Part shown: piece by piece, positions 1 to 64,000 of the stretch
How positions within the stretch are numbered: position 1 is the first letter of the stretch
Layout: each line of letters begins with the position of its first letter
Source of the DNA: an uncultured Spirochaetales bacterium
GTDB taxonomy: Bacteria; Spirochaetota; Spirochaetia; CAYLLE01
DNA length: 64,000 bases
NCBI GenBank assembly: GCA_964384485.1
Contig: CAYLLE010000001.1
Coordinates: 40,589-104,588 of the forward strand
Direction of reading: 5' to 3'
The notes under the pieces: generated by a model
Seen by the model: the letters and a program-made list of their open reading frames with translations, nothing else
What the model was told of the DNA's origin: nothing
Database searches by the model: none
Translations under genes and position numbers: made by a program

Positions 1-969
1 AAGTACACCGATGGTATCCAAAAAGTAGGCAGCATGCAGCCTCAGCTCCTGATTCTTTGATGATATAAAAGTTAATGCCGTGTTTTCATCTTCTTGAGAA
101 CCCGGTTCTAGGGTTTCAAGAAGATGCAGCGCCTGAGAATCGCTCAAATTTTGGGGATCCACATGATAAAATTCCGCGAAGTCCTCTAATAGTCTCCGCT
201 TAGCTGAACACCGGACTTCATACACCGGATCGTCTTTAAGCCTTGCAAGCAAATATTCGGCAAACTTTTCCCGGTTCTTCGGGTTGAATTCCGTAATGAT
301 GGTTTTTCTGACGAGTGGGTTAGAATCATGAACAAGCTCTTCTACCGACTTCTGTGAACGGGCCGAAGTATCGCCATCCTCGTGGTGAATCAATATTTTT
401 ACAGCAAAATACCGGGCTGCCCATTCCGGATCCCCTGTCATCTCCCTGATTTCATCTATCCGGTTTGAAAAAAGTTTCAGTCCCTGTGTGCCGTCGAAAT
501 CCTCACCCTTTCCGGATATTGCAACCCGCCTGAGGATCAGGAGATCGCCATGACTTTTTAACCAGCTCAGAAACAGGGACGCCACTCTTTTTTTCCGGAG
601 AGATAAAAGCATCACGTAAAACAAGCCTCTTTCGGGCGCGTATGCTAACACCCGTTTAGCATCCCTTTTTCTGCCTCTTCTTTTAAGATGTTCAATCCAG
701 ACATGAGGAAGCCGGAAGAATTTAATTAGATCCGCTTCACTTTTCTTGTTCAGTTTGATGATATACCGGGAGTGCCTCCGGATTGTTGTCTCCGAAAGAG
801 TATCAAGAACGTCACACTCCGTTTTTTCGGTATCAGCGGCTTGTTTTATCCGGTACCGGTTAGTCAACATTATAACAAAAAAGAAAACAGCGACGCCTAG
901 TACAACCGTACCGGCAGCTATAAAAACCCATATCGATAATACTTCAAAAAAAAGGACTACATTATCCAT
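1..969 (-). CDS. Hypothetical membrane-anchored HEAT-repeat protein. It is 3'-truncated at the window edge and only the N-terminal ~323 aa are seen.
   Basis: My own minus-strand translation from the ATG at 969 is open to position 1, so the stop lies outside the window and the ORF track omits it. The N-terminus is a hydrophobic helix (MDNVVLFFEVLSIWVFIAAGTVVLGVAVFFFVIML). HEAT/PBS-lyase-like repeats follow (PEWAARYFAVKIL, NPLVRKTII, DPVYEVRCSAKRRL). Confidence 0.45.
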   Translation of the reverse strand, partial: MDNVVLFFEVLSIWVFIAAGTVVLGVAVFFFVIMLTNRYRIKQAADTEKTECDVLDTLSETTIRRHSRYIIKLNKKSEADLIKFFRLPHVWIEHLKRRGRKRDAKRVLAYAPERGLFYVMLLSLRKKRVASLFLSWLKSHGDLLILRRVAISGKGEDFDGTQGLKLFSNRIDEIREMTGDPEWAARYFAVKILIHHEDGDTSARSQKSVEELVHDSNPLVRKTIITEFNPKNREKFAEYLLARLKDDPVYEVRCSAKRRLLEDFAEFYHVDPQNLSDSQALHLLETLEPGSQEDENTALTFISSKNQELRLHAAYFLDTIGVL

Positions 970-990
970 GACTGACATCCTCCTCATTTT

Positions 991-2559
991 TTACTTCAGC
1001 TTAAGCACTTTATACACCGGAATCGGTTCGGATTTTCCCTTCACCGAAACCGCTTTTAATTTTTTTAGGGAAAATTTATCAGCAACGAAATCAGCAGTGT
1101 TTTGCGTGATAATAATCTCTCCGGCTTCCGCGATCCCTTCAAGACGGGCAGCCACATTCACGGTATCACCAATGATGGAGTAGTCCATCCTTCGGCTGCT
1201 CCCTAAATTTCCCGCGACTAACGGCCCCGAATGCATACCGATACCGATCTTCAATTTCGAAGCATCACCGGTAAAAAACTTCCGGTCCTTAGCCGCAACC
1301 ATCTGCTGAATCTCGTAAGCACACGTTACCGCGTACAGCGCGTCCTGCTGTTCCGACATCAGAGGTACACCCCACGCAGCCATTATACAGTCACCGATAA
1401 ATTTATCGATATACCCCCGGTTCTTTATTATGACTTCCACCGCTTCGCTGAAATATTCGTTCAGCACTTCAATTATATACTCGGGTTCCTTACCCTCCGA
1501 AAAGGAAGTATACCCCCTTATATCGGCAAAAAATACCGTAGCAGTTTTTTTTGCTCCGCCGGGACGCACCAGTTCGGGTTTCTCCATCAGATTATGAACT
1601 ACTTCCTGAGACAAATATCTGGAAAACATGTCCTTTATGACACGCCGTTCCTCCACCGCGATATTGACCCGGTTTTTAAGTTCCCGCTCTCTCGTCTGAT
1701 CGGTAAACAGAAGAATAACTCCTTCATCTTTCCCTCTTTTCCCGCGGAGCGGAGATAGATTTAGAGAAAAATCTATCTCTCCCCCCTCCGATTTAAGAAT
1801 CCCCTCAAGTCCTAATATCTCCGTATTCTCCCTGCGGGCTTTATCTACCGCGTTATAGACTTTCCTAGACAGGGCCTTTCCTAAAACCTCGGGAAACTGT
1901 TTCCCCAGAGTTTCTTTCCCGATTCCCATTTTGACAGCCGCGGCGGAATTGGCATAGCGGATTGTGTTGTCGGCATCCAGAGTTACTAGAAAGTTGGTCA
2001 TCGAAGTAAATATATTTTCCTGGTATCGCTCAAGTTCTTCAGTGTACCGGAGCTGTTCCCTGAGATCGGCATACAGGCTCGCGTTATGAAGCATCCCGGC
2101 GGCAAGAGCGGTGAATGAATTCAGGAATTCAAATTTCACTCTATCGTAAAAGTCTTCATACCGGGAGTTTAACAGCAGGATTCCTAGATATACCTGATGA
2201 GAAAAAACAGGCAGGGCGATTCCGCTGTTCATCTGATGATTTAAGAAGATATCCGTGAAGAATGAATCTTTCCGGGAAAGTAAAACTATTGACTCACGGC
2301 ATTCCTTTAAAAAATCAACCAGGCCGTTACGGGGAGGAAATGTCCGGGGCAGATCAAATCTTCCTCTGCGGTATACAAGATTAAGAGGACTGTTGGGAGC
2401 ACTGGGATCTTCAAACGCGTAAAAGCAGGCGATATCAGATTTAGTAACATCGAGAGACTGCTCGACCAGGACAGATATAATAGATTTACTATCCAGGTTA
2501 TCTGACAACAGAGATCCGGCACGGACAAGATCGTCCATAACTTCTACGGGCATAACCAC
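991..2559 (-). CDS. GAF/PAS-sensor class III adenylate/guanylate cyclase
   Basis: The N-terminus is a GAF-like region, followed by a PAS-like segment (NTIRYANSAAAVKMGIGKETLGKQF). The C-terminus is a CYCc catalytic domain (ATVFFADIRGYTSFSE, FIGDCIMAAWGVP, KIGIGMHSGPLVAGNLG, IIGDTVNVAARLE). Confidence 0.85.
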   Translation of the reverse strand: MVMPVEVMDDLVRAGSLLSDNLDSKSIISVLVEQSLDVTKSDIACFYAFEDPSAPNSPLNLVYRRGRFDLPRTFPPRNGLVDFLKECRESIVLLSRKDSFFTDIFLNHQMNSGIALPVFSHQVYLGILLLNSRYEDFYDRVKFEFLNSFTALAAGMLHNASLYADLREQLRYTEELERYQENIFTSMTNFLVTLDADNTIRYANSAAAVKMGIGKETLGKQFPEVLGKALSRKVYNAVDKARRENTEILGLEGILKSEGGEIDFSLNLSPLRGKRGKDEGVILLFTDQTRERELKNRVNIAVEERRVIKDMFSRYLSQEVVHNLMEKPELVRPGGAKKTATVFFADIRGYTSFSEGKEPEYIIEVLNEYFSEAVEVIIKNRGYIDKFIGDCIMAAWGVPLMSEQQDALYAVTCAYEIQQMVAAKDRKFFTGDASKLKIGIGMHSGPLVAGNLGSSRRMDYSIIGDTVNVAARLEGIAEAGEIIITQNTADFVADKFSLKKLKAVSVKGKSEPIPVYKVLKLK

Positions 2560-2696
2560 TCCATCTCTTAATTATAGTTTATTATCACTATAATGGAAGG
2601 GACGACAACTGAACAGTCAGAGTAGAAAAAACGCCGGCTCCACCTTCCGCTAAGCAGTATTTATTAATTTACCGATACTGTAAGTGGAGGGGAGAA

Positions 2697-2912
2697 ATGA
2701 AAGTATTCCATATCAATAAACTGGATGGGATAGAAATTAGAATCGAGGTACTTCGCGAGGACGAGAACGGTTTTGATATTATTCTATCTTCAACCGCGGG
2801 AAACATGACACAGGAGTCTCATGAACATATCCCCCGTTACCTGCTTGAAGAAGGAATTATCTCGGGGATGATCAGTGAATCGGGAAATTACTCGTCTCCC
2901 GCCCCGCTGTGA
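2697..2912 (+). CDS. small hypothetical protein (71 aa)
   Basis: A strong SD sits 8 nt upstream of the ATG (gtGGAGGggagaaATG). It converges on and overlaps the 3' end of the lipoprotein gene by 25 nt. No recognisable domain. Confidence 0.3.
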   Translation: MKVFHINKLDGIEIRIEVLREDENGFDIILSSTAGNMTQESHEHIPRYLLEEGIISGMISESGNYSSPAPL

Positions 2913-4435
2913 CCATCCATCTGCTCCTGAAGCACGGTTTGTATAATCGCGATAACCTTTCCCGCGGATTCTTCGAACTGATCCCATCGATACCGAAAAT
3001 CCTCAGAAGAGGCAAACAGTTTCAAATACATATTTTCATATAATTCATCCCTGAACAATGCAATCTCTTTTTCCACAGGCGAAAGGCTGAATTCCGTCAG
3101 GTCAAGTACATCCTCCGGGCCGTTCCAGTATTCATCTAGAAAATTCCGTATTATGGCATTCAGATTGCCGGGCCATCTGGAATTTTCCCGCCATAACGAA
3201 AAATCGGTGGAAAACATCAGGAGGGGATTCCGCCAATAGGCTCCGGAGGGATACCGGCTGTCGGGAAGAAACTCCATATCACCATCTTCCTTCAGTTCCC
3301 AATCCAAACCGGTAATTCCGTACTGGATCAGATCGAAATATTCCCGTTCCTGCAGCGTCGCAAGAAAATCAACAACCCGGTCAGTTTGTTTAGTATTCCC
3401 TAAGTAGAAATGATTTAGCCCATCCACCGTATAAGCAGGTGTACCCCCGTTTTTATCGTAAATGAACTCATATTCACTCAGGTTGGAAACGGCTCCCTGG
3501 GTGTAAAAAGGATCCATCAAAAAAGAATTTGCTGAAACTTTGAACGCGAACCACTCATCTGCTGTTTTGACGTCAAAGTTCATATATCCGTAAAGCGGAC
3601 CGTTTCTAGGAGGTTTTCCGAAGTAGTATCCCTCTTCGTACAGCCGAATGGCACGTAAAAAGAATGACTGGATTTCATTATCCATCTCGTCAAAAAGTGA
3701 ATATATTTTCGGATCATTTTCTTTTAAGAACAGGACCATTGAATTATTCAGGAAAGGTAAAGGCCGCCAGCCCTTTTCAATATATAAAAGATCCCGCAGC
3801 AACGAAGGCGGCGAGGCCCCGTCTTCCCGGATCAGGTTTTTTCTTCCGGCAATACGGGAATACTCTATCGCTTCACGTTCCAACGCCGCAAAAGTCGTTA
3901 GCGGATATTCCGAGACAGCCCGCCTCTTTTCGCTGTCAACGACCCACACATCAGGGCCGACAAAAGTCCTGAACGGGATGCCGTAGGAAACACCGTCAAC
4001 AACTGCTTCATCCCAGTGCCTTTCCTTGAAAGAAAAATAAAATTGGGGAAAAATCTGTTTGATATACTCCACAGGTACAATCATTTCTTCTTCCGCCATT
4101 ATTTCAACGGCATTCCTGGAGGGCGGAAATATGAGGTCGGGGGTATCCCCCGCGTTTACCTTTTTTTCCAACGCGCTGATAAACTCGTTGGTATTCCAGG
4201 GCCCGACACTGTATTCTAGCGTTACATTCGTCATTTCTCTAATGCGGTCCACAACCCGGTTGATTGACTCTATATTCGATTCCAAAAGCGTTGCTGTCCG
4301 GCGGGTAAATAATGTGACGGTAAGAGGATCAGGAACAGTGTCCTTTGTTACGGCATATGGATCTTTTTCACTGTTACTGCACCCGGATAAAAATAAAAAA
4401 ACTCCCAGGACCAAGAGGAGATATCTATGCAACAT
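2888..4435 (-). CDS. Lipoprotein resembling a family-1 extracellular solute-binding protein (orphan ABC-transporter SBP).
   Basis: A signal peptide carries a lipobox (MLHRYLLLVLGVFLFLSGC). The start was trimmed to the ATG at 4435, which is preceded by TAGGAG. An SBP_bac_1-like N-terminal pattern is present (TVTLFTRR...AGDTPDLIF). Confidence 0.55.
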   Translation of the reverse strand: MLHRYLLLVLGVFLFLSGCSNSEKDPYAVTKDTVPDPLTVTLFTRRTATLLESNIESINRVVDRIREMTNVTLEYSVGPWNTNEFISALEKKVNAGDTPDLIFPPSRNAVEIMAEEEMIVPVEYIKQIFPQFYFSFKERHWDEAVVDGVSYGIPFRTFVGPDVWVVDSEKRRAVSEYPLTTFAALEREAIEYSRIAGRKNLIREDGASPPSLLRDLLYIEKGWRPLPFLNNSMVLFLKENDPKIYSLFDEMDNEIQSFFLRAIRLYEEGYYFGKPPRNGPLYGYMNFDVKTADEWFAFKVSANSFLMDPFYTQGAVSNLSEYEFIYDKNGGTPAYTVDGLNHFYLGNTKQTDRVVDFLATLQEREYFDLIQYGITGLDWELKEDGDMEFLPDSRYPSGAYWRNPLLMFSTDFSLWRENSRWPGNLNAIIRNFLDEYWNGPEDVLDLTEFSLSPVEKEIALFRDELYENMYLKLFASSEDFRYRWDQFEESAGKVIAIIQTVLQEQMDGHSGAGDE

Positions 4436-4781
4436 ACGTATAATCGGTACTCCTAATCCTGCCAATAAATATAGTTCATATTTGTCTGAAGAGTCCGTGT
4501 CATATTATTGTCGTCCTGATATTCGATAATTACGTAGCCTTCTTTATGGGTGATGGTAATAAGGCTTTGAATGGAATGAATCATCCTGCCTTGATTATCA
4601 TATATATTAATCTTTCCTTTCATATCCGAAAAGTATAAATGAAGATGCCTTCCGGAATCAAGCAGTATCAATTATGGAAAGCATAAATTCAAAAGATTTT
4701 CACAAAATCGGGCGGGGGAGCTGTGTTTATTGACCCGCATCTATATTAAATTTATCTTTAAGAGACCCCGGGAGGTGGTAC

Positions 4782-5714
4782 TTGAGTAATATAATAATAG
4801 AAGTAAACCATGCGTATAAATCATACGGTTCCCTGCGGGCAGTGAATGATTTGACCTTCCAGGTTAGGGAAGGGACGTGTTTCAGCCTGCTTGGTCCAAA
4901 CGGCGCGGGGAAAACCAGTATGATGAAAGTACTCTACGGCAAAGCAAAACCGGATAACCGGAAAGAAATGGAATTGCAGGTCTTCGGATTTGATCCGAGA
5001 CATCAGGAGCTGCAGATAAAATCCGTCTCCGGAGTAGTTCCTCAGGAGGACAGCCTTGATCAGGAACTAAACGTAAAACAAAACCTGAATATTTATGCCA
5101 ATTTTTTTAATTTATCAAAGGCGAGCCGGCAGAAGAGGATTGATTATCTCCTTGACTTTATGGAGCTGTCAGAAAAAAAGAAGGTCAAAATAAAAGAACT
5201 GTCAGGAGGAATGAAGCGGCGCCTCGTGATCGCAAGGGCTTTGCTGAATCAGCCGCGGCTTCTCTTTCTCGATGAACCCACCACAGGCTTGGACCCCCAG
5301 GTAAGACAGCTCATTTGGGATAAACTAAGGAGTCTGAAAAAAGAGGGGGTTTCAATTTTACTGACTACCCACTATATGGATGAGGCCTTTCAGCTGTCGG
5401 ATGAACTTATTATCATGGATAAAGGAAAGAATGTCCTCCAGGGAAATCCGAGAAAACTCCTCTCCACGGATATAGAACCCCACGTCCTGGAACTCATTAA
5501 ACCAGAATTTGCGTCTGAAGTCGAAAAAAAAGCGAACGGGAAACCTCTTCGAAAGGAAGCATCCCAGGAACGGGTTTTATACTACAGCGGTGATGTAGCA
5601 GTGCTCCAGCGGATGAGCGAAGGATTAGACTTCGGCGATTATCACCTCCGCCCGGTTAATCTAGAGGACCTTTTTCTAAAGGCTACAGGAAGGAAACTAC
5701 ATGAACAGCAGTAA
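4782..5714 (+). CDS. ABC transporter ATP-binding protein (ABC-2 exporter type)
   Basis: Walker A (GPNGAGKTS), ABC signature (LSGGMKRR) and Walker B (LLFLDEPTTGLD) are present. The start is TTG, preceded by GGGAGGTGG. Confidence 0.9.
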   Translation: MSNIIIEVNHAYKSYGSLRAVNDLTFQVREGTCFSLLGPNGAGKTSMMKVLYGKAKPDNRKEMELQVFGFDPRHQELQIKSVSGVVPQEDSLDQELNVKQNLNIYANFFNLSKASRQKRIDYLLDFMELSEKKKVKIKELSGGMKRRLVIARALLNQPRLLFLDEPTTGLDPQVRQLIWDKLRSLKKEGVSILLTTHYMDEAFQLSDELIIMDKGKNVLQGNPRKLLSTDIEPHVLELIKPEFASEVEKKANGKPLRKEASQERVLYYSGDVAVLQRMSEGLDFGDYHLRPVNLEDLFLKATGRKLHEQQ

Positions 5715-6525
5715 CCCAACAGCGGAAAAAAAAGGAGGCGGAGTAATAACTGTCGGGTATTACCCCCGTTTCTTCAGCAGAATATTCAGCGTTTGGTTCC
5801 GGCATGTCAGGGTTTACTCTCAGAACCTGCTGAGCAACGGACTCCCTCCGTTTCTAGAGCCCCTTATTTTCCTTGCCGGTATCGGGCTGGGGCTGGGGCG
5901 GTACATACAGAACATGAACGGTATCCCCTATTTGGAGTACCTTGCCTCCGGTTTATTAGTAACTGCCGCAATGTACACCTCTGTGTTTGAATGCTCCTTC
6001 GGAACTTTTATCCGGCTGGAATTCGATAAAGTGTATGACGGTATGCTTTCCGCGCCGATAACCGCGGGAAATCTCATGGTCGGCGAAATCCTTTGGGCGG
6101 GCACAAAAGGACTCTTTTTCACTTTTGCCGTGGTTATAATTGTGGCGGCATTCCGGATCTTACCGGTGACCGCGGTACTGCCCACGCCTCTGGTGGGATT
6201 TCTGACAGGGATCATGTTCGCGAGTATGTCCCTTTTGGTGACGTCATTTGTCAACAACATTAATCATTTTAATTTTTATGTTTCCGGACTTATTTCTCCC
6301 ATGTTTTTCTTCTCCGGAGTCGCCTTTCCTATAGAAAATCTTCCCCAGTCCCTTGTCTGGGTCGCGGAAGCGCTGCCGTTAACACACGCTGTTAGACTTG
6401 CCCGGGCGTTCAGTCTCAATCAGCTTGCCCCTGTACATCTATGGGATCTTCTTTATATTATAGCCTTTTCCTTTATCATCGGTGCAGCTGCAATTTGGCG
6501 GCTTAAAAGAAGGCTTATAGATTGA
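5701..6525 (+). CDS. ABC-2 type transporter permease
   Basis: Six predicted TM helices. It overlaps the upstream ATPase gene by 14 nt. ABC-2/NodJ-like hydrophobic profile. Confidence 0.85.
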   Translation: MNSSNPTAEKKGGGVITVGYYPRFFSRIFSVWFRHVRVYSQNLLSNGLPPFLEPLIFLAGIGLGLGRYIQNMNGIPYLEYLASGLLVTAAMYTSVFECSFGTFIRLEFDKVYDGMLSAPITAGNLMVGEILWAGTKGLFFTFAVVIIVAAFRILPVTAVLPTPLVGFLTGIMFASMSLLVTSFVNNINHFNFYVSGLISPMFFFSGVAFPIENLPQSLVWVAEALPLTHAVRLARAFSLNQLAPVHLWDLLYIIAFSFIIGAAAIWRLKRRLID

Positions 6526-6544
6526 CTAACAGGAGGATAGCTTA

Positions 6545-7252
6545 ATGCAGTTTTTAGAATCACTTTCGGCAGGTGAAGTTGACCTTTCGGCGATTCTCCT
6601 AAAATTGGGGCTCGCCTTTTTACTTGGGGGTTTAACTGGTCTGGAACGGGAACTGAGTCACCAGCCGGCCGGCTTGCGGACCCACATCCTTATATCGACC
6701 GGCGCCTGTCTCCTGACGGTTCTGTCAATATTTATCGGTCAGGGAATGGAGGGGACATCTTCGGGTGATCCCGGGAGAATAGCATCCCAAATCGTATCCG
6801 GTATCGGATTTCTAGGAGCCGGAGCCATCATCAACTTCGGTGTTGATATCCGGGGACTCACTACCGCCGCGTCGGTGTGGTCCACCGCCGCTATTGGAAT
6901 GGCCGTCGGAGGCGGTCTTTTTACAGCCGCGGCTATTGCTACAGGGATTATTCTGTTTGCCCTCATCATTCTTGAACAGCTTGAAAAAAAGATACTTCCG
7001 GATAAAAACCTTAAAATACTGACAGTAGAATGCGAAGGAAAAACAATCATTAAAGAGGAGATATACTCGGTCTTGAAAGATTTTAAAATAAAAGTCCGCA
7101 GCCTTAATATAAGGCAGCTCATAAAAGAGAATAAAACTGAATACAAAATGATCATCTATATCAATAGAGAAACTAATCTTGATGAGGTATACGCCAGGTT
7201 CCATTCGGAAATCAAGAATATTACCCGGCTGGAAATTGTCCAGGAAGCTTAA
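6545..7252 (+). CDS. MgtC/SapB family membrane protein with C-terminal ACT-like domain
   Basis: The N-terminus matches MgtC (LGLAFLLGGLTGLERE...GIGFLGAGAII). The RBS is GGAGGATAGCTTA-ATG. Confidence 0.85.
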   Translation: MQFLESLSAGEVDLSAILLKLGLAFLLGGLTGLERELSHQPAGLRTHILISTGACLLTVLSIFIGQGMEGTSSGDPGRIASQIVSGIGFLGAGAIINFGVDIRGLTTAASVWSTAAIGMAVGGGLFTAAAIATGIILFALIILEQLEKKILPDKNLKILTVECEGKTIIKEEIYSVLKDFKIKVRSLNIRQLIKENKTEYKMIIYINRETNLDEVYARFHSEIKNITRLEIVQEA

Positions 7253-8475
7253 TGATTGAACATATGCCGGTCCCGGCGAAGTATATAGAGCAGATTTATT
7301 CCCAGACCTAAGGCTAAGACTATTCCCAGAAACAGGAAAATGGCGGGTATTCCCAGGTTGATAGAAATAAAGCTGCCGGCCATAGGCGCCAGAAACCAGC
7401 CCAGACTGCCAACGGCCGTCTGTACGCCAAAAAGTTTTCCCCGCTTTCCGGGATCTGTCTGAATACTCAGGGAAGACTGAACAATCGGTTCGACCCCTCC
7501 GAGAAAGTAAGTTCCCGCAACATAAAGCAGAATAAAACTCCAAAGCCCCCTAGTAAAGAAAACCGGTATGTAGAACATCCCGCCGAGAAACATGAATAAT
7601 ACAATTAAGAGTGATTTTTGCTTCCGGTCTCCCAACCTGCTTAATGTAAGCCCTGCTAAAGCGGTTGCCAGCCCAACCGCTGCCGAAACGGAGCCGGTTA
7701 TCGAAGAGGCTCCCCGGAGAGTACCCCGGATTTCCTGGATATACAGCGCGATGAAGGGATTCGCCATTGTACGGGTAAAACGGAGGATGAACAAACTGAA
7801 AAAGAGAATCAGAATCTCCGGACGCAAAAACATCCGGAGAGTATTGCGCAGCCGCTGCCGAAGAGCAGGTTTAACTCCCCCTCCCGATGCAGGGGGCGCT
7901 TCCGGCTTTTTGCTTTCGGTGATCAGAAACAGGACGAAGAAAAATCCTGCTAACAGCACAGAAGAACCTATCATAAAACTGGTACGGTAACCGACGAGTT
8001 CCGCCAGCAAACCACCCACGAAAGGTCCCAAGGCGAGTCCGATAAAGGTGGAAGAGGAGAGGAATCCAAGCGCGAACGACTGCCTGTCCGAAGGTGTTTC
8101 CGCGGCCACCAGAGTAGCGGCAGCGGAAATAGTTCCGGTGAAAAGTCCCTGACAGATCCGGAGTACTACCACGGTCTGAACATTCCGGCTCAAACCTAAC
8201 AGAAATATGATAATGCTGCCGACCCCCATGGACCTGAGCATCATAAGTTTTCTGCCGAAACGGTCCGCCAGCCCTCCCCAGATCGGCGCCATTATACCCA
8301 TCGCGAGGGCAGGGGCAGAGGAGATAATCCCGGTCCAGAACCGGACCCGTTCCGGATCGGTTATTCCAAGATCCTGAATGTAGTACGGCAGAAACGGAAG
8401 GGCGAATCCGAAACCTGTTAAAGAGAGAATTTGAGCCACCCAAACCGTATATAAGTTCCGTTTCCAGATGTTCAT
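7249..8475 (-). CDS. MFS transporter
   Basis: Twelve TM segments with MFS motifs (GGLADRFGRK, LRFTRTMANPF). It overlaps the mtnN stop as ATGA. Confidence 0.85.
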   Translation of the reverse strand: MNIWKRNLYTVWVAQILSLTGFGFALPFLPYYIQDLGITDPERVRFWTGIISSAPALAMGIMAPIWGGLADRFGRKLMMLRSMGVGSIIIFLLGLSRNVQTVVVLRICQGLFTGTISAAATLVAAETPSDRQSFALGFLSSSTFIGLALGPFVGGLLAELVGYRTSFMIGSSVLLAGFFFVLFLITESKKPEAPPASGGGVKPALRQRLRNTLRMFLRPEILILFFSLFILRFTRTMANPFIALYIQEIRGTLRGASSITGSVSAAVGLATALAGLTLSRLGDRKQKSLLIVLFMFLGGMFYIPVFFTRGLWSFILLYVAGTYFLGGVEPIVQSSLSIQTDPGKRGKLFGVQTAVGSLGWFLAPMAGSFISINLGIPAIFLFLGIVLALGLGINLLYILRRDRHMFNH

Positions 8476-9200
8476 GATTTATCACCGGTTTGAGTCAGAA
8501 TGTGGGTTACGAGATTATAAGAATTATCCGAGGCGGACCTCATAATCTTGGAAAAATCTTTCCGCGCGTTTCTGTCGGCCCGGTCGGACACCGTTCTTGT
8601 CAGCAGGAAAGGTATACCATTGCTGAAGGCGACCAACCCGACCGCGGCTCCCTCCATCTCCACCGCGTCTCCCTCGAGATGCGACCTTAAAACCCGGCTG
8701 CTTTCGGAATCGGCAGCGAGAACAACAAAACGGTCACCGGTCAGTATCCTGCCGGTATGTACCGCGTGTTTCTTCAAGAAAGATTTTCCCCAGGGCGAGG
8801 TTTTTACCGACAAGGCCGCTTCTATTAATTCAGGATCGGATTTCAAAATCCGGATACCCGTAAACGGAATCTCCCCCAGCTCGAAGTTCATGGCAGTAAC
8901 GTCCATGTCGTACTGGAGTGTGTCATTCCCGATTATTATATCTCCGATCCCGTAACCGGGATTTAATGCTCCGGCCAATCCGGTAAAGATCACTGCATCC
9001 ACGGGATAAGAATCGATGATCCGCTGAGTAACCATGGCCGAAAGTACCTTACCCACTCCCGATTTTGCAAGAATCACTTCACGGCCCTTCAGTGTTCCCA
9101 GATATATTTCTCTTCCTTTCCAGGAATGTACTTTCCTGTTTACAAGATTCTTTTTAAATGTCTTGATTTCGCAGTCCAGCGCGCCCAATATGAGTATCAT
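8472..9200 (-). CDS. mtnN: 5'-methylthioadenosine/S-adenosylhomocysteine nucleosidase
   Basis: PNP_UDP_1 fold with the characteristic EMEGAAV motif. The N-terminus reads ILGALDCEI, with FTGLAGAL further in. It is translationally coupled on both sides by ATGA overlaps. Confidence 0.85.
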   Translation of the reverse strand: MILILGALDCEIKTFKKNLVNRKVHSWKGREIYLGTLKGREVILAKSGVGKVLSAMVTQRIIDSYPVDAVIFTGLAGALNPGYGIGDIIIGNDTLQYDMDVTAMNFELGEIPFTGIRILKSDPELIEAALSVKTSPWGKSFLKKHAVHTGRILTGDRFVVLAADSESSRVLRSHLEGDAVEMEGAAVGLVAFSNGIPFLLTRTVSDRADRNARKDFSKIMRSASDNSYNLVTHILTQTGDKS

Positions 9201-10357
9201 GTTTTCTTAAGCACCTTCCGGACCCTTTCAAGTCCCTCTTCCAGAAGCGTTCGGGGGCAGGCTATGTTTAAACGCTGAAAGTTCTCACCGCCGGCACCGA
9301 AAGAGGCTCCGTCGCTCAAAAATACTTTTCCTTCTTTTAAGAGCAGTTTATTTACAGACCCGGATTCCGGACGGTACGCGGAAAAATCGATCCAGACGAG
9401 ATAGGTTCCTTCCAGAGGATATACCCCCGCCTCCGGCAGCTCCTCCTTTAGATAATCATAAACAAACAGGTAATTTTTTTGGATATAATCCAGCACCGTT
9501 TCGAGCCACCTTTCCCCTGTCTTGTACGCGGCCTCGGCAGCAGTAACAGAGAGAAGATTAGGCACAGTCATCCCGGCTTTATCCCGCTCCTTTAAAAAAC
9601 GGTTCCGGGTGTCAGTATCCGGAATGACCGTGAATCCTGTGGGAATTCCGGCGATATTGAATGTTTTATTCGGGGAAAGACAGATGATGACCGGTACATC
9701 TGACGGCACCCCGCACTTTAAAATAGGGGTATATTTATTTCCGGGCAAAATCAGGTCGGCGTGGATATCATCGCTCAGGATCAGAACGTTATGTTTTCTG
9801 CAGATAGAAAGCAGCTCTTCAAGTTCATCTTTTGTCCATACCCTGCCCACCGGGTTGTGGGGATTACAGAGGACAAGCATCTTTACTCCACGGTGAAATT
9901 TGAATTCCAAATCCGCGAAGTCCATTCGGTAACCGTCAGATGACGGTACAAGGGGATTAATAATCAGTCGTCGTCCCAATTTTTCCGGCATCTGAAACAG
10001 GGGATAATACACGGGAAGCTGAACCGCTATACTGTCTCCGGGAGAAGTAAATGCCTCTACGGCAATCTGAACAGAATCCAGCACACTCCCGGTCAAAAGC
10101 ACATAATCCCGGTGTATACTCCAGTCGTCCCTTCGCAGACGCCAGTCTATAAAGGAGCTGAACAGACTTTCAGGAGGTAAGGTGTAACCGAATATCCCGT
10201 GATTTATCCGTTCGTTCAGCGCTTTTTTTACACCGGAAGGAGCAGGAAAATCCATATCCGCGACCCAGAAGGGAAGAACATATTCGTCTTTCGGGATGCT
10301 CCATTTCAAAGAATTGGTCCCCTTCCGGCTGATAACATTATCTAAATCGAAATTCAT
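9197..10357 (-). CDS. PLP-dependent C-S lyase / cystathionine beta-lyase (PatB/MalY-type aminotransferase class I/II)
   Basis: NPHNPVGRVWTKDELEEL motif plus the start MNFDLDNVISRKGTNSLKW, both typical of MalY/PatB. The start was trimmed from the ORF-track 10585 to the internal ATG at 10357. Confidence 0.8.
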   Translation of the reverse strand: MNFDLDNVISRKGTNSLKWSIPKDEYVLPFWVADMDFPAPSGVKKALNERINHGIFGYTLPPESLFSSFIDWRLRRDDWSIHRDYVLLTGSVLDSVQIAVEAFTSPGDSIAVQLPVYYPLFQMPEKLGRRLIINPLVPSSDGYRMDFADLEFKFHRGVKMLVLCNPHNPVGRVWTKDELEELLSICRKHNVLILSDDIHADLILPGNKYTPILKCGVPSDVPVIICLSPNKTFNIAGIPTGFTVIPDTDTRNRFLKERDKAGMTVPNLLSVTAAEAAYKTGERWLETVLDYIQKNYLFVYDYLKEELPEAGVYPLEGTYLVWIDFSAYRPESGSVNKLLLKEGKVFLSDGASFGAGGENFQRLNIACPRTLLEEGLERVRKVLKKT

Positions 10358-10418
10358 GGCGCCATTATAGTCAATTCCCCCTTCACGGACCATAGTGTTT
10401 ATAGTACTTTTTATTTTC

Positions 10419-11360
10419 ATGAATGAAGATTTAATGATATTCAGAAGCCGCATTCTAAGAGAAACCCGTGATTTTTTTACCCGGAAAGGGTTCCTTGAAG
10501 TTGATACGCCTTTGCTTTCGCCGCAACTTATTCCCGAGGGACCTATTGCCCCGTTCCGGACTTCCTTTGATCCTCCATACGGCAAAAGCCGGAGTCTCTA
10601 CCTTATTCCGTCGCCGGAATTGTGGATGAAGCGTATCTTGAGCAGGGGATCTCCAAGTATATTTCAAATCTGTAAGTCCTTCCGGAACGGTGAATCCCTG
10701 GGACGGCATCACAATCCCGAATTTACAATGCTTGAATACTATGCTCTGCGCCATAATTATATGGATTCCATGAATCTGACGGAGGAATTTATTTCCGCCC
10801 TGGACGGTTCATTTCCGGCGCCTTTCGACCGGATCAGTCTTCCTGATCTTTTCAGACGGACAACAGGCATAAATTTAGCGGAAGCACAGGATCTAACGTC
10901 CCTTCAGAACGAAGCCCGGGGTGCCGGAATTAAATTTCAGGAGGATGATTCATGGCCGGATATCTTTGACCGGATATTTGTTTCCCGTGTGGAACCCGCA
11001 TTACCGGGAAACAAGCCTGTTTTCTTATACGATTACCCTGCTAAGGTTCCGGTATTGGCAAAGGAAAAGTCGGGCACTCCTTGGTGTGAACGGTGGGAAC
11101 TGTATTATAAAGGAATAGAAATAGCCAACTGCTATACGGAAGAAGATGATCCGGAAAGGGTAAAATCGTTTTATCTCCACGAATCGCGGAGAATGGGGAA
11201 AACGGGGGCACCTCCGGATAAAGGGTTTTTATCACTGTTCGAAACGCCTTTTCCGCCCTGTTCAGGGACCGCACTGGGAATGGACAGACTGATTATGGTA
11301 TTATCCGGGATTTCAGATATCAAGGGGGTGATTTTTTTCCCTTTATCGGATATATTATAA
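10419..11360 (+). CDS. epmA: Elongation factor P--(R)-beta-lysine ligase (EpmA/PoxA/GenX, truncated class-II LysRS paralogue)
   Basis: Class II aaRS core motifs are present (FLEVDTPLLS, ICKSFRNGESLGRHHNPEFTMLEYY, GTALGMDRLIM). At about 300 aa it lacks an anticodon-binding domain. The start is ambiguous among GTG 10395, ATG 10419 and ATG 10434. Confidence 0.8.
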   Translation: MNEDLMIFRSRILRETRDFFTRKGFLEVDTPLLSPQLIPEGPIAPFRTSFDPPYGKSRSLYLIPSPELWMKRILSRGSPSIFQICKSFRNGESLGRHHNPEFTMLEYYALRHNYMDSMNLTEEFISALDGSFPAPFDRISLPDLFRRTTGINLAEAQDLTSLQNEARGAGIKFQEDDSWPDIFDRIFVSRVEPALPGNKPVFLYDYPAKVPVLAKEKSGTPWCERWELYYKGIEIANCYTEEDDPERVKSFYLHESRRMGKTGAPPDKGFLSLFETPFPPCSGTALGMDRLIMVLSGISDIKGVIFFPLSDIL

Positions 11361-11446
11361 GACTACACTATAGAAACGATAGATTAGATAGATAAGATAG
11401 TAGACGGCTTAAGTCTGCCGAAAAATCAAGAAAAGGGTACGAAAAT

Positions 11447-12013
11447 ATGATAAAAGCTGGTTCGATTGATAAAGGAATGTGTTTAATCATCAAAGATGAG
11501 CCATATCTCGTCACAGAAAGGGAATTTGTAAATCCGGGTAAAGGCGCTGCATTTACCAAAGTTAAATTAAAGAACCTGAAGACCGGACTCGTTCTCAGAG
11601 AGACAATCAAAACAAGCGACACAGTAGAAGAAGCGGATGTCTATGAACGCCAGGCACAATATCTCTATGCCGATGATCTTGGATTTCATTTTATGGACTC
11701 AGATAATTATGAACAATTTATTGTTACCAAAGATGAGGGATTAGAAGACAAGGGGTTTTTTATAAAAGAAGGTGAAACGTATAAAATTCTGATGTGGGAA
11801 GAAAATCCGATTGATATAAAAGTTCCCCTAAAGATTGTTTTGGAAGTCACTGAAGCCGCTGACGCCATCAAAGGAGATACAGTTACCGGTGCCACAAAAA
11901 CGGTAACCACCGAAACGGGTTTTAAAGTAAAAGTGCCGATTTTTATAAAAGAGGGTGAACGGGTCCTTGTTAATACAGAAAGCGGGGAGTACGTGGAAAG
12001 GGTCAACTCATAG
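11447..12013 (+). CDS. efp: translation elongation factor P
   Basis: 188 aa. The conserved loop NPGKGAAFTKVKLKNL carries the Lys34-equivalent residue. KOW and OB domains are present. Confidence 0.9.
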   Translation: MIKAGSIDKGMCLIIKDEPYLVTEREFVNPGKGAAFTKVKLKNLKTGLVLRETIKTSDTVEEADVYERQAQYLYADDLGFHFMDSDNYEQFIVTKDEGLEDKGFFIKEGETYKILMWEENPIDIKVPLKIVLEVTEAADAIKGDTVTGATKTVTTETGFKVKVPIFIKEGERVLVNTESGEYVERVNS

Positions 12014-12152
12014 AACGACTTAAGAAGGGAATAAGGCCATTATAGCAGGTGCCGGCTGTAACCCGGAGTAGTTTCTCCAGTCCCTCTTGGCCGACGCAAA
12101 ATTTAAGAGCAGCGGCTCCATAAAAGAGCCGAACTTCTATTAGGAGAAGAGA

Positions 12153-12584
12153 GTGAGAGTAACAACAAAAGGGCGTTACGCGTTAAGGGCAATTGTTGAT
12201 TTGGCACTGACAGAACAGGACAAGCCGGTTCCTATAAAAGATATTGCGAAGCGCGAAGGTATATCTCCTGAATTCCTGGAACAAATTTTTTTCAAGCTGA
12301 AAAAGTCGGATATAATACGTTCCGTTCGGGGACCCGGCGGCGGATTCAGCATAAACCAGGATCTTTCTAATATAACCATGAAAGACATCTTTGAAGCTGT
12401 AGGCGAAGAAGTTGCTTTAGCGCCGTGTCAGCAGACGAACGAAACGGAACCGGTATGCAACAGGGAAAAGGAATGTATTATGAAAGATTTGTGGTCCTCA
12501 ATGACTGAACATATTGTTCAATACTTAAGCGGACTCGATTTAAAAACTATTGTGGAGATGAACCGGAAAACCAAGGTCTCTTAG
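12153..12584 (+). CDS. Rrf2 family transcriptional regulator (IscR/NsrR-like, 3-Cys cluster ligands)
   Basis: MRVTTKGRYALRAIVDLA HTH region. C-terminal cysteines (APCQQ...PVCNREKEC) are spaced as in Fe-S binding Rrf2 proteins. GTG start with AGGAGAAG as the SD. Confidence 0.85.
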   Translation: MRVTTKGRYALRAIVDLALTEQDKPVPIKDIAKREGISPEFLEQIFFKLKKSDIIRSVRGPGGGFSINQDLSNITMKDIFEAVGEEVALAPCQQTNETEPVCNREKECIMKDLWSSMTEHIVQYLSGLDLKTIVEMNRKTKVS

Positions 12585-13735
12585 TTTTCTTCCGGCTCCT
12601 GTTCAGGAATCTGGTTCCGGGTACCTTTCATATGCACATCAACCTGCGGAAAAGGGATTTCAACCCGATTCTGTTTGAAACTCCGCCATATTTCCAGATT
12701 ACACCAGCTTGACGCGGCGTATTTGTCATTCACATCGGTAATCCACGTCCAAAGGGACATGGTAATACCTGAATCATCAAACGAAACAACCCGCACAACA
12801 ATCTTTGAATTGGGCAAACGGAACGGATTTTCCTCGGCTACACCTTCCATCACCTCAATTACCCGATCTAAATCGGAGTTGTATGAAACCTGAACCATAT
12901 TCTTAATGATGATCCGCTTATCATTATACGAGTAATTATGCACCTGATTTTCAACGATATTCGAATTGGGAATGATTATGGTTTCGTTGGTAAGAGTATT
13001 GATGACCGTAGATAACAGGCGGATCGTAATAACCGTGCCGTCAAGATCATTCACCAAAATCCGGTCACCTTCCTTGATAGGCCGGGTAACGATAATGACC
13101 AAACCGGCGAAAAAGTTCGCCACAACTCCCTGCAGACCAAAGCCGAGACCGACACCGAGAACTCCGAAGAGTACCGTAAGGGAAGAGACGTTGATGCCGA
13201 TAACGGAAAGACCGATTATGATTACGAGCCCGGTAACCAGATACCGGACGAGATTGAGGAGTGAAAATCGGCGGGACGGATCCAGATTTGAAGTTACCGG
13301 GGTGTTTTCCAGCACCCGTTTCGCGATTTTAGACAGCCACGTAGCAACATAGAAAACAGGTATTGTTAACAGGAGCGTGGTTACAGATATTTTGGTAGAC
13401 CCGCTTTCATAAAACGGCTTGTTCAGGAAGGTGAACGCGTTACCGATATACGTAAACATTTCCGCTCCGAATAAACGGGCGGTGAGTATAATAAAAAGGA
13501 CAATAAGGAGAATCCTCAGGATTATTTTGGTCCACCGGTAGATGTTCCGCCTGCCCGCTTCTCCCATTTCCGCCTGATTCAGGAGCCGTTTTATCACCAG
13601 CAGAAACAGTTTATAAAATACCAAAGCCGCTGCTGTAGGGAGTACCAGGGTAAGAAAAAGTTCAAGGACGGAAAAACTCAGCTGAGTCTCTCCTATTTCA
13701 ATGGAGGAGCTTAAAAAATCAAATATTTCCTCCAT
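12581..13735 (-). CDS. mechanosensitive ion channel (MscS family)
   Basis: TM3 pore motif GVLGVGLGFGLQGVVANFFAGLVIIVTRPIKEGDRI followed by the beta-domain. Confidence 0.85.
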   Translation of the reverse strand: MEEIFDFLSSSIEIGETQLSFSVLELFLTLVLPTAAALVFYKLFLLVIKRLLNQAEMGEAGRRNIYRWTKIILRILLIVLFIILTARLFGAEMFTYIGNAFTFLNKPFYESGSTKISVTTLLLTIPVFYVATWLSKIAKRVLENTPVTSNLDPSRRFSLLNLVRYLVTGLVIIIGLSVIGINVSSLTVLFGVLGVGLGFGLQGVVANFFAGLVIIVTRPIKEGDRILVNDLDGTVITIRLLSTVINTLTNETIIIPNSNIVENQVHNYSYNDKRIIIKNMVQVSYNSDLDRVIEVMEGVAEENPFRLPNSKIVVRVVSFDDSGITMSLWTWITDVNDKYAASSWCNLEIWRSFKQNRVEIPFPQVDVHMKGTRNQIPEQEPEEN

Positions 13736-13737
13736 AA

Positions 13738-15141
13738 TTATCCCTTCCGCGCGAAATCCAGCATTCTAATTTCTTCTGATTCCGTTATAAATCCCCGCGC
13801 TCTGCAGATCGGCAGAAATTCTTCCACCATCGCATACGCCCGGATCGAGATCCCAAGCCGCCTCATATCGTCGGCCCCGGAAGCTCCCCGCTGTATGAGT
13901 ACGGTAAGATAATCCACTTGAAGCCCTTCTCCCCGGAGGATTTCAACAGCTTCTTCCTTACTCTTCCCGGTGGTTATCAGATCATCCAGGAGTAATACTT
14001 TCTCATTCTCCTTGTATTCACCTTCGATTCGGTTTCCGGTACCATGCGGTTTTGCCGGAATCCGCGGGTATATCATGGGAACCCCTAAACGCAGGCTGAG
14101 GGCGGCGGCCAAGGGTAACCCTGCTGTCGGGATACCTGCAATTCTATCGAATTCCAGGCCCTTCACCGCCGCGGCATACGCTTCCGCGGCTTGAGACAGC
14201 AATTTCGGAAAGGATATGATCCTGCGGAGATCAATATAAAATGGAGAATGTTTTCCCGATTTTAGTAAGAAATCACCTGTTTTAAAGCATCCGGCGTCAA
14301 TAAGATTATTCAGAAAATCGGATTTCGTGCTTTTCCCGGCCCCGGGGGTATACACTTTGGCTCTGCCTTTATTTATTTCCATCCGGAAACGGTTTGCCGC
14401 CTCTCCGGGATCATCGGAGCCGGCAATGCTTCTAGACGCGTTGACCAGGAGACCCGAACCGTCCTTCCTGCGGCCCGCCGCTGAAGCAGTAACAGCGTCT
14501 CCGCCCTGTGCTCCCACCCCGGGAACCAGAAACCAGGTATCAGGAAATGAGCTTCTTATACGGGCAAGCGCCTCCGGATCATTACCCGGGAGTACAAGGC
14601 CGAGTCTATCACTTTCGGCACCGGAGAGACACCTTTCAGCCAGGTACTGGTAAAACGGTACCCTGCCTGTACCGACCGGTATCTCCTGAAAAAGCGATGC
14701 CCCGGGGTTTGTTGTACGGCAGAGGATAAAAGCCCCTTTCCCGGGCTTTTTCAGAAAGGGTTCAAAGGTGTCGGTGCCCATATACGGATTTAACGTGACC
14801 GCACCGATCCTGGGAAGGCGGAATACCGCCTCCGCGTATGCTTCCGCCGTTGAACCGATGTCTCCCCGTTTGGCGTCCAGGATCACCGGAATATCTTCAG
14901 GGATTTGGATTAGAAGATCTTCCAGCGCTTCAAGACCGGGACCTCCGTATTTTTCATAAAAAGCAATGTTCGGCTTATAAGCGGCCGCGTAGGGGAGGGT
15001 CTTTTCAATTAAGGGTAATACAGCATCCCGGAAGGCTTGTTTTATTGTCCCCCGGCCGGGCTGAATCCTGGGATCTAAACCTACACAAAGTAAACTGTCT
15101 TTCTGTTCACACGATTTTTTGAGTTGGTTGAAAAAGTTCAT
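13738..15141 (-). CDS. pyrFE: Bifunctional orotidine-5'-phosphate decarboxylase (type 2, N-terminal) / orotate phosphoribosyltransferase (C-terminal).
   Basis: The N-terminus matches ODCase type 2 (LLCVGLDP...ILDAKRGDIGST). The C-terminus matches OPRTase (KTGDFLLKSGKHSPFYIDLR, VLLLDDLITTGKS). The ORF-track start at 15183 was trimmed to the internal ATG at 15141, and the start remains uncertain. Confidence 0.85.
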   Translation of the reverse strand: MNFFNQLKKSCEQKDSLLCVGLDPRIQPGRGTIKQAFRDAVLPLIEKTLPYAAAYKPNIAFYEKYGGPGLEALEDLLIQIPEDIPVILDAKRGDIGSTAEAYAEAVFRLPRIGAVTLNPYMGTDTFEPFLKKPGKGAFILCRTTNPGASLFQEIPVGTGRVPFYQYLAERCLSGAESDRLGLVLPGNDPEALARIRSSFPDTWFLVPGVGAQGGDAVTASAAGRRKDGSGLLVNASRSIAGSDDPGEAANRFRMEINKGRAKVYTPGAGKSTKSDFLNNLIDAGCFKTGDFLLKSGKHSPFYIDLRRIISFPKLLSQAAEAYAAAVKGLEFDRIAGIPTAGLPLAAALSLRLGVPMIYPRIPAKPHGTGNRIEGEYKENEKVLLLDDLITTGKSKEEAVEILRGEGLQVDYLTVLIQRGASGADDMRRLGISIRAYAMVEEFLPICRARGFITESEEIRMLDFARKG

Positions 15142-15338
15142 TATAAAGAGAATAGCCCTGGAAAATTTCCATGTCAACTGCATTCGCTGTCTTTCAGCGA
15201 TTTCCGGAGATCACGTTCGCATTAAAACATATATAAATAATAATTATGGTCTCTTCCAAATCACCCAAGGTTTTCCGGAAGAACGTATTGCCATTTTTGG
15301 TAAAATAAAAATAATGAAAATTGACGGGAGGATTTAGA

Positions 15339-15908
15339 ATGCGGATCAAACGGAATTGCTTAACATTGATTATAGATTACCAGGAGAGACTTATGCCCAT
15401 CCTGCAGGACCGGGAAAAATTTATTTCCAATTCTGTTTTCTTTATAAAAGGACTAAAAGTACTGAACATTCCGATGTTGACAACTGAACAGTATCCGAAA
15501 GGTTTAGGGAAAACGGTGGAACCTGTTCAAAATGCCATGGGCGGCAGCATGGAGGTGTATGAAAAAACCGAATTCAGCTGCTGCGATAATCTTGAAATCA
15601 TGGAAAAAATAAAGAGCTTCGACAGAGAATTTGTGATTTTAGCGGGAGCTGAAACTCATGTATGCATGCTCCAGACAGCCCTGGATCTGATGGCGAACGA
15701 CTTTATTCCGGTGGTCATTTCCGACTGCACGGCTTCTTCCAGCCGCTTTGAAAAGGAAAGCGCTCTTTCCCGCCTGCGTTCTCATGGAGCAGTGATAACA
15801 ACGGCGGAATCGATCCTGTTTGAGCTTTGCAGGAAATCAGGCACTCAAGAATTCAAGGAATTATCGCGGCTGGTAAAAGAAAGGCAAAAACAGGATCCTG
15901 CTTCATGA
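15339..15908 (+). CDS. isochorismatase-family cysteine hydrolase (nicotinamidase PncA-like)
   Basis: LTLIIDYQE Asp motif and VVISDCTASS Cys motif of the isochorismatase fold. GGGAGGA as the SD before the ATG at 15339. Its stop overlaps the cobB start (ATGA). Confidence 0.7.
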   Translation: MRIKRNCLTLIIDYQERLMPILQDREKFISNSVFFIKGLKVLNIPMLTTEQYPKGLGKTVEPVQNAMGGSMEVYEKTEFSCCDNLEIMEKIKSFDREFVILAGAETHVCMLQTALDLMANDFIPVVISDCTASSSRFEKESALSRLRSHGAVITTAESILFELCRKSGTQEFKELSRLVKERQKQDPAS

Positions 15909-16645
15909 CTGAGTACAGACGCGCCGCCGATATGATTTCCCGGTCGGCCCGGACCGCCGCTTTTACGGGCGCCGGTATTTCTGTTGAGAGCGGTGTCCCT
16001 CCATTCAGAGGGAAAGACGGAATATGGAACAGATATAATCCGGAGGTTCTGGAATTAACATACTTTAATAACAACCCCCTGGACGCGTGGAAGGCGATAA
16101 GAGAAATTTTCTATGGCTATTTCGAAAAATCATCACCCAATAAAGCCCATAAGGTTCTGGCTGATTGGGAGAACAGGAACATCATACAGGGGGTTATTAC
16201 TCAAAACATCGATAACCTTCATCACGCTGCCGGAAGCAAAAATGTAATCGAGCTGCACGGAAATTCCCGGACCCTTATATGTTTAGACTGCGGCAGTACT
16301 TCCCCGGCAAGTCCCGAAATTTTTAAGCACGATCCACCCCGATGCTCATGCGGTGGTATATGGAAGCCGGATTTCACATTTTTCGGTGAATCCCTTCCGG
16401 CTGACGCGTTAGATGGAGCAGAGAAAATGATCAATGATACAGAGGTTCTGCTGATAATCGGATCGACCGGAGAAGTATACCCCGCGGCATCTTTTCCACG
16501 AGAAGCAAAAGCGAACGGCGCCGCCGTGATCGAGATAAATCCGGAAATCTCCAATTATACAGAATCAGTTACCGATCTCCACATAAAAGAACCCGCGGGC
16601 ACGGCGCTGCCGAAAATCGATTCTTATCTGAAGACTGACAGGTGA
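15905..16645 (+). CDS. cobB: NAD-dependent protein deacylase (Sir2/CobB sirtuin)
   Basis: FTGAGISVESGVPPFRG NAD-binding motif. Zn ribbon (CLDCGS...CSCGG). GVITQNIDNLH motif. The start was trimmed to the ATG at 15905. Confidence 0.85.
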   Translation: MTEYRRAADMISRSARTAAFTGAGISVESGVPPFRGKDGIWNRYNPEVLELTYFNNNPLDAWKAIREIFYGYFEKSSPNKAHKVLADWENRNIIQGVITQNIDNLHHAAGSKNVIELHGNSRTLICLDCGSTSPASPEIFKHDPPRCSCGGIWKPDFTFFGESLPADALDGAEKMINDTEVLLIIGSTGEVYPAASFPREAKANGAAVIEINPEISNYTESVTDLHIKEPAGTALPKIDSYLKTDR

Positions 16646-16649
16646 TCAT

Positions 16650-17657
16650 TTATTCAACGAAAGTACCGATTTCCCGATAGAACCCCGCCGGGGCAAGGTC
16701 AGGAGATTGGTACCCCCCGTCAAAAACAGCAGCGGCGCGTACCTCCTGGCAGATTTCGCATTTGGAGACATAACGGTCTTTTTTTAACCGGTATCCCATT
16801 TTATCATAAGCTAATTCGGTGATTCCCCTGATTCCTTCCGTCATCCCTGCGTAAATCCATGGAAAACGGTCAGGATCGACCCCCTGTCCAAGAGACTCAA
16901 TCGGGACGGAAAAACCGGAACAGAGTCCCGGAATATAGTTTCCGTATAAATCAACATGAAAGTGGGAGGTATCGTAAAGCTCTCCGCAGGGACCATGCTG
17001 TGAGGAAATAATTTCTTCCGCGGGCGATTTCTTTAGGAAGGGCCTTAAAAAATACAGAGCCCTTCCGCGGGGAGTAATCCAGTACCGCTCCGGAATCTCC
17101 CGTAGATAACGAGATCCGAATTTTTTCCGGTATTCATCGAGAGAGTGCGTCCGTCCGGGATCGAAGCTCCGTAAATCCGGTGTAAATCCGGATACCCAGG
17201 GAAAGACCTCCATGCCTGTCACTCCGCACGCGTCCATAACTCCTTGTGTTTTCCCGAACGGAATATAACTGTTATGAAAAGGGCTTATTGAAATCAACAG
17301 GGTAGAGAGCCCTGCTTTTTTGAGCGCTTCTAGAATCGAAATTGCCTTTTCCGGTGAGGTAAACCAGGCGCAGTTAGTCTCGACATACTGGATTAGGATC
17401 CCCTCGCCGGTACAGCCCTTGATAACCTCCGTCAGACTCTCCAGACGCAGGAACGGTTCACCTCCCCCTATATGGATTGAACGTATTCCCCTGCTTTTTA
17501 ATTCAGCAGCTATTTCCAATACACGATCTCTGAGGATATAATCGCTTTTGCGGTTTGGAGAAGACGCGTAGAGGCAATGAGCGCAGGCGGAAGGGCAATT
17601 GTAGTTCGTAATAATACCTCCGCTCCTGAGGGGAGGTATTGTGGGTGAACGCATCAT
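16650..17657 (-). CDS. radical SAM protein of unknown function
   Basis: A CxxxCxxC cluster sits near the N-terminus (NCPSACAHCLY), with a GGE-like motif (IHIGGGEPF). No SPASM or KamA features recognised. Confidence 0.75.
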   Translation of the reverse strand: MMRSPTIPPLRSGGIITNYNCPSACAHCLYASSPNRKSDYILRDRVLEIAAELKSRGIRSIHIGGGEPFLRLESLTEVIKGCTGEGILIQYVETNCAWFTSPEKAISILEALKKAGLSTLLISISPFHNSYIPFGKTQGVMDACGVTGMEVFPWVSGFTPDLRSFDPGRTHSLDEYRKKFGSRYLREIPERYWITPRGRALYFLRPFLKKSPAEEIISSQHGPCGELYDTSHFHVDLYGNYIPGLCSGFSVPIESLGQGVDPDRFPWIYAGMTEGIRGITELAYDKMGYRLKKDRYVSKCEICQEVRAAAVFDGGYQSPDLAPAGFYREIGTFVE

Positions 17658-17799
17658 ATGAGCCCTTATTATGTCATGGAAGGGTACTCTTATTCCACCT
17701 TAGCGGTAGAGAAACAGCAAAGTTCATAGGGATTGATATTTTTGCTTCCCTGGATTATCTTAAGATTCTCAACTGACACAGTAAACACATCACTTATTT

Positions 17800-17829
17800 T
17801 TGAATATTTTTTCCAATCACGGGTACTAT
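17800..17829 (+). promoter_or_regulatory. candidate sigma70-type promoter (TTGAAT-18 nt-TACTAT) for ABC exporter operon
   Basis: The hexamers were seen by eye about 20 nt upstream of the trimmed ATG at 17850. Not validated. Confidence 0.25.
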
Positions 17830-17849
17830 CTATAAAGGGAGAAAGTAGT

Positions 17850-18773
17850 ATGATAGAAGTAAAATCGATTAAAAAATCATTCGGTGACTTAACCGCTGTT
17901 TCCGAAGTTTCATTCACCGCTAACAGGAATGAGATTTTCGGATTGATCGGTCCGAACGGCGCCGGTAAATCGACAACAATCCGGATGATCATGAACATCC
18001 TGGCTCCGGACGAAGGGCAAATCCTTTTCGATGGAAATCCGATTAAGGAAAAGGATAAGGAAAGAATCGGATATCTTCCGGAGGAACGGGGTCTTTATAA
18101 AAAGGTAAAAGTCAATGAAATGCTTATCTATCTGGCAAAATTAAAAAATGCCGATATTCAGGAGAGTCAGAAACGGATCGACTACTGGCTGGACCGTTTC
18201 GATCTCATGCAATGGAAGGAAGCCAAAATAGAAGAACTTTCCAAGGGTATGGGGCAAAAAGTGCAGTTTATTGCCTCCATGGCCCATGATCCTGAACTGA
18301 TCTTTCTGGATGAACCTTTTGCGGGTCTGGACCCGGTCAGTTCCGATCAGCTGCGGGATTCCATCCTGGACCTCGGAAAACAGGGGAAAACAATACTGTT
18401 TTCAACGCACATCATGGAACACGCGGAGAAAATTTGCAGCAACATTTTCCTCATCAATAAAGGAAGGGAAGTTATATCCGGCAGGCTGGAAGACGTAAAG
18501 GACACACACGGAAAAAAATCGGTAATTATCGAATTCGACGGGAATTCCGATTTTGTCCGTGATCTCACCATGGTAAAAAAGGTCATCACCTATCCAAGAT
18601 ACATGGAAATAGAATTGACTGATGACGGAGACCCGGATGTACTCCTTAAAAAAATGGTCGATAATGTTTCCGTAAGAAAATTTGAAATCACAACCCCGTC
18701 CCTGCATAAAATTTTCGTTGACCGGGTTGGGAAAAAACCGGAAGAGATTTCAAAGGAGGAGGAAAAGAAATGA
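17850..18773 (+). CDS. ABC transporter ATP-binding protein (ABC-2 / NatA-like)
   Basis: Walker A (GPNGAGKST), signature (LSKGMGQKV) and Walker B (LIFLDEPFAGLD). The start was trimmed to the ATG at 17850, which is preceded by AAAGGGAGAAAG. Confidence 0.9.
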   Translation: MIEVKSIKKSFGDLTAVSEVSFTANRNEIFGLIGPNGAGKSTTIRMIMNILAPDEGQILFDGNPIKEKDKERIGYLPEERGLYKKVKVNEMLIYLAKLKNADIQESQKRIDYWLDRFDLMQWKEAKIEELSKGMGQKVQFIASMAHDPELIFLDEPFAGLDPVSSDQLRDSILDLGKQGKTILFSTHIMEHAEKICSNIFLINKGREVISGRLEDVKDTHGKKSVIIEFDGNSDFVRDLTMVKKVITYPRYMEIELTDDGDPDVLLKKMVDNVSVRKFEITTPSLHKIFVDRVGKKPEEISKEEEKK

Positions 18774-20002
18774 GCTTTAAAAAAATATTGAATGTGGCAG
18801 GGATGGAATTCAAACTGACCGCCGTAAATAAGGCGTTCGTGATCATCACGATTATCGGTCCTTTCCTGATACTGGCAATTTCCGTACTGCCTACCCTCTT
18901 TGCCTCTTCGGGTCCCGCAATAGAAGAGGGAACAGCAATCGCTGTTGTCGGAGGAACTGAGGATTTATACCAGGACCTGAACAGGGCATTAGGGCAGACC
19001 AATCTGCGTGTTTTCCGGCAGAATAATTTTGAGCAGGTAAGGCAGCAGGTACTTAAGGGGTCGGTCCACGGAATCCTCGTTCTGCCCCAGGAGAATCCCC
19101 TAGAATCCGACTCCTATACGTACTACTCGAAAAGCGGATCAGATTTCGGCGTGTACGAGACGCTTAAGGCGGTCCTGGGCAACGTTGTGGTAAACCAGAA
19201 ACTCGCCGGTGAGGGGCTTGATCCTTCCCGGGTTCGGTATCTCACCCGCACACCCGGACTGGAGGCACGGAAACTGGCAGCTTCCGGAGAGGATACCAGC
19301 CAGGATTTTATGGGACTCCTTATGACCGGCATGGCTTTCGTGATGCTTATCTACATGACAGTTCTTCTATACGGCCAGATGATTGCCCGGTCTGTTCTCA
19401 CCGAAAAAACATCGAAAACTGTAGAGATAATGCTGTCGTCCGTCCAGCCGCTTGAGCTCCTATACGGAAAGATTTTCGGTAAAGGCGTAGCCGGCATACT
19501 GCAGTATATCTTCTGGGGAACAGTCGCCGTAATATTGGTAAAAGTGATTGGGCCGGCTTTTGACCTGTCCCTTCCCGCTTCGCTGACAGTCACGAATTTA
19601 CTCTATTTGATAGTGTTTTTCATCCTGGCATTTTTTCTGTACGCGGCTATTTACGGCGCCTTGGGAGCGGGAGCGGAAGACGATCAGCATTTGGGACAGC
19701 TCCAGATGCCGGTAATCATGCTCCTGGTTCTTCCCCTCGTTCTTGTATCGGCCATGATAATGAATCCGAACGGCGCTTTAACGGTCACCCTCTCCTTTGT
19801 CCCGTTCACGGCTCCGATTGTTATGCTTCTCAGAATCATTATATCCGAACCTCCGGTGTGGGAAATACTGGTTTCAATCGGACTGCAGCTCCTCACAATC
19901 ACCGGCCTGGTGTATGTGTCGGCAAAAATATTCCGGGTAGGAGTACTTATGACCGGGAAAAGACCAAGCATCACCGAAATCCTGCGGTGGGTAAGATACT
20001 GA
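18770..20002 (+). CDS. ABC-2 family transporter permease (NatB-like)
   Basis: ATGA overlap with the ATPase gene. One N-terminal TM helix, a large extracytoplasmic loop, then five C-terminal TM helices. Confidence 0.8.
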   Translation: MSFKKILNVAGMEFKLTAVNKAFVIITIIGPFLILAISVLPTLFASSGPAIEEGTAIAVVGGTEDLYQDLNRALGQTNLRVFRQNNFEQVRQQVLKGSVHGILVLPQENPLESDSYTYYSKSGSDFGVYETLKAVLGNVVVNQKLAGEGLDPSRVRYLTRTPGLEARKLAASGEDTSQDFMGLLMTGMAFVMLIYMTVLLYGQMIARSVLTEKTSKTVEIMLSSVQPLELLYGKIFGKGVAGILQYIFWGTVAVILVKVIGPAFDLSLPASLTVTNLLYLIVFFILAFFLYAAIYGALGAGAEDDQHLGQLQMPVIMLLVLPLVLVSAMIMNPNGALTVTLSFVPFTAPIVMLLRIIISEPPVWEILVSIGLQLLTITGLVYVSAKIFRVGVLMTGKRPSITEILRWVRY

Positions 20003-20023
20003 CCATCATCCGCGCGTATAATC

Positions 20024-20056
20024 CGGGCTGCCGAATCACTAAGGCAGCCTTTTTTT
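20024..20056 (+). terminator. rho-independent terminator after ABC-2 operon
   Basis: GGCTGCC-gaatcactaa-GGCAGCC hairpin followed by TTTTTTT. Confidence 0.6.
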
Positions 20057-20119
20057 GCGATTTTTGAACGGCATCCGGGTAATTTTCTTCCTATTATACC
20101 AAGGCCAGGGGCAGTCGTA

Positions 20120-20148
20120 TTGAAACAAAGGGGGATAAGGGGTATAGT
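20120..20148 (+). promoter_or_regulatory. candidate sigma70-type promoter (TTGAAA-17 nt-TATAGT) for PFOR gene
   Basis: Hexamers with 17-nt spacing lie about 45 nt upstream of the trimmed ATG at 20195. The element overlaps the far-upstream ORF-track start, which argues against that start. Confidence 0.35.
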
Positions 20149-20194
20149 AGAGATGCCTTTTACGAAAAATCAACATAAACGAGGAATAAAAACC

Positions 20195-23100
20195 ATGTCT
20201 GATAAGAAAACAGTGACCATTGACGGTAATACCGCAGCGGCTTACACTGCCCATGCCACGAATGAGGTCGTGGCGATTTATCCAATTACTCCTTCTTCAC
20301 CCATGGGAGAGCTGGCTGACCAGTACTCTGCACAGGGAAAGAAGAATATCTGGGGCACAACCCCCCACGTGATCGAACTTCAATCCGAAGCCGGTGCTTC
20401 CGGCTCGGTACACGGCGCGTTAACCACTGGAGCCTTAACTACAACATTTACCGCAAGCCAGGGACTTCTTTTGATGGTTCCGAATATGTACAAAATCGCC
20501 GGTGAACTAACACCGACAGTTTTTCATATAGCCGCGCGGGCAGTAGCAAGCCAGGCCCTATCAATTTTTGGTGATCACACCGATGTTATGGCTGTAAGAT
20601 CCACCGGATTTGCCATGCTTTCTTCCCACTCGGTCCAGGAAGTTATGGATATGGCCCTGATCGCCCAGGCTTCAACCCTTGAATCAAGGGTTCCGTTTCT
20701 CCATTTCTTCGACGGATTCCGAACTTCCCACGAGATTCAGAAAGTTGAAGAACTCCCCTTGGAGGTTATGAAGCAGTTAATCAACCCTGAACATGTTCAG
20801 GCTCACCGGATACGGGGACTTAATCCCGAAGATCCGGTTATACGGGGAACAAGCCAGAATCCTGATGTTTTCTTCGCTGCCAGAGAAACAGTGAATAAAT
20901 ACTACGAAGCAACTCCCGGAATTGTACAGAAAGCGATGGACAAGTTCGCCGAACTAACCGGAAGAAGGTACAATCTGTTCGATTATTACGGCGCCCCCGA
21001 CGCGGAGCGGGTTGTTGTCCTCATGGGTTCAAGCTCCGGTACAATGGAAGAAACGGTAGAATACCTGAATGAACAGGGCGAAAAAGTAGGTGTAGTTAAA
21101 GTACATCTCTACCGACCGTTCAGCATCGACCATCTGATCGACGCACTTCCCAAAACTGTCCAGAAAATTGCCGCGCTTGATATGACGAAAGAGCCGGGAG
21201 CAGTAGGAGAACCCCTCTACGAGGATGTTAAAACCGCAATAACGGAAGCCTCAAAAGGATCCACTTCCAAATTCAGACAGGTTCCGGAAGTTGTCGGCGG
21301 ACGGTACGGTCTCGGCCTCCACCTCCACGGGTTTACTCCGGGGATGGCAAAAGCGGTATTGGATAACCTGAAAAAAGATGCTCCCAGAAACCATTTTACC
21401 ATCGGCATCGTCGATGACGTTGCAGGAACCAGTCTCGATTGGGACACATCATTCAGTCCCGCGGAAAAGAAACTTCACCGGGCCATGTTTTTCGGCCTCG
21501 GTTCAGACGGTACGGTGGGTGCCAATAAAAACTCGATAAAGATAATCGGTGATGCCACTGACAACTTTGCCCAGGGCTACTTTGTCTACGACTCCAAGAA
21601 AGCCGGGGCAACCACGGAAAGTCACTTACGGTTCGGGAAAACCCCGATTAAGGGAACTTACCTCATTCAGCAGGCAAACTTTCTGGCCTGTCACAAGTTC
21701 AGCTTCCTAGAAAAGTTCGATATGCTGAGCAGCCTGGAAGAGGGAGGTACGTTTCTCCTTGCCTCTCCCTACGGCAAAGATGAAATTTGGGACCATATCC
21801 CGGTTGAGGTTCAGCAGCAGATCATCGATAAAAAGGCCCGGTTCTACGTAATTGATGCCTACCAGATCGCAGAAGAAAACGGAATGGGCTCCCGGATCAA
21901 TATCATCATGCAGACTGCTTTCTTTAAGATTTCCGGTATTCTGCCGGAAGATGAAGCAGTTGAACTCATCAAGAAATCAATCATAAAGACATACGGACGG
22001 AAGGGGCAGGATGTGGTAGATAAAAACATTTCTACTATTGAAGTCGCTCTTGAACGGATCGAAGAAGTTGATTATCCCTCAACTGCTTCCGGAGATATCC
22101 ATATATCGCCTCCGGTTCCGGAAAACGCTCCTGAGTTTGTAAAGAACGTCACCGGAAAAATGATCGCCCGGAAGGGACACACCCTGAAAGTTTCGGAGCT
22201 GCCCGAAGACGGCACCTATCCCACCGGTACAACTAAATACGAGAAACGGAATATTGCTGAAAACATTCCCGTCTGGGAACCGGATATCTGTATTCAGTGC
22301 GGCGACTGTTCCGCGGTATGTCCCCATGCCACTATCAGAATGAAGGCGTACGATCCGTCCTTTCTGGACAAGGCTCCGGATACCTTCAAAAGTTCGGACG
22401 CGAAAGGCAAAGAACTTGCAGGCATGAAGATGACAATTCAGGTAGCACCGGAGGATTGTACGGGATGCGGAACTTGTGTAGCGATCTGCCCCGCGAAAGA
22501 GAAAAAAGACGGTGAACCCACCGGAAAGAAAGCTATCAATATGAAACCCCAACCTCCTCTTAGAGAAAAGGAAGCTGAAAACTGGGACTACTTCCTCTCC
22601 ATCCCTAATCCCGATGCTTCAAAAATTAATCTTAAGACAACCAAGGGAACCCAGCTCCTAGAACCGCTTTTTGAGTTCTCCGGAGCATGCGCGGGATGCG
22701 GTGAAACACCCTATGTAAAACTGCTCTCCCAGTTGTTCGGAGACCGCATGGTCATTGCCAACGCGACCGGTTGTTCATCCATTTACGGCGGGAATCTGCC
22801 GACCACTCCCTACACAACCCGGAAAGACGGGAAGGGCCCGGTCTGGTCAAACTCACTGTTCGAAGATGCCGCCGAATTCGGTTTGGGAATGCGGTTGACC
22901 GCGGATAAACTTAACGAGTACGCCCTGGAAATACTGGACACCGGAGTCTCAAACGGTCTGGTCGATAAAGAATCCGCGGATAAGATCAAAAATAATCAGC
23001 AGACTACAACAGAAGAAGTTGACGATCAGCGGAAGGTTGTCGCGGAGCTGCGGGAAAAACTGAAGGCTTCCGGTTCACCCGACGCGAAAGAACTGTTAAG

Positions 23101-23773
23101 CGCATTGGATCATCTGATCAAAAAATCTGTCTGGATCTTCGGCGGTGACGGATGGGCCTATGATATTGGATACGGCGGTCTCGACCACGTAATGGCTTCG
23201 GGTAGGAACGTGAATGTTCTGGTAATGGACACGGAGGTCTACTCCAACACGGGCGGACAAATGTCCAAGGCTACCCCGATCGGAGCTATCGCGAAATTTG
23301 CAGCCAGCGGTAAACCCATCAAAAAGAAAGACCTGGGCATGATGATGATGAGCTACGGATATGTCTATGTGGCACAGATAGCCATGGGATATAACCGGAT
23401 CCAGACCATCAAAGCGGTCCAGGAAGCGGAAGCGTATGACGGACCGTCAATCATCATTGCCTACTCCCATTGTATCCCCAACCATGGTATCGCCATGAAT
23501 GTTGGAATGGAACAGCAGAAACTCGCGGTTAACTCCGGCTTATGGCCGCTCTACCGGTTCAACCCGGAACTGAAGAAACAGGGAAAGAATCCTCTGCAGC
23601 TTGACTCCAGGGAGCCCAGTGTGGATATAGAGGACTATATCTACCGGGAAATCCGGTACCGTGCTCTCAAGCAGGCAAAACCGGAAAAAGCGCAGGAATA
23701 CCTGGAAATGGCTAAACAAAACATAAAAGAGCAGTGGGAAACCTACAAATATCTTGCCGCACGAGAGTTTTAA
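20195..23773 (+). CDS. nifJ: pyruvate:ferredoxin (flavodoxin) oxidoreductase, single-polypeptide NifJ/PFOR type
   Basis: About 1190 aa. TPP-binding motif (GGDGWAYDIGYGGLDH). Two 4Fe-4S ferredoxin motifs (CIQCGDCSAVCP and CTGCGTCVAICP). The C-terminus matches PFOR (SGACAGCGETPYVKLLSQLFG). The start was trimmed to the ATG at 20195, with ACGAGGAATAAAAACC as the SD region. Confidence 0.95.
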   Translation: MSDKKTVTIDGNTAAAYTAHATNEVVAIYPITPSSPMGELADQYSAQGKKNIWGTTPHVIELQSEAGASGSVHGALTTGALTTTFTASQGLLLMVPNMYKIAGELTPTVFHIAARAVASQALSIFGDHTDVMAVRSTGFAMLSSHSVQEVMDMALIAQASTLESRVPFLHFFDGFRTSHEIQKVEELPLEVMKQLINPEHVQAHRIRGLNPEDPVIRGTSQNPDVFFAARETVNKYYEATPGIVQKAMDKFAELTGRRYNLFDYYGAPDAERVVVLMGSSSGTMEETVEYLNEQGEKVGVVKVHLYRPFSIDHLIDALPKTVQKIAALDMTKEPGAVGEPLYEDVKTAITEASKGSTSKFRQVPEVVGGRYGLGLHLHGFTPGMAKAVLDNLKKDAPRNHFTIGIVDDVAGTSLDWDTSFSPAEKKLHRAMFFGLGSDGTVGANKNSIKIIGDATDNFAQGYFVYDSKKAGATTESHLRFGKTPIKGTYLIQQANFLACHKFSFLEKFDMLSSLEEGGTFLLASPYGKDEIWDHIPVEVQQQIIDKKARFYVIDAYQIAEENGMGSRINIIMQTAFFKISGILPEDEAVELIKKSIIKTYGRKGQDVVDKNISTIEVALERIEEVDYPSTASGDIHISPPVPENAPEFVKNVTGKMIARKGHTLKVSELPEDGTYPTGTTKYEKRNIAENIPVWEPDICIQCGDCSAVCPHATIRMKAYDPSFLDKAPDTFKSSDAKGKELAGMKMTIQVAPEDCTGCGTCVAICPAKEKKDGEPTGKKAINMKPQPPLREKEAENWDYFLSIPNPDASKINLKTTKGTQLLEPLFEFSGACAGCGETPYVKLLSQLFGDRMVIANATGCSSIYGGNLPTTPYTTRKDGKGPVWSNSLFEDAAEFGLGMRLTADKLNEYALEILDTGVSNGLVDKESADKIKNNQQTTTEEVDDQRKVVAELREKLKASGSPDAKELLSALDHLIKKSVWIFGGDGWAYDIGYGGLDHVMASGRNVNVLVMDTEVYSNTGGQMSKATPIGAIAKFAASGKPIKKKDLGMMMMSYGYVYVAQIAMGYNRIQTIKAVQEAEAYDGPSIIIAYSHCIPNHGIAMNVGMEQQKLAVNSGLWPLYRFNPELKKQGKNPLQLDSREPSVDIEDYIYREIRYRALKQAKPEKAQEYLEMAKQNIKEQWETYKYLAAREF

Positions 23774-23801
23774 AAGACTCTTTATATTACTGAATATCAG
23801 A

Positions 23802-23836
23802 GGGGACTGTCTGCTAAAGACAGTTCCCTTTTTTTA
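23802..23836 (+). terminator. rho-independent terminator after PFOR gene
   Basis: An 11-bp stem with one G-U pair (GGGGACTGTCT / AGACAGTTCCC), loop gctaa, then T7. Confidence 0.65.
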
Positions 23837-23940
23837 TGAATGTTCTTCCAGTTTCCAGTTATCTAACCGGATAGTAGAAATCAATTCGGCAAATAATTTC
23901 TGAAAATTGAGGGACGGTGGATTTGAAGTGTATTTTTATG

Positions 23941-25746
23941 CTATGCAGTGTTATACCGGAGATTACGGTATATCCTGATTTCAAATATCCGGATACAGTC
24001 TGCTCCCCGGGTGGACAGCCCGGTAAGTTTCAGCTTATTAAAAACAGTTTCGGAATTAATCCTGTGTACACGATGCCGGAGATAATTTTCGGAAACCTCT
24101 TCGACCGAGACAGGTTCATCATCTAAAAACAATTCCAGACGGTAATCCTTCACAAGCTCTTCAGGTACTCCGTGAAAAAATTTTTCCGTAGCAGTTTCTG
24201 ATATGGAAAGCATTATCTCTTTGGATAATCCGGAGTCGAAGCGGATATCGATCTCCGCGGCTTTTATCGGTTCCCGGCATTTGAGTTCAATCCACTCACC
24301 ATCTTCCCCAATGCTGTCCGAAATCCAGCAATTGCTCTTGCCGTGTTCTGCCCGGGATTTGCCGTTTACCGCGTATTCGGGCTTCCCTTCCGTTTTATAC
24401 GAGGAGGCGGTAACCGTGCATCCGACGGATATATTGTCCGGATCATCGGGGGAAATGCCGGGGAGATAGCAGTCGTCTCTATCGAGACGCAGCTGAATCT
24501 CCGTAATACCGGCCAAAACATCCCCTGGAGAAGTCTTCCTCTCTACCGCCGCGGCCGCCGCGGTACCGGCGGCTTGTCCGATAACCGCGGTGGTACCCAT
24601 AACCCGGAGGGAAGCGAAAGCTATATGACTGGCGCTTACCGCCCGTCCTGCTGTTATCAGGTTATCAACTCCGTGAGGAAGAAGACATCGGTAGGGTATC
24701 CCGTAAACTTCCGGAACCTCGAGAAATGTCGTGGGTTCATCTTTGCTTAACAGCCCTCCAGGAACATGCAGGTCCATGGGCCATCCTCCGTAAGCGACGG
24801 TATCGTTAAACTTTTTAGCGGCAAGGACATCGTTTTCGGTGAGTACGTACCAGCCCCTTATTCGCCGGCTCTCCCTTTTACCCGGGAGAAATCCAACCCA
24901 GTCCATGACCAGGTTTTCGGAGGGATAATTTCCTGAGTTTTTAATATGGTCCCATATTCCGTATAATTTTTTCAGGAGGTCATCTCTTATTTGCTCTCCA
25001 TCCGAAACCGTATCGAGGCTATCTCCGCCCAGTTCGATCCACCAGTATCCGGAAGTTATTTCTTCCAGTTCCCGGTACTTGAAATCGGCTTCCGAAAAAG
25101 TATCAGCCCAAAACGGCTTTTCAAACCGCACCGGCCGGCCGGCATCTTTGGCTTGAAAAAGAAGGGTGTTTCCCATGGTATAATGGTCCGGTTTTTCCGG
25201 CGCGTGAGGTTCGTCAAAGGCCGATTGCCCCTCCCTGCCCCGCATGGAATCGGCACCGGCCAGGTGGGCGAGGGTGCCGTCGCCTGTGGCGTCTATGTAT
25301 ATTGAAGCGCGTATCTGAAAAGATTTCTCGGTTGTGAGTTGTTCGCAAAGGATGTTATCGATCCTGCTTCCGCTTGTAAAAACATCGGTCATATGAGTGT
25401 TCAGACGCAGAGTAAGACCATCCTGAAACGCCGCTTTCTCCCAGAGTATAGTATCAAATACAGAAAAAGATGATTGAGGATTCCGGTACGCGTTTTCCAG
25501 CATAATTTCTTCCAGAATTCCGGTCTCTCGGGAATCAGGCCGCGAATGATTGTTACTCAGGGCACCGCAGATGTGCATCCGTATCTCCGATGAGGCATTT
25601 CCGCCCAGGACCGGCCGATTCTGAATCAGAATGGTTTTAGCTCCATGACGGGCAGCGGCTATGGCTGCCAGAAGGCCGGACATTCCTCCCCCGACAACTG
25701 CAAGGTCATATGTCTCATTGATAAATTCTTTCCTCATCTTGCTCAT
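23941..25746 (-). CDS. FAD-dependent oxidoreductase family protein with C-terminal discoidin (F5/8 type C)-like domain
   Basis: Rossmann dinucleotide motif (DLAVVGGGMSGLLAAIAAARHGAKTILIQ). The C-terminus has a galactose-binding-like domain (CWISDSIGEDGEWIELKC). The start was trimmed to the ATG at 25746, with 25737 as the alternative. Confidence 0.7.
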   Translation of the reverse strand: MSKMRKEFINETYDLAVVGGGMSGLLAAIAAARHGAKTILIQNRPVLGGNASSEIRMHICGALSNNHSRPDSRETGILEEIMLENAYRNPQSSFSVFDTILWEKAAFQDGLTLRLNTHMTDVFTSGSRIDNILCEQLTTEKSFQIRASIYIDATGDGTLAHLAGADSMRGREGQSAFDEPHAPEKPDHYTMGNTLLFQAKDAGRPVRFEKPFWADTFSEADFKYRELEEITSGYWWIELGGDSLDTVSDGEQIRDDLLKKLYGIWDHIKNSGNYPSENLVMDWVGFLPGKRESRRIRGWYVLTENDVLAAKKFNDTVAYGGWPMDLHVPGGLLSKDEPTTFLEVPEVYGIPYRCLLPHGVDNLITAGRAVSASHIAFASLRVMGTTAVIGQAAGTAAAAAVERKTSPGDVLAGITEIQLRLDRDDCYLPGISPDDPDNISVGCTVTASSYKTEGKPEYAVNGKSRAEHGKSNCWISDSIGEDGEWIELKCREPIKAAEIDIRFDSGLSKEIMLSISETATEKFFHGVPEELVKDYRLELFLDDEPVSVEEVSENYLRHRVHRINSETVFNKLKLTGLSTRGADCIRIFEIRIYRNLRYNTA

Positions 25747-25946
25747 TAAGCCATTATACCGGAAAAATGCAGGAAAGATAACATCTCTTAAAACATCTCT
25801 GCGATCCATTATTTGCCGAAAAAGCAATATCCGGCAACAAAATTCACGTTGAAACTAATAAATTTTTGCAGCATGGTTACTTATATAAATCGGTACCGTC
25901 GGGAATTGCTGTTGCCGAAAGAGAATATTTTTTCCATCTTATAATT

Positions 25947-26249
25947 ATGGAAAAGAAAGAAGATATAGATGTCAGATTTGAAGAAAAAGCAAAGCGGTTC
26001 ACGGTGCGACTTGACGGGAAAATAGCCTATCTCACCTTTAAAAAAGAAGACGAAAATCATGTGGTATTCGATCATACCTATGTCCCAGAGGAGTACCGGG
26101 AACAGGGAATCGCCGGGGAAATAGTTAAGACCGGCATGGATTGGGCAAAAAAGAAAGGCCTGAAGGTCGTTCCGGCATGCAGTTATGTTGAATGGTGGAT
26201 CGGTCAAAATCCGGAGTATAACGATATTATTGTTTCCGGGAAGAAATAA
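25947..26249 (+). CDS. small GNAT-fold N-acetyltransferase-like protein (YjdJ/NATD1-like)
   Basis: HTYVPEEYREQGIAGEIVKTGMDWAKKKGLKVVPACSYV matches the single-domain GNAT_2-like family. The start was trimmed to the ATG at 25947. Confidence 0.65.
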   Translation: MEKKEDIDVRFEEKAKRFTVRLDGKIAYLTFKKEDENHVVFDHTYVPEEYREQGIAGEIVKTGMDWAKKKGLKVVPACSYVEWWIGQNPEYNDIIVSGKK

Positions 26250-26338
26250 TTTAATTTCATCGGCAAAAAGCAACTTCCGGAATTATTTTATTTACGCCAT
26301 TGACGCGGTTCTCATACTCATAATAAAGTTAGGATGTT

Positions 26339-28159
26339 ATGAAAAGAGAACCATATCCATTAGAGCGGTATTTATCAGCCCAATCGGCTTCCTCTCCAAA
26401 ATTTTCTTCCGACGGAAAGAAACTTTTTTTTAAGGCAAACATTACGGGGACGGATCAACTTTTCTCTGTTCCGGTAAGACTTGATAGTGAAGTAATTTCC
26501 TGGCCGGAGCAGCACACCTTCGGTAAAGAACGGATAATCTCTTACGCGGTAGATAAACAGAATCCTGACCGGACCATATACAGCAGGGATTCCGGGGGTA
26601 ATGAAAATGCCCAGCTTTTTTTGCTTGATGAAAGAAACCGGGAAATAAATCTTACAAGGGGACATGAAACAGCAATGCACATCATGGGCCAGTGGAGAGA
26701 AGACGGTGAAAAGATCCTTTTCGCGGCCAACCGGAGAAACAAAGGACTCTTTGATCTTTATATGGCGGATTTGAATGGCCGTGAACAGCTTATCCTGGAA
26801 TCCGATGAACCCGGCTATTTACGGAGCGCGAAGTTTTCTCCTGACGGGAAAAAGATCGTTGTCATAAAAGCGGTATCGTCATTCAGACAGATGCTGATAG
26901 AAATTGATCTTTCGGGTCCTGAAGCGCAAATTCTCGCCGGCAAGGATGAAGACATCCAGATCGGCGGTATCGAATACAGTTCTGACGGCTCATTTTTATA
27001 CTGCATCACCGATTCGGAGTCAGATTTTCTCAACGCGGCTAGGTATAATTTAAAAGACCGCCGCTTTATTCCGGTTATCAGCCGGGAATGGGACGCGGAA
27101 ATGATTAAATTAAGTGATTCCGAGAAATATCTTGCCTGCTCATTCAATGTTGACGGATACAGTGAGTTGATGATCAGGGATCTGAAATCCGGAGATACCA
27201 CAGTAGCCGGACTTCCGGTCAGAGGAATAATTTCCGGATTTGATATTAGTCCGGATGAATCTACTGTCGCTTTCGGTATCCAGGGAGCTTCCAGAACCGA
27301 GGATATATATTGCATGAACTTGAATACCTATAAAAGCAGTAAAACAACTCGGTCTTCCCACGGTGGATTACCCGTGGAAACATTCCTTGAACCGGATATT
27401 ATCCATTACGAATCGTTTGACGGGCGCAGCATACCTGCCTACTACTTCCTTCCTCAAAACAGAGAAAAGAAGTCCCCGGTCATCGTTATTGTTCACGGAG
27501 GTCCTGAAGGACAGGCGAGGCCGTCGTTCAGCGGACTAATACAATATTACCTCCATTCCGGATTTGCCGTTTTTATTCCGAACGTTAGAGGTTCCACGGG
27601 TTACGGAAAAGCCTACAGCCATCTGGACGATGTTGAAAAGCGGATGGATAGTGTTGCCGACCTTGAGTACGGCGCGAAATGGCTGAAGGAGCAGACCGAA
27701 GTAGATCCTGAAGGACTTATCATCTTCGGGGGAAGCTACGGCGGATTCATGGTTCTATCAGCGCTTACGGAATATCCCGAAACATGGGCCGCCGGCGTCG
27801 ATATTGTCGGGATCAGCAATTTTGTCACTTTTCTGGAAAATACAAGCAGCTACCGGAGAGCCCACCGGGAGGCCGAATACGGCAGCCTGGCGGAAAACAG
27901 AGACTTTCTCGAAAGAATATCACCAATTCATAAGTCGGACCAAATTAAAGTTCCATTGTTTGTAATACACGGCGCGAACGATCCCCGGGTTCCGTTGTCG
28001 GAGGCTGAGCAGCTGGTAGACAAACTAAGAGGGAGAAATGTACCGGTAAGACTGATGGTTTTCGATAACGAAGGTCACGGACTGAGTAAACTGGAGAACA
28101 AACTTAAGGCATACCCCGAAATGATCGATTGGCTGCAGGAGCACTTGAAACTAAATTGA
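26339..28159 (+). CDS. S9 family serine peptidase (prolyl oligopeptidase/acylaminoacyl-peptidase type) with N-terminal beta-propeller
   Basis: Catalytic Ser motif GGSYGGFM. Asp and His lie in the C-terminal alpha/beta hydrolase domain (VIHGANDPRV, NEGHGL). The N-terminus has TolB-like propeller repeats. Confidence 0.85.
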   Translation: MKREPYPLERYLSAQSASSPKFSSDGKKLFFKANITGTDQLFSVPVRLDSEVISWPEQHTFGKERIISYAVDKQNPDRTIYSRDSGGNENAQLFLLDERNREINLTRGHETAMHIMGQWREDGEKILFAANRRNKGLFDLYMADLNGREQLILESDEPGYLRSAKFSPDGKKIVVIKAVSSFRQMLIEIDLSGPEAQILAGKDEDIQIGGIEYSSDGSFLYCITDSESDFLNAARYNLKDRRFIPVISREWDAEMIKLSDSEKYLACSFNVDGYSELMIRDLKSGDTTVAGLPVRGIISGFDISPDESTVAFGIQGASRTEDIYCMNLNTYKSSKTTRSSHGGLPVETFLEPDIIHYESFDGRSIPAYYFLPQNREKKSPVIVIVHGGPEGQARPSFSGLIQYYLHSGFAVFIPNVRGSTGYGKAYSHLDDVEKRMDSVADLEYGAKWLKEQTEVDPEGLIIFGGSYGGFMVLSALTEYPETWAAGVDIVGISNFVTFLENTSSYRRAHREAEYGSLAENRDFLERISPIHKSDQIKVPLFVIHGANDPRVPLSEAEQLVDKLRGRNVPVRLMVFDNEGHGLSKLENKLKAYPEMIDWLQEHLKLN

Positions 28160-28208
28160 CGTCCCCATTTCCGGATGACACCGATTAAGATTTGGAACCG
28201 GAAAGATT

Positions 28209-28604
28209 CTACTTAAAATATGTTTTAAGCTTTTCATCAAACCTGAGGATCTTCCCCTCCCGGTTAACAAAAGGATGAATGGTGTAACCCTCGGCGATTT
28301 CCGCGCCGTCGGATTTCCGGGTCATCCGGTAGCCGATCTTAATGCTGGCCTTCCGATACTCATCAATATAGGCTTCGGCAATAATGATATCATCGAATCG
28401 GGCCGGGTTTTTATATGTAACCTGCACCTGTTTAACCGGAAGAAAAATACCGTCGGACTCCATCTGTTTATAGGTATATCCTCTGGAGCGGAGGTATTCT
28501 ACCCTGGCGACTTCCATCCAGACCAAATAGTTCGAATGGTATACAATCCCCATCTGATCTGTTTCTTTATAACGAACTCTTATTTCCGTACTGTGTGATT
28601 CCAT
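28209..28604 (-). CDS. acyl-CoA thioesterase (4HBT/YbgC hotdog family)
   Basis: RVRYKETDQMGIVYHSNYLVWMEVARVEYL is the hotdog-fold YbgC signature. Confidence 0.8.
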   Translation of the reverse strand: MESHSTEIRVRYKETDQMGIVYHSNYLVWMEVARVEYLRSRGYTYKQMESDGIFLPVKQVQVTYKNPARFDDIIIAEAYIDEYRKASIKIGYRMTRKSDGAEIAEGYTIHPFVNREGKILRFDEKLKTYFK

Positions 28605-28649
28605 AGAGCAACTATATTGACAGCACCGTCTTTCTGCAACCTCTGTTAA

Positions 28650-29540
28650 TTAGCCTTTAACGCTTCCGAGTACAATACCTTTCGCGAAATATTTCTGCAG
28701 AAAGGGATATACGAACATGACCGGAACCATGGAGACAAAAATTTGGGCCGCGTTGATGGACCGCTGATCCATCCGGGAGAATTTTTTTACTTCCTCGATT
28801 GTCCGGTTTTCCAGATCGGGCTGCGTAAGAATGGTATGGAGGTAAGCCTGGAGCGGGTATTTGGATTTATCATTAAGATAAATGAGCGGTTTAAAGAATT
28901 CGTTCCAATGAGCGATAAAATTGAAGAGGATCAGAGTAGCGATGGCAGGTTTGGCCATAGGAAGCATTATACTCCACATGGTCCGGACATATCCGGCTCC
29001 GTCGATGAAGGCGGATTCTTCCACTTCCTTGGGAATTCCCCGGTAAAAATGCATCAGCATAAGGATATTGAAAACCGGAACCGCGCTGGGCAGTACAAGG
29101 GACCAGTAGGTGTTTATCAACCCGGTATATTTAACCACCATGAAGAGCGGGAGCATACCGCCGCCGAATAGAATCGTAACGATAAAGTACCACACGTATA
29201 TTTTCCGGCCTTTAAACTCCCGGTCGTTCCGGGAAAGCGGATAGGCCGCCAAAACAGTTATGGCCATACTGGTACTAACTCCCAACACAACCACAATAAC
29301 ACTGTTCAGAAAAGCCCGGAAGAACATCTGATTCCCGGCTACATGTTCATAAGCCGCCAGGTTTAGACCCACAGGTATTATAGCGACTTCGTTGGCCGCG
29401 ACAGCCGTGCTGGCACTTATGGAAATGGAAAACAGGTTGATAATCGGAATAATACTGATAACCGTCAGCATCGCCAGGAAAGTATAATTGAAAACAATGA
29501 ACAGGATTCTGCTTGGTCCTTCTTTTCCTACTACTGCCAT
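28650..29540 (-). CDS. carbohydrate ABC transporter permease (MalG/LplC-like)
   Basis: Six TM helices. EAA-like loop (FIDGAGYVRTMWSIMLPMAKPAI). Confidence 0.85.
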   Translation of the reverse strand: MAVVGKEGPSRILFIVFNYTFLAMLTVISIIPIINLFSISISASTAVAANEVAIIPVGLNLAAYEHVAGNQMFFRAFLNSVIVVVLGVSTSMAITVLAAYPLSRNDREFKGRKIYVWYFIVTILFGGGMLPLFMVVKYTGLINTYWSLVLPSAVPVFNILMLMHFYRGIPKEVEESAFIDGAGYVRTMWSIMLPMAKPAIATLILFNFIAHWNEFFKPLIYLNDKSKYPLQAYLHTILTQPDLENRTIEEVKKFSRMDQRSINAAQIFVSMVPVMFVYPFLQKYFAKGIVLGSVKG

Positions 29541-29551
29541 TATTTTTCTCC

Positions 29552-30514
29552 TTAAAAAACCCTATAGTTGCTGAATTTATTTGCAAACCAATAGGAGATA
29601 GTTATGAGTACAAAGGAAACAGAAGACTGAAATAAGCCGACAGCAGTTGCCAAACTGTACCTTCCCTCTTTTAGACCGATCCGGTAAACGTAGGTGTCGA
29701 TGATATCGCCGGTAGAGTACACCATGGGACTGTATAGATTCAGGATTTGAGCGAATCCCGCTTTTAAAATTATTCCAAGGCTCAATATTGTCGACAGCAT
29801 TACGATGGGCATCATAGCCGGTAATGATATATGCCAGGTCTGCTTCCATCTTCCGGCTCCGTCTACAATCGCCGCTTCGTACAGATTGGGATCTACCGAA
29901 GAAAGCGCGGCAAGAAAAATGATCGTACTGAATCCCAAATCCCGCCACAGATCGGTCGCAACCACCATGTAGGGGAACAGAGCGGCTTCTCCAAAAAAGT
30001 AAATTGGTTCACCCCCGAGCATCTCGATGAACTTATTCAAAGCGCCGGATACCGGAGAAGCGAAATCGAGGATAATACCCCCGAGTATTACCCAGGAGAG
30101 AAAGTGGGGAAGATAGGTTATAGTCTGTACGGACCGTTTAAACCAGCTCTTGCCCACTTCATTCAACAGCAGAGCGAGTATAATCGGAACGACTGTCTTA
30201 ACCACGATTTTCATCGTTGAGATAAAAAAAGTGTTGAAGATAACCCTTCTGAACTGTTTTATTTTGAACATATATTCGAAATTATCCAGGCCTACCCAGG
30301 GGGAACCGAAGAAACCCCGGTTAGGGATAAAATCCTGGAACGCCATAGTGAGACCGACCATCGGGAAGTATTCGTATATAGCCAATAATATAACCGCGGG
30401 CAGAAGCATTAAATGTAACGGCAGAACCGCCTTAAACTTTTCCAGCTTTCTTCTTTCCTCGAGGCCAGTTGGTCTTTGTATAGTATTTTTTTTCACCGTG
30501 GTAATGGTCTTCAT
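29552..30514 (-). CDS. carbohydrate ABC transporter permease (MalF/LplB-like)
   Basis: TM profile with EAA loop (AAIVDGAGRWKQTWHISLPAMMP). Confidence 0.85.
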   Translation of the reverse strand: MKTITTVKKNTIQRPTGLEERRKLEKFKAVLPLHLMLLPAVILLAIYEYFPMVGLTMAFQDFIPNRGFFGSPWVGLDNFEYMFKIKQFRRVIFNTFFISTMKIVVKTVVPIILALLLNEVGKSWFKRSVQTITYLPHFLSWVILGGIILDFASPVSGALNKFIEMLGGEPIYFFGEAALFPYMVVATDLWRDLGFSTIIFLAALSSVDPNLYEAAIVDGAGRWKQTWHISLPAMMPIVMLSTILSLGIILKAGFAQILNLYSPMVYSTGDIIDTYVYRIGLKEGRYSLATAVGLFQSSVSFVLITISYWFANKFSNYRVF

Positions 30515-30546
30515 CTTTCATCCTAATTCTTCAGTAGAATATTGAG

Positions 30547-30571
30547 GATGCGGGGAGGACCCCCGCATCCG
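30547..30571 (-). promoter_or_regulatory. intercistronic stem-loop between SBP and permease genes
   Basis: Perfect 11-bp inverted repeat GGATGCGGGGG / CCCCCGCATCC with a 3-nt loop. It is not followed by a T-tract on the transcribed strand. Confidence 0.3.
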
Positions 30572-30593
30572 TTAAACTCTGTGATACTTGAAA

Positions 30594-32357
30594 CTATTTA
30601 TTTTCCTGCTGATCAATCCATGCCTGAGCAAGGGCTTTCATATCGCCTCCGCCTGTATTGTTCCACTCAACAAGGAATTCATCCCAGGCGCTTATATCTT
30701 CCGCGCCGTAAATGATTTTTTGTACAACTTCGGGAAGCGCGCCTTTTGCGACAAGGTCATAATTCTGCAGAGTCTGCAGCCCTACCGTACCTAGGAAAGC
30801 ATTCGGAATATAAACATCATTTTCAACCATTGCGTCAATGGTATTCCACGGACCTACTCCGTCCATTCCCAGCCAGCGATAATGACCCCACGCGTTGACC
30901 CGTTCATCTACAGGATCACTGTCTTTACCGGGCCATCCCTGGGCGATGTCGTAGTATGTCTGAGCTTCAGTTGACAGTTCAGATTTGGACATTTCCCCGT
31001 TCACAACCTTCATTGTCGGTTTCCATATTTCTTCCATATTCTTGAAAGGTCTGAAAATACCGTCTACGACTGCATGATACGCTGTAGTTTCGCTTTTCTT
31101 TTCGTCAGCGGAAAGATATTTCTCCCGGTTTTCCGGAGTGTTCATGTCGCCGTAATTCATCTCAACCCAGAAATTCAGGAACTTTATAAGTACTTCCGGA
31201 TGCTTTGCAGTTTTACTTACGACATAAAGGTTAGTCGAGGGACTGTTATAGGGAGACTTAGTCGGTTCTGAAGCCTTCAGGGAAGGCGGTGCGACCGGTA
31301 TCCAGTCCACGGGATCTTTACCGTCTTCCAGATTTTTCTGCATAAGCTGATTCAACGGCCACAGGCATTGAAAGTGATATCCGTATACCATACCCACCTT
31401 GCCGGCAATCAGATCCTGCACTACATTATTTCCCTGCATTGTTCCAAAGTCCTGGCGGAAAAGGCCTTCTTCATACATTTCATTGAGCGTGGTAAGAGCA
31501 TCTTTCATGCCCTGGGTTTCTCCGGCCCAGACAGCCTCACCGTCTTTGTTAAAGAAGAAAGGAGCACCGTTGTTCGGACCGCGTACCTGATGAGCACCGA
31601 ACGCGTCAAAGAATCCGCTTAAACCCCAGCCGACTCTAAACATGGCGTGATCTTTTCCGGCAAAGGCTAGACCGTAGGTGTCATCCTTTCCGTTACCGTC
31701 CGGATCATCAAACGTAAATGCCCGGGCAACTTCGATCATCTCATCAATTGTTTCGGGGGGATCCATGTTGACATTTTCAAGCCAATCCCGACGTACCCAA
31801 AGCAGCGCCGTACTCTCAAGATAATCACCGCCTTTGGGAATACCCAAAAGTTTTTCATTCATGGTTGCTGAGGCAAGATTACGTTCGTCAGCTTCCATTA
31901 TCTCTTTTGTAAGATCGGTTGCATAAGCTTCATAAACTTCGGTCAAATCTGCCAGCATATCCGCACGCTGCATCTGAAAAAACTGAATGTACGTGATCGG
32001 CATAATATCGGGAATATCGCCGGAAGCGATGGCGATATTGCGCCTGTTTTGAAACTGGCTCTTGTCAACCCGCCACTCGTACTCCACATCCACACCGAGC
32101 TCGTCCCGGTACAGATTAAACCAGTTGTTGTTTTCTTCATCAAATCCTTCCGAATATGCCGAACCTTCTTCAGGAAGCGCATCAACTGTCGTGACAGTTA
32201 TGGGCGGATCATATTTCCCGAAGGGTTCCGCATCTTCCATACTCTCTGTTTGAGTGCTGCCGGTCTCTTCAGCAGTTCCACTGCTCCATGCCGCAGTAAC
32301 GGTGATAAGATTTAGAGCGAGGATCAGAAGAAACATTTTTAGAATATTTCTTTTCAT
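30594..32357 (-). CDS. extracellular solute-binding protein, family 1 (LplA-like large sugar SBP)
   Basis: Signal peptide MKRNILKMFLLILALNLITVTAAWS. About 588 aa, typical of LplA-type SBPs. The start was trimmed to the ATG at 32357, which is preceded by AAGGAGG. Confidence 0.8.
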   Translation of the reverse strand: MKRNILKMFLLILALNLITVTAAWSSGTAEETGSTQTESMEDAEPFGKYDPPITVTTVDALPEEGSAYSEGFDEENNNWFNLYRDELGVDVEYEWRVDKSQFQNRRNIAIASGDIPDIMPITYIQFFQMQRADMLADLTEVYEAYATDLTKEIMEADERNLASATMNEKLLGIPKGGDYLESTALLWVRRDWLENVNMDPPETIDEMIEVARAFTFDDPDGNGKDDTYGLAFAGKDHAMFRVGWGLSGFFDAFGAHQVRGPNNGAPFFFNKDGEAVWAGETQGMKDALTTLNEMYEEGLFRQDFGTMQGNNVVQDLIAGKVGMVYGYHFQCLWPLNQLMQKNLEDGKDPVDWIPVAPPSLKASEPTKSPYNSPSTNLYVVSKTAKHPEVLIKFLNFWVEMNYGDMNTPENREKYLSADEKKSETTAYHAVVDGIFRPFKNMEEIWKPTMKVVNGEMSKSELSTEAQTYYDIAQGWPGKDSDPVDERVNAWGHYRWLGMDGVGPWNTIDAMVENDVYIPNAFLGTVGLQTLQNYDLVAKGALPEVVQKIIYGAEDISAWDEFLVEWNNTGGGDMKALAQAWIDQQENK

Positions 32358-32447
32358 TGAAATACCTCCTTGGTAGTTTTCTGATGCATTATAAAGGCGC
32401 AAAAAGAACCCCCGCTATGTGCAACTTTTTACCTTTGTTACGATTGT

Positions 32448-34196
32448 TTACCTGTTCTTGAATTTTATACGGAGGGAAACACGCAATCCGCCCATGGCAC
32501 TTCGGGAAAAAAATACCCCGCTGCCTGTTCCGAAAAGCAGGACAATCCGTTTATGTATATTAATTAATCCGGTAGTCTGGTGCTCTTCCTGGGCTGTCAC
32601 ACGGTTTTGCATCAAAGATAATTGGGCGTCCGACAAACCGGAACCGTTGTCTTCAATATCGATTACAAGGGTGATGTCATCGCCGGTGAATGAAATCTTC
32701 AGCCTGCCCCCGCTTACCTTATCCTCAAGACCGTACTGAAACGCATTTTCTATAACCGGCTGGACTATAAGGCGGGGTACGGAAAGATCACAGTATTCAG
32801 GAGGAAGCTCCTCAAAATCCATAGAAATACGGTTAGAAAAACGCATTGCCTGAATCTCCGCGTAGATTCTCGCGTGCTCAATTTCCCGGGATAAAGGCGC
32901 TTCGTCAGAATCACTCCGCGCAATATACTGCAGGTATATGCCAAGGTATTTAGAAAATTGATCAGCATTTTCAACATCACCCTGTTTTATCCACCTTCTA
33001 AGTATAAAAAAACTGTTATATAAGAAATGAGGATTAATTTGTGCCTGAAGCTGCTTCAGCTCCGACTTTTGAACAAGTATCTTTTGGGTATATGACTGGT
33101 CGATCAGAGCTTTCAGATTTCCTACCATGGTGTTAAACCCGTCCATAATGTAGCCGAATTCCCCGGTCGAATCGGAATCCATAGTAACATCGAGTTCCCC
33201 CTTTTCCACCCGGCTGAAAGCCTTAACGAGTCGGGACAATGGTCTGTGAACGACCTGATACGACAGATAGAAAAAAGCCGCCATAACGACGAGGGCTGTT
33301 GCGGCAAATATCCAGAACGTCCGTTTATATCCCTCAGCTTTCTGAAAGACAATCCCTTCAGGAGTGTAAATCAGGTAGTGCAAGTCCAGGACGGAGGAAT
33401 AGGCGGACGAAATCAAATATCCTGTGCCATCAACAACAATCTGATTATTTCCTTCTGCCTCCATTAAATCGGGATTCGCGGAAATATGATTGACTAGTTT
33501 AACATTATTCCCGGAACTGAGAAAAAAATCCCGCTCTCTATTGAATAGCAAAGCTCCCGATTCACCGCCTCCCGAATATACCAGCATCGCTTCCTGCAGC
33601 CGTTCCTCAGAAAATTCTATAGTGCTCAAGATGACTAGAACCTGGTTTTCCGCCCGGACGAACGGGAAGGTATTCACTATGTACAGGCCTCTTTCGGATT
33701 GGTGAATTACCGCCTCCGATTGTTCCGCCGCGGTGCTGATAAAATCATGCTCGTCTTCCGTAAGTGTGCCGTATGACAGTGAACTTATCTTCCTGTCCTT
33801 ATCCGGGAGAATAACTGAAACTTCATCAATATAGCGGCTCGAATTCTTTATTGCATCTAAGCTGCTTTGAACCCTGACTATGTTCATATCCCGGTCATAG
33901 TTCGGTTTGCTGAAGTCCATGGTAGTCAACCGCTGGAGAAAAATATTATCCAGAAGGTTTAACTGAAGCAGCTGAATCCGGGTAATATCATCTTCTAAAG
34001 TCGAAACAAAAAAACCGACCCTGGAAAATGTAGCTGCCTTTAATTCATCCTTAACGGCTTTTACCCCTCCCTCGTAAATTCTTATTCCGATAAAAATCAT
34101 TGGAATAAGAATCAGCAGGAAAACCAGAAAGAGACGAGTAAAAATTGAGCTGCGCTGCGGAATTTTTTTCATATTTTTCATAACGCGGGCTTCCAA
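32448..34196 (-). CDS. Sensor histidine kinase, YesM/LytS-type. It has two TM helices, a Cache-like periplasmic region, HAMP, His_kinase and HATPase_c.
   Basis: H-box (INPHFLYNSF). HATPase motifs (NAFQYGLED, DNGSGL, GLINIHKRI). Confidence 0.85.
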   Translation of the reverse strand: MEARVMKNMKKIPQRSSIFTRLFLVFLLILIPMIFIGIRIYEGGVKAVKDELKAATFSRVGFFVSTLEDDITRIQLLQLNLLDNIFLQRLTTMDFSKPNYDRDMNIVRVQSSLDAIKNSSRYIDEVSVILPDKDRKISSLSYGTLTEDEHDFISTAAEQSEAVIHQSERGLYIVNTFPFVRAENQVLVILSTIEFSEERLQEAMLVYSGGGESGALLFNRERDFFLSSGNNVKLVNHISANPDLMEAEGNNQIVVDGTGYLISSAYSSVLDLHYLIYTPEGIVFQKAEGYKRTFWIFAATALVVMAAFFYLSYQVVHRPLSRLVKAFSRVEKGELDVTMDSDSTGEFGYIMDGFNTMVGNLKALIDQSYTQKILVQKSELKQLQAQINPHFLYNSFFILRRWIKQGDVENADQFSKYLGIYLQYIARSDSDEAPLSREIEHARIYAEIQAMRFSNRISMDFEELPPEYCDLSVPRLIVQPVIENAFQYGLEDKVSGGRLKISFTGDDITLVIDIEDNGSGLSDAQLSLMQNRVTAQEEHQTTGLINIHKRIVLLFGTGSGVFFSRSAMGGLRVSLRIKFKNR

Positions 34197-34216
34197 GTGT
34201 AGAAAATTTGACTTTT

Positions 34217-34774
34217 TCAGTCAAGTATTTCCTTCACCATGTAGATAAGACCGGTACGTCCTCCCCGGGGAAGGGGCTCCCATTCCGGCAGTTTACCCAC
34301 TTCCCGGTATCCTATCTTCCGGTACAGTTCCACAGCCACCGTGTTTTCTTCCCACACGGTCAGTGACAGACGGGTGCTCCCTAGCTTCCGTGCTTCCTCT
34401 TCAAGAAGGTTCATAACTAGCCTGCCAAGTCCTAAACCCCGAGCCTTTCGGGAGAGCATAATTCCGATAGTGATCCACAATCCGGTATAATTTTTTGTCG
34501 CGTTTGCTTCGCCGACCAGTTGATCATCCAGAAAAATAAACAGTCTCCGTTCTTTTTCAGTCTCCAGCTTTTTTAAAATTTGACAGAGATGATCACAGCT
34601 TTTCGGAAGATCCATCTCCTGATGACTGCACATCACCTGTTCTTCATGCAGTTCATTCCGGAATCTCATGAAACTGTACAGGTCTTCCCATACCGGGTAC
34701 CGGATAACCACCAGCCGTTCCCTTATCGCCTTTTCTAAAATGATCTGTCCGGATAACACATTTTCCGATTTCAC
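34217..34774 (-). CDS. GNAT family N-acetyltransferase
   Basis: Acetyl-CoA binding motif (RKARGLGLGRLVMNLLEEEARKLG). Confidence 0.75.
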   Translation of the reverse strand: MKSENVLSGQIILEKAIRERLVVIRYPVWEDLYSFMRFRNELHEEQVMCSHQEMDLPKSCDHLCQILKKLETEKERRLFIFLDDQLVGEANATKNYTGLWITIGIMLSRKARGLGLGRLVMNLLEEEARKLGSTRLSLTVWEENTVAVELYRKIGYREVGKLPEWEPLPRGGRTGLIYMVKEILD

Positions 34775-34951
34775 TTTCGCCCCCTTATTTTTTCAAGTAG
34801 TACTCCAGGTTACCTTCCGCCGTCAAGGAAAATATTTACCGGGGAGACGGTTTGTAAAAGATAGTTACATGGGTAAAGAATAGAACCTTGTGAGCATATA
34901 GGGGAGAAAATAAACTGATTCAATATTTAACCCCGGAGGTTTACGGAATAT

Positions 34952-36484
34952 ATGGCGCAATATATACAGGAAAATCAGAAAGTACTTTTTAATATCCCAT
35001 CGGTAAAATTTAACCAGCCCGTCCTCACCTGGGATGATGACACCGTCAAAGCCCTGGTGACTGCCGCGGTAATGTTAGCTTCAAAAACCGGATTAAACCT
35101 TCCGGATGATGACGAAGGGGTTTACCTGAAAGAGGCTGAATCAAAGGGAGCTAAGATCAGTTTAACGGAAAAAACGGTGTATTTTACGGAAGAACAGCTT
35201 AGGGACACCCTTGATGTTATCCGGAAAACCGCGCCTGTAAGGAAACCGCTCCGGGGTGATTTGAAACCGAAACCCCGGGACAGGAAATACATGGTCGGTA
35301 ATTCGGGCAACCTGCTTTTTGATTCAGAAACCTGGGAAGCCAAAGCTCCGGGGAGTGACGATCTTATCGATTTCTGCAGCTGGATACAGGGAGACAACAA
35401 TCTCCTATCCATGCACGCTCCCATGACCAAAGACACTAACCAGATGGTAGGCCCGATGTATGACTACGCCTTAAGCTGCAAGTACTGCAGAAAAACGGTC
35501 AAACATCAGATGCCGGTGTACGATTTTCATGTCAAGCATCTATACAAGATGGACCGGATCGTTGAAAAGCACCGGGGCTACTTCACGCCGATGTACGCCG
35601 CTGAATACGTCAATCCGCCGTTCAAACTCAGCAAGAGAACAATCGACTGCATGCTGAGCAGATATGAACTGGGCGCCCTCAAGGAGAACGGAATATGGAT
35701 GGGTTCGATGACCATCGGGGGGATGAGCGCTCCCGTGACTGTTGCCGGCGCGGCAGTACAGGCCTTCGCCGAAACACTCGCGGCCCTCGCGTTTTTCCAC
35801 ATCATCCGTCCGGAATCACCCCTCAGGATGGTGATGGCCACCGGCAGCGCCGATTTGCGGACCGGGAACGTGGATTATTTCAGTATGCGGACCCACCTGC
35901 AGAATACCGCGGTTTGGGAAATGATTACCCGGGGTGTCGGTGCCATGGCGCCTTATCTCACGTGGTACCGGGATGTGAATGAGCCTGGCCTGCAGGCCGT
36001 GTATGAGCTGACCATGGGTCTTTATTTCTTCCAATGCACCTCCGGTCAGGGGCACCCCAGTATCGGACAGCTGGATAACGGCAACTCTTTTTCACCCCAG
36101 CAGGCTATTATGGACATTGAAGTCTTAAAAGAATTTGACCAGCTCACCGGCGGTTTCGACGTGAATGATGAAATACTCGGACTGGAAGAGATGATTAAAA
36201 ACGGATTTGAAGGAGATTTCCTTGGATCGGAACACACCGTTCAGTATATGCAGGAAGGAATTCCGTACAGTTCATTCTTTTTCCGCGGTCTTCCCGGAAC
36301 GATGAGACATAACAAAAATAAAACACAAACCCAGGAACTGATGGACAAGGCCTGGGAATCAGTAAAAAAATCCAAACAGGCCGGACGGGAAATTGAACCC
36401 GATCATGAATTGGCCGGTGAACTGTATGAAGTTGTTAAGGAAGCCGCCGGAGAAATCGGCATTGCGGCTCCGGAATTAAAGTAG
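34952..36484 (+). CDS. MttB-superfamily methyltransferase homologue (non-pyrrolysine member; trimethylamine/glycine-betaine:corrinoid methyltransferase-like TIM barrel)
   Basis: About 510 aa. Several blocks align by eye to the MttB/MtgB C-terminal half: SMTIGGMSAPVTVAGAAV, SIGQLDNGNSFSPQQAIMDIEVLKEF, and LGLEEMIKNGFEGDFLGSEHTVQYMQEG...FFRG. There is no in-frame UAG. RBS is CCGGAGGT. Confidence 0.6.
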   Translation: MAQYIQENQKVLFNIPSVKFNQPVLTWDDDTVKALVTAAVMLASKTGLNLPDDDEGVYLKEAESKGAKISLTEKTVYFTEEQLRDTLDVIRKTAPVRKPLRGDLKPKPRDRKYMVGNSGNLLFDSETWEAKAPGSDDLIDFCSWIQGDNNLLSMHAPMTKDTNQMVGPMYDYALSCKYCRKTVKHQMPVYDFHVKHLYKMDRIVEKHRGYFTPMYAAEYVNPPFKLSKRTIDCMLSRYELGALKENGIWMGSMTIGGMSAPVTVAGAAVQAFAETLAALAFFHIIRPESPLRMVMATGSADLRTGNVDYFSMRTHLQNTAVWEMITRGVGAMAPYLTWYRDVNEPGLQAVYELTMGLYFFQCTSGQGHPSIGQLDNGNSFSPQQAIMDIEVLKEFDQLTGGFDVNDEILGLEEMIKNGFEGDFLGSEHTVQYMQEGIPYSSFFFRGLPGTMRHNKNKTQTQELMDKAWESVKKSKQAGREIEPDHELAGELYEVVKEAAGEIGIAAPELK

Positions 36485-36494
36485 AGGCATCAAA

Positions 36495-38510
36495 ATGAAA
36501 GAACAGCTTAAGAAAATAATGCGGTACGCCGCTCCGTATCATTATCCCGACGCTCTGAGCCAGCTCGACCGGCTCATCGGTATGGGTGCGGGTATTATAC
36601 ATGTAAACTTTCATCAGTCGGCCATGGAACTTTTTGAGTGGCGGGGCTTACATACTCATCATCCTCCCCACCCATTCAATCTGCATGATAAAGGTCCGGC
36701 CATGGACAATATGATGAGGGATTTCACCTCCATCTGCAAAGAGAATGGGATCATTCCCATGGTCTATATCTGTTTCCACACCTTCGCGATCCGTCTTTTG
36801 AATGATCATCCGGAAGCATGGGACTGGCTGGCAACGGATGAAATGGGAACTCCCCTGCTTCAGGCTCTCTACGTAAGGAACAGACAGCGCCGATACCAGG
36901 GATGCCCGAACAATCCGGGATGGATAGACCATCTTAAAGCAATGAGCTCACAGGCCGTAAACCTTGGGTTTAAAGGGATATTTTTTGACAACCCGAACTG
37001 GGTTTGGTGCTACTGCCCCCATTGTCAGGAAGCATTCGGCACATACCTCAAGGGTAAGGGGTTTGATCCCGAGCCTGTCCCGAAGACTCCTGACTGGAAG
37101 TCTGAAACATGGCAGCAGTATATGCGGTTTTTGGGCTCGGTTATCAAAGAAAAGATGACGGAGCTTAACCGGTTTCTTAAGCAGCAGGATCCGGAATTCA
37201 TTATTACCATGAATTCGCTGCCGCCTACGGAACGTTCACCGTCGGTACAGGCCGTCCTAAGCTATTACGTGAATGAAGCGGCGGATTATACCTTCTACGA
37301 AATCGGAGCCGGCAGACCTTCCGGTCAGCTTGGAAACGGGAAATACTGGAAAGGAATTGATTACCGGAGTTACGGGGTTGCTGAAGGAGAACTCTACGGA
37401 AAACTGCTTACCATTCTGGTGCACCGGAAATACCGGGATCCCGAGGAGGATACCCGTCCGAAGACAGTACCCTCAGTTCCCTATGGAAACTACGACAAGT
37501 TTGATCTCAACAGAAGCAGGCTGGGATTAGCGGAAGGATGGGCGTTCCGTTCTTCCGAAGTTCTTGAAGATATCCATTCCATACGGAATTTCGAACGGCC
37601 TATGGAACTGCGTTCTTATTATGATTTTGCTCAGGAGCACGCTGACCTGTATATTGATTCAAAGATGAAAGCTTCTGTGGGCGTCTACTTTTCCATGGAA
37701 AATCTGATGCGGAATCTAGCGGTAGAACATACCAATGATGATCCGGATCTGGCATTCTTCCTTGGAAAAAAAGAGGGGAAATGGCCCCATCCCGGTTATC
37801 TTAAATGGATCAATATCCTGGCGGACTCCCATCTTCCCTTTAAAACGATTCTTGATCTTGAAACATGCGATGTCGACGTACTAATAATCCCGGACACAAA
37901 GCATATCACTCCCGAAGAATCGGCGGCGTTGGAAAAGAAGATAAAAGAAGGCCTAAAGATATTGGCTACCGGAGAAACATCGCTGTACGAGGGCAGTAAA
38001 CGTCTCGGCGGATACCAGCTTTCCCGGGTGTACGGGACCGAAGAACCGGTCAATACACGGATCCGAAACGATTACGGAAAAGGGGCAGCGGTACTCCTTC
38101 CGGATGCTCCGGAAATGAAGTATTATATTCCCCAAACGGAAGATAAAGATGGTGTGACCGACGCTGGCCAGAACAGCTGTATCCGGGAAGTTTTGATTTC
38201 CGAGCTTCGGTCACTTTACGGAAAGAAACAGTTCCCCGTGGAAGGGCGTATGCCTCAGTCCCTGCTGCTGACAGCACTTGAGTACCGGGGTAAAACTTGC
38301 ATCAATATGGTAAACTACGGGGTATCTATCCGGAATGACCAGGTAATCCCGGCGGGAGAAGCATCCATCCTTTTGGATACCCAGCCGGAAAAAGCAGAAA
38401 TTTACTCACCGGACCGGAAGAAACCCGAAATAGAATTGATAAAAACCGGAGTTACGGCAGAGATCAGGGTATCCCGGACCGGGATTTATAATTTAATCGT
38501 TTTGTCATGA
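36495..38510 (+). CDS. GH42-like glycoside hydrolase homologue (TIM barrel with Cys4 metal site plus beta-gal trimerisation-like domain)
   Basis: C-x38-CxCxxC (QGCPNN...WVWCYCPHCQ) resembles the Zn site of Thermus GH42 beta-galactosidase. The middle domain DVLIIPDTKHITPEESAALEKKIKEGLKILATGE is flavodoxin-like. No DxHxxG B12 motif is present. Confidence 0.5.
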   Translation: MKEQLKKIMRYAAPYHYPDALSQLDRLIGMGAGIIHVNFHQSAMELFEWRGLHTHHPPHPFNLHDKGPAMDNMMRDFTSICKENGIIPMVYICFHTFAIRLLNDHPEAWDWLATDEMGTPLLQALYVRNRQRRYQGCPNNPGWIDHLKAMSSQAVNLGFKGIFFDNPNWVWCYCPHCQEAFGTYLKGKGFDPEPVPKTPDWKSETWQQYMRFLGSVIKEKMTELNRFLKQQDPEFIITMNSLPPTERSPSVQAVLSYYVNEAADYTFYEIGAGRPSGQLGNGKYWKGIDYRSYGVAEGELYGKLLTILVHRKYRDPEEDTRPKTVPSVPYGNYDKFDLNRSRLGLAEGWAFRSSEVLEDIHSIRNFERPMELRSYYDFAQEHADLYIDSKMKASVGVYFSMENLMRNLAVEHTNDDPDLAFFLGKKEGKWPHPGYLKWINILADSHLPFKTILDLETCDVDVLIIPDTKHITPEESAALEKKIKEGLKILATGETSLYEGSKRLGGYQLSRVYGTEEPVNTRIRNDYGKGAAVLLPDAPEMKYYIPQTEDKDGVTDAGQNSCIREVLISELRSLYGKKQFPVEGRMPQSLLLTALEYRGKTCINMVNYGVSIRNDQVIPAGEASILLDTQPEKAEIYSPDRKKPEIELIKTGVTAEIRVSRTGIYNLIVLS

Positions 38511-41500
38511 GCACAGAAAGCACCAGATGGTCGGAAGATAAGGCTCCCCGTAGTTTAAGTGATCTTAAATCCCGGTTTACCGAATCACCGGGAAGATACC
38601 GGCCGGTTCCCTGGCTCGGATACTCGGGCAGTCTTACCGAAGAAGAAGTACTCGCGTCGATAGAAGAGATGCACCGGCAGTCTATATACTCTTTTTTCAT
38701 CTTCCCCGTATACGGAATGGAGATTGAGTACCTTTCCCCGGAATGGTTCTCCCTTGTAAGAAAATCGGTCCGACGGGCAGCTTCCCTGGGGATGGAAGTC
38801 TGGATTTACGACGATTACAACTGGCCCAGCGGAACCTGCGGCGGCAAATTGATTTTAGAGCATCCGGAGTACAGCATCCGCCGGATAGAAGCTTTTATAT
38901 CAGATTATATCCCTCCAGGTGAAGAACTCAGGTTCCCCGGACAGGACCCATTCATTAAAACGGTCGCGGTTACAGAATCAGGCCGGTCGCTGCCTGCCAC
39001 TCTGTCCAAAGATGAAGAAAGCGGTTATTCCTGGAAGAATGACACAGCAGAACCGGCCAGGATAACACACCTGTATATACAGGAGCCGGCCCCGCTCAAA
39101 TACAATCTCTGTCTTTTTAAAGGCAGCCTCTGGCAGAAAGAATATGATTTGGGTACCCATTACTTAGAGTTCCTAAATCCCGACGCGGTTGAAGAATTCA
39201 TCACCATGACCTACCGGCGGTACCGCAGTGAGCTGAAGGATTTGTGGAGCTCAATTGCGGGTTTTATGACCGACGAACCGAGCCTTCGCGAATCAATCCA
39301 TTATTATCCCCCGTTCTTAAAAACATTTGAAAAGACCTACGGATACAACCTGGAAGACCGGCTTGAACACCTCTTTCTCCCCGGTTCGGAAAATGCATTC
39401 CAGGTCCGGGCCGATTACTGGAGACTTGCCGGAAAAATATTTGCTGAAAATCTGGGTCGTATAAACCGGTGGTGCCGGAAGCACGGGGTAGATTTTACCG
39501 GTCATTTCCTGGGAGAAGAGAGTCCGGGGGCCGAAGTCTGGCATCAGGGGTCAGCGGCTGTCCGGAAGGAAATGTCGATCCCCGGCATGGACGTTCTCTA
39601 CGATACTCCGTGTGATCCCACCCCGTCCAACACCTATTCAACATTCGTCCATCATTACGACAACCTGGCCCTTACCGGAAAACTTGTCTCCGCGGCCTCG
39701 GAAACAGCCGGGAGCCGGAGAGCTTTTGCCGAAGCATTCGGCGGCTTTCCCTACTGGGGCGGTCCGGCCGATTTGACCGCCCAAACCCATTGGACTACGG
39801 CGCAGGGAATAAATTTTATAAACGACAATTCCCTTTCCGTTTCCTGGAAAAGTTTCCGGAAGCGCACACTCTGGGGGAAGCATTTTACAATGCCCTGGTG
39901 GGAATGCTACAGCAATTTCGTAAAAACAGCAGGCCGGTGCTGCCTGCTCGAATCAGTGGGAAGACCGATTAGACCTATCGGCCTGGTGTATCCTGAGCTG
40001 ACCGCTCAAGCCCTTACCTTCCGTAACTGGCACCGCGGCAGCTCCGGTGTTACCGGAACCCTTCTGCAGTCGAATAAGCTTGTTCAGGAGACTGCTTCAG
40101 CATTGTCTCTCAACCATCGGGACTGGGGTATCCTGTGGGAAAACGGTTTATCCGAATCTTCCGGTGACCGTGAAAACTGCAGGATCCTGATCATCCCGGG
40201 GGCTTACTGCCTCTCCCGGAAAATACTTGAAGACCTCATGGTTCAGCAGCGGAAGGGCATCTGTTTAATCTTTGTCGGTTCAGCACCGGAATATTTTATC
40301 GACGGAGATAATGACCTGTGCCGGGACATCCTCGACAGGCTCATGCAGTGCCCGAACGTGTACCGGATAAATCCCCGGGAAGCTGACCGGTATATCATAG
40401 AACGCGCGATAGAGCCGATTATTGATGGTCAACTTGACCGAAGCTTCTCCATTTCCGGCCCGGGGAAACATCTTATTACAGCGTCCGCAAGGATGTGGGA
40501 AGATACCGGGATTATCCATCTTGTGAATATGAGCCCGCGGACAACCCGCGTCTCCTGTTTCGTTACCACGAAAGATCCTGTGTCTTTGTGGCATCCCGAT
40601 GACGGTAAAACATATTCGGTCTCCGGAGTAGATCTTGAGCAGGGACAGAAGTTTTCACTCGAATTCGCCCCCTGGGAGGGATACTTTCTCGTCTCGAGTC
40701 GGGAAGCCGTGGTGACGGACCACCCGTTGCCGCCCCGGGACGCGGCGCAGGGACTGGAAGGATTCACCCTGCGGCACACGGCTTTTCCGGAACCGCTTCC
40801 GGATTTTTTATCCTTGGACAATAAATGGGACATCACCCCCGAATCAGTGAACACCCTGGCGCCGGATATGTACTTCCATGAAATGACAGCGGAATCCGGA
40901 CCGCCGTCCGAATCCGCCGGATGGCTTCGCGCAGATGACGAGAAACTCCCCTTTCCGTTAAACCCTTCCGAGTCCGAATACTACTGGCACCGGTGTGATT
41001 TTTTTGCCGAATATCTCCCGGACGACATAGCTGCCGTGGTAGACAGTGATCTCTATGAAGCCGCTTTTATCAACGGAAATCCGCTGCCTGACCCATCTCC
41101 CGTCACACTGTGGGACCGGGGAAATCTTTCCTTCAGACTCGGCGGGTACATAAAACCGGGAGACAACAGCCTGACATTCAAAGTAAAGACTGACCCTCAC
41201 TATGATCCGAAGGTAGTTCTCAAGTCTTTTGAACCGTTCCGTCTTGAACCCGTTATCGTCTCCGGATCCTTCGGTGTAGCAATTAAAGATAAGGGTAAAG
41301 TGATCGGACCTAAACCCGACCGGCTGTTCACCGGCGACTGGGGTCTGCAGGGCTTTTATAATTATTCCGGAGTGATAGTATACCGGCATACTTTTACCGC
41401 TCTGCCCCAGGGCAGCCAGGTGTGGCTTGACCTGGGATCGGTTGGTGTATGCGCTCATCTTAAAGTAAACGGCCGGGAAGCAGGAAGACGCTGCTGGCCG

Positions 41501-41674
41501 CCGTATATGTTCCGGATCGATCCCTACCTGGAAGAAGGAAAAAACACCTTGCTTATACGGGTAATGAACACCTTCGGGAACCTTTTCGAGAAAGGTGTTT
41601 GGGGATTCGACCATAAAACGGGTATGGCTCCGTCGGGTATTCTCGGACCGGTTAAGCTGATCGGCCTTCCCTGA
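38507..41674 (+). CDS. Large multidomain glycoside hydrolase (1055 aa). Its N-terminus is alpha-L-rhamnosidase-like (GH106-type). It has two C-terminal galactose-binding-like beta-sandwich domains.
   Basis: N-terminal motif RYRPVPWLGYSG..EEEVLASIEEMHRQSIYSFFIF. The C-terminal domains resemble the GH2 N-terminal sugar-binding domain (YRHTFTALPQGSQVWLDLGSVGVCAHLKVNGREAG). ATGA overlap with the upstream gene. The family assignment is tentative. Confidence 0.5.
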   Translation: MSTESTRWSEDKAPRSLSDLKSRFTESPGRYRPVPWLGYSGSLTEEEVLASIEEMHRQSIYSFFIFPVYGMEIEYLSPEWFSLVRKSVRRAASLGMEVWIYDDYNWPSGTCGGKLILEHPEYSIRRIEAFISDYIPPGEELRFPGQDPFIKTVAVTESGRSLPATLSKDEESGYSWKNDTAEPARITHLYIQEPAPLKYNLCLFKGSLWQKEYDLGTHYLEFLNPDAVEEFITMTYRRYRSELKDLWSSIAGFMTDEPSLRESIHYYPPFLKTFEKTYGYNLEDRLEHLFLPGSENAFQVRADYWRLAGKIFAENLGRINRWCRKHGVDFTGHFLGEESPGAEVWHQGSAAVRKEMSIPGMDVLYDTPCDPTPSNTYSTFVHHYDNLALTGKLVSAASETAGSRRAFAEAFGGFPYWGGPADLTAQTHWTTAQGINFINDNSLSVSWKSFRKRTLWGKHFTMPWWECYSNFVKTAGRCCLLESVGRPIRPIGLVYPELTAQALTFRNWHRGSSGVTGTLLQSNKLVQETASALSLNHRDWGILWENGLSESSGDRENCRILIIPGAYCLSRKILEDLMVQQRKGICLIFVGSAPEYFIDGDNDLCRDILDRLMQCPNVYRINPREADRYIIERAIEPIIDGQLDRSFSISGPGKHLITASARMWEDTGIIHLVNMSPRTTRVSCFVTTKDPVSLWHPDDGKTYSVSGVDLEQGQKFSLEFAPWEGYFLVSSREAVVTDHPLPPRDAAQGLEGFTLRHTAFPEPLPDFLSLDNKWDITPESVNTLAPDMYFHEMTAESGPPSESAGWLRADDEKLPFPLNPSESEYYWHRCDFFAEYLPDDIAAVVDSDLYEAAFINGNPLPDPSPVTLWDRGNLSFRLGGYIKPGDNSLTFKVKTDPHYDPKVVLKSFEPFRLEPVIVSGSFGVAIKDKGKVIGPKPDRLFTGDWGLQGFYNYSGVIVYRHTFTALPQGSQVWLDLGSVGVCAHLKVNGREAGRRCWPPYMFRIDPYLEEGKNTLLIRVMNTFGNLFEKGVWGFDHKTGMAPSGILGPVKLIGLP

Positions 41675-42668
41675 ACGTTTCAATCATGGCGATAACGTTT
41701 TCCGGCGGAACATCCTGCGGTACCGAGTGGGTGGGTCCGCCGATGTATCCTCCGCCGGCGCCGAGAATGTTCATCGTCTCTCTGGTCACCTGACGCACTT
41801 CATCAACCGACGCGTAGGGCAGGAACTGCTGGGTACTGATTCCTCCCCAAAATGTAAGTTTACTTCCATACCGGTTTTTCACTTGTTCAAGATCGTAAAT
41901 CTCAGGCTGCAGGGTTTGATACACATCCAGTCCAATCTCAATCAGATCGTCAAATATTTCCGATACATCGCCGCAGGAATGCTGAAAAACATATAACCCT
42001 TTACTCCGTACTCTTCCGTAGAGGTCAGCCATCCGGGGCTTGATGAATTTTCTCCAGTGTTTAGGACCCATTAGCAAGCCGCGCTGCTGTCCCCAATCAT
42101 CACCAAACATAAAACCGTCCAAATCGTATTGAAGGGCCACATCCAGTATTTTATGATTAAAGGCAAGAATTCCATCCAAAAGTTCCTCGACGAAACCGGG
42201 ATTCAGTATCATATCGGCAAGGAGATTTTCCATTCCCCGAAGCGTCCATGCCCGTTCAAACATTGAGAATCCGATATTTCCTAATTTAAAAACATCTTCA
42301 TCTAATTCAATCAATTCACCGAACCTTTTATGGAGATTATCCGTTTCAAGCCGGGGGAATGAATAGCCGTTCATTTCAGGTGCAGGAAGCTGTATGTTGT
42401 CAACGATGCCGGTATCCTTATCCGCGCCGCTCTTGTTCCAGACCACTCCGAAGGCATCACGAAAAAATCCGGGCTTATCGGGAAGTTCTGTTATCCCGCC
42501 TTTAAAATAAGCGCTCTTGATATGATTACCAATTTTCGCATCAAAATCAGGATCCTTCAGGTAGTCCGCGATCCTCGCGCGCTCGTGGATGGTAAATCCT
42601 ACTGAATACGGAACTCTGTCGGGCTCTTCGTGTTCAATGGCAGCAATTATACGTTCCCTTCTTGTCAT
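41652..42668 (-). CDS. uroporphyrinogen decarboxylase (URO-D) family protein (MtaA/CmuA-like methyltransferase fold)
   Basis: The N-terminus (MTRRERIIAAIEHEEPDRVPYSVGF) and C-terminus (GGISTQQFLPYASVDEVRQVTRETMNILGAGGGYI) are typical of URO-D/MtaA. It is the last gene of a minus-strand operon. Confidence 0.7.
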   Translation of the reverse strand: MTRRERIIAAIEHEEPDRVPYSVGFTIHERARIADYLKDPDFDAKIGNHIKSAYFKGGITELPDKPGFFRDAFGVVWNKSGADKDTGIVDNIQLPAPEMNGYSFPRLETDNLHKRFGELIELDEDVFKLGNIGFSMFERAWTLRGMENLLADMILNPGFVEELLDGILAFNHKILDVALQYDLDGFMFGDDWGQQRGLLMGPKHWRKFIKPRMADLYGRVRSKGLYVFQHSCGDVSEIFDDLIEIGLDVYQTLQPEIYDLEQVKNRYGSKLTFWGGISTQQFLPYASVDEVRQVTRETMNILGAGGGYIGGPTHSVPQDVPPENVIAMIETFREGRSA

Positions 42669-42685
42669 AAAAAACTCCTTATAAG

Positions 42686-43774
42686 TCAGAACTGGTTTAA
42701 GAATTCACCGGCGATTTCCGCTTTTTGCACAAATGATGCCGTGAGAGCCCATTCTTCATCAGAATGAAACCGGCCGCCTACCGGACCTAAACCGTCCAAC
42801 ACCGGAACCAGATCGGCTACATAACTGCTGTCGGACGCTCCGCCCCGGGAAATCGGGAATACCCGCACCCCTTTTCGTTCAGCGCATTTGCCGTATTTCC
42901 GGAACAGGGCCTCTGTTCCGGAATTCGGAGAAAAAGCAGGAAAAGCGGGTCCCGGCGTTAATACGAACTTGCATCGGGTGCCGGAGCCGTTTACCAATTC
43001 CTCCGCCTTCCTTACCGCGGATTCGAGCACATCAAGCTCAAAGGCCCGGATCTCAAACTCGGCTTCGGCATAATCCGGAACCTGGTTGTAGGCCGAACCT
43101 CCCCGGACTATTCCGACATTAACCGTGCATTCCCTGCCGTAATCGGTCATGGATTCAAGCTTCTCTACCATACCGCACAACCCCCGGACGGCACTGACCC
43201 CCGAGGCGTGATCATTTCCCGCGTGCGCTGCTTTTCCGCAGGATTCCAGCTTGAATCTTCTAAGACCCTTCCGGGCTGTAACAGCGTATAAACCCTCATC
43301 CGCTGGCGGAACAGGTTCGAAATTGAGACAGTATTCCGCCTTAAGGTTACGTCGAATGTAATTGCGGAATGCCTGAGTGGGGATTTCTTCCCGGCCGTTC
43401 ACCACAATCCGGAGGTTTCTTTTCTTCGTTCTGTCGAGAGTTTGCAGGAGTACGGTCAGACCGCCCTTCATATCCGCGACTCCGGCTCCATAGATCCTGT
43501 CAGGCTGACTGCCGATTCGGAACGGGACTTCCTGCGGACCAAGGACGGTGTCGGCATGACCCAGCAGAAGTACCTGACCGTCGGAAGATCCCCGGACCGC
43601 GTCCAGAACGGGAAATGAAACATCTCCCTCTTTGAGTTCTTGAATCCTCACGGTGAAGTCCCGTTCCTCTAAACAGGGTGTAAGTAATGCCATCACATCG
43701 CGTATACCTTCTTTACGAGAGCTTCTGCTGTCTATCCTGCAGAGGTCGGAGAGCATGGAAAGAAAATCATCCAT
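42686..43774 (-). CDS. M20 family metallopeptidase / N-acyl-amino-acid deacylase-like (ArgE/DapE/CPG2 fold)
   Basis: Metal-binding motifs (LLGHADTV, GAGVADMKGG). Confidence 0.8.
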   Translation of the reverse strand: MDDFLSMLSDLCRIDSRSSRKEGIRDVMALLTPCLEERDFTVRIQELKEGDVSFPVLDAVRGSSDGQVLLLGHADTVLGPQEVPFRIGSQPDRIYGAGVADMKGGLTVLLQTLDRTKKRNLRIVVNGREEIPTQAFRNYIRRNLKAEYCLNFEPVPPADEGLYAVTARKGLRRFKLESCGKAAHAGNDHASGVSAVRGLCGMVEKLESMTDYGRECTVNVGIVRGGSAYNQVPDYAEAEFEIRAFELDVLESAVRKAEELVNGSGTRCKFVLTPGPAFPAFSPNSGTEALFRKYGKCAERKGVRVFPISRGGASDSSYVADLVPVLDGLGPVGGRFHSDEEWALTASFVQKAEIAGEFLNQF

Positions 43775-45063
43775 TAGAGTGTTTTTTCAACCTCCCTGAT
43801 CTGCCTGGCCAGCTCCTCGGTTATACGAGCTGCTTCATCTTCCCGGAGGAGTAACGGCGGCTGGATCCTGAGGACATTGCCGAACGGACCGCCTGCTCCA
43901 ATTAAAATACCCCGTTCCCGGCATCCCGCGCGGATCTGCTTTGCGAACTCAGGTGCCGGCGTTTTGGCCGAATCTTTTACCAGTTCGATACCGATCATGA
44001 GCCCTCTGCCCCTTACTTCACCGGTCACGACCGTTTCCTCTTCCAGCGGCTTCAGCGAGTTCATTATCTGCGAGCCCCTTTCCAGAGCATTTCCAGAGAG
44101 ATCATTCCGGGTAATAAATTCTATGTTACTGAGAGCGGCCGCGCAGCTCACCGGATTACCGCCGAACGTCGAAAGATGGCTCCCCGGAGTAAAAGCCTCA
44201 GCTATTTCCGGGCGTACGGTAAACGCGGATAGGGGAAATCCGTTCGCGATTCCTTTTGCCGTCGTCATTATATCAGGAACAATGCCGCTATATTGAATTC
44301 CGAACATTTTTCCGGTCCTGCCGAATCCGGTTTGAACTTCATCACATATAAACAGAATATCATGCTCTTCCAAAATTTCTTTTACGTATTCGAAAAATCC
44401 GTCCGGCGGGACAATAATGCCCCCCTCTCCCAAAATCGGTTCCGTTATCATGGCGGCAACATCACCGGCCGTTTGAAAACGTATCACATTCCGAAGATAT
44501 TCCGCGGACTGTTCCGCGCAGGCTCCGGGAGACTCGGTACCGAAGGGACAGCGGTACGTGTAGGGCGCGGGGGTAAAGGCAATACCGGAAGCGTAAGGAC
44601 CTCCGTCTGTTTTCCTGCTGCTGTTTCCGGTAATAGACAAAGTCATGTTGGTCCTGCCGTGGAAACTGTGGGTCAACGCGATAAACTCGTGCCTGCCGGT
44701 ATACTGTCTCGCGATCCGCAAAGCGCCTTCGATTGCTTCGGCGCCGCTGTTTCCGAAAAATGATTTCCGGAGTGTGCCGGGAGTAATTTGGGAAAGCTTC
44801 TCTGCCAGGTTAGCTGCAGGGGAGTTGTAGTACACATAGGTGCAGCAGTGAACCCACCGTTCCATCTGTTCTATGGCGGCATCAAGTATTTCCCGATTTC
44901 CATGCCCGGCATTTGTAACAGCGATGCCGCTGAAACAATCCAAATATTCTTTTCCGCTCCTGTCGGTCACGGTACAATCCTTCGCCGACATAAACTCCAC
45001 ATCTTCGAATCCAGAAACCATAGAGGTGATCATGTATTCCTGATAAAGATCCTTCGTATTCAT
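43774..45063 (-). CDS. class III PLP-dependent aminotransferase (omega-aminotransferase family)
   Basis: FICDEVQTGFGRTGKMFG and TTAKGIANGFPLSA (Lys) motifs. The start was trimmed to the ATG at 45063, which is preceded by GGAG. Confidence 0.85.
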   Translation of the reverse strand: MNTKDLYQEYMITSMVSGFEDVEFMSAKDCTVTDRSGKEYLDCFSGIAVTNAGHGNREILDAAIEQMERWVHCCTYVYYNSPAANLAEKLSQITPGTLRKSFFGNSGAEAIEGALRIARQYTGRHEFIALTHSFHGRTNMTLSITGNSSRKTDGGPYASGIAFTPAPYTYRCPFGTESPGACAEQSAEYLRNVIRFQTAGDVAAMITEPILGEGGIIVPPDGFFEYVKEILEEHDILFICDEVQTGFGRTGKMFGIQYSGIVPDIMTTAKGIANGFPLSAFTVRPEIAEAFTPGSHLSTFGGNPVSCAAALSNIEFITRNDLSGNALERGSQIMNSLKPLEEETVVTGEVRGRGLMIGIELVKDSAKTPAPEFAKQIRAGCRERGILIGAGGPFGNVLRIQPPLLLREDEAARITEELARQIREVEKTL

Positions 45064-45073
45064 TTTCACTCCG

Positions 45074-46102
45074 TTACGAAAGGTAAACAGGGTTTCCCGT
45101 TTCCACCGACTCGTTAATTCCGCAGATAATCCTTGTAACTTCAAGACCGTCCCTGGCCCCGGTCATGGGCACCTGATCGGAAACAATACAGTCGACAAAA
45201 TGACGGATACTCTCCACCGCGAACCCCATTGGTTTTCCGTAGATGTTCGGTCTAACCAGAACATCCGGATACTTTGAATCTTCGGCGGTGTATTTCTGCA
45301 TGGCTCTGTGATGGCTTCCATCCAGATAAATCACTCCCTCTGTTCCGACAACTTCGCACTTAAAGTCTATCAGACTTGGCGATGATTTAGGAAGGATCCA
45401 GCAGTTTTCCACCATCCCGACTCCGCCGTCTTGAAATTCCAAAATCATCTCGTAAAAATCGGGAGTCGTTATACCCATGCCCGTAAGTACTTTCGACCTG
45501 GCCACCCCGTACACCTTTTTAACCTTATCAGCAAACAGCCACCGGACCAAGTCTACCGAATGACTTCCGATGAACCAGGCCACGGAGGACCGGCCGGCCC
45601 ACTTAAGCCACTCTGTGGGGACGGTGATTTCATCATTCAGCCGTAAATAAATATATGAGGGGCTCCCGAGCTGCCCCTTCAAAATCGATTCTTTTGTCTT
45701 GTAAAAAATCGGATTCCACCGGTTGTGGAAATCAACCATAAACTTAACCCCTGCCGCTTCCGCGGCGTCCGCGATCTTCTCGCATTCTTCCACAGTGGTT
45801 GCCAGGGGTTTCTCTATAAGTACATCTTTGCCCGCTTCTATCGCGGCCAGTGCAATTTCGGTATGGCTGAAATCGGGAGTTACTATCGAAACAGCACTGA
45901 CGGAATCGTCCTGCAGAAGCTCCCGGTAATCGGAGTATCCGCTGTTCACGCCGTATTTTGACATGGCCTGATTCAGCCTTTCTCCATCGGTGTCGCATAA
46001 CGCTGCCAGATTAACCCGTTCATCGTAGTCATACGTCTGGGCGTGCATATCACCCCAGCCGCCTACCCCGATAATTCCAATTCCTATTTCCCGGTTTTTC
46101 AT
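45074..46102 (-). CDS. Gfo/Idh/MocA family NAD(P)-dependent oxidoreductase
   Basis: N-terminal Rossmann motif (IGIGIIGVGGWGDMHAQTY) and C-terminal GFO_IDH_MocA_C region. Confidence 0.85.
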   Translation of the reverse strand: MKNREIGIGIIGVGGWGDMHAQTYDYDERVNLAALCDTDGERLNQAMSKYGVNSGYSDYRELLQDDSVSAVSIVTPDFSHTEIALAAIEAGKDVLIEKPLATTVEECEKIADAAEAAGVKFMVDFHNRWNPIFYKTKESILKGQLGSPSYIYLRLNDEITVPTEWLKWAGRSSVAWFIGSHSVDLVRWLFADKVKKVYGVARSKVLTGMGITTPDFYEMILEFQDGGVGMVENCWILPKSSPSLIDFKCEVVGTEGVIYLDGSHHRAMQKYTAEDSKYPDVLVRPNIYGKPMGFAVESIRHFVDCIVSDQVPMTGARDGLEVTRIICGINESVETGNPVYLS

Positions 46103-46114
46103 CTTTTGCTCCTC

Positions 46115-46894
46115 TTAAATACCTTTGTAACCGCCGGCGACAACAATTTCTTCCCCGGTAATGGCGTCGGAGGCCGGAGAAAGAAGAAAAAGCGCGGCAC
46201 CAACCACATCATCCACCGTCAGAATCCGTTTTTGCGGAGTTTGCTCGATTATGTTCTGCCGTAATTCTTCTATTGTCAGACCGCCGCTTTCGGCGATCAT
46301 GGGCCAATGGGATTCGGCGATTGAAGTTTCCGTGGGACCGGGACACAGGGAGTTCACGCAGATTCCCTTGTCGGCAACCTCTTTTGCCAAAGACTGGGTA
46401 AAGCCGATAACCCCGAACTTGGAGGCACAATATGGACTTATCCTGGCTACTCCTGCCTTTCCGGCGGTGGAAGCGACATTCAGGATTTTCCCGCTCCTGT
46501 TTTTAATCATCTCCGGAAGCACCGCTTTACACATAAGGAATACCCCGGTTAAGTTCACCGAAAGAGTTTTGTTCCATTCTTCAAGAGAGGTTGTTTGAAC
46601 GGGATCAGCCGGCCCGCCGATTCCGGCATTGTTGACTAATACATCAATTCCGCCGAACGCGGAAATGGCTTCATTTACCGCCCCCGCCGCGTCTTCTTCC
46701 CGGGAGACATCCCCTGTATAGATAAACCCTTTACCGCCGGCGTCGTTTATGCGTTTGACCGTGTCTTTCAGCTGATCCGCCGAACGGGACATCACCGCGA
46801 CCGCTGCTCCCCGCTCAGCCAGTGCCACGGCCAATCCGCGTCCAATTCCCCGGCCGCCTCCGGTTATCAATACCCGCATATCCTTAAAGTCCAT
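46115..46894 (-). CDS. SDR family short-chain dehydrogenase/reductase
   Basis: TGGGRGIGRGLAVALAERGAAV cofactor motif, YCASKFGVIGFT catalytic YxxxK, and NNAG. Confidence 0.9.
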   Translation of the reverse strand: MDFKDMRVLITGGGRGIGRGLAVALAERGAAVAVMSRSADQLKDTVKRINDAGGKGFIYTGDVSREEDAAGAVNEAISAFGGIDVLVNNAGIGGPADPVQTTSLEEWNKTLSVNLTGVFLMCKAVLPEMIKNRSGKILNVASTAGKAGVARISPYCASKFGVIGFTQSLAKEVADKGICVNSLCPGPTETSIAESHWPMIAESGGLTIEELRQNIIEQTPQKRILTVDDVVGAALFLLSPASDAITGEEIVVAGGYKGI

Positions 46895-46916
46895 TTGATC
46901 TGTTCTCCTTCATTTG

Positions 46917-47918
46917 TTACCGCAAAACATGTTCGGTAAGCAGCTCTAGCGTTCCCACAATATCCTGTTGACTCATTTTTTCTCTTATTCCTGTTTCATC
47001 CAGGGTTCCGGCGATTTCATAGAGTTTATGAATCATACTGACGGTACGGCTTAAGGCCGCGTATCCGTCCTCCCGATAGGGGTATATATCGATACCGTAC
47101 CAGCCGTCGAACTTGATCCGCCGGAGCCACCAGAAGAGTTCGATCATCTCCCATAAATTGACACTGCCGATAATCATATCATGATCCCAATCCCGGTAGT
47201 TATCGTTTAGATGGAGATGAAACAGTCTTCCCTGCCGGGCCGCGAGAACCGCGGACTCCGCCGGACTCTCTTGCGCCATCAGGGAGTGACCCACATCGAG
47301 GGTGATTCCCACATGGGGCTTTCCCGCCAGCTCGCAGAGAAGAAGGGCTTTACCCACATCGGATATGTGGCATTTGTTCCTGGGTTCCTTCGGCTTGTAT
47401 TCAACTACGATTTTTACGCGGGGATTGTATTCAGAAATTTCACTAATCCCTTCCACCAGGTGATTCCAGGCGGCTTCATAGTCCGATTGGAAGGGATAAT
47501 CAAATCCGTCCTGACCGAGCCAAAGCTGCACATCCGCGGCTCCGGCTGCTTCGGCTGCGTCTATTCCCCGCTTCACCAGTACTAATGCTTCTTTCCTGAC
47601 GGCATAATCGGTCGACGAAAGAGAACCGTATTTCCATTTTGGGTCGGAGAAGACATCAATTTCCACCATCCCGAGAGCCAGTCCGTGACTATCTAGGAGT
47701 TTTTTTAATCTAACAGGATCATTGAACTGACTGGGAAAATCCACAGCCAGACCTGTAATACCGCTTACCCGGGACAGTTTCTCTACCTGTTCGGTAAAAC
47801 TGATATTTTCCCGGTAACCGTCTTTAACGAACCGGTCGGCACAATTGGAAAATGATGTGGTTGCCGCGTCTATCCGCAGCTTTTCCGGATATTTTTCCAT
47901 GATTACCTCGACTGCCAT
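46917..47918 (-). CDS. sugar phosphate isomerase/epimerase (xylose-isomerase-like TIM barrel, AP_endonuc_2 family)
   Basis: TIM-barrel metal-ligand pattern (VEYKPKEP, ITLDVGHSL, LHLNDNYRDWDHDMIIG). Confidence 0.7.
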   Translation of the reverse strand: MAVEVIMEKYPEKLRIDAATTSFSNCADRFVKDGYRENISFTEQVEKLSRVSGITGLAVDFPSQFNDPVRLKKLLDSHGLALGMVEIDVFSDPKWKYGSLSSTDYAVRKEALVLVKRGIDAAEAAGAADVQLWLGQDGFDYPFQSDYEAAWNHLVEGISEISEYNPRVKIVVEYKPKEPRNKCHISDVGKALLLCELAGKPHVGITLDVGHSLMAQESPAESAVLAARQGRLFHLHLNDNYRDWDHDMIIGSVNLWEMIELFWWLRRIKFDGWYGIDIYPYREDGYAALSRTVSMIHKLYEIAGTLDETGIREKMSQQDIVGTLELLTEHVLR

Positions 47919-47988
47919 TTTAGACAGGAGCGACTTGGACAGGCAACGTTCTATTTTTTACTTTTGTGCCACCCCTTTACCGGCAGGT

Positions 47989-49647
47989 TCAGTCCATGGT
48001 ATTCAGATTGTATTGATCTCTGTATTCCTGGGGTGAAACACCGAAGGCCTTCTTAAAAAACCTGGTGAATGAATGAGATGAAAGATATCCTACTTCTTCT
48101 CCGATCTCCTTTATTTTCAGATCGTTTCTCTGAAGCAGTTCTTTGGCCCGGTCAAGTCTCCGGTCGGCAATATAGGTTGATAAATTGGTGCTTGTGACAT
48201 ACTTGAAAAACCGGGAAAGGTAGGACGGATTCATATGGACGATGTCAGCCAGCCGCACCAGGGACAGGTCTTCTCCCAGATTTGTATCGATATATTCCCG
48301 CAGTTTAAGTATTATGGCTCCCGACTGCTCCTGCTCCTGCTCGGATTGAAAAGTAAATATTTTATCACCCAGCTCATGTAGGAAGCGGACCGCGTCGTCC
48401 CAAGAGGAATGTGTGTGCAGATCGGTAAGATTCCCCATTATTTTTGATTCTAACTTTTTTTTCAGATTCCACCGGTTTATGTACCTCAGGTAAATTAGGG
48501 AGATGCTAAGATATATCTCCTGAGCATACGGGTTGTCCCACCGCTTAACTTGGGCAAGCGGCTCCAGCAGAGAACCGAGGTGCTGACGGAAGTTATCCCT
48601 GTCGCCGGTGTCCAGCATGTTTTCAAGCAGATTCACCTGACCCAGCTTTTCGAATGACGTACGGACTTCTCCAAGTTCCCCGTCGTCTTCCTGCCGGGCA
48701 AAAAGGTTTTGTTCGGTAATAATCATTTCCGTGCACAGTCCGAGCCTGCATCCTATCAGATGGTTCACCTCTTCGTATTTCTGCTGTATTTCCAGTATTG
48801 TAACCGGTGAATTGATCAGAAAAAAGGAGACTGTTTCACCCACAGACTTTTTAAGGGATGTCTGTATATATTCAAAAGCACCCTTGAGCCGGTTTAAATT
48901 CCGATCCTCCTCTATGTAATCAGAATCATACTGAAACAGCCAGATCATGCCGTTCCGTTTAAACTCCGCGTTTATATACCGGCTCCGGCCGGGTAAAAAT
49001 CTCTGCCCTAATGTTTCCAGGGAGTAAAGAAGGATATTCCGTCTTCTCCTGACTTTGTCGGTTGAACTTTCATCAAGATAACCGATGAACAAAAAAAACG
49101 GCCGGGCTATATCGATCGGTATACCCAGCTCGTCAAATTCTTCCTGGGAAATCCCGGTGACGGGTTTTATTCCGGTAAATAAATCGTAGAGAAACTTCCG
49201 GCGGATAACCGGAAGCGCGTTTTTAATTTGGCTCTGAGCTTCTTCCACAAGCTTCCGGTTATTAAGCTCTTCTTCTATCTCTTTTACTGCTTCCAGAACC
49301 TCCTGTATAATAACCTCATCCTCTTCCAGCTTCAGAAGATACCGCACTCCCTGATTCTTTATTGCCTTATATACATAATCAAATTCCTGATGTCCCGTAA
49401 GAAATACCACTTTGGCTTGAGGCCATTCGGACTTTATCTCCTCAAGCAGCTTTAGACCGGACATTCCCGGCATCCGGATGTCCGACAGTACAACATCGAT
49501 TTTGGTCCGGTACATCCAGTCCAGCGCTTCTTTCGCGTTATACGCCCGGAAGATATCCATATCGATCTCAGGAACATCACTGAATAGATCAGCAAGCCAG
49601 TCTACAATTTGTATTTCATCATCAACGATTAAGAGATTATATTTCAT
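47989..49647 (-). CDS. two-component response regulator, YesN-type (receiver + AraC-family HTH)
   Basis: Receiver motifs (LLIVDDE, DVVLSDIRMPGMSGL, TGHQEF). C-terminal AraC HTH (LSLVRLADIVHMNPSYLSRFFK). Confidence 0.85.
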   Translation of the reverse strand: MKYNLLIVDDEIQIVDWLADLFSDVPEIDMDIFRAYNAKEALDWMYRTKIDVVLSDIRMPGMSGLKLLEEIKSEWPQAKVVFLTGHQEFDYVYKAIKNQGVRYLLKLEEDEVIIQEVLEAVKEIEEELNNRKLVEEAQSQIKNALPVIRRKFLYDLFTGIKPVTGISQEEFDELGIPIDIARPFFLFIGYLDESSTDKVRRRRNILLYSLETLGQRFLPGRSRYINAEFKRNGMIWLFQYDSDYIEEDRNLNRLKGAFEYIQTSLKKSVGETVSFFLINSPVTILEIQQKYEEVNHLIGCRLGLCTEMIITEQNLFARQEDDGELGEVRTSFEKLGQVNLLENMLDTGDRDNFRQHLGSLLEPLAQVKRWDNPYAQEIYLSISLIYLRYINRWNLKKKLESKIMGNLTDLHTHSSWDDAVRFLHELGDKIFTFQSEQEQEQSGAIILKLREYIDTNLGEDLSLVRLADIVHMNPSYLSRFFKYVTSTNLSTYIADRRLDRAKELLQRNDLKIKEIGEEVGYLSSHSFTRFFKKAFGVSPQEYRDQYNLNTMD

Positions 49648-49703
49648 GTACTTTGAGATAGTTTAGCAGAGAAGTAAGGTTGTTATCAACGGCGGGATCT
49701 TTA

Positions 49704-50930
49704 TTACCGGACGGAATGACGGTAAACGTCCGGACCGAAATATTCCGGTATGTCATCCCCCCTGGTAACCGTAAAATCTTTTAGGTTAAGCCCTTCGATG
49801 TATTCAGCGTGAAGACCCGCGGTCTGATGCGTCACCACCTCCTGACCCGCGCCCGGTCGGCGGTCATAACAGCCGCCGGGATATTCCGTTCTCTTCTCTA
49901 AATGAAGACGCACATCTTTGATATTGATATCTTTAAGATGATTATCCGGCATACCCGCTAAATAGAAGCCGTTTTCGGCATTACAGTTAATGTTCATGAA
50001 AGTGATGTTCCTGATTTTACCGGTCCTGCCGCCCTCTTTCCGGGGAAACGCGGTGACATATACCGGTTCCGCCCTGCCCCACCAGCCGGGATATTTCAGC
50101 TCCGTGGTAACGATCATGTCGGAAAACATGATGTTCTCCATGGACCCTTGATCCCGAAGCTGAAGACCTATCCCCCTGTTACTCCCGGTAATAATACAGC
50201 CATGAACGGCCACATTCCGGATGTCATCGGTACTTTCGCTTCCCAGCTTAAACGCGCAGGAACTCGACCGCATAACGCAGCCTGTCACCGTTATGTTTTC
50301 CGATGGGCCCGCACCCGGTTCATGTCCGGTTGTTTTAATACAGATACAGTCATCTCCCGATTCAATATAGCAGTCACTTATCCGTACAAAGGATGAGTTA
50401 TCAATATCGATACCGTCTGTATTCGGAGCTTTGAGGCTGTTCAGAACCGTTACCCCGCTTATAACAACATCGGAGCATCCCGCGGCGGTCAACGCCCAAA
50501 AAGCGGAATTCCGTACGGAGATATCATGTAACCTGATATTACGGCATCGCCTGAATGCCAGGAGCTTCGGACGGGACCGGACAGCCCGGTACAGGTGGGG
50601 ATGTCCCGTATCCATGTAGCGCAAACCGTTTCCGTCGATGCTGCCTGTGCCGCTGATCCGGATATTTGATGCGTCGGCTGCTTCAATAACGCTGTCAAAC
50701 ACTCCCCCGCCCGCGGCAGGATTAGCCGCTATCCTGCTGCCGCCGGCTAATTCTACCTTAGTGTTGCTGTATATAATCAGTTTATCAATCAGGAATGTCC
50801 TGTCCGCAGGAAAAAACAGGGTGCCTCCCCCGATTTCCCTGCAGGCATCCGCTGCATTTTGACAGGCGGCGGTATCATTTACCTCGCCGTTTCCGGCGGC
50901 GCCGAATTCGGTTACATCAAATAAAGTCAT
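49704..50930 (-). CDS. GH28-like glycoside hydrolase / pectate-lyase-superfamily beta-helix protein (polygalacturonase/rhamnogalacturonase-like)
   Basis: The N-terminus matches FDVTEFGAAGNGEVNDTAACQNAADAC. GH28-type motifs include NTDGIDID, SGDDCICIK and HGCIITGS. The RIK-like motif is divergent (SNRGIGLQ). Confidence 0.6.
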   Translation of the reverse strand: MTLFDVTEFGAAGNGEVNDTAACQNAADACREIGGGTLFFPADRTFLIDKLIIYSNTKVELAGGSRIAANPAAGGGVFDSVIEAADASNIRISGTGSIDGNGLRYMDTGHPHLYRAVRSRPKLLAFRRCRNIRLHDISVRNSAFWALTAAGCSDVVISGVTVLNSLKAPNTDGIDIDNSSFVRISDCYIESGDDCICIKTTGHEPGAGPSENITVTGCVMRSSSCAFKLGSESTDDIRNVAVHGCIITGSNRGIGLQLRDQGSMENIMFSDMIVTTELKYPGWWGRAEPVYVTAFPRKEGGRTGKIRNITFMNINCNAENGFYLAGMPDNHLKDINIKDVRLHLEKRTEYPGGCYDRRPGAGQEVVTHQTAGLHAEYIEGLNLKDFTVTRGDDIPEYFGPDVYRHSVR

Positions 50931-50938
50931 GGAGAACC

Positions 50939-52285
50939 TTAATCCCGTAGTGCTGATCGCGGATCCAACAGTTCCGCGTCTTCCGGGGGAGCACCGAAGT
51001 CGGGGATCTTCATCAGTTCGCCTTCTTTTTTTGAGGAATCATGGGCTACGATGCCGGGGGCGTTATACCTGGCAGCAGCCCACACATGGTTAGGCGGCAG
51101 TTTCCCGGTGCGGAGCGATTCGAGAAAATCTACAACTAAAAACTGATGAGATCCGCAGTGTTTGTTCGGAAGTCCCACGAACTCCTTGGGCAGCCGATCG
51201 ACAGGATGGGCGGAGCAGACGCCTAGATGTTTCTTCCCGATATACTCTCTCGGCAGGTTTCCCAGATTCTGCTCATTTATTTCGACCCCGAAAAAATAAG
51301 AGTGCAGATCTGACACATCTTCATACCGGGGTTTTATGTATTTCTTCCGGTAGTCGAAACGGCCGCCCGCAGGATTTTCTTCAGTTTTATCCAGATGCAC
51401 CCACACGGCGGAATTCACCGTTACATTCCGGTAACCGCCGTTTTCGGCAGCTTCATACGCGGGGGCCCATTCGTAGGGGGCGGGCTGCTCCTCGTATGCT
51501 CCGTCTGTTCCGATAATAGACATCCGGGATTCCCCCGCGGCGGCTCTCCTGAACTCGTTTATCCTGGCTGTGCCCCCGTCGGCGGTCCGGAACAGCCCGG
51601 TCTGATTGCTGAACATATTATTCCAGCGGCTTAATTCCTCCCGGAAAATACCGTCCGGGTGATTATCTTTAAAACCAAAACAGGATACTTCGGTCATCCT
51701 GCTGAAGGTAACCGAAAGGATATGGGCAACCGAGTGTGTCGGATACAGCATCGGAGGGAAGCTGGCGCAGCTCTTCCAGTCGTCCTCATTACTTCCGTAA
51801 AATGGAGCATAGAACCGGTACATATCATGATAGTACTGACCTTCTCCGTACACAAACCGGCCGAAGTCTCCATCAGCGTACCTTTTCCGGCAGTAGATGG
51901 TCTGGGGCCGGTAGTAACTGGTTTCTCCGAGCATGTATAAAAGCCCCGTTTCTTTGACGGTATCCAGGAGCTCCTGGAGCTCTTCTAGAGTCACTGCCGC
52001 GGGCACGGCTGAATACACGTGCTTTCCGGCTCTTAACGCCTTCACCGCTTGAGGACAGTGTTTCCACCGCTGGGTGAATATTCCCACCGCATCCACATCG
52101 GTCTTGAGGAGCTGATCAAAATCTTCCACCGTATTCTCTATCCCGAATTCAGCTGAAGCTTTCTGCAGACGCTCCTTATCGAGGTCGGTTATAACAACAT
52201 TATCCACAAAGGGATGGGCCTGGAACAGCTGGAGGAACTGTTTTCCAAACCCGCCTAGACCGCACAGGCCGAATTTAATTCCCAT
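50939..52285 (-). CDS. Gfo/Idh/MocA family oxidoreductase, long form (448 aa)
   Basis: N-terminal Rossmann motif (FGLCGLGGFGKQFLQLF). It has a C-terminal extension relative to canonical ~340-aa members and no signal peptide. Confidence 0.7.
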   Translation of the reverse strand: MGIKFGLCGLGGFGKQFLQLFQAHPFVDNVVITDLDKERLQKASAEFGIENTVEDFDQLLKTDVDAVGIFTQRWKHCPQAVKALRAGKHVYSAVPAAVTLEELQELLDTVKETGLLYMLGETSYYRPQTIYCRKRYADGDFGRFVYGEGQYYHDMYRFYAPFYGSNEDDWKSCASFPPMLYPTHSVAHILSVTFSRMTEVSCFGFKDNHPDGIFREELSRWNNMFSNQTGLFRTADGGTARINEFRRAAAGESRMSIIGTDGAYEEQPAPYEWAPAYEAAENGGYRNVTVNSAVWVHLDKTEENPAGGRFDYRKKYIKPRYEDVSDLHSYFFGVEINEQNLGNLPREYIGKKHLGVCSAHPVDRLPKEFVGLPNKHCGSHQFLVVDFLESLRTGKLPPNHVWAAARYNAPGIVAHDSSKKEGELMKIPDFGAPPEDAELLDPRSALRD

Positions 52286-53120
52286 AATCTACTCCCGGAT
52301 GTAAAAATCTCATCAGATTCCGGCTGTAGATATTACTCCGGAATTCTTCACTTATCCTCAGTTCATCGTATATACGGTTGTCACGGTCCATTATCTCCCG
52401 TGTATAATGGGGCTTGTATTTATTGACCGAGTTGTCTGTTCCGAAAATGATATGCTCGGGCAGGTTATCTTCAAAAAGCGTTGTCAATTTAATGAGTACA
52501 TCTTTCCGGTATATTGGCGGAGTCCCGGGGGTCAAATCTATGTACATATTATATGAAGACTTAATCCCATTCCGCTCCCGGTATCTGGAAAGCCAGCGGG
52601 ATTTTCCATATACAGCAATGCATTCGTCACACCACGGCCAGGATACATGAGCCAGAGCGAATGTGATATCTTCGAGCTCACTCAGCGGTTCCCACCGGAT
52701 CGGTCTGCAGTAGTCTCCGGATACCGCCTTGTTGTAAAGAATACCGGAGTGGAACAGTATCGGTTTTCCCGCTTCACCGATCCGCCGGTATAGTTTTAGA
52801 GCCCTGGGGTCGTCCGGATAGAAGGAGTAACAGATAATTTTAAAACCCTTTATACCCGCGTCAAGGGCATATTCAACCTGGTTTCCGGCATCCTTCTCGG
52901 TTGGGTCGATGAAGAAAAAGGGATACAGGGTATTTTTAGCTGCCGTCAGTTCCAAAACCGATGAAATACGCTCTTTATAGTTCAAATCGGTGGGCATGTA
53001 GCCACTAGGGGGTATCGACATGATACAGCCGCCGTCAACCCCGGCTTCTTCCAAAGCACGGTAAAAAGAATCTCCATCGTAATCCATACTCCAAATATGC
53101 ATATGTCCGTCTAATATCAT
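52275..53120 (-). CDS. amidohydrolase-2 family metal-dependent hydrolase (TIM barrel; lactonase/decarboxylase-type)
   Basis: N-terminus ILDGHMHIW, with HSG and FGTD motifs. It overlaps the downstream Gfo/Idh/MocA start by 11 nt. Confidence 0.7.
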   Translation of the reverse strand: MILDGHMHIWSMDYDGDSFYRALEEAGVDGGCIMSIPPSGYMPTDLNYKERISSVLELTAAKNTLYPFFFIDPTEKDAGNQVEYALDAGIKGFKIICYSFYPDDPRALKLYRRIGEAGKPILFHSGILYNKAVSGDYCRPIRWEPLSELEDITFALAHVSWPWCDECIAVYGKSRWLSRYRERNGIKSSYNMYIDLTPGTPPIYRKDVLIKLTTLFEDNLPEHIIFGTDNSVNKYKPHYTREIMDRDNRIYDELRISEEFRSNIYSRNLMRFLHPGVDYGN

Positions 53121-53121
53121 C

Positions 53122-55029
53122 TTATGTTCCTTTCCGGCTCAGCTTTAAAATTGCCGCTTCCGCGCCTGGAATCCTGAGTGTTTGACTGTATTCACCGCGG
53201 AGCACTGCCGGCTGATCCCAATCGGTGTTAATCCTGATATTTTCAAACAGCTCTTCTGAAGAATAGTTAATAAGAAAAATGATAACGGTGTTCTCATCAA
53301 GATAATGTTCGGTAACACCGAGATATTTCGATTCTTTAATAACAGGCCGGGAGGCAATGACAGTCTTAAAAATACGGCGGTAGATCCGGTAAAACGGAAC
53401 AGCGTCTTCCCGGTAAACCGTTCCCGGAGATGTTATCACGTGTTTTTCCAGAGGCAATCCCAAGAAAACAACTTCACCTTTTCCAAACTTATTCCGTGAA
53501 CATACCGGATTACCCTCGGAATCGGAAAAAACCGTTTTACCCCCAGCTTCGCTTAAGAGAAGCCTGAAAGAAGAAGGGATTTCCATGGTACATCCATCAA
53601 TATCAAATGATCCCGGGGTATCGGGCTGATATCGGCCCTTTACCCTCATCCCCGTAACCTCATCAAATTCCGAGACGAATCCTCCGTCATAGGAGATATA
53701 GAGCAGGGCCCCGTCGGCGATCTTCCGTTTAAGTTCTTTCCAGAACCGTCCGGACATCACCTTGGTGCCGGAGATTCCAGGCAGAAGGTAAACATCAGAT
53801 TCTTTTAAGGGCTGTTCAATAGATTGATATTCAATATCAAATCCGGCCTGTTTTGCCAGAATAAAGGTTCCGAATCCGTTCCCCCACTGGTCCTGGTCCT
53901 GGGTGAGGATACAGACAGCGTGCCGATTGAACCGGGGAAGTACCGGGTGGGGAAACTCAGCGAGAAACCGGGAGAATTGTTTTACTTCCTCCGCCGCCTT
54001 TTTCGGCTGATCATCATGCTGGAATAATCCCAGCTGACGTTCCATAGCCACCCAGTCGTATGGGGGGTGGGTTAGAAGATTTTGATCATGATTACACCAC
54101 CACATCATGCCGAGACAGTCATGGGCGAAGAGAGAGAAGAGGTTATTTTTGATATACGTTCCGGAAGTTTCTTCATCCGCCACCATTGGTCCCAGGGTTC
54201 CCATCTCCTCCACAAAACACGGCTTTTCTCCCACGTCCCGGTAAAGTGATGTCTGAGCGGCAGGATGGAGAAAGGACCTCATGGTAGTCAGAGGATCCAT
54301 TTTGCAGTGAGGAGTAAAAATGGGATAGGGATGAGTCGTAAGATAATCGGTGAGCTCGCCCTGGTCAGGGAGAGTCCAGACTCCGTCGGATAGGACGGTC
54401 AAGCCGTGCATACCGGAAATGACGGGACGCTCCTGATCCGCGCTCCGGATGGCGCTGCTAACCGCGGCAGTCCAAAGCCAGGCTTGGTCCTGACCGGAAA
54501 CCCGGTCCATGCAGTTGCATTCATTTCCCAGATCCCATCCAAGGATTGATTCATCATTCCGGAAATATGAAACGAATTCCCTTACAAAACGCAGTTCCCA
54601 CTTGATAACCTCCGGATCAGTCAAAGCATTCCGTCCCCGGAATGCCGGAGGCATGAATAGTCTTCCGCTCATCCATCCGGTTATAAGTCCCACTATGGCT
54701 TTCATCCCCCGCCGGCGAAGCATATCAAGTAATTCGGAAAACCGGCCGAGATGTACTAGGGAAAGACCCGATTTTTCCGGTCCCCCCTCCGGAAGGGCGG
54801 TTTCACCGGTCCGGTATTCCTCAGGCTTATTCGCCGGACCGTACAGCCGGTCCAGGGGCTGGAAATCTGACCATAGGGGAAACACCCGCACCGTGGTAAT
54901 CCCTATCTCCGAAAGCAGGTCCAGATCTTTTTCTACCCGCCGTGGCTTCCAATCCGACCACATGGCCGTTCCGGCATGGGATGCCCAGTAATTCACTCCA
55001 AGAAAAAATCCGTTATTCTTCATTTTCAC
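53122..55029 (-). CDS. GH42-like/clan GH-A glycoside hydrolase with trimerisation-like middle domain and C-terminal beta-sandwich
   Basis: LGVNYW...VRVFPLWSDFQP TIM-barrel start. Acid/base NE (WDLGNECN). Putative nucleophile (FVEEMGTLGP). The middle domain has ILTQDQDQWGNGFGTFILAKQAGFDIEY. Confidence 0.55.
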   Translation of the reverse strand: MKMKNNGFFLGVNYWASHAGTAMWSDWKPRRVEKDLDLLSEIGITTVRVFPLWSDFQPLDRLYGPANKPEEYRTGETALPEGGPEKSGLSLVHLGRFSELLDMLRRRGMKAIVGLITGWMSGRLFMPPAFRGRNALTDPEVIKWELRFVREFVSYFRNDESILGWDLGNECNCMDRVSGQDQAWLWTAAVSSAIRSADQERPVISGMHGLTVLSDGVWTLPDQGELTDYLTTHPYPIFTPHCKMDPLTTMRSFLHPAAQTSLYRDVGEKPCFVEEMGTLGPMVADEETSGTYIKNNLFSLFAHDCLGMMWWCNHDQNLLTHPPYDWVAMERQLGLFQHDDQPKKAAEEVKQFSRFLAEFPHPVLPRFNRHAVCILTQDQDQWGNGFGTFILAKQAGFDIEYQSIEQPLKESDVYLLPGISGTKVMSGRFWKELKRKIADGALLYISYDGGFVSEFDEVTGMRVKGRYQPDTPGSFDIDGCTMEIPSSFRLLLSEAGGKTVFSDSEGNPVCSRNKFGKGEVVFLGLPLEKHVITSPGTVYREDAVPFYRIYRRIFKTVIASRPVIKESKYLGVTEHYLDENTVIIFLINYSSEELFENIRINTDWDQPAVLRGEYSQTLRIPGAEAAILKLSRKGT

Positions 55030-58000
55030 CTCATTTCCAATTCAACGGTTCCGATTTCCTGTTCTTTGATGTTCCATCCTTCCAAAGAAAGTGTTCCTTT
55101 TTCCACATTCGGTATTGGCCGGAGCAGGGAAAAATCAACAGTTATAATCTTTTCTTTTCCGGGAAGAAGATGAAAATAGTTATCGGAGAAGCAGATTACC
55201 GCTGTTCCATCCAATCCCGAAATACGGAAACCCGTAAGGAAGGATAAACTGTTCCCGGTGTTCCTCACCGAAAGTTTCAGCGATCCTTCAAGTCCGGAAT
55301 TAATCCGGATCCGGGAGTTTGCGCCAGTCACGCTTACATCGGTGCTCTCCAGCCATGATAATCCGGCAAGATAAGCTCCCTGCTGATCGTATTCCGCTAT
55401 CTTTGTTCGGATCCCCGCACCAGTTTGTTTCCGGATAAATATCCCTTCCGAGATACCGGTTACATTATCACCTGAAAGAACCACCTCAACAGTGTTTTCT
55501 TCTCCTGTTTTGACTAAATCCCGCGGAATGGGGTAAAAAACTTTAGTCAGATCAGGTGTCTTAAAAGGATCTGACTGAAACGGCCTGTCATCCTTTCCTT
55601 CCGTCTTTCCAACAGAAACACCATTAATGAAAATTTCATCATCTCCTTCTAAACCGGCCGAATAAACCTCCAGATCAGTTCCGGCAAATGACTCAGGTAT
55701 ATGAAATGATTTTTTGTAATAAACCGCGAATCCGGACTCGTTTCCGCCTGCCGCCTCCACGAGACCGCCGGAGAGTTCAAAAGTTCCTTCCTCGGGCTGT
55801 CTGACCCGGTATGGACGGCCGGGTATCTTTCCCGGCTGCCGGCTGTCTTCCGTTTTTTCGGTGCCGTACTGCAGGACCCAGTCATCCCCGGATAAATCGA
55901 TCCATTCAGCCGGACGCGCATAAGGAGAAGTTCCCATCCAGTACAGATTCTCCGCGGCCTGTCCATGTTCGGTCTCCAGCTGAAGGTAAAGAAAAAAAAC
56001 AGATTCAGGAATATCCGCCGGAACAACCGCGTCAAGATCAAATAGACGACACGGCGAGTCTTCTTTAAACTTTACATCTTCCTCTCTGCGGTAGATTTCT
56101 CTCATATCTTGCGTAAAAACAACCGCTTTCACGGCGGCCTTTATTTCACCCCCCGGCCCGTCGGCCGCTGCGTATATACCGGGGTTGAACAATTCATTTC
56201 CATCGTAAACATACTTTTCCATGTCCGCCAGTATCAGGAGGCCGGCCATGGACCGTTTATACGCGTAAAACGCCGGTTTCGGTTCACCGTACCAGTCGAT
56301 GAGTTCCCGGTGAAATGAAGGCCAGCTCCCGTTGAGCTGCCACTCCATGCAGCCCGAAGTCCGGTACATATTCTGCCGGCAGAATTCCATGTTATGCCGA
56401 TGAGTCTGGCCGTGTGTCAGATGACCCGCCATCAACCACCGCTTTTTGTCTCCCGCCGCGCCGTATTCCCGGGCGTCCCTTTCGATCTCATCCAGCTTAG
56501 CGTGATGATATTCCCATGCTTTCCGGTCGGGCGGCCAGACCTTATCCTTCCCGAGGAATCGGCGGATATGTTCTTCCGGCGGGGGGCTTCTACGCACGGC
56601 AATTTCGCTCCGGAAAAGCACAAGCCGTGAATCTCCCTCGAGAATATCGCCGTATTTATTTGTGGTCCGCCGGGGCAGCATCAGCAGCCCGCCGTGGCGG
56701 TCACCCCGGTAGGGAGACCCCCGGTGGAACGGCCTTGCCGGATCGTGGGTTCTGCAGACGGTTTCGATTTTATCAACCAAAGCCTTGTTTTCCAGTGAAT
56801 CGGGATTATATTCATTCCCCCCGCTCCACATTACCATGGAGGGATGATTCCGCAGAACTTTAACCATATCCGCTGCGCATTCGATAAAAGTATGATGAGG
56901 CATGGCGGGATATTTTGAGCAGGCAAGCCAAAACTCAGTCCATGTGAGAATTCCTTTCTGATCACAAAGGCGGTAAAACGTCTCGGTCTCGTGGATGCCA
57001 CCGCCCCAGACGCGGAGCATATTTATCCCGGCCTTCTCCGCCTGCTCCAGAAAAAGCCGATACCGTTCTTCGGAAAACCGGAACAGACTGTCGGTAGGAA
57101 GCCAGTTTGTCCCTTTAACAAATATTCTTTTCCGGTTTATGGTGAATGTCCACGGATATGGATCACCGGCATCCGCCCACGGCCTGTTAGTATGCCCACA
57201 GACTTTCTGAACCCACAAATCATCTTCATTCCGGATCATTTTTAATTCCCGTATTCCGAATTCGGTTTCGATCCGGTGGGAGACGATTCCCGCAGCATCT
57301 TCGGCGGTTATAACGGCAGTATATAGCGGCTGGTCACCCATTCCGTTTGGCCACCAAAGCCGGGGATTATCGATCCGGCCTTTCAGCGGTACAGCCGTTT
57401 TTTCCCCGGGGATAATAATTTGTTCCGTCTCACATGATGCTACCGGAACGTTATCTTTGAATATCCGGCACTTGAATGTATACTTTTTGTTTTCCTGCCC
57501 CTGTAACCCAGCGGTTACCGACACGTCTATATCAGCTCCGGATGCCTCATCATTATTATTCCAGGAGATTACATTCCTTATATAGGGATCCCGCAGAAAT
57601 ACAGGACCGGTTATCATTAATTTTACGGGTTTCCATATACCCACCGGAACGAGATGGGGAGCCCAGTTCCAGTAATATGAGAACGGCGCTGCCACTGCCG
57701 TGGACATGATGACCCGGCGTCCGATGTGACTCCCCGGATAATCCTGAGAAGCCATTTCCTGAGTCCTTATTCTTAAGGTGACGCGGTTTACTTCACCCGG
57801 GAAAACAAGATCAGTGATGTCGATAAACCACCGTTTAAACATCCCCTCGAGATAACCGGCATTAACCCCGTTAACCCAGAGCTCGGCCCGGTAGGTGATG
57901 CCCTCAAGGACCAGAACTGCCCGACCGGCGGGAGTGATTTCCGGGACAGCCGCGTCTTTAAAAAACCACCACTCCTTGTCCTCAATCCATTTTATCCGTT

Positions 58001-58202
58001 CCGGATTGTCTTCAAAGTACGGATCAGCTATTTTACCGGCACTGTACAGAGCGGCCTGGACAATTCCGGGAATATCAGCCTTTACCGGTTCGGCCGGTGT
58101 GTAATCCCGCTTGTAAAATCCCTTATTCAAACCTTCGGTGACATCCTGTCCTTCCATCAGCCAAGGACCGTCAAGATCAATTAAATTCGGATACTGCTTC
58201 AT
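55026..58202 (-). CDS. glycoside hydrolase family 2, beta-mannosidase-like (1058 aa, extra C-terminal domains)
   Basis: LDGPW start, WVNG, NPRLWWP, NMLRVWGGGIHE and MWSGGNEYNPD motifs are typical of GH2 beta-mannosidase/exo-beta-glucosaminidase. Confidence 0.8.
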   Translation of the reverse strand: MKQYPNLIDLDGPWLMEGQDVTEGLNKGFYKRDYTPAEPVKADIPGIVQAALYSAGKIADPYFEDNPERIKWIEDKEWWFFKDAAVPEITPAGRAVLVLEGITYRAELWVNGVNAGYLEGMFKRWFIDITDLVFPGEVNRVTLRIRTQEMASQDYPGSHIGRRVIMSTAVAAPFSYYWNWAPHLVPVGIWKPVKLMITGPVFLRDPYIRNVISWNNNDEASGADIDVSVTAGLQGQENKKYTFKCRIFKDNVPVASCETEQIIIPGEKTAVPLKGRIDNPRLWWPNGMGDQPLYTAVITAEDAAGIVSHRIETEFGIRELKMIRNEDDLWVQKVCGHTNRPWADAGDPYPWTFTINRKRIFVKGTNWLPTDSLFRFSEERYRLFLEQAEKAGINMLRVWGGGIHETETFYRLCDQKGILTWTEFWLACSKYPAMPHHTFIECAADMVKVLRNHPSMVMWSGGNEYNPDSLENKALVDKIETVCRTHDPARPFHRGSPYRGDRHGGLLMLPRRTTNKYGDILEGDSRLVLFRSEIAVRRSPPPEEHIRRFLGKDKVWPPDRKAWEYHHAKLDEIERDAREYGAAGDKKRWLMAGHLTHGQTHRHNMEFCRQNMYRTSGCMEWQLNGSWPSFHRELIDWYGEPKPAFYAYKRSMAGLLILADMEKYVYDGNELFNPGIYAAADGPGGEIKAAVKAVVFTQDMREIYRREEDVKFKEDSPCRLFDLDAVVPADIPESVFFLYLQLETEHGQAAENLYWMGTSPYARPAEWIDLSGDDWVLQYGTEKTEDSRQPGKIPGRPYRVRQPEEGTFELSGGLVEAAGGNESGFAVYYKKSFHIPESFAGTDLEVYSAGLEGDDEIFINGVSVGKTEGKDDRPFQSDPFKTPDLTKVFYPIPRDLVKTGEENTVEVVLSGDNVTGISEGIFIRKQTGAGIRTKIAEYDQQGAYLAGLSWLESTDVSVTGANSRIRINSGLEGSLKLSVRNTGNSLSFLTGFRISGLDGTAVICFSDNYFHLLPGKEKIITVDFSLLRPIPNVEKGTLSLEGWNIKEQEIGTVELEMR

Positions 58203-58296
58203 AAACAGTCATTGTACCGTCCGGATTCCGAGGATTCTATAGACATATTTTTACTTTGTTAGCCCGGTTTTACTTTATGGAACAGGGGAAGGGGAA

Positions 58297-58331
58297 ATAA
58301 AAAGGGCTTCCATTTTAAGGAAGCCTTTTTT
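58297..58331 (-). terminator. Rho-independent, bidirectionally structured terminator downstream of the small membrane protein gene.
   Basis: GGCTTCC-cattttaa-GGAAGCC hairpin flanked by A/T runs on both sides. Confidence 0.6.
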
Positions 58332-58367
58332 GAGAATAGGAATACTTATGTAAGAAATAATACGGTC

Positions 58368-58664
58368 TTAACTTTGGGTAGAATTGTTTTCTTCTTCTGC
58401 CCGCTCAGCTGCTTCTTCTTTTTTTGCTTCCATTTTGTCTTTTAAATCAGCTATACCAATAAATATTGCTATAAGTCCGATTAAAAGGGCAATTATGGGG
58501 ATACCGCCTTTGAGAAATATGAGTACCTCATCCCACCATTGTAAGGACCACTGTACATCGAGTACTGAATAAACAGAAAAAAGAACAAAAACGATACCAA
58601 CTAGCAAAGCTACCATGCTATTCCTCCTAAGGACGATCACTAATTTTATAATATGCGGTTTCAA
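58368..58664 (-). CDS. small membrane protein (two TM helices, Lys/Glu-rich C-terminal tail)
   Basis: Hydrophobic segments MVALLVGIVFVLFSVYSV and GIPIIALLIGLIAIFIGI. The real start is probably an internal Met, giving about 81 aa. Confidence 0.5.
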   Translation of the reverse strand: MKPHIIKLVIVLRRNSMVALLVGIVFVLFSVYSVLDVQWSLQWWDEVLIFLKGGIPIIALLIGLIAIFIGIADLKDKMEAKKEEAAERAEEENNSTQS

Positions 58665-58837
58665 TTAAAGATTACCTAATTTATCGTGACTGTCAAGTCA
58701 AAAATTTCCTGTACCATTATATACCCAGCGAATCCCGGTCAACTCCCTCTGTGATTGAGAAGCGGCCATAATTTCATATAATATGTAAATTTAGGTCGGG
58801 GGGACCGGTATTTGCCGGGTATTTTTTTCCGTGGAAA

Positions 58838-58931
58838 AACGGCAATTTCCGGTGATCCCGATATACGTAATTGCTTGTAATAATACAATTTATCAATTTT
58901 AATGCGAATGTGATCACCGGAAATTGCCGTT
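58838..58931. repeat. perfect 20-bp inverted repeat (AACGGCAATTTCCGGTGATC) flanking a 54-nt AT-rich spacer, upstream of M48 peptidase gene
   Basis: The left arm is 58838-58857 and the right arm 58912-58931, exact reverse complements. The spacer contains TTGTA-ataa-TACAA. It ends 52 nt before the ATG at 58983. Confidence 0.5.
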
Positions 58932-58982
58932 ACATACCCGCCCTTCTTGTTAATTCAATCAGAATGGAATATCATTTATGTT

Positions 58983-60008
58983 ATGCATCACGTGAAAAAA
59001 GTAAGATTCCCTGAAATTGATCATGTTACCTGGGAACATCCTGCTGACCGGGCAGCGTTAGGCACCCTGGATCAGTTTTCAGGAATTATCAATACAATTA
59101 AGAGCTTTCTCGGCCTAACTTCCGGGAATTCTGTCCGCCTGCTTTTTACGGCATCGGCAGTTAAGGTGTCCGATCGGCAGTTTCCGGAATTACACCGGCA
59201 AATAGAAGAAGCTTCCGACATCCTTGATGCGCCGGAGATTCCGGAAGTGTTTGTGACCCAGAATCCTGCAGTAAACGGCGCAACGTACGGTTTCGACAAA
59301 CCTTTTGTAGTTATTAATTCAGGATCTCTGGAACTGCTCGACAAGGACGAAATCGGCGTCATGCTGGCACATGAACTCGGCCACGCGCTTTCGGGTCACG
59401 GGCCGTACAAAACGATACTCTGGTTTCTTGTAAACGCTTCTTCTGTCATAATCAAGGAGATACCCGGGGGAACCGCGGTACTTCAGACACTGGTGCTTCT
59501 CCTCCGGGAATGGAGCCGGAAGAGCGAATTAAGCGCGGATCGTGCGTCCCTTCTCGCCATACAGGACGCGGATATCTGCTTCCGAACCCTCATGAAAACC
59601 GCCGGGGGCGCCAGGATTGGACAGATGAGTCTGGAAGAGTTTATGCAGCAGGCCTTGGAGTATGAAGCTTCCGGCAGTTTCCTGGAAGGTGTACAGAAAA
59701 TAATGAATGTTTTGAATCAGGATCATCCCTTTCCGGTAATCCGGCTAAAAGAATTAAAGGTCTGGCGGGATTCAGGAAGATATCAGAAAATCATTGAAGG
59801 CGAATACCCGCGAAGAGGTGATCCGAGGAGCCGGAAGCAGGAATTCAGGGAAGCGGCAGATCAATACCGCGATGATTGGAAAAACTCGGGCAATCCGGTT
59901 AACCGGCTCGCGGCGGATATAAGCCAGGGTATAGAAAAAACCGGCAGAGAGATTGAAGGGGTTTTCAAAGATCTCTTCGGCGGCAGCGGCACGCCTAAGG
60001 AAAAATAA
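58983..60008 (+). CDS. M48 family zinc metallopeptidase (HtpX/Ste24-like, soluble form)
   Basis: HEXXH motif ([13 protein letters not shown]) with a downstream Glu (SELSADRAS). The start was trimmed to the ATG at 58983. Confidence 0.75.
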
Positions 60009-61035
60009 TCTGTACCTTTATACTTTTGTCATCCGGTGACACAGCGTACTCATAAGCTTTAATAGCATCATCAAACGGATACGTCTCGGTAATAAGCGGT
60101 TTTACATCTATTTTACCCGATCCCATTAGGTTAAGCGCCCTGGGATAAACATGGGCATACCGGAATACGGTATCGATCCGCGCCTCTTTCGCCTGGGCGG
60201 CCACCATATCCAATGCTACCGTTTCTATCGGCATCCCTATATAAACAACCCTTCCCCCGGGCCGGAGATAATTAAACAGGCCTTCCGCGGCCTTTTTGCT
60301 TCCGCTGGCTTCGAAGACAATATCTACCCCCCAGCCTCCGGTAATTTCTTTAATTTTCCCGGAGAGATCCTCTTTTTGGACGTTTACCGGAACAACCGGA
60401 CCGAATCCGGCAGCAATGTCAAGCTTGGGCTGTTTGATATCCGTAATAATTACCGTCGAACATCCGCCGGCCAAAGCCGCCATTGCGGTCACCATTCCGA
60501 TGGTACCGGCACCGATTACAAGCGCTATATCTCCCGGCCGTATTTCAGCCTTTGAAGCGGCGTGCATCCCTATTGCCAGGGGTTCTACCAGGGCGCCTTC
60601 TTCTAAAGAAACGCCCTCAGGCAGTTTGTACGTAAAGTCAGCCGGGTGAACAACCTCGGACCGGAGACAGCCGTGAACAGGCGGTGTCGCCCAGAAGGAA
60701 ACAGACGGGTCAAGGTTGTACATTCCCATCCGGGATTCCCTGCTCTTCGGATCAGGAATCCCCGGTTCCATGCAGACCCTGTCTCCCGGTTTTAAACGGG
60801 TGACATTTTTACCGACTTCGGAAATAATGCCGGATGCCTCGTGTCCGAGTATCATAGGTTCTTTCACGATAAAAGGTCCTATCTTGCCGTATTCATAATA
60901 ATGAATATCGCTTCCGCAAATTCCTACGGCCTTGATATCGATCCGAACATCATCATCACCTAATTTCTCATTCAGATCGACATCTCTTATCGCTAATTTA
61001 CCTTTCTCTTCCAAAACAAGTGCTTTCATTTTCAA
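59995..61035 (-). CDS. zinc-dependent alcohol dehydrogenase (MDR family; sorbitol/L-iditol or threonine dehydrogenase-like)
   Basis: [10 protein letters not shown] and GHEASG catalytic Zn motifs. GAGTIGM Rossmann motif. Structural Zn Cys residues are absent or modified. Confidence 0.85.
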
Positions 61036-61063
61036 CCTTCCTCCCTAGTCCGATACATATAGC

Positions 61064-64000
61064 CTACTCTCGTCGTGTGGAAAATGTAAAGGGGTTATGC
61101 GCCAATTCCTGTTTTTTCCGTCCCCTTCCGATCATCACATAGAGTTCTTCGTTGGAGTACTTAGGTCCGCCGAATTTCGTTTCTGAATCTTCCGGTCGGC
61201 GGGACAGCCGTCTCCGGAGAACTATCTCTAGGACCAGCAGGAACAAAGCCGCCGCCAAGAAAAATAATAAATTCTCCCCGGTTTCGGTAAATTCCGTGTT
61301 ATCTTCCCACCAGCTATCTTGTCCCGGTGTAAACCGGGTAATCATCCGTCCTCCGGTCCGCCGGGCGATTACCGACAAAAGCTCCGTATCAGTTCCGAAT
61401 TTATTATATTCCTCCGGGTAGGGGATAGTGATGCTCTTGGTCCGGGCAAAATATTTTCCATCATCATCCGCGGCCGTTATAAAAAATATACCTTCCCCGG
61501 CCATCTCGAAGGTTCCTGAATATCTGCCTGGTGCTGTCTGTTTTAACGGAATAGATAGAGAACCGGTTCCCGGCCTGATGACTGAAGCGGTAAGATCAAG
61601 GTAATTAATATATCTTGATTCCAGATCCAGTGCTTCCAAAGTAATTTCTGCTCTATTTCCGTTATTCTGATGAATCGAAAGAGTAAGCTCCTCGGACTGA
61701 CCGGGCCTTTCCAGCCACCTAGTCAAGCGGGTAACAAATACCTCGAATCCATCCCAGGTTAATAATCTACTGCTCCATATCCCTTTCATATCGGCGGTAA
61801 AGGCGGCGCTTTTGCCTAATCCGTATCTCCAAAGTGAGAGGAGAGGGTTGCCCCCCGGCCCTTCAATAAGGAGATCACCCGCGTCTTTATTGTAGGTAAG
61901 TATAAGACCTTCGAAAACCGGGAGATCCGACGGCAGCTCCTGAGTCACCGGATGGGTATGGGTCTGTACCGGAACGAACGATTCTTCAAGTACAAATCCG
62001 CGGGACACGATAAGGGATTCTGTAGTAAAAAGCCGGGGAATCTCTGTGATTGAATCGGTGTGGTAATAGCGGCCTGCGCCTGCTTCAGCGATAGAGCGCA
62101 TGAGATCTTGATCGGCATCGTTTCCTACCGCGATAGTCGATATTGTTACGGATGAATTTTTATATAACGCAAGAAGTTCGGAAAAATTTTCTTTATCAGC
62201 TAACCCGTCGGAGAGAAGAACCACGTGTTTTACAGCCGATTCGGCGTCGGATACTGTTTTAAGTCCCTCCTCCAGGGCGGCGTATAAATTTGTGCCGCCT
62301 CCCGATTCCAATGTCGCCAGGCGGGAAACTATTTCATCCCGGTTTCCTGCCCGGGTCACCGGCACCGTCCACTCCCGGTCGGCATCAAAAGAAAGCATGC
62401 CGATTCCGTAGAAGGGATTCAGTATTTCTATTGAACGGAAAACCGCTTCTTTAACCAGATCGAGTTTGGTTTTATTAGTACTTGATGTTCCCCCCATACT
62501 GCCGGATTTATCAACGATAAACACGATGGTAAGACTTGGAATATCTTTAGAGGATGATACATCCATGGAAACAGGCAGCAAATCTTCAACAGGGGTACCG
62601 TAGTATCCTCCCAGGCCGAATGAGGAATCACCCCCAAGCATAAGAAATCCGCCTCCGCCGTGTTCAACGTAATCTTTCAGCATATTCATCTTGCTTAAAG
62701 AGATATCATGTCCCCCGACATTATCCATTACTATCAAATCATAAGACATGATCTTCTGCCGCTCCGCCGGTATCTCGGACGCATTGATCCTTTTTACGTT
62801 GAAATTTTGATTCCGCAGTACCTCAAAAGCGGGAACGGGTGAATCTGCTTCCGCAACATAAAGCACCGACGGTTCATCCTGCAGGATCACCGCTGTTTGG
62901 TACGAGTTGTTCCCCGCTATGGTATCTTCCCCGGATATTATAACCGCTTCATACTCATGGATTCCTCCGGTATCGATCTGCCCGGTATAGGTAAATACAT
63001 TTTCGCCGGGGGTTAGTAAAATCTCGGCTTCTCCAATGTATTCTCCGTCAAGATACAGTACAAGGGAAGCCGCGGTATCTATGTTTGATCCGACTACAAT
63101 AGACACAGTATGAGGTTTACCTTTCCGCACATCTTCAGGAAGTCTGATATGTTTTACCAATACTTCGGAACCTGTAAATCCTCCCGCTGGAACAGTGTAG
63201 ATCGGCACACCGGATCCAGCCGACGCATCGGCAGCACGGAGCGCGTTTCCGTCAGTTTCCAGCCCGTCCGACAGCAGGAAAATTTTCCCTCTCGTGTTCT
63301 CCTTCAGCATGGATAAAGCAAGCCGCACAGCTTTTTCGATATTGGTACCGCCGGACCCGGTGTCAGAATCGGAAAGAACCGGAGGAGCACTCGAAAGAGG
63401 TTTAACAGGCGAGGCGGAGGCACCGAAAGATATTACCGCGGTTTCCGTAGTTTCCGGCAAAGAAAAGGGTCCGTCTATTAGGTTTGCAAAGTTTTCTTTT
63501 ATTTTTCCATCGGGAACACTTTCTGATTCGTCAACAAGAAAAACAACTGAAACAGGCTTTATCTCTTTTGTAAATGAAAAGCCGGAAAGTGCCGCGGCAG
63601 CAGCGGCAATCGACAAGACCCTTAAAACAAGAAAAGGTACTGCCCTCCCTCTCCGGGGACGGATCCTTTTAATATAAACAATAAATTCTGTCACCAGGAA
63701 TGCTAATCCGGCTATAGCGAAGATTTGCCAGAGCGGATAGGCACTCGCCCTTTCAGAGGGAGTCAAATGCCCGGAAACAGGAGTGTCCTCCGCCGGATAA
63801 TCCGCGTCCATCTCGGACGGATCTTCCAGATTCACCGCCACCGGATATATTCTGTCATCCTGGATGATCCGGTATATTCCCGCGTTGCGGGGATAGTAGG
63901 TCATTTTGTCCGGATTAGTCACGGTTACCCTTGATCCGTCCGGAGTCATAATAACAATCGGGCCGGATCGGAATTGCGTTAAGGGCAGTTCCTCTCCCAG
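61064..64000 (-). CDS. Large membrane protein with two von Willebrand factor A domains flanking a class-I glutamine-amidotransferase-like domain (BatA-like). Its 5' end lies beyond the window.
   Basis: The reading frame stays open upstream of the ATG at 63949 to the window edge. VWA MIDAS motifs (VVFLVDESESV, IVFIVDKSGSMGG). GATase1/ThuA-like segment (YDLIVMDNVGGHDISL...GGGGFLMLGG). TM helices lie near the N-terminus (LWQIFAIAGLAFLVTEFIVYI) and C-terminus (LLFFLAAALFLLVLEIVL). Confidence 0.7.
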   Translation of the reverse strand: MGEELPLTQFRSGPIVIMTPDGSRVTVTNPDKMTYYPRNAGIYRIIQDDRIYPVAVNLEDPSEMDADYPAEDTPVSGHLTPSERASAYPLWQIFAIAGLAFLVTEFIVYIKRIRPRRGRAVPFLVLRVLSIAAAAAALSGFSFTKEIKPVSVVFLVDESESVPDGKIKENFANLIDGPFSLPETTETAVISFGASASPVKPLSSAPPVLSDSDTGSGGTNIEKAVRLALSMLKENTRGKIFLLSDGLETDGNALRAADASAGSGVPIYTVPAGGFTGSEVLVKHIRLPEDVRKGKPHTVSIVVGSNIDTAASLVLYLDGEYIGEAEILLTPGENVFTYTGQIDTGGIHEYEAVIISGEDTIAGNNSYQTAVILQDEPSVLYVAEADSPVPAFEVLRNQNFNVKRINASEIPAERQKIMSYDLIVMDNVGGHDISLSKMNMLKDYVEHGGGGFLMLGGDSSFGLGGYYGTPVEDLLPVSMDVSSSKDIPSLTIVFIVDKSGSMGGTSSTNKTKLDLVKEAVFRSIEILNPFYGIGMLSFDADREWTVPVTRAGNRDEIVSRLATLESGGGTNLYAALEEGLKTVSDAESAVKHVVLLSDGLADKENFSELLALYKNSSVTISTIAVGNDADQDLMRSIAEAGAGRYYHTDSITEIPRLFTTESLIVSRGFVLEESFVPVQTHTHPVTQELPSDLPVFEGLILTYNKDAGDLLIEGPGGNPLLSLWRYGLGKSAAFTADMKGIWSSRLLTWDGFEVFVTRLTRWLERPGQSEELTLSIHQNNGNRAEITLEALDLESRYINYLDLTASVIRPGTGSLSIPLKQTAPGRYSGTFEMAGEGIFFITAADDDGKYFARTKSITIPYPEEYNKFGTDTELLSVIARRTGGRMITRFTPGQDSWWEDNTEFTETGENLLFFLAAALFLLVLEIVLRRRLSRRPEDSETKFGGPKYSNEELYVMIGRGRKKQELAHNPFTFSTRRE

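Follow-up and report, generated by a model that had tools for sequence, protein, structure and literature searches.

The stretch of DNA analysed here (the window; 64,000 nucleotides from an uncultured Spirochaetales bacterium) carries a gene for an MttB-like protein between a divergent unit with transport genes and a convergent operon with sugar-metabolic genes (Table 1). All open reading frames reported in the initial annotation are present, as is the operon structure described there: 10 nt separate the MttB-like gene from the next ATG (36495), and the genes of the 671-aa and 1055-aa proteins overlap in an ATGA at 38507-38510. The MttB-like gene is translationally coupled to these two large proteins, which are weakly GH42-like and GH106-like. 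The more distal genes on the strand of the convergent operon encode GH28, GFO/IDH/MocA, Amidohydro_2, GH5-like and GH2 proteins, the last with an exo-beta-D-glucosaminidase Ig domain.

Table 1. Genes and gene groups of the window surrounding the MttB-like gene.
Position	Strand	Feature	Basis
28650..34774	-	Divergent upstream unit	Pfam
29552-30514, 28650-29540	-	Two ABC permeases, divergent unit	Pfam
30594-32402	-	Solute-binding protein, divergent unit	Pfam
32448-34196	-	Sensor histidine kinase, divergent unit	Pfam
34217-34774	-	GNAT acetyltransferase, nearest to the MttB-like gene in the divergent unit	Pfam
34952..36484	+	MttB-superfamily TIM-barrel protein, 510 aa, non-Pyl, rare glycan-associated clade	PF06253, TIGR02369, AF2/Foldseek
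36495..38510	+	Near-orphan protein, 671 aa, distantly GH42-like	hhalign
38507..41674	+	Distantly GH106-like (alpha-L-rhamnosidase-like) protein, 1055 aa, C-terminal jelly-roll	PF17132, PF02837, PDB
41652..42668	-	URO-D-family protein, 338 aa, last gene of the convergent operon	PF01208
42686..43774	-	M20-family metallo-deacylase (ArgE/DapE-like), candidate de-N-acylase	PF01546, PF07687; NCBIfam hydrolase/deacylase below cutoff
43774..45144	-	Class-III PLP aminotransferase, GABA/acetylornithine-AT type	PF00202, 376 bits
45074..46102	-	GFO/IDH/MocA sugar oxidoreductase	PF01408, PF22725, PF02894
46115..46894	-	Short-chain dehydrogenase/reductase	PF00106, 210.7 bits
46917..47918	-	Xylose-isomerase-like TIM barrel (sugar isomerase/epimerase)	PF01261, 85 bits; rhamnose/xylose isomerase models below cutoff
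47989..49647	-	Response regulator with AraC-type HTH (YesN-like)	PF00072, PF12833
49704..58202	-	Further glycan-catabolic genes, strand of the convergent operon	Pfam

The gene encodes a full-length, pyrrolysine-free TIM barrel of the MttB superfamily. Its ORF contains no internal stops, and the 510-aa product scores 90.6 bits against PF06253 (MTTB; gathering cutoff 25), which bears out the family assignment made earlier. TIGR02369 aligns end to end (residues 29-498), but with 94 bits against an equivalog cutoff of 525 and no UAG-encoded pyrrolysine the protein is not MttB proper. The AF2 model (pLDDT 83) finds its best PDB matches by Foldseek in MttB (7xcl/7xcm/7xcn) and MtgB (2qne/9yce), along the full-length barrel, with E ~1e-20, TM 0.64-0.70 and 17-18% identity. 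The NCBI annotation of a Spirochaetia MAG contains an identical protein, and the label given by both Pfam and NCBI is 'trimethylamine methyltransferase family protein'.

For the two coupled proteins, the earlier glycoside hydrolase labels hold as distant likeness but not as family membership. The 671-aa protein has no Pfam (GH42 model PF02449 included) or NCBIfam match; it resembles a GH42 in hhalign (probability 62%, E 7.7e-5) and the GH42 structure 1kwg in phmmer (E 0.43). A Cys cluster (C137...C172-x-C174-x-x-C177) is kept, the aligned 'DNE' acid/base site reads DNP, and the AF2 model is unusable (pLDDT 44). Two homologues are known, and neither retrieved context holds an MttB gene. The 1055-aa protein stays below the curated cutoffs of the GH106 models PF17132 (17.7 bits vs 29) and NF049897 (56.9 vs 1300) and of the jelly-roll model NF045579 (46.8 vs 50), and PF02837 (19.3 bits) is likewise below cutoff; its PDB matches include 6q2f and 5mqm, with the GH106 entries covering the C-terminal domain only.

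The MttB-like protein belongs to a small, deep-branching clade that is sharply set apart from other MttB homologues. When 1.84 billion representative proteins were searched with a profile, ~10 full-length matches exceeded 300 bits, after which scores fell to ~208 bits, and a locally built clade HMM scored clade loci at 290 bits or more and all others at 232 bits or less. We found 34 non-redundant loci of the clade, from at least five phyla, with hosts in Planctomycetota, Lentisphaerota/Victivallales, Armatimonadota and Spirochaetia and one gut Ruminococcaceae MAG. All members carry PF06253, and the clade alignments show the signature motifs VGNxGN..FD, GxMxxGGMSAPVT, WYRDxNEPG and GN.FSPxQA. 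The window copy departs from two near-invariant positions (E370S and G373Q). In the literature searched we found no published description of such a clade and no report that connects MttB-family proteins with glycans, in agreement with the earlier statement that this coupling had not been described.

Judged from the alignments, the clade keeps the barrel core and has exchanged the pocket-defining residues of MttB and MtgB for a clade-specific motif, (W)YR(D/E)ANEPG. Twenty-two columns invariant in corrinoid-linked MttB homologues, among them D137, K181, E274, N318, S381, Q384 and D388, are also invariant in the clade. Met249 of MttB, which shifts when MttC docks (PMC9842639), corresponds in our reading of the HMM alignment to the invariant M253 in a G-x-M-x-x-x-G-M-S-A-P-V-T loop. 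The C-terminal 'dimerisation loop' region, where MttC docks (PMC9842639), is retained with conserved F419, G421, H428, T429 and G446. In the HMM alignments, the column of MttB Pyl334 holds an invariant Tyr339, and both MttB Y364 and MtgB H348 fall on Pro369. Substrate binding by MtgB involves Y97, R312, H348 and F356 (PMC13080624); R312 corresponds to Pro334 and F356 to Gly377, while Y97 lies beyond the aligned region, and with R312, H348 and F356 replaced an MtgB-type glycine betaine methyltransferase was rejected.

The carbohydrate-catabolic setting of the clade is not incidental and recurs in at least five phyla, which supports the glycan context pointed out in the initial annotation. We compared 25 clade loci with 40 other MttB loci, each with at least 3 kb of flank. 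A HemL-like or DegT sugar-type aminotransferase lies within 10 kb in 16/25 clade loci and in 0/40 of the others (Fisher p = 3e-9), and directly beside the clade gene in 10/25. Among solved structures, the HemL-like neighbours are closest to glutamate-semialdehyde aminomutases and next to aminoglycoside C-6' aminotransferases, the DegT neighbours to perosamine synthetase, QdtB and scyllo-inositol transaminases. Further neighbours are BNR_2 sialidase-like proteins, SASA (sialate-type) and GDSL esterases, PIG-L (de-N-acylases), GNAT, a DHDPS/NanA-like protein, Zn-ADH, GFO, AP_endonuc_2, sugar isomerases and glycoside hydrolases (GH123/20/4/42/78/51). LacI/GntR regulators stand directly upstream in four loci and within 5 kb in seven, and the clade-locus neighbours included no betaine or choline transporter. 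The particular GH42-like and GH106-like proteins of the window do not recur with the clade and are found at the window locus alone; the conserved partner is the sugar aminotransferase, which the initial annotation had not noted. The window copy itself has no adjacent aminotransferase; the class-III enzyme of the window shares ~24% identity (blastp) with the HemL-like aminotransferases flanking other clade members, and its GFO/IDH/MocA oxidoreductase has homologues in three clade loci (L008, L010 and L092).

The initial annotation was right that neither a corrinoid nor an MtrH gene lies nearby. None of the 47 genes called in the window has a B12-binding, MtrH or pterin-binding domain in Pfam scans, and a corrinoid-protein HMM had no match among the six-frame ORFs of the window. 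No corrinoid gene (PF02310/PF02607) is encoded alongside the MttB-like protein in the window or the 25 clade loci, and neither a RamA-type activase nor a pterin-binding MT2 was seen there. The corrinoid HMM matched in 0/25 clade loci vs 7/40 other MttB loci (p = 0.04), and one clade locus (L004) has five tandem paralogues and no corrinoid gene. Linkage of corrinoid genes to MT1 methyltransferases is common but not obligatory: the MtgB of Ruegeria pomeroyi works with MtgC and MtgD at distant locus tags (SPO2160 and SPO1863), and several MttB paralogues of Eubacterium rely on one common MtgC (PMC12478193). Since partners can be unlinked or shared in this way, corrinoid-independent chemistry does not follow from there being no corrinoid gene beside the clade genes.

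The URO-D-family gene had been pointed out as having the fold of MtaA and standing at the end of the convergent operon. Family and position are right: the gene shares 23 nt with the end of the 1055-aa gene, and its 338-aa product scores 84.7 bits against PF01208 (cutoff 23.9). A role as specific partner is not supported, as only 3/25 clade loci (the window, L017 and L079/L073) have a URO-D-family gene within 10 kb, and in none is it adjacent. The MtaA/CmuA models reach 45-50 bits against cutoffs of 235-400 (TIGR01463, 47.1 vs 235.4; NF040654, 45.6 vs 400), far too low for an MtaA/CmuA methylcobamide methyltransferase. The Zn site of MtaA is formed by a His-x-Cys and a distal Cys. In an alignment of 122 homologues of the window protein, H230-S-C232 is kept in at least 95%, and the C-terminal region has no conserved Cys and a conserved T313-H314 instead; the L073 copy is divergent, with HSE replacing HSC. 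The window protein belongs to a separate family of more than 7000 members, which is found beside GH123, GH4 and GH5 genes. The link is weak, and the URO-D gene does not appear to be a specific partner of the MttB-like clade.

We propose, with a probability of about 0.4, that the clade protein N-demethylates a methylated amino sugar, supplies a transaminase with the product and relies on a shared corrinoid protein from an unlinked gene. In this scheme, a sugar with an N-methylated amino group would be freed by glycosidases, sialidase-like enzymes, esterases and de-N-acylases of the locus. The methylammonium would sit in the central cavity of the barrel, and its methyl group would move to Co(I) on a corrinoid protein whose gene lies at another genomic site and which also serves other methyltransferases. 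The neighbouring PLP sugar aminotransferase would then take off the primary amine to give a keto or aldehyde sugar, which Zn-ADH, GFO/IDH/MocA and SDR dehydrogenases and xylose-isomerase-like enzymes would lead into central metabolism. We infer an N-methyl substrate because every characterised substrate of the superfamily is an N-methyl compound, i.e., TMA, glycine betaine, proline betaine, carnitine, gamma-butyrobetaine and phosphocholine (PMC13080624, PMC12478193, PMC8604678), and the conserved aminotransferase suggests an amino sugar or amine with an N-methyl group rather than O-methyl sugars. Methyl transfer is suggested by the fold and the conserved barrel core, and an unlinked or shared corrinoid partner by the precedents cited above. 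The clade probably acts on a substrate class so far undescribed for the MttB family, and we tentatively suggest that it was taken into pathways that break down amino sugars or amine-decorated glycan parts, possibly including sialic-acid-like sugars.

Several observations count against an N-demethylase. The amines demethylated by known members are quaternary or tertiary; for secondary N-methyl amines, pyrrolysine-type activation is normally required, and to our knowledge N-methylated amino sugars are not common glycan components. Corrinoid, RamA and MT2 genes are absent from the 25 clade loci and the window, the five-paralogue locus included, and the substrate-binding residues of characterised members are replaced; for the window copy, the missing adjacent aminotransferase and the E370S and G373Q changes add to this. 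The same lack of a corrinoid gene in 25/25 loci would suit a barrel that has left methyl transfer altogether and, with no corrinoid involved, would for example isomerise, epimerise, dehydrate or deaminate an amino or keto sugar in a reaction neighbouring the transamination. The replacement of the known pocket by the polar motifs (W)YR(D/E)ANEPG and E.GGL..GN.FSPxQA, the great distance from the solved structures, and the tight operonic pairing with aminotransferases, typical for consecutive steps of one sugar pathway, also fit such a change of function. We nevertheless hold it to be less likely, as the core (the Met253 loop, D137, K181, E274, N318 and D388) is kept as in corrinoid-linked homologues, neither a cofactor nor a metal site can be made out, there are precedents for unlinked corrinoid partners and we know of no member of the superfamily that is not a methyltransferase. 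It is unlikely that the clade represents the first corrinoid-free MttB-fold enzyme and a new reaction by which glycan-degrading PVC, Armatimonadota and Spirochaetota bacteria degrade amino sugars or nonulosonic-acid-type sugars; the reaction could remove or rearrange the (N-methyl)amino group directly, acting together with the adjacent PLP aminotransferase.

The chemistry named as a candidate in the initial annotation, demethylation of methylated sugars released by the adjacent glycoside hydrolases, would make the protein an O-demethylase (corrinoid-dependent or -independent) for sugars such as 2-O-methyl-fucose or xylose or 4-O-methyl-glucuronate, with the URO-D protein as MtaA-like second methyltransferase. 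The window operon, the pectin-type GH28 nearby, a GH78 rhamnosidase in one clade locus (L077), the three URO-D genes within 10 kb and the retained H-x-C motif agree with this, and we know of no anaerobic route described for sugar O-demethylation. We consider it improbable: the family's characterised substrates are all N-methyl, O-demethylases fall in other families, it is an aminotransferase and no particular glycoside hydrolase that is conserved as partner, and the URO-D gene is rarely near, never adjacent, scores 47 against 235 bits, has a conserved His possibly in place of the third Cys ligand and in L073 lacks the Cys. An ordinary methyltransferase for quaternary amines (betaine, choline or carnitine osmolytes) placed by chance among sugar genes would agree with the database label and with the many non-Pyl MttB homologues that are osmolyte demethylases (PMC13080624). 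This is very improbable, given a carbohydrate/aminotransferase context conserved over 25 loci and absent from the 40 other MttB loci, the sugar-type regulators upstream, the lack of betaine or choline transporters among the neighbours and the replacement of the carboxylate-binding R312 and H348 of MtgB.

Among known systems, MttB of Methanosarcina barkeri (7XCL/7XCN), a pyrrolysine-dependent trimethylamine methyltransferase, is the best PDB match of the window protein in sequence (57 bits) and structure (Foldseek E 4e-20), sharing the gating Met (Met249; M253 in the clade) and the dimerisation-loop region. In the clade, however, an invariant Tyr of the (W)YR(D/E)ANEPG motif takes the place of Pyl334 and a Pro that of Tyr364, and the hosts are bacterial heterotrophs without an adjacent MttC gene rather than methanogens. 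The non-Pyl members MtgB (Desulfitobacterium hafniense; 2QNE/9YCE), MtpB, MtcB, MtyB and MthB are like the clade in PF06253, in the TIM barrel with C-terminal extension, in the lack of pyrrolysine and in the conserved core. MtgB and the clade protein differ in all but 17-18% of positions, R312, H348 and F356 being replaced; MtgC, MtgA and RamA genes are not near the clade genes, and osmolyte transport and C1 metabolism give way to glycan/amino-sugar catabolism with adjacent sugar aminotransferases. MtgB has been assayed by cob(I)alamin methylation (PMC13080624). The MtaA/CmuA proteins share the PF01208 fold and a conserved H-x-C-G motif with the 41652-42668 product, which differs in a conserved His, possibly at the third Zn ligand, and in a family that stands beside GH123, GH4 and GH5 genes, not corrinoid proteins. 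The closest precedent for an 'orphan' mttB-like gene is MtgBCD of Ruegeria pomeroyi (PMC12478193), where the genes of the corrinoid (MtgC) and pterin (MtgD) partners lie at other sites and methionine synthesis draws on both proteins as well; there the substrate is glycine betaine and the partners are known, whereas the clade stands in a context of carbohydrate catabolism.

The 510-aa product of the MttB-like gene scored 90.6 bits on PF06253 (MTTB) in a Pfam scan (gathering score 25). TIGR02369, the model for trimethylamine methyltransferases, aligned with the protein along its full length (residues 29-498), but the score of 94 bits fell short of the equivalog cutoff of 525. Judged by these scores, the protein is a genuine yet very divergent member of the superfamily. 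The closest PDB folds found by Foldseek with its AlphaFold2 model (19 sequences of the clade delimited below; mean pLDDT 83) were those of MttB (7xcl, 7xcm, 7xcn), MtgB (2qne, 9yce) and 4yyc, at E values of about 1e-20, TM scores of 0.62-0.70 and 17-18% identity, with MtmB as a distant next. The reading frame has no in-frame stop and thus no pyrrolysine; an NCBI MAG of a 'Spirochaetia bacterium' carries the identical protein in its annotation. The family assignment made in the initial annotation, as well as all of its ORF positions, were borne out.

A word-indexed search with this protein retrieved about 20 proteins at 44-52% identity, the next reaching at most about 32%, and in an exhaustive profile search about 10 of 1.84 billion cluster representatives matched at full length above 300 bits, the next best scoring about 208. 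With what a clade profile picked up in GTDB species genomes and JGI metagenomes, the set grew to 34 non-redundant loci; the named sources are Victivallales, Lentisphaeria, Planctomycetota (including Brocadiaceae), Armatimonadota, a human-gut Ruminococcaceae MAG and the Spirochaetia MAG of the window. Members score at least 290 bits on the clade HMM and all other fetched MttB homologues at most 232, so that by its sequence profile the clade is small and sharply bounded. Two loci hold multiple copies: L004 carries five tandem paralogues in one operon, with no corrinoid gene and with a HemL-like aminotransferase and BNR_2/Laminin_G_3 proteins on its flanks, and L089 carries a pair of copies of which one is divergent. 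Such multiplicity suggests that substrates have diversified or that the copies act in sequence. Intermediate MttB homologues from Anaerolineae, Lentisphaeria and Planctomycetota MAGs (L021-L026), scored by the clade HMM at about 143-216 bits, have neither corrinoid neighbours nor sugar aminotransferases, and may form a second orphan clade.

Coordinates of the features discussed, in the window and in other fetched loci
Feature	Locus	Positions	Strand	Remark
MttB-like gene	window	34952-36484	+	first gene of the operon
671-aa protein	window	36495-38510	+	second gene
1055-aa protein	window	38507-41674	+	third gene
Overlap of convergent 3' ends	window	41652-41674		23 nt
URO-D-family gene	window	41652-42668	-	convergent to the operon
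Aminotransferase ORF	window	43774-45144	-	TTG start
GFO/IDH/MocA ORF	window	45074-46102	-	upstream; overlaps aminotransferase ORF by 71 nt
Amidohydro_2 protein	window	52275-53120	-
GH5-like protein	window	53122-55029
GH2	window	55026-58202	-	exo-beta-D-glucosaminidase Ig-fold domain
Five tandem clade paralogues	L004 (ERZ24794654 NODE_3599)	950-8571
Two clade copies	L089	2-1342; 4694-6109
Homologue of 671-aa protein	L104 (Armatimonadetes MAG)	10001-12004

In the window, 10 nt separate the TAG stop of the MttB-like gene from the next gene, and the ATGA coupling reported between the second and third genes is real, so the three genes constitute a single unit of transcription and translation. Between the 1055-aa gene and the convergent URO-D gene, the overlap leaves no space for an intergenic terminator; scanning 34000-43000 for sigma-70 promoters and for terminators gave counts at chance expectation, which were uninformative. 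The surrounding 30 kb is a carbohydrate-utilisation region, in which Pfam identified a sensor kinase, an AraC-type response regulator, an ABC sugar transporter, GNAT, an M20 deacylase, a class-III aminotransferase, GFO/IDH/MocA, SDR and xylose-isomerase-like proteins and, further along, GH28, Amidohydro_2, a GH5-like protein and a GH2. The GH2 and Amidohydro_2 proteins both fit amino-sugar glycan processing. The GH5-like and GH2 genes, considered as paralogues of the 671-aa/1055-aa pair, were rejected as such. The true start of the aminotransferase probably lies further downstream, and a PFOR gene suggests an anaerobe.

The two operon partners had been described as GH42-like and rhamnosidase-like glycoside hydrolases, for which the evidence is weaker than stated. 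The 671-aa protein has no match in Pfam or NCBIfam and is a near-orphan, with only two homologues among 5.8 billion proteins. Profile comparison with the GH42 of locus L003 gave a probability of 62% (E 7.7e-5, residues 73-240); the GH42-type Cys cluster C137 ... C172-Y-C174-P-H-C177 is retained, and in the profile alignment the acid/base 'DNE' is replaced by 'DNP'. Its AlphaFold2 model, from a three-sequence alignment, had a mean pLDDT of 44 and was excluded from fold searches. The 1055-aa protein has an N-terminal GH106 match and a C-terminal rhamnosidase jelly-roll match, both below threshold, and GH106 structures match its C-terminal domain only. 'GH-like' is a fair label for both putative hydrolases. 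They do not recur with the clade: neither tblastn nor blastp detected a homologue of them in its loci; the L104 homologue of the 671-aa protein lies among GH109-like, DUF4838 and DUF6259 neighbours with no MttB, and the pair was rejected as clade companions.

The neighbours that do recur were surveyed with HMMs built from annotated neighbours against six-frame ORFs of every locus, and were counted within 10 kb in those 25 clade loci whose flanks span 3 kb or more; gene calls in the fetched loci are partly simple ORF calls made in this analysis. A HemL-like class-III aminotransferase occurs in 11 of these loci (directly adjacent in 8) and a DegT/DnrJ/EryC1 aminotransferase in 6 (adjacent in 2); one or the other is present in 16/25 clade loci and in 0/40 non-clade MttB loci with comparable flanks (Fisher p = 3e-9). 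After glutamate-semialdehyde aminomutases, the nearest solved relatives of the HemL-like proteins are aminoglycoside C-6' aminotransferases (7lld, 7lm0, 9aue), and the DegT proteins resemble perosamine synthetase, QdtB and scyllo-inositol transaminases. Based on these counts and structural relatives, a sugar aminotransferase is the conserved functional partner of the clade. BNR_2 sialidase-like proteins (8/25), LacI/GntR sugar-type regulators (7/25), AP_endonuc_2 (6/25), GFO/IDH/MocA (5/25) and Zn-ADH (2/25, both directly adjacent) also recur, and Pfam further annotated SASA and GDSL esterases, PIG-L, GNAT, DHDPS (NanA-like) and Laminin_G_3, together with GH123, GH20, GH4, GH42, GH78, GH51, DUF6259 and DUF4838. 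The conserved theme of these loci is the breakdown of amino sugars or of sugars decorated with amines, sialic-acid-like ones perhaps among them. The copy in the window departs slightly from this pattern: the aminotransferase nearest to it, 7 kb off in the convergent operon, is of the GABA/acetylornithine type and about 24% identical (blastp) to those of other clade loci, and this copy is the sole well-flanked member with GH-like genes downstream of it instead of a nearby HemL-like or DegT aminotransferase.

The reported lack of a corrinoid partner holds: Pfam found no B12-binding, MtrH or pterin-binding domain among the 47 window gene calls, and a search by regular expression (DxHxxG...SxL...GG) and then HMM, covering the window and flanks of up to 10 kb per locus, found no corrinoid protein in the window or the clade loci. 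The search recovered its positive controls from distant MttB loci. Of the control loci, 7/40 encode a canonical corrinoid protein bearing the DxHDIGKN motif, compared with 0/25 clade loci (p = 0.04).

The URO-D protein (PF01208, 84.7 bits) belongs to the family initially assigned to it. It scores far below the MtaA/CmuA cutoffs, and URO-D genes lie near only 3/25 clade loci, adjacent in none. A dedicated MT2 partner was rejected as a conserved feature of the clade, given this count, the differing subfamilies of those copies and the membership of the window protein in a huge independent family. In Clostridia (L068-L072), members of that family (more than 7000 matches) adjoin genes for ABC permeases and for GH123, GH4 or GH5 enzymes, with no corrinoid protein beside them. 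Conserved at 95% or more are H230-S-C232-G-D, D190-D191-W192 and T313-H314; the HxC motif is MtaA-like, and His stands where we presume a distal Cys ligand in MtaA, so that the arrangement resembles the metal site of MtaA with that Cys exchanged for His. The copy in locus L073 lacks the Cys. We treat the gene as separate from any two-component methyl-transfer system.

Residue correspondences were drawn from HMM alignments to solved structures at about 18% identity. Pyl334 of MttB corresponds to the invariant Tyr339 of the clade, within the motif (W)YR(D/E)ANEPG, and the proton shuttle Tyr364 of MttB (PMC9842639) and His348 of MtgB both align with Pro369. Arg312, the carboxylate anchor of MtgB that is also conserved in MtcB, MtpB, MthB and MtyB (PMC13080624), aligns with Pro334, and MtgB Phe356 with Gly377. 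By these alignments, the clade has none of the established solutions for binding substrate. The barrel core, in contrast, is retained: 22 columns that do not vary among nine corrinoid-linked MttB homologues are likewise invariant in the clade, including D137, K181, E274, N318, S381, Q384 and D388; Met249, which shifts upon corrinoid protein docking in MttB (PMC9842639), has its counterpart in M253 of the loop G-x-M253-x-x-x-G-M-S-A-P-V-T, and the C-terminal loop that docks MttC is present with conserved residues. This pattern would fit an altered substrate on a preserved catalytic platform. The window protein departs at the near-invariant positions A342V, E370S and G373Q and may be a specificity variant.

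From context and homology, we infer as the best-supported reading, at a probability of roughly 0.4, that the clade comprises MttB-type methyltransferases for an N-methylated amino sugar or another methylammonium-bearing glycan component. Demethylation would expose an amine for the adjacent transaminase, and dehydrogenases and isomerases would complete the pathway. A corrinoid protein with an unlinked gene, shared with other methyltransferases, would accept the methyl group, as suggested by analogy with Ruegeria MtgB/MtgC/MtgD, whose corrinoid partner is encoded elsewhere, and with Eubacterium limosum, in which several MttB paralogues use one MtgC (PMC12478193).

The main rival, rather unlikely in our estimate, is a barrel that has lost methyl transfer and performs other chemistry on an amino or keto sugar, in favour of which speak the total absence of linked corrinoid genes and the wholesale replacement of pocket residues. 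A corrinoid-independent reading of the clade, which we regard as unlikely, would, if true, give an old fold a new enzyme activity. The demethylation of O-methyl sugars proposed in the initial annotation ranks below the two leading readings and appears improbable, since the chemistry of the MttB family is, to our knowledge, N-methyl only and the conserved partner of the clade handles amines. Also below them, and very improbable, is an osmolyte demethylase placed among sugar genes incidentally, which the conserved genomic context contradicts.

A full-text literature search found no publication that describes MttB-family proteins from loci for glycans or amino sugars, nor a relevant paper tying MttB/PF06253 to glycoside hydrolases, sialidases, methylated sugars or polysaccharide utilisation, in agreement with the claim that this coupling was undescribed. 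The clade would indicate that little-studied polysaccharide degraders, including one human-gut Ruminococcaceae MAG, break down amine-bearing sugars by an uncharacterised route, and the pair of MttB-like protein and sugar aminotransferase is compact and amenable to cloning and assay. The MttB superfamily has so far been linked to C1 and osmolyte metabolism (i.e., methylamines, betaines, carnitine and phosphocholine), and metagenomic work uses it to mark methylotrophy and the lowering of TMA. A clade conserved in glycan loci would widen the substrates of the family to carbohydrate-derived amines, or show other chemistry by the same fold, and calls for caution in that PF06253 matches in PVC, Armatimonadota and Spirochaetota genomes would not always mean quaternary-amine methylotrophy. 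Family membership is secure, while the putative substrate class, partners and ecology of the clade are unlike those of every characterised member.

Follow-up and report, generated by a model that had tools for sequence, protein, structure and literature searches.

The six genes considered here lie on the minus strand of a 64-kb stretch of DNA (the window) from an uncultured Spirochaetia bacterium and encode a TIM-barrel isomerase, an SDR, a Gfo/Idh/MocA dehydrogenase, a class-III aminotransferase, an M20 hydrolase and a URO-D-superfamily protein. A check of the open reading frames found all six intact at exactly the positions noted in the sequence-only reading, with gaps of 22, 12, 10, -1 and 17 nt from the isomerase gene to the URO-D gene, and Pfam searches bore out each of the family assignments made there (Table 1). 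Shine-Dalgarno-like sequences lie upstream of the SDR, Gfo/Idh/MocA, aminotransferase and URO-D genes. For the isomerase gene, the ATG at 47900 is the likelier start: it has GAGG 6 nt upstream, homologues align only from near residue 12, and the ATG at 47918 shares bases with the -10-like box. Read mechanically, the aminotransferase frame reaches back to a TTG at 45144; the gene calls in loci L001 and L178 use the ATG at 45063.

Table 1. Features of the locus, with positions in the window
Feature	Position	Strand	Basis or remark
Two ABC permeases, 602-aa lipoprotein SBP, YesM-like histidine kinase, GNAT	28650..34774	-	Uptake, sensing, acetylation
Second element copy, GTAAAGAATAGAACCTTG	34873-34890	+	Upstream of the MttB-like/671-aa/GH106-like operon
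MttB-superfamily protein without pyrrolysine	34952-36484	+	PF06253 7e-26; TIGR02369 94 bits (cutoff 525)
671-aa protein	36495-38510	+	Co-oriented with the MttB-like and GH106-like genes
GH106-like (alpha-L-rhamnosidase-like) enzyme, 1055 aa	38507..41674	+	Convergent; last 23 nt overlap end of URO-D gene
URO-D-superfamily protein, MtaA-like	41652-42668	-	URO-D 8.2e-24
M20 metallo-amidohydrolase, carboxypeptidase-G2-like	42686-43774	-	Peptidase_M20 and M20_dimer, 5e-17
GabT/AcOAT-type class-III transaminase	43774-45063	-	Aminotran_3 1.8e-112
Gfo/Idh/MocA NAD(P) sugar dehydrogenase	45074-46102	-	GFO_IDH_MocA N- and C-terminal Pfam domains, 4.6e-31
Classical SDR oxidoreductase, glucose-1-dehydrogenase-like subfamily	46115-46894	-	adh_short 1.8e-62
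TIM-barrel isomerase	46917-47918	-	PF01261 AP_endonuc_2, xylose-isomerase-like, 8.5e-24
-10-like TAAAAT (predicted)	47922-47917	-	18 nt downstream of -35, just outside block
-35 TTGCCT (predicted)	47946-47941	-	Promoter prediction
Conserved promoter/operator block (predicted)	47942..47983	-	Regulator-isomerase gap, 42 nt
Element GTAAAnAATAGAACnTTG = GTAAAAAATAGAACGTTG	47944-47961		Within promoter block
YesN-like response regulator	47989..49647	-	Pfam; receiver domain and AraC HTH
GH28	49704-50930	-	Upstream half of same-strand block
448-aa Gfo/Idh/MocA protein	50939-52285	-	Upstream half of same-strand block
Amidohydro_2	52275-53120	-	Upstream half of same-strand block
GH5-like	53122-55029	-	Upstream half of same-strand block
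GH2	55026-58202	-	Upstream half of same-strand block

Conservation and predicted transcription of the six genes

In the sister lineage, the order regulator-isomerase-SDR-Gfo is retained at one locus (L180) and the order aminotransferase-M20-URO-D at another (L178), the latter together with the convergent gene, here of 1054 aa. Protein identity to the sister lineage is 80-93%, and strong purifying selection acts on each of the six genes, with pairwise dN/dS values between window and sister lineage of 0.04-0.13 (0.040 for the Gfo/Idh/MocA gene, 0.095 for the SDR gene) at dS 0.9-1.5. Because order is kept and dN/dS is this low, the arrangement is no chance run of open reading frames. A comparison of homologous loci, of the kind that the sequence-only reading had called for, found the six-gene set conserved no further than the sister lineage, about the level of a genus, which that reading had missed. 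Top homologues come from Armatimonadota/Bacillota, Clostridia or Victivallales, depending on the gene. The absence of a standard named pathway, suspected earlier, agrees with the database and literature results: none of the six proteins reaches an NCBIfam equivalog cutoff, the SDR alone passes a broad subfamily model (NF005559, 218 bits, cutoff 215), and a literature search found no named pathway matching the set.

Twelve genes run on this strand from 58202 to 41652 with no gap wider than 70 nt (the next widest is 56 nt), and the six make up the distal half of this block. In the upstream half, gaps from 49704 to 58202 are -11 to 8 nt, and a promoter-like site (58262-58234) lies before it, preceded by a terminator (58325-58305). 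The 70-nt gap follows the response-regulator gene and contains the predicted promoter block, which is identical to the sister lineage at 41 of 42 positions though synonymous sites are saturated (dS about 1); the -10-like box is also retained there. Within the window, exact copies of the element in the block, which has 16 specified bases, occur only at the two operon fronts; the element is also present in L180 and L181. Since the footprinted block carries a -35 and an element that recurs once, before the convergent operon, the six genes are probably transcribed as a separate unit, co-regulated with the MttB-like/GH106-like operon, although promoter and operator are predictions from sequence alone. 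The tight spacing, the footprinted promoter and the convergent gene overlapping the 3' end also make likely the earlier proposal that the genes are transcribed as a single unit following that for the AraC-type response regulator.

The isomerase and the dehydrogenases

The TIM-barrel protein is predicted to be a di-metal aldose-ketose isomerase of the xylose-isomerase/L-rhamnose-isomerase superfamily. It matches PDB 3KTC (7.7e-53), xylose isomerases (about 4e-21) and P. stutzeri L-RhI (2e-13), and it carries an E-x-K motif and di-metal ligands, with the xylose isomerase residues E181, K183 (the catalytic Lys), H220, D255, D257 and D292 kept and E217 and D245 changed to D and H, respectively. 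Its nearest solved relative, 3KTC, is likewise 333 aa long, was deposited as 'Xylose isomerase' and is a structural-genomics entry from Pectobacterium atrosepticum. A literature search found no functional paper on this structure, which appears to be uncharacterised and thus points to no substrate. Scores against the models for RhaA- and RhaI-type isomerases fall below their cutoffs (TIGR02635, 101 bits against 531; TIGR02629, 49 against 647).

Among the six genes, only that for the isomerase has a context kept across phyla, where it adjoins distant GH106 (rhamnosidase-like) enzymes. The protein nests in a clade associated with aminotransferases and GH106, and a GH106-like neighbour is present at every locus of the subclade closest to it (L007, L009, L010, L011 and the window itself); the commonest neighbour in the wider family is a rhamnulokinase-like FGGY kinase (30 of 71 loci). 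Orthologues elsewhere pair with an atypical PLP enzyme that is absent from the window. The aminotransferase and SDR of the window are about 33% and 30% identical to the counterparts that accompany the isomerase elsewhere and are not their orthologues, so the link between isomerase and amine enzyme in the window could be coincidental.

The SDR translation shows TGxxxGxG and YxxxK motifs. The Gfo/Idh/MocA protein scores highest against UDP-GlcNAc 3-dehydrogenase (168 bits) and IolG (164 bits, cutoff 355), both below cutoff, and its top structural match is DgpA1 (5e-30, full length). The sequence-only reading saw a likeness to inositol or inosamine catabolism (rhizopine-type, MocA/MocC-like and possibly O-methylated), and the IolG score and the presence of a Gfo/Idh/MocA protein, a TIM barrel, an aminotransferase and a possible methyltransferase do give a likeness, at family level only. 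The IolG cutoff is missed, however, the xylose-isomerase-like TIM protein reaches 19 bits against IolE (cutoff 290), the window contains no iolB, iolC, iolD, iolJ, mocB, mocD, mocE or mocF, and the surrounding genes encode glycoside hydrolases. This reading of the six genes is largely refuted and is highly improbable.

Alternatively, a DgpA-like 3-dehydrogenase could act with a TIM-barrel lyase or hydratase in oxidative, non-hydrolytic glycoside cleavage, for which C-glycoside deglycosylation and the Bacteroides 3-keto-glycoside route are models. The nearest solved relative of the Gfo protein and the position of a xylose-isomerase-like barrel two genes away are consistent with such a route, as are matches to the BT_2158/BT_2159 glycoside 3-dehydrogenase models, but the latter are weak (55-64 bits against cutoffs of 650-750). 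Moreover, the closest alignments of the TIM protein are to true xylose and rhamnose isomerases, whose Lys and metal ligands it retains, and the commonest neighbour of its family is a ketose kinase, all of which make oxidative cleavage very unlikely.

The aminotransferase, M20 and URO-D proteins

The top structural matches of the aminotransferase are GABA transaminases (2e-86), and it matches GabT at I50, R141, E211, D239, Q242, K268, T297 and R398. Since this full signature (R141, E211 and R398) is typical of enzymes for carboxylate-bearing amines, the protein should act on such an amine. The M20 gene, whose start overlaps the aminotransferase stop by 1 nt, encodes a protein related to carboxypeptidase G2 (CPG2; 7e-25) with the metal and catalytic residues H73, D75, D101, E129, E130, E153 and H337 invariant within its clade. 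Members of that clade (37-42% identity) occur elsewhere in glycan loci, alongside sialidase-like, NanA-like, PIG-L, GNAT, GH20, GH106 and URO-D genes.

It is possible, though unlikely, that the genes break down a neutral amino-deoxy sugar that carries an N-acyl group, such as a 3- or 4-amino-3/4,6-dideoxyhexose of bacterial glycan origin, a more specific form of the 'unusual amino-sugar' idea of the sequence-only reading. The M20 protein would deacylate the sugar, the transaminase would yield a keto-sugar, the Gfo protein or SDR would reduce this to a 6-deoxyhexose, and the TIM protein would isomerise it. The enzyme logic for this route is complete, GH106-like enzymes and, in other loci, a PLP enzyme accompany the isomerase clade, the top NCBIfam match of the Gfo protein is a sugar 3-dehydrogenase, and the nearby GNAT is weakly PseH-like (1e-10). 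Against it, the aminotransferase retains the equivalents of R141, E211 and R398, which the usual PLP partner of the isomerase lacks, the M20 protein is CPG2-like and not of a known sugar N-deacetylase family, and the gene set is conserved in one genus only. The earlier proposal that an amino group is installed or removed on a keto-sugar is weakened for the same reason: the aminotransferase has the complete GabT signature and is not the usual PLP partner of the isomerase.

Arginine and lysine biosynthesis follow the same scheme of a GabT-type aminotransferase with an M20 hydrolase, and the pair might therefore be unrelated to the glycan. The unit would then be a co-transcribed patchwork in which the isomerase, SDR and Gfo protein serve the glycan locus, the aminotransferase-M20 pair serves amino-acid metabolism in the manner of ArgD/ArgE or DapC/DapE, and the URO-D protein has a role of its own. 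Like those pairs, the two genes belong to the same two families, are adjacent and translationally coupled, and encode an aminotransferase with carboxylate-binding arginines; the best NCBIfam families of the latter are acetylornithine aminotransferase and GABA transaminase, the M20 protein matches ArgE/DapE models weakly, and the best homologues differ in phylum by gene. In contrast to those pairs, the window pair lies in a glycan locus and misses the ArgD, ArgE and DapE equivalog cutoffs widely, while its M20 protein is nearer carboxypeptidase G2 and of a clade found repeatedly with glycan genes rather than in arg or lys operons. The sister lineage has moreover kept the gene order and close coupling, with strong selection on the genes, and a patchwork is quite unlikely.

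The URO-D protein shares the fold family of the MtaA/MtbA/CmuA methylcobamide methyltransferases, and its family profile matches MtaA (4e-11) better than UroD (4e-4), but its NCBIfam score is 47 (cutoff 235). The H-x-C zinc motif of MtaA aligns with H230 and C232, and the third zinc ligand, a Cys in MtaA, is replaced by an invariant His (H314), giving a putative His-Cys-His metal site. Corrinoid proteins, activases and B12 motifs are all absent from the 64-kb window. Relatives in Clostridia adjoin GH38, GH5 and GH123 genes, and relatives elsewhere lie beside glycoside hydrolases without a corrinoid protein. Methyl transfer, raised earlier as a possible activity, keeps the likeness to MtaA in its favour and is otherwise weakened.

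A probable role in glycan utilisation

The observation of the six-gene run is confirmed and its interpretation partly supported; that the unit belongs to a glycan-utilisation locus of about 30 kb had been missed. The locus combines YesM/YesN-type two-component regulation and an ABC importer with cytoplasmic GH2, GH5-like, GH28 and distant-GH106 enzymes and accessory enzymes. The SBP has a lipoprotein-type leader and all enzymes lack signal peptides. The 1055-aa protein appears to be a distant GH106 relative: it is homologous to GH106-annotated neighbours of isomerase orthologues (E 6e-76 to 2e-123) and matches the BT4145 rhamnosidase model (1e-15), with 46.8 bits against a rhamnoside jelly-roll cutoff of 50 and an E value of 0.0014 for PF17132. 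The 671-aa protein matches no family significantly.

The rhamnogalacturonan yes locus of Bacillus subtilis is a Bacillota-type polysaccharide utilisation locus under a YesM/YesN-like two-component system. The window resembles it in having a PF06580 histidine kinase, a receiver-AraC regulator, a large lipoprotein SBP, two permeases, and signal-peptide-less glycoside hydrolases that include GH28 and a rhamnosidase-like enzyme, but its kinase and regulator genes are 14 kb apart. A complement of GabT-type aminotransferase, CPG2-like M20, MtaA-like URO-D and MttB-like protein is not known from any described locus of this type. As in phosphorylative L-rhamnose catabolism, which uses a RhaA or RhaI isomerase, RhaB kinase and RhaD or RhaEW aldolase and in whose known regulons no aminotransferase is reported (PMC3870299), a di-metal isomerase of the xylose isomerase superfamily is joined to rhamnosidase-family enzymes. 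The isomerase of the window is neither RhaA nor RhaI, however, and the window has no mutarotase. As the 64-kb window encodes neither a kinase nor an aldolase, the pathway would be completed elsewhere in the genome; the six genes include no lactonase partner.

The six genes are best explained, with a probability of roughly 0.55, as the distal, separately promoted unit of this locus, acting in the cytoplasm to finish monomers and remove decorations of an imported acidic, deoxyhexose-containing glycan. Both the substrates and the sequence in which the enzymes act are inferred, every biochemical step being drawn from family membership. Oligosaccharides would be imported and cut to monomers in the cytoplasm, where the GH106-like enzyme may free a rhamnose-type 6-deoxyhexose that the isomerase would turn into a ketose. 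The SDR and Gfo/Idh/MocA dehydrogenase could oxidise, reduce or epimerise non-standard sugars. The M20 protein would take off an amide-linked or N-acyl group, and the aminotransferase would then deaminate the freed carboxylate-bearing amine (an omega-amino acid, possibly an amino-uronic acid). The URO-D protein would be a common accessory in glycoside-hydrolase loci. What the six genes form is not a conserved new pathway but a genus-specific mosaic of accessory enzymes.

The six genes and their probable transcription unit

The six genes that a sequence-only reading had proposed as a cryptic catabolic operon encode, in order of transcription, a TIM-barrel isomerase of the xylose isomerase/L-rhamnose isomerase type (TIM), an SDR, a Gfo/Idh/MocA protein (Gfo), a class-III aminotransferase (AT), an M20 protein and a URO-D-family protein. 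All six open reading frames lie on the minus strand exactly where that reading placed them, and its family calls were borne out by domain HMM searches, in which Pfam agreed for all six proteins and also found the dimerisation domain of M20. None of the six proteins reaches an NCBIfam equivalog cutoff, and SDR alone passes a broad NCBIfam subfamily model ('glucose 1-dehydrogenase', 218 bits versus a cutoff of 215). The gene order of the window recurs in a sister lineage from two other metagenomes, with the gene for a YesN-like response regulator (RR) followed by TIM, SDR and Gfo on one contig (L180) and AT, M20 and URO-D with a convergent 1054-aa gene on another (L178). Protein identities between the two lineages are 80-93%, and dN/dS is 0.04-0.13 for every one of the six genes at dS of 0.9-1.5. 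This order, together with the identities and the dN/dS values, indicates that the genes are real, intact and under selection, and that their arrangement is not accidental.

Successive gaps within the six genes are 22, 12, 10, -1 and 17 nt, and Shine-Dalgarno-like sequences precede most of them. The genes belong to a same-strand block of 12 (GH2, GH5-like, Amidohydro_2, a 448-aa Gfo/Idh/MocA protein, GH28, RR and then the six), in which just two gaps are of any size, one of 56 nt ahead of the RR gene and one of 70 nt behind it. At the 3' end, the convergent gene for a 1055-aa protein shares 23 nt with the URO-D gene, an overlap retained in the sister lineage, which leaves no space for a terminator between the two and closes the six-gene unit. 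The suggestion of a single transcription unit stands in that, judged from sequence, the six genes probably form a unit of their own that is regulated together with the remaining locus.

The 70-nt gap after RR holds a 42-nt block that is identical at 41 of 42 positions between the window and the sister lineage, while its flanks and the synonymous sites have diverged. At its end the block has a -35-like TTGCCT, followed after an 18-nt spacer by a TAAAAT box (TACAAT in the sister lineage). Since this box overlaps the annotated ATG of the TIM gene, translation probably begins at 47900 instead, where a GAGG stands 6 nt before an ATG. The element GTAAAAAATAGAACGTTG lies within the block, and the pattern GTAAANAATAGAACNTTG has exactly two exact matches in the 64 kb, a count that is partly circular because the pattern was built from these same two sites. 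The second site, flush with a -35-like TTG as is the first, precedes the convergent operon for MttB-like, 671-aa and 1055-aa proteins, and the shared element is found in the sister lineage too. The placement, orientation and conservation of the element favour a shared site for an activator, for which the YesN-like regulator is the simplest candidate.

The motif ACAAAGTAAAAA was also considered as common to the regions upstream of the TIM, GH2 and solute-binding protein (SBP) genes. It has 14 matches in the window versus 6.9 +/- 2.7 expected, an enrichment too weak for such a claim, and a role for the ACAAAGTAAAAA-like motif as a regulator half-site is only a lead. The two copies upstream of GH2 are 19 nt apart. 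Upstream of GH2 there is also an 82-aa open reading frame with two hydrophobic segments, a Lys/Glu-rich tail and a good RBS, behind which a strong hairpin resembling an intrinsic terminator lies immediately before the promoter-like site of GH2.

Coordinates of genes and sequence elements in the window and, where a locus number is given, in fetched loci from other genomes or metagenomes
Feature	Location	Strand	Remark
TIM isomerase	46917-47918	-	annotated start
SDR	46115-46894	-	
Gfo	45074-46102	-	
AT	43774-45063	-	
M20	42686-43774	-	
URO-D	41652-42668	-	
RR	47989-49647	-	YesN-like
GH28, 448-aa Gfo/Idh/MocA, Amidohydro_2	49704-53120	-	gaps 8 and -11 nt
MttB-superfamily protein	34952-36484	+	
1055-aa protein	38507-41674	+	
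Overlap of URO-D and 1055-aa genes	41652-41674; L178 3529-3551		
42-nt conserved block	47942-47983		contains GTAAAAAATAGAACGTTG
GTAAAnAATAGAAC elements	47944-47961; 34873-34890		candidate response-regulator sites
ACAAAGTAAAAA-like copies	32427-32438; 47955-47966; 58248-58259; 58267-58278	-	upstream of SBP, TIM, GH2
82-aa ORF	58368-58616	-	
Terminator-like hairpin	58305-58325		
Atypical PLP enzyme	L004 8642-9982; L007 10994-12325; homologs L009-L033		14 loci listed
M20/URO-D co-occurrence	L090 10001-15440		8.6-Mb genome

Relatives and active-site residues of the enzymes

The closest solved relative of TIM is 3KTC (7.7e-53), which appears to be uncharacterised; next in the PDB are actinomycete xylose isomerases (about 4e-21) and the L-rhamnose isomerase of P. 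stutzeri (2e-13). TIM fits the superfamily of di-metal aldose-ketose isomerases typified by xylose isomerase (XI) and L-rhamnose isomerase, as it retains the XI catalytic lysine, the E-x-K-P-x-E-P-R motif and each of the seven metal-ligand positions. Conserved XI residues are E173, K175, H211, D245, D247 and D277, while D208 stands for E217 and H236 for D245 of XI, a combination (E217 to D plus D245 to H) that is the L-rhamnose isomerase pattern. The catalytic and metal positions are invariant across 14 homologs. Scores are low against TIGR02635 (101 bits, cutoff 531), TIGR02629 (49, cutoff 647) and TIGR02631 (98, cutoff 447). On this comparison TIM belongs to a family separate from the RhaI and XylA equivalogs, with no named equivalog of its own, and is plausibly a 6-deoxyhexose or aldose isomerase.

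The sequence-only reading saw a partial resemblance to inositol or rhizopine catabolism, an analogy that did not survive comparison with the relevant families. An IolG/MocA-type dehydrogenase was rejected for Gfo, which scores 164 bits against TIGR04380 (cutoff 355), and an IolE/MocC-type inosose dehydratase for TIM, which scores 19 bits against TIGR04379 (cutoff 290) and gives a xylose isomerase-like alignment instead. No other iol or moc genes accompany them, as iolB/C/D/J and mocB/D/E/F are all missing from the annotated open reading frames of the 64-kb window. The best relatives of Gfo are DgpA1 (5e-30), UDP-GlcNAc 3-dehydrogenase and IolG, none of which comes near a cutoff. The match to DgpA1 recalls oxidative glycoside cleavage of the DgpA/DgpBC or BT2157-2160 type, which pairs a glycoside 3-dehydrogenase with a TIM-barrel lyase, but models for BT_2158 and BT_2159 give 55-64 bits versus cutoffs of 650-750, and TIM is isomerase-like. 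A PDB search with SDR at the very strict threshold of E <= 1e-45 returned no match.

The best PDB matches of AT are GABA transaminases (2e-86). AT carries the PLP lysine, D239 and Q242 together with R141, E211 and R398, the residues of dual carboxylate recognition, and so has the full GabT set as judged against the E. coli GabT sequence. It falls below the equivalog level, scoring 401 bits against its best model NF004426 (cutoff 552) and 333 against the GABA aminotransferase model TIGR00700 (cutoff 507). These GabT-like features point to a substrate amine that bears a carboxylate or other anionic group. Transamination of a keto-sugar had been proposed; the class-III identity of the enzyme holds, but given the GabT residues a neutral keto-sugar is a poorer fit as substrate.

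M20 is closest to carboxypeptidase G2 (CPG2; PDB, 7e-25). Its metal site is intact, with H73, D75, D101, E129, E130, E153 and H337 invariant in the alignment of its clade (A2); the site maps to H112/D141/E175/E176/E200/H385 of CPG2. For relatives in the closest clade (37-42% identity), the neighbours include a NanA-like lyase as well as sialidase-like BNR proteins in L089, a URO-D gene, a NAT and a fusion of ceramidase with Amidohydro_2 in L090, and PIG-L, GNAT, GH20 and GH106 genes in L091. From these glycan-locus neighbours of its relatives, M20 looks like a glycan-context amidase. In L090, where the vicinity also includes a CN-hydrolase and the NAT is an acetyltransferase, the M20-clade gene (37%) is 3 kb from the URO-D-family gene (34%), a second and independent co-occurrence of the two. 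A metagenome scan with the clade alignment, using back-translated patterns that were too generic, recovered only M20 proteins of <=35% identity with almost no neighbours in common with the window.

More than 7,000 relatives of URO-D were found at E <= 1e-15, of which the best 120 are 54-84% identical and mostly from Clostridia; relatives adjoin GH38 with DHDPS and PfkB genes, or GH5, or GH123. With the family profile, MtaA (4e-11) scores better than UroD (4e-4). The H-x-C of the His-Cys-Cys zinc site of MtaA and CmuA is kept as H230 and C232, whereas the position of the third ligand, a cysteine in MtaA, is an invariant histidine (H314). A classical corrinoid system, in which the MttB-like protein and the MtaA-like URO-D would work with a corrinoid protein, was rejected since the 64-kb window encodes no B12-binding protein, motif or domain. 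No corrinoid protein or activase was found nearby, nor is a corrinoid-binding domain listed among the genes of fetched loci L172-L177 and L090. An MttB-like gene co-occurs with a URO-D relative in none of the fetched loci, and Rfam gave no match in the window, cobalamin riboswitches included.

Conservation beyond the genus

Scanning species-representative genomes for the isomerase gave 80 loci from Armatimonadota, Bacillota, Spirochaetota, Chloroflexota, Atribacterota and Acidobacteriota as well as Planctomycetota, Omnitrophota and several archaeal phyla. A survey of the neighbours in these loci ruled out that the six genes are conserved as a unit. M20 is present in 0 of the 80, the window type of Gfo gives weak matches in 3-4, URO-D-like genes of 25-34% identity occur in about 10, and the AT and SDR genes are of different subfamilies from those of the window. 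Of the neighbourhood conservation that was to be checked, the order is kept in the sister lineage but the set is lost beyond the genus; the six-gene set is confined to the genus and is not a new conserved pathway.

When the neighbours were clustered to rank common partners, a rhamnulokinase-like FGGY kinase was found near the isomerase in 30 of 71 loci, and other common partners were SDRs, RuBisCO-like proteins, PDH-like E1/E2 genes, and GntR and DeoR regulators. A class-III PLP enzyme, Amidohydro_2 and GH106-like proteins are partners in a single clade only. In an unbootstrapped NJ tree the window isomerase nests in that clade, together with L007, L009, L010 and L011, all of which have a GH106-like neighbour. 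The 1055-aa protein of the window is homologous to the GH106-like neighbours in L004, L007 and L009 (E 6e-76 to 2e-123). The atypical PLP partner is missing from the window, as are, by tblastn, the FGGY kinase and the L004-type Amidohydro_2.

The PLP enzyme of the other isomerase loci is 51-100% identical to the Cohnella query copy and about 33% identical to the window AT. All copies have S50, S/T141, S (once A) at position 211 and K398, where GabT has I50, R141, E211 and R398; this signature is absent from the window AT, which has I, R, E and R. The atypical enzyme is a usual neighbour of the isomerase in at least seven phyla and keeps the catalytic Lys, D239, Q242 and T297, while both carboxylate-binding arginines and the gate Glu are replaced (R141 to S/T, R398 to K, E211 to S). 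Judged from its sequence, the enzyme is possibly no ordinary transaminase. Amidohydro_2, SDR, GH106-like enzymes and a rhamnulokinase-like kinase occur with it, and no description of a module of this kind was found. The isomerase clades of Chloroflexota (L045-L087) and Atribacterota (L048-L086) cluster with rhamnulokinase-like FGGY kinases and also with RuBisCO-like (MtnW-like) proteins (RLP) and PDH-like E1/E2 components, which suggests an uncharacterised deoxy-sugar route using RLP and thiamine-dependent cleavage.

The glycan locus and the probable role of the six genes

Besides the YesN-like regulator and the operon for MttB-like, 671-aa and 1055-aa proteins, the locus holds two ABC permeases, a 602-aa lipoprotein SBP, a YesM-like kinase and a GNAT, and on its hydrolase side GH28, a second Gfo/Idh/MocA protein, Amidohydro_2, a GH5-like protein and GH2. 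Signal peptides are absent from all enzymes of the locus, in contrast to the SBP with its lipoprotein leader, a layout of oligosaccharide import followed by cytoplasmic degradation. The 1055-aa protein gives weak rhamnosidase signals by itself and is homologous over its full length to PF17132-matching proteins (E 6e-76 to 2e-123); on this homology it is classed as a distant GH106 relative. The MttB-like gene leads its operon, followed by the gene for the 671-aa protein, which has no detectable family, and that for the GH106-like enzyme. It encodes 510 aa without interruption or an in-frame amber codon, and a protein of this kind within a glycoside hydrolase operon is unusual. The closely spaced genes for GH28, the 448-aa Gfo/Idh/MocA protein and Amidohydro_2, a family whose members include sugar-lactone lactonases and isomerases, could form an oxidative uronate branch of the locus.

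The locus is of the two-component-regulated glycan-utilisation type with an unusual accessory set, and the six genes are best interpreted as a set of accessory 'monomer-finishing' enzymes that is specific to the lineage and serves the glycan of the locus. A rhamnose-type deoxy sugar is suggested by the link between isomerase and GH106-like protein, the sole link that crosses phyla. By their residues and relatives, AT and M20 as a pair would remove an acyl or amino-acid group and deaminate a carboxylate-bearing amine. If this interpretation is right, the locus shows how an anaerobic spirochaete handles the awkward parts of complex glycans once the glycosidic bonds have been cleaved, among them deoxy sugars, groups in N- or amide linkage and perhaps methyl ethers. 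The statement that no named pathway matches the set stands, as the literature searched gave no description of it. The literature on GH106 with an aminotransferase, on 3KTC, on class-III aminotransferases with a sugar isomerase, on the URO-D family with glycoside hydrolases and on anaerobic sugar O-demethylation yielded no account of such a combination. For carbohydrate demethylation, an aerobic P450 route was the only one found in the searchable literature (PMC6292453).

It is conceivable, though improbable, that the six-gene operon and the MttB-like/671-aa/GH106-like operon constitute an undescribed anaerobic route that strips non-sugar decorations from a deoxyhexose/uronate glycan. The MtaA-like URO-D with its His-Cys-His site would then act as an oxygen-independent sugar O-demethylase or similar enzyme, and M20 and the GabT-type AT would strip and recycle an amide-linked amino acid or the nitrogen of an amino-uronate. 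The locus unites three uncharacterised families, and assigning a function to any one of them would improve many genome annotations: the XI/L-RhI-like isomerases of bacterial and archaeal phyla, with one clade tied to GH106-like proteins and the atypical PLP enzyme; the MtaA-like URO-D proteins, with thousands of members, a place in glycoside hydrolase loci and no corrinoid partner in the sampled contexts; and a small clade of CPG2-like M20 proteins that is specific to glycan loci.
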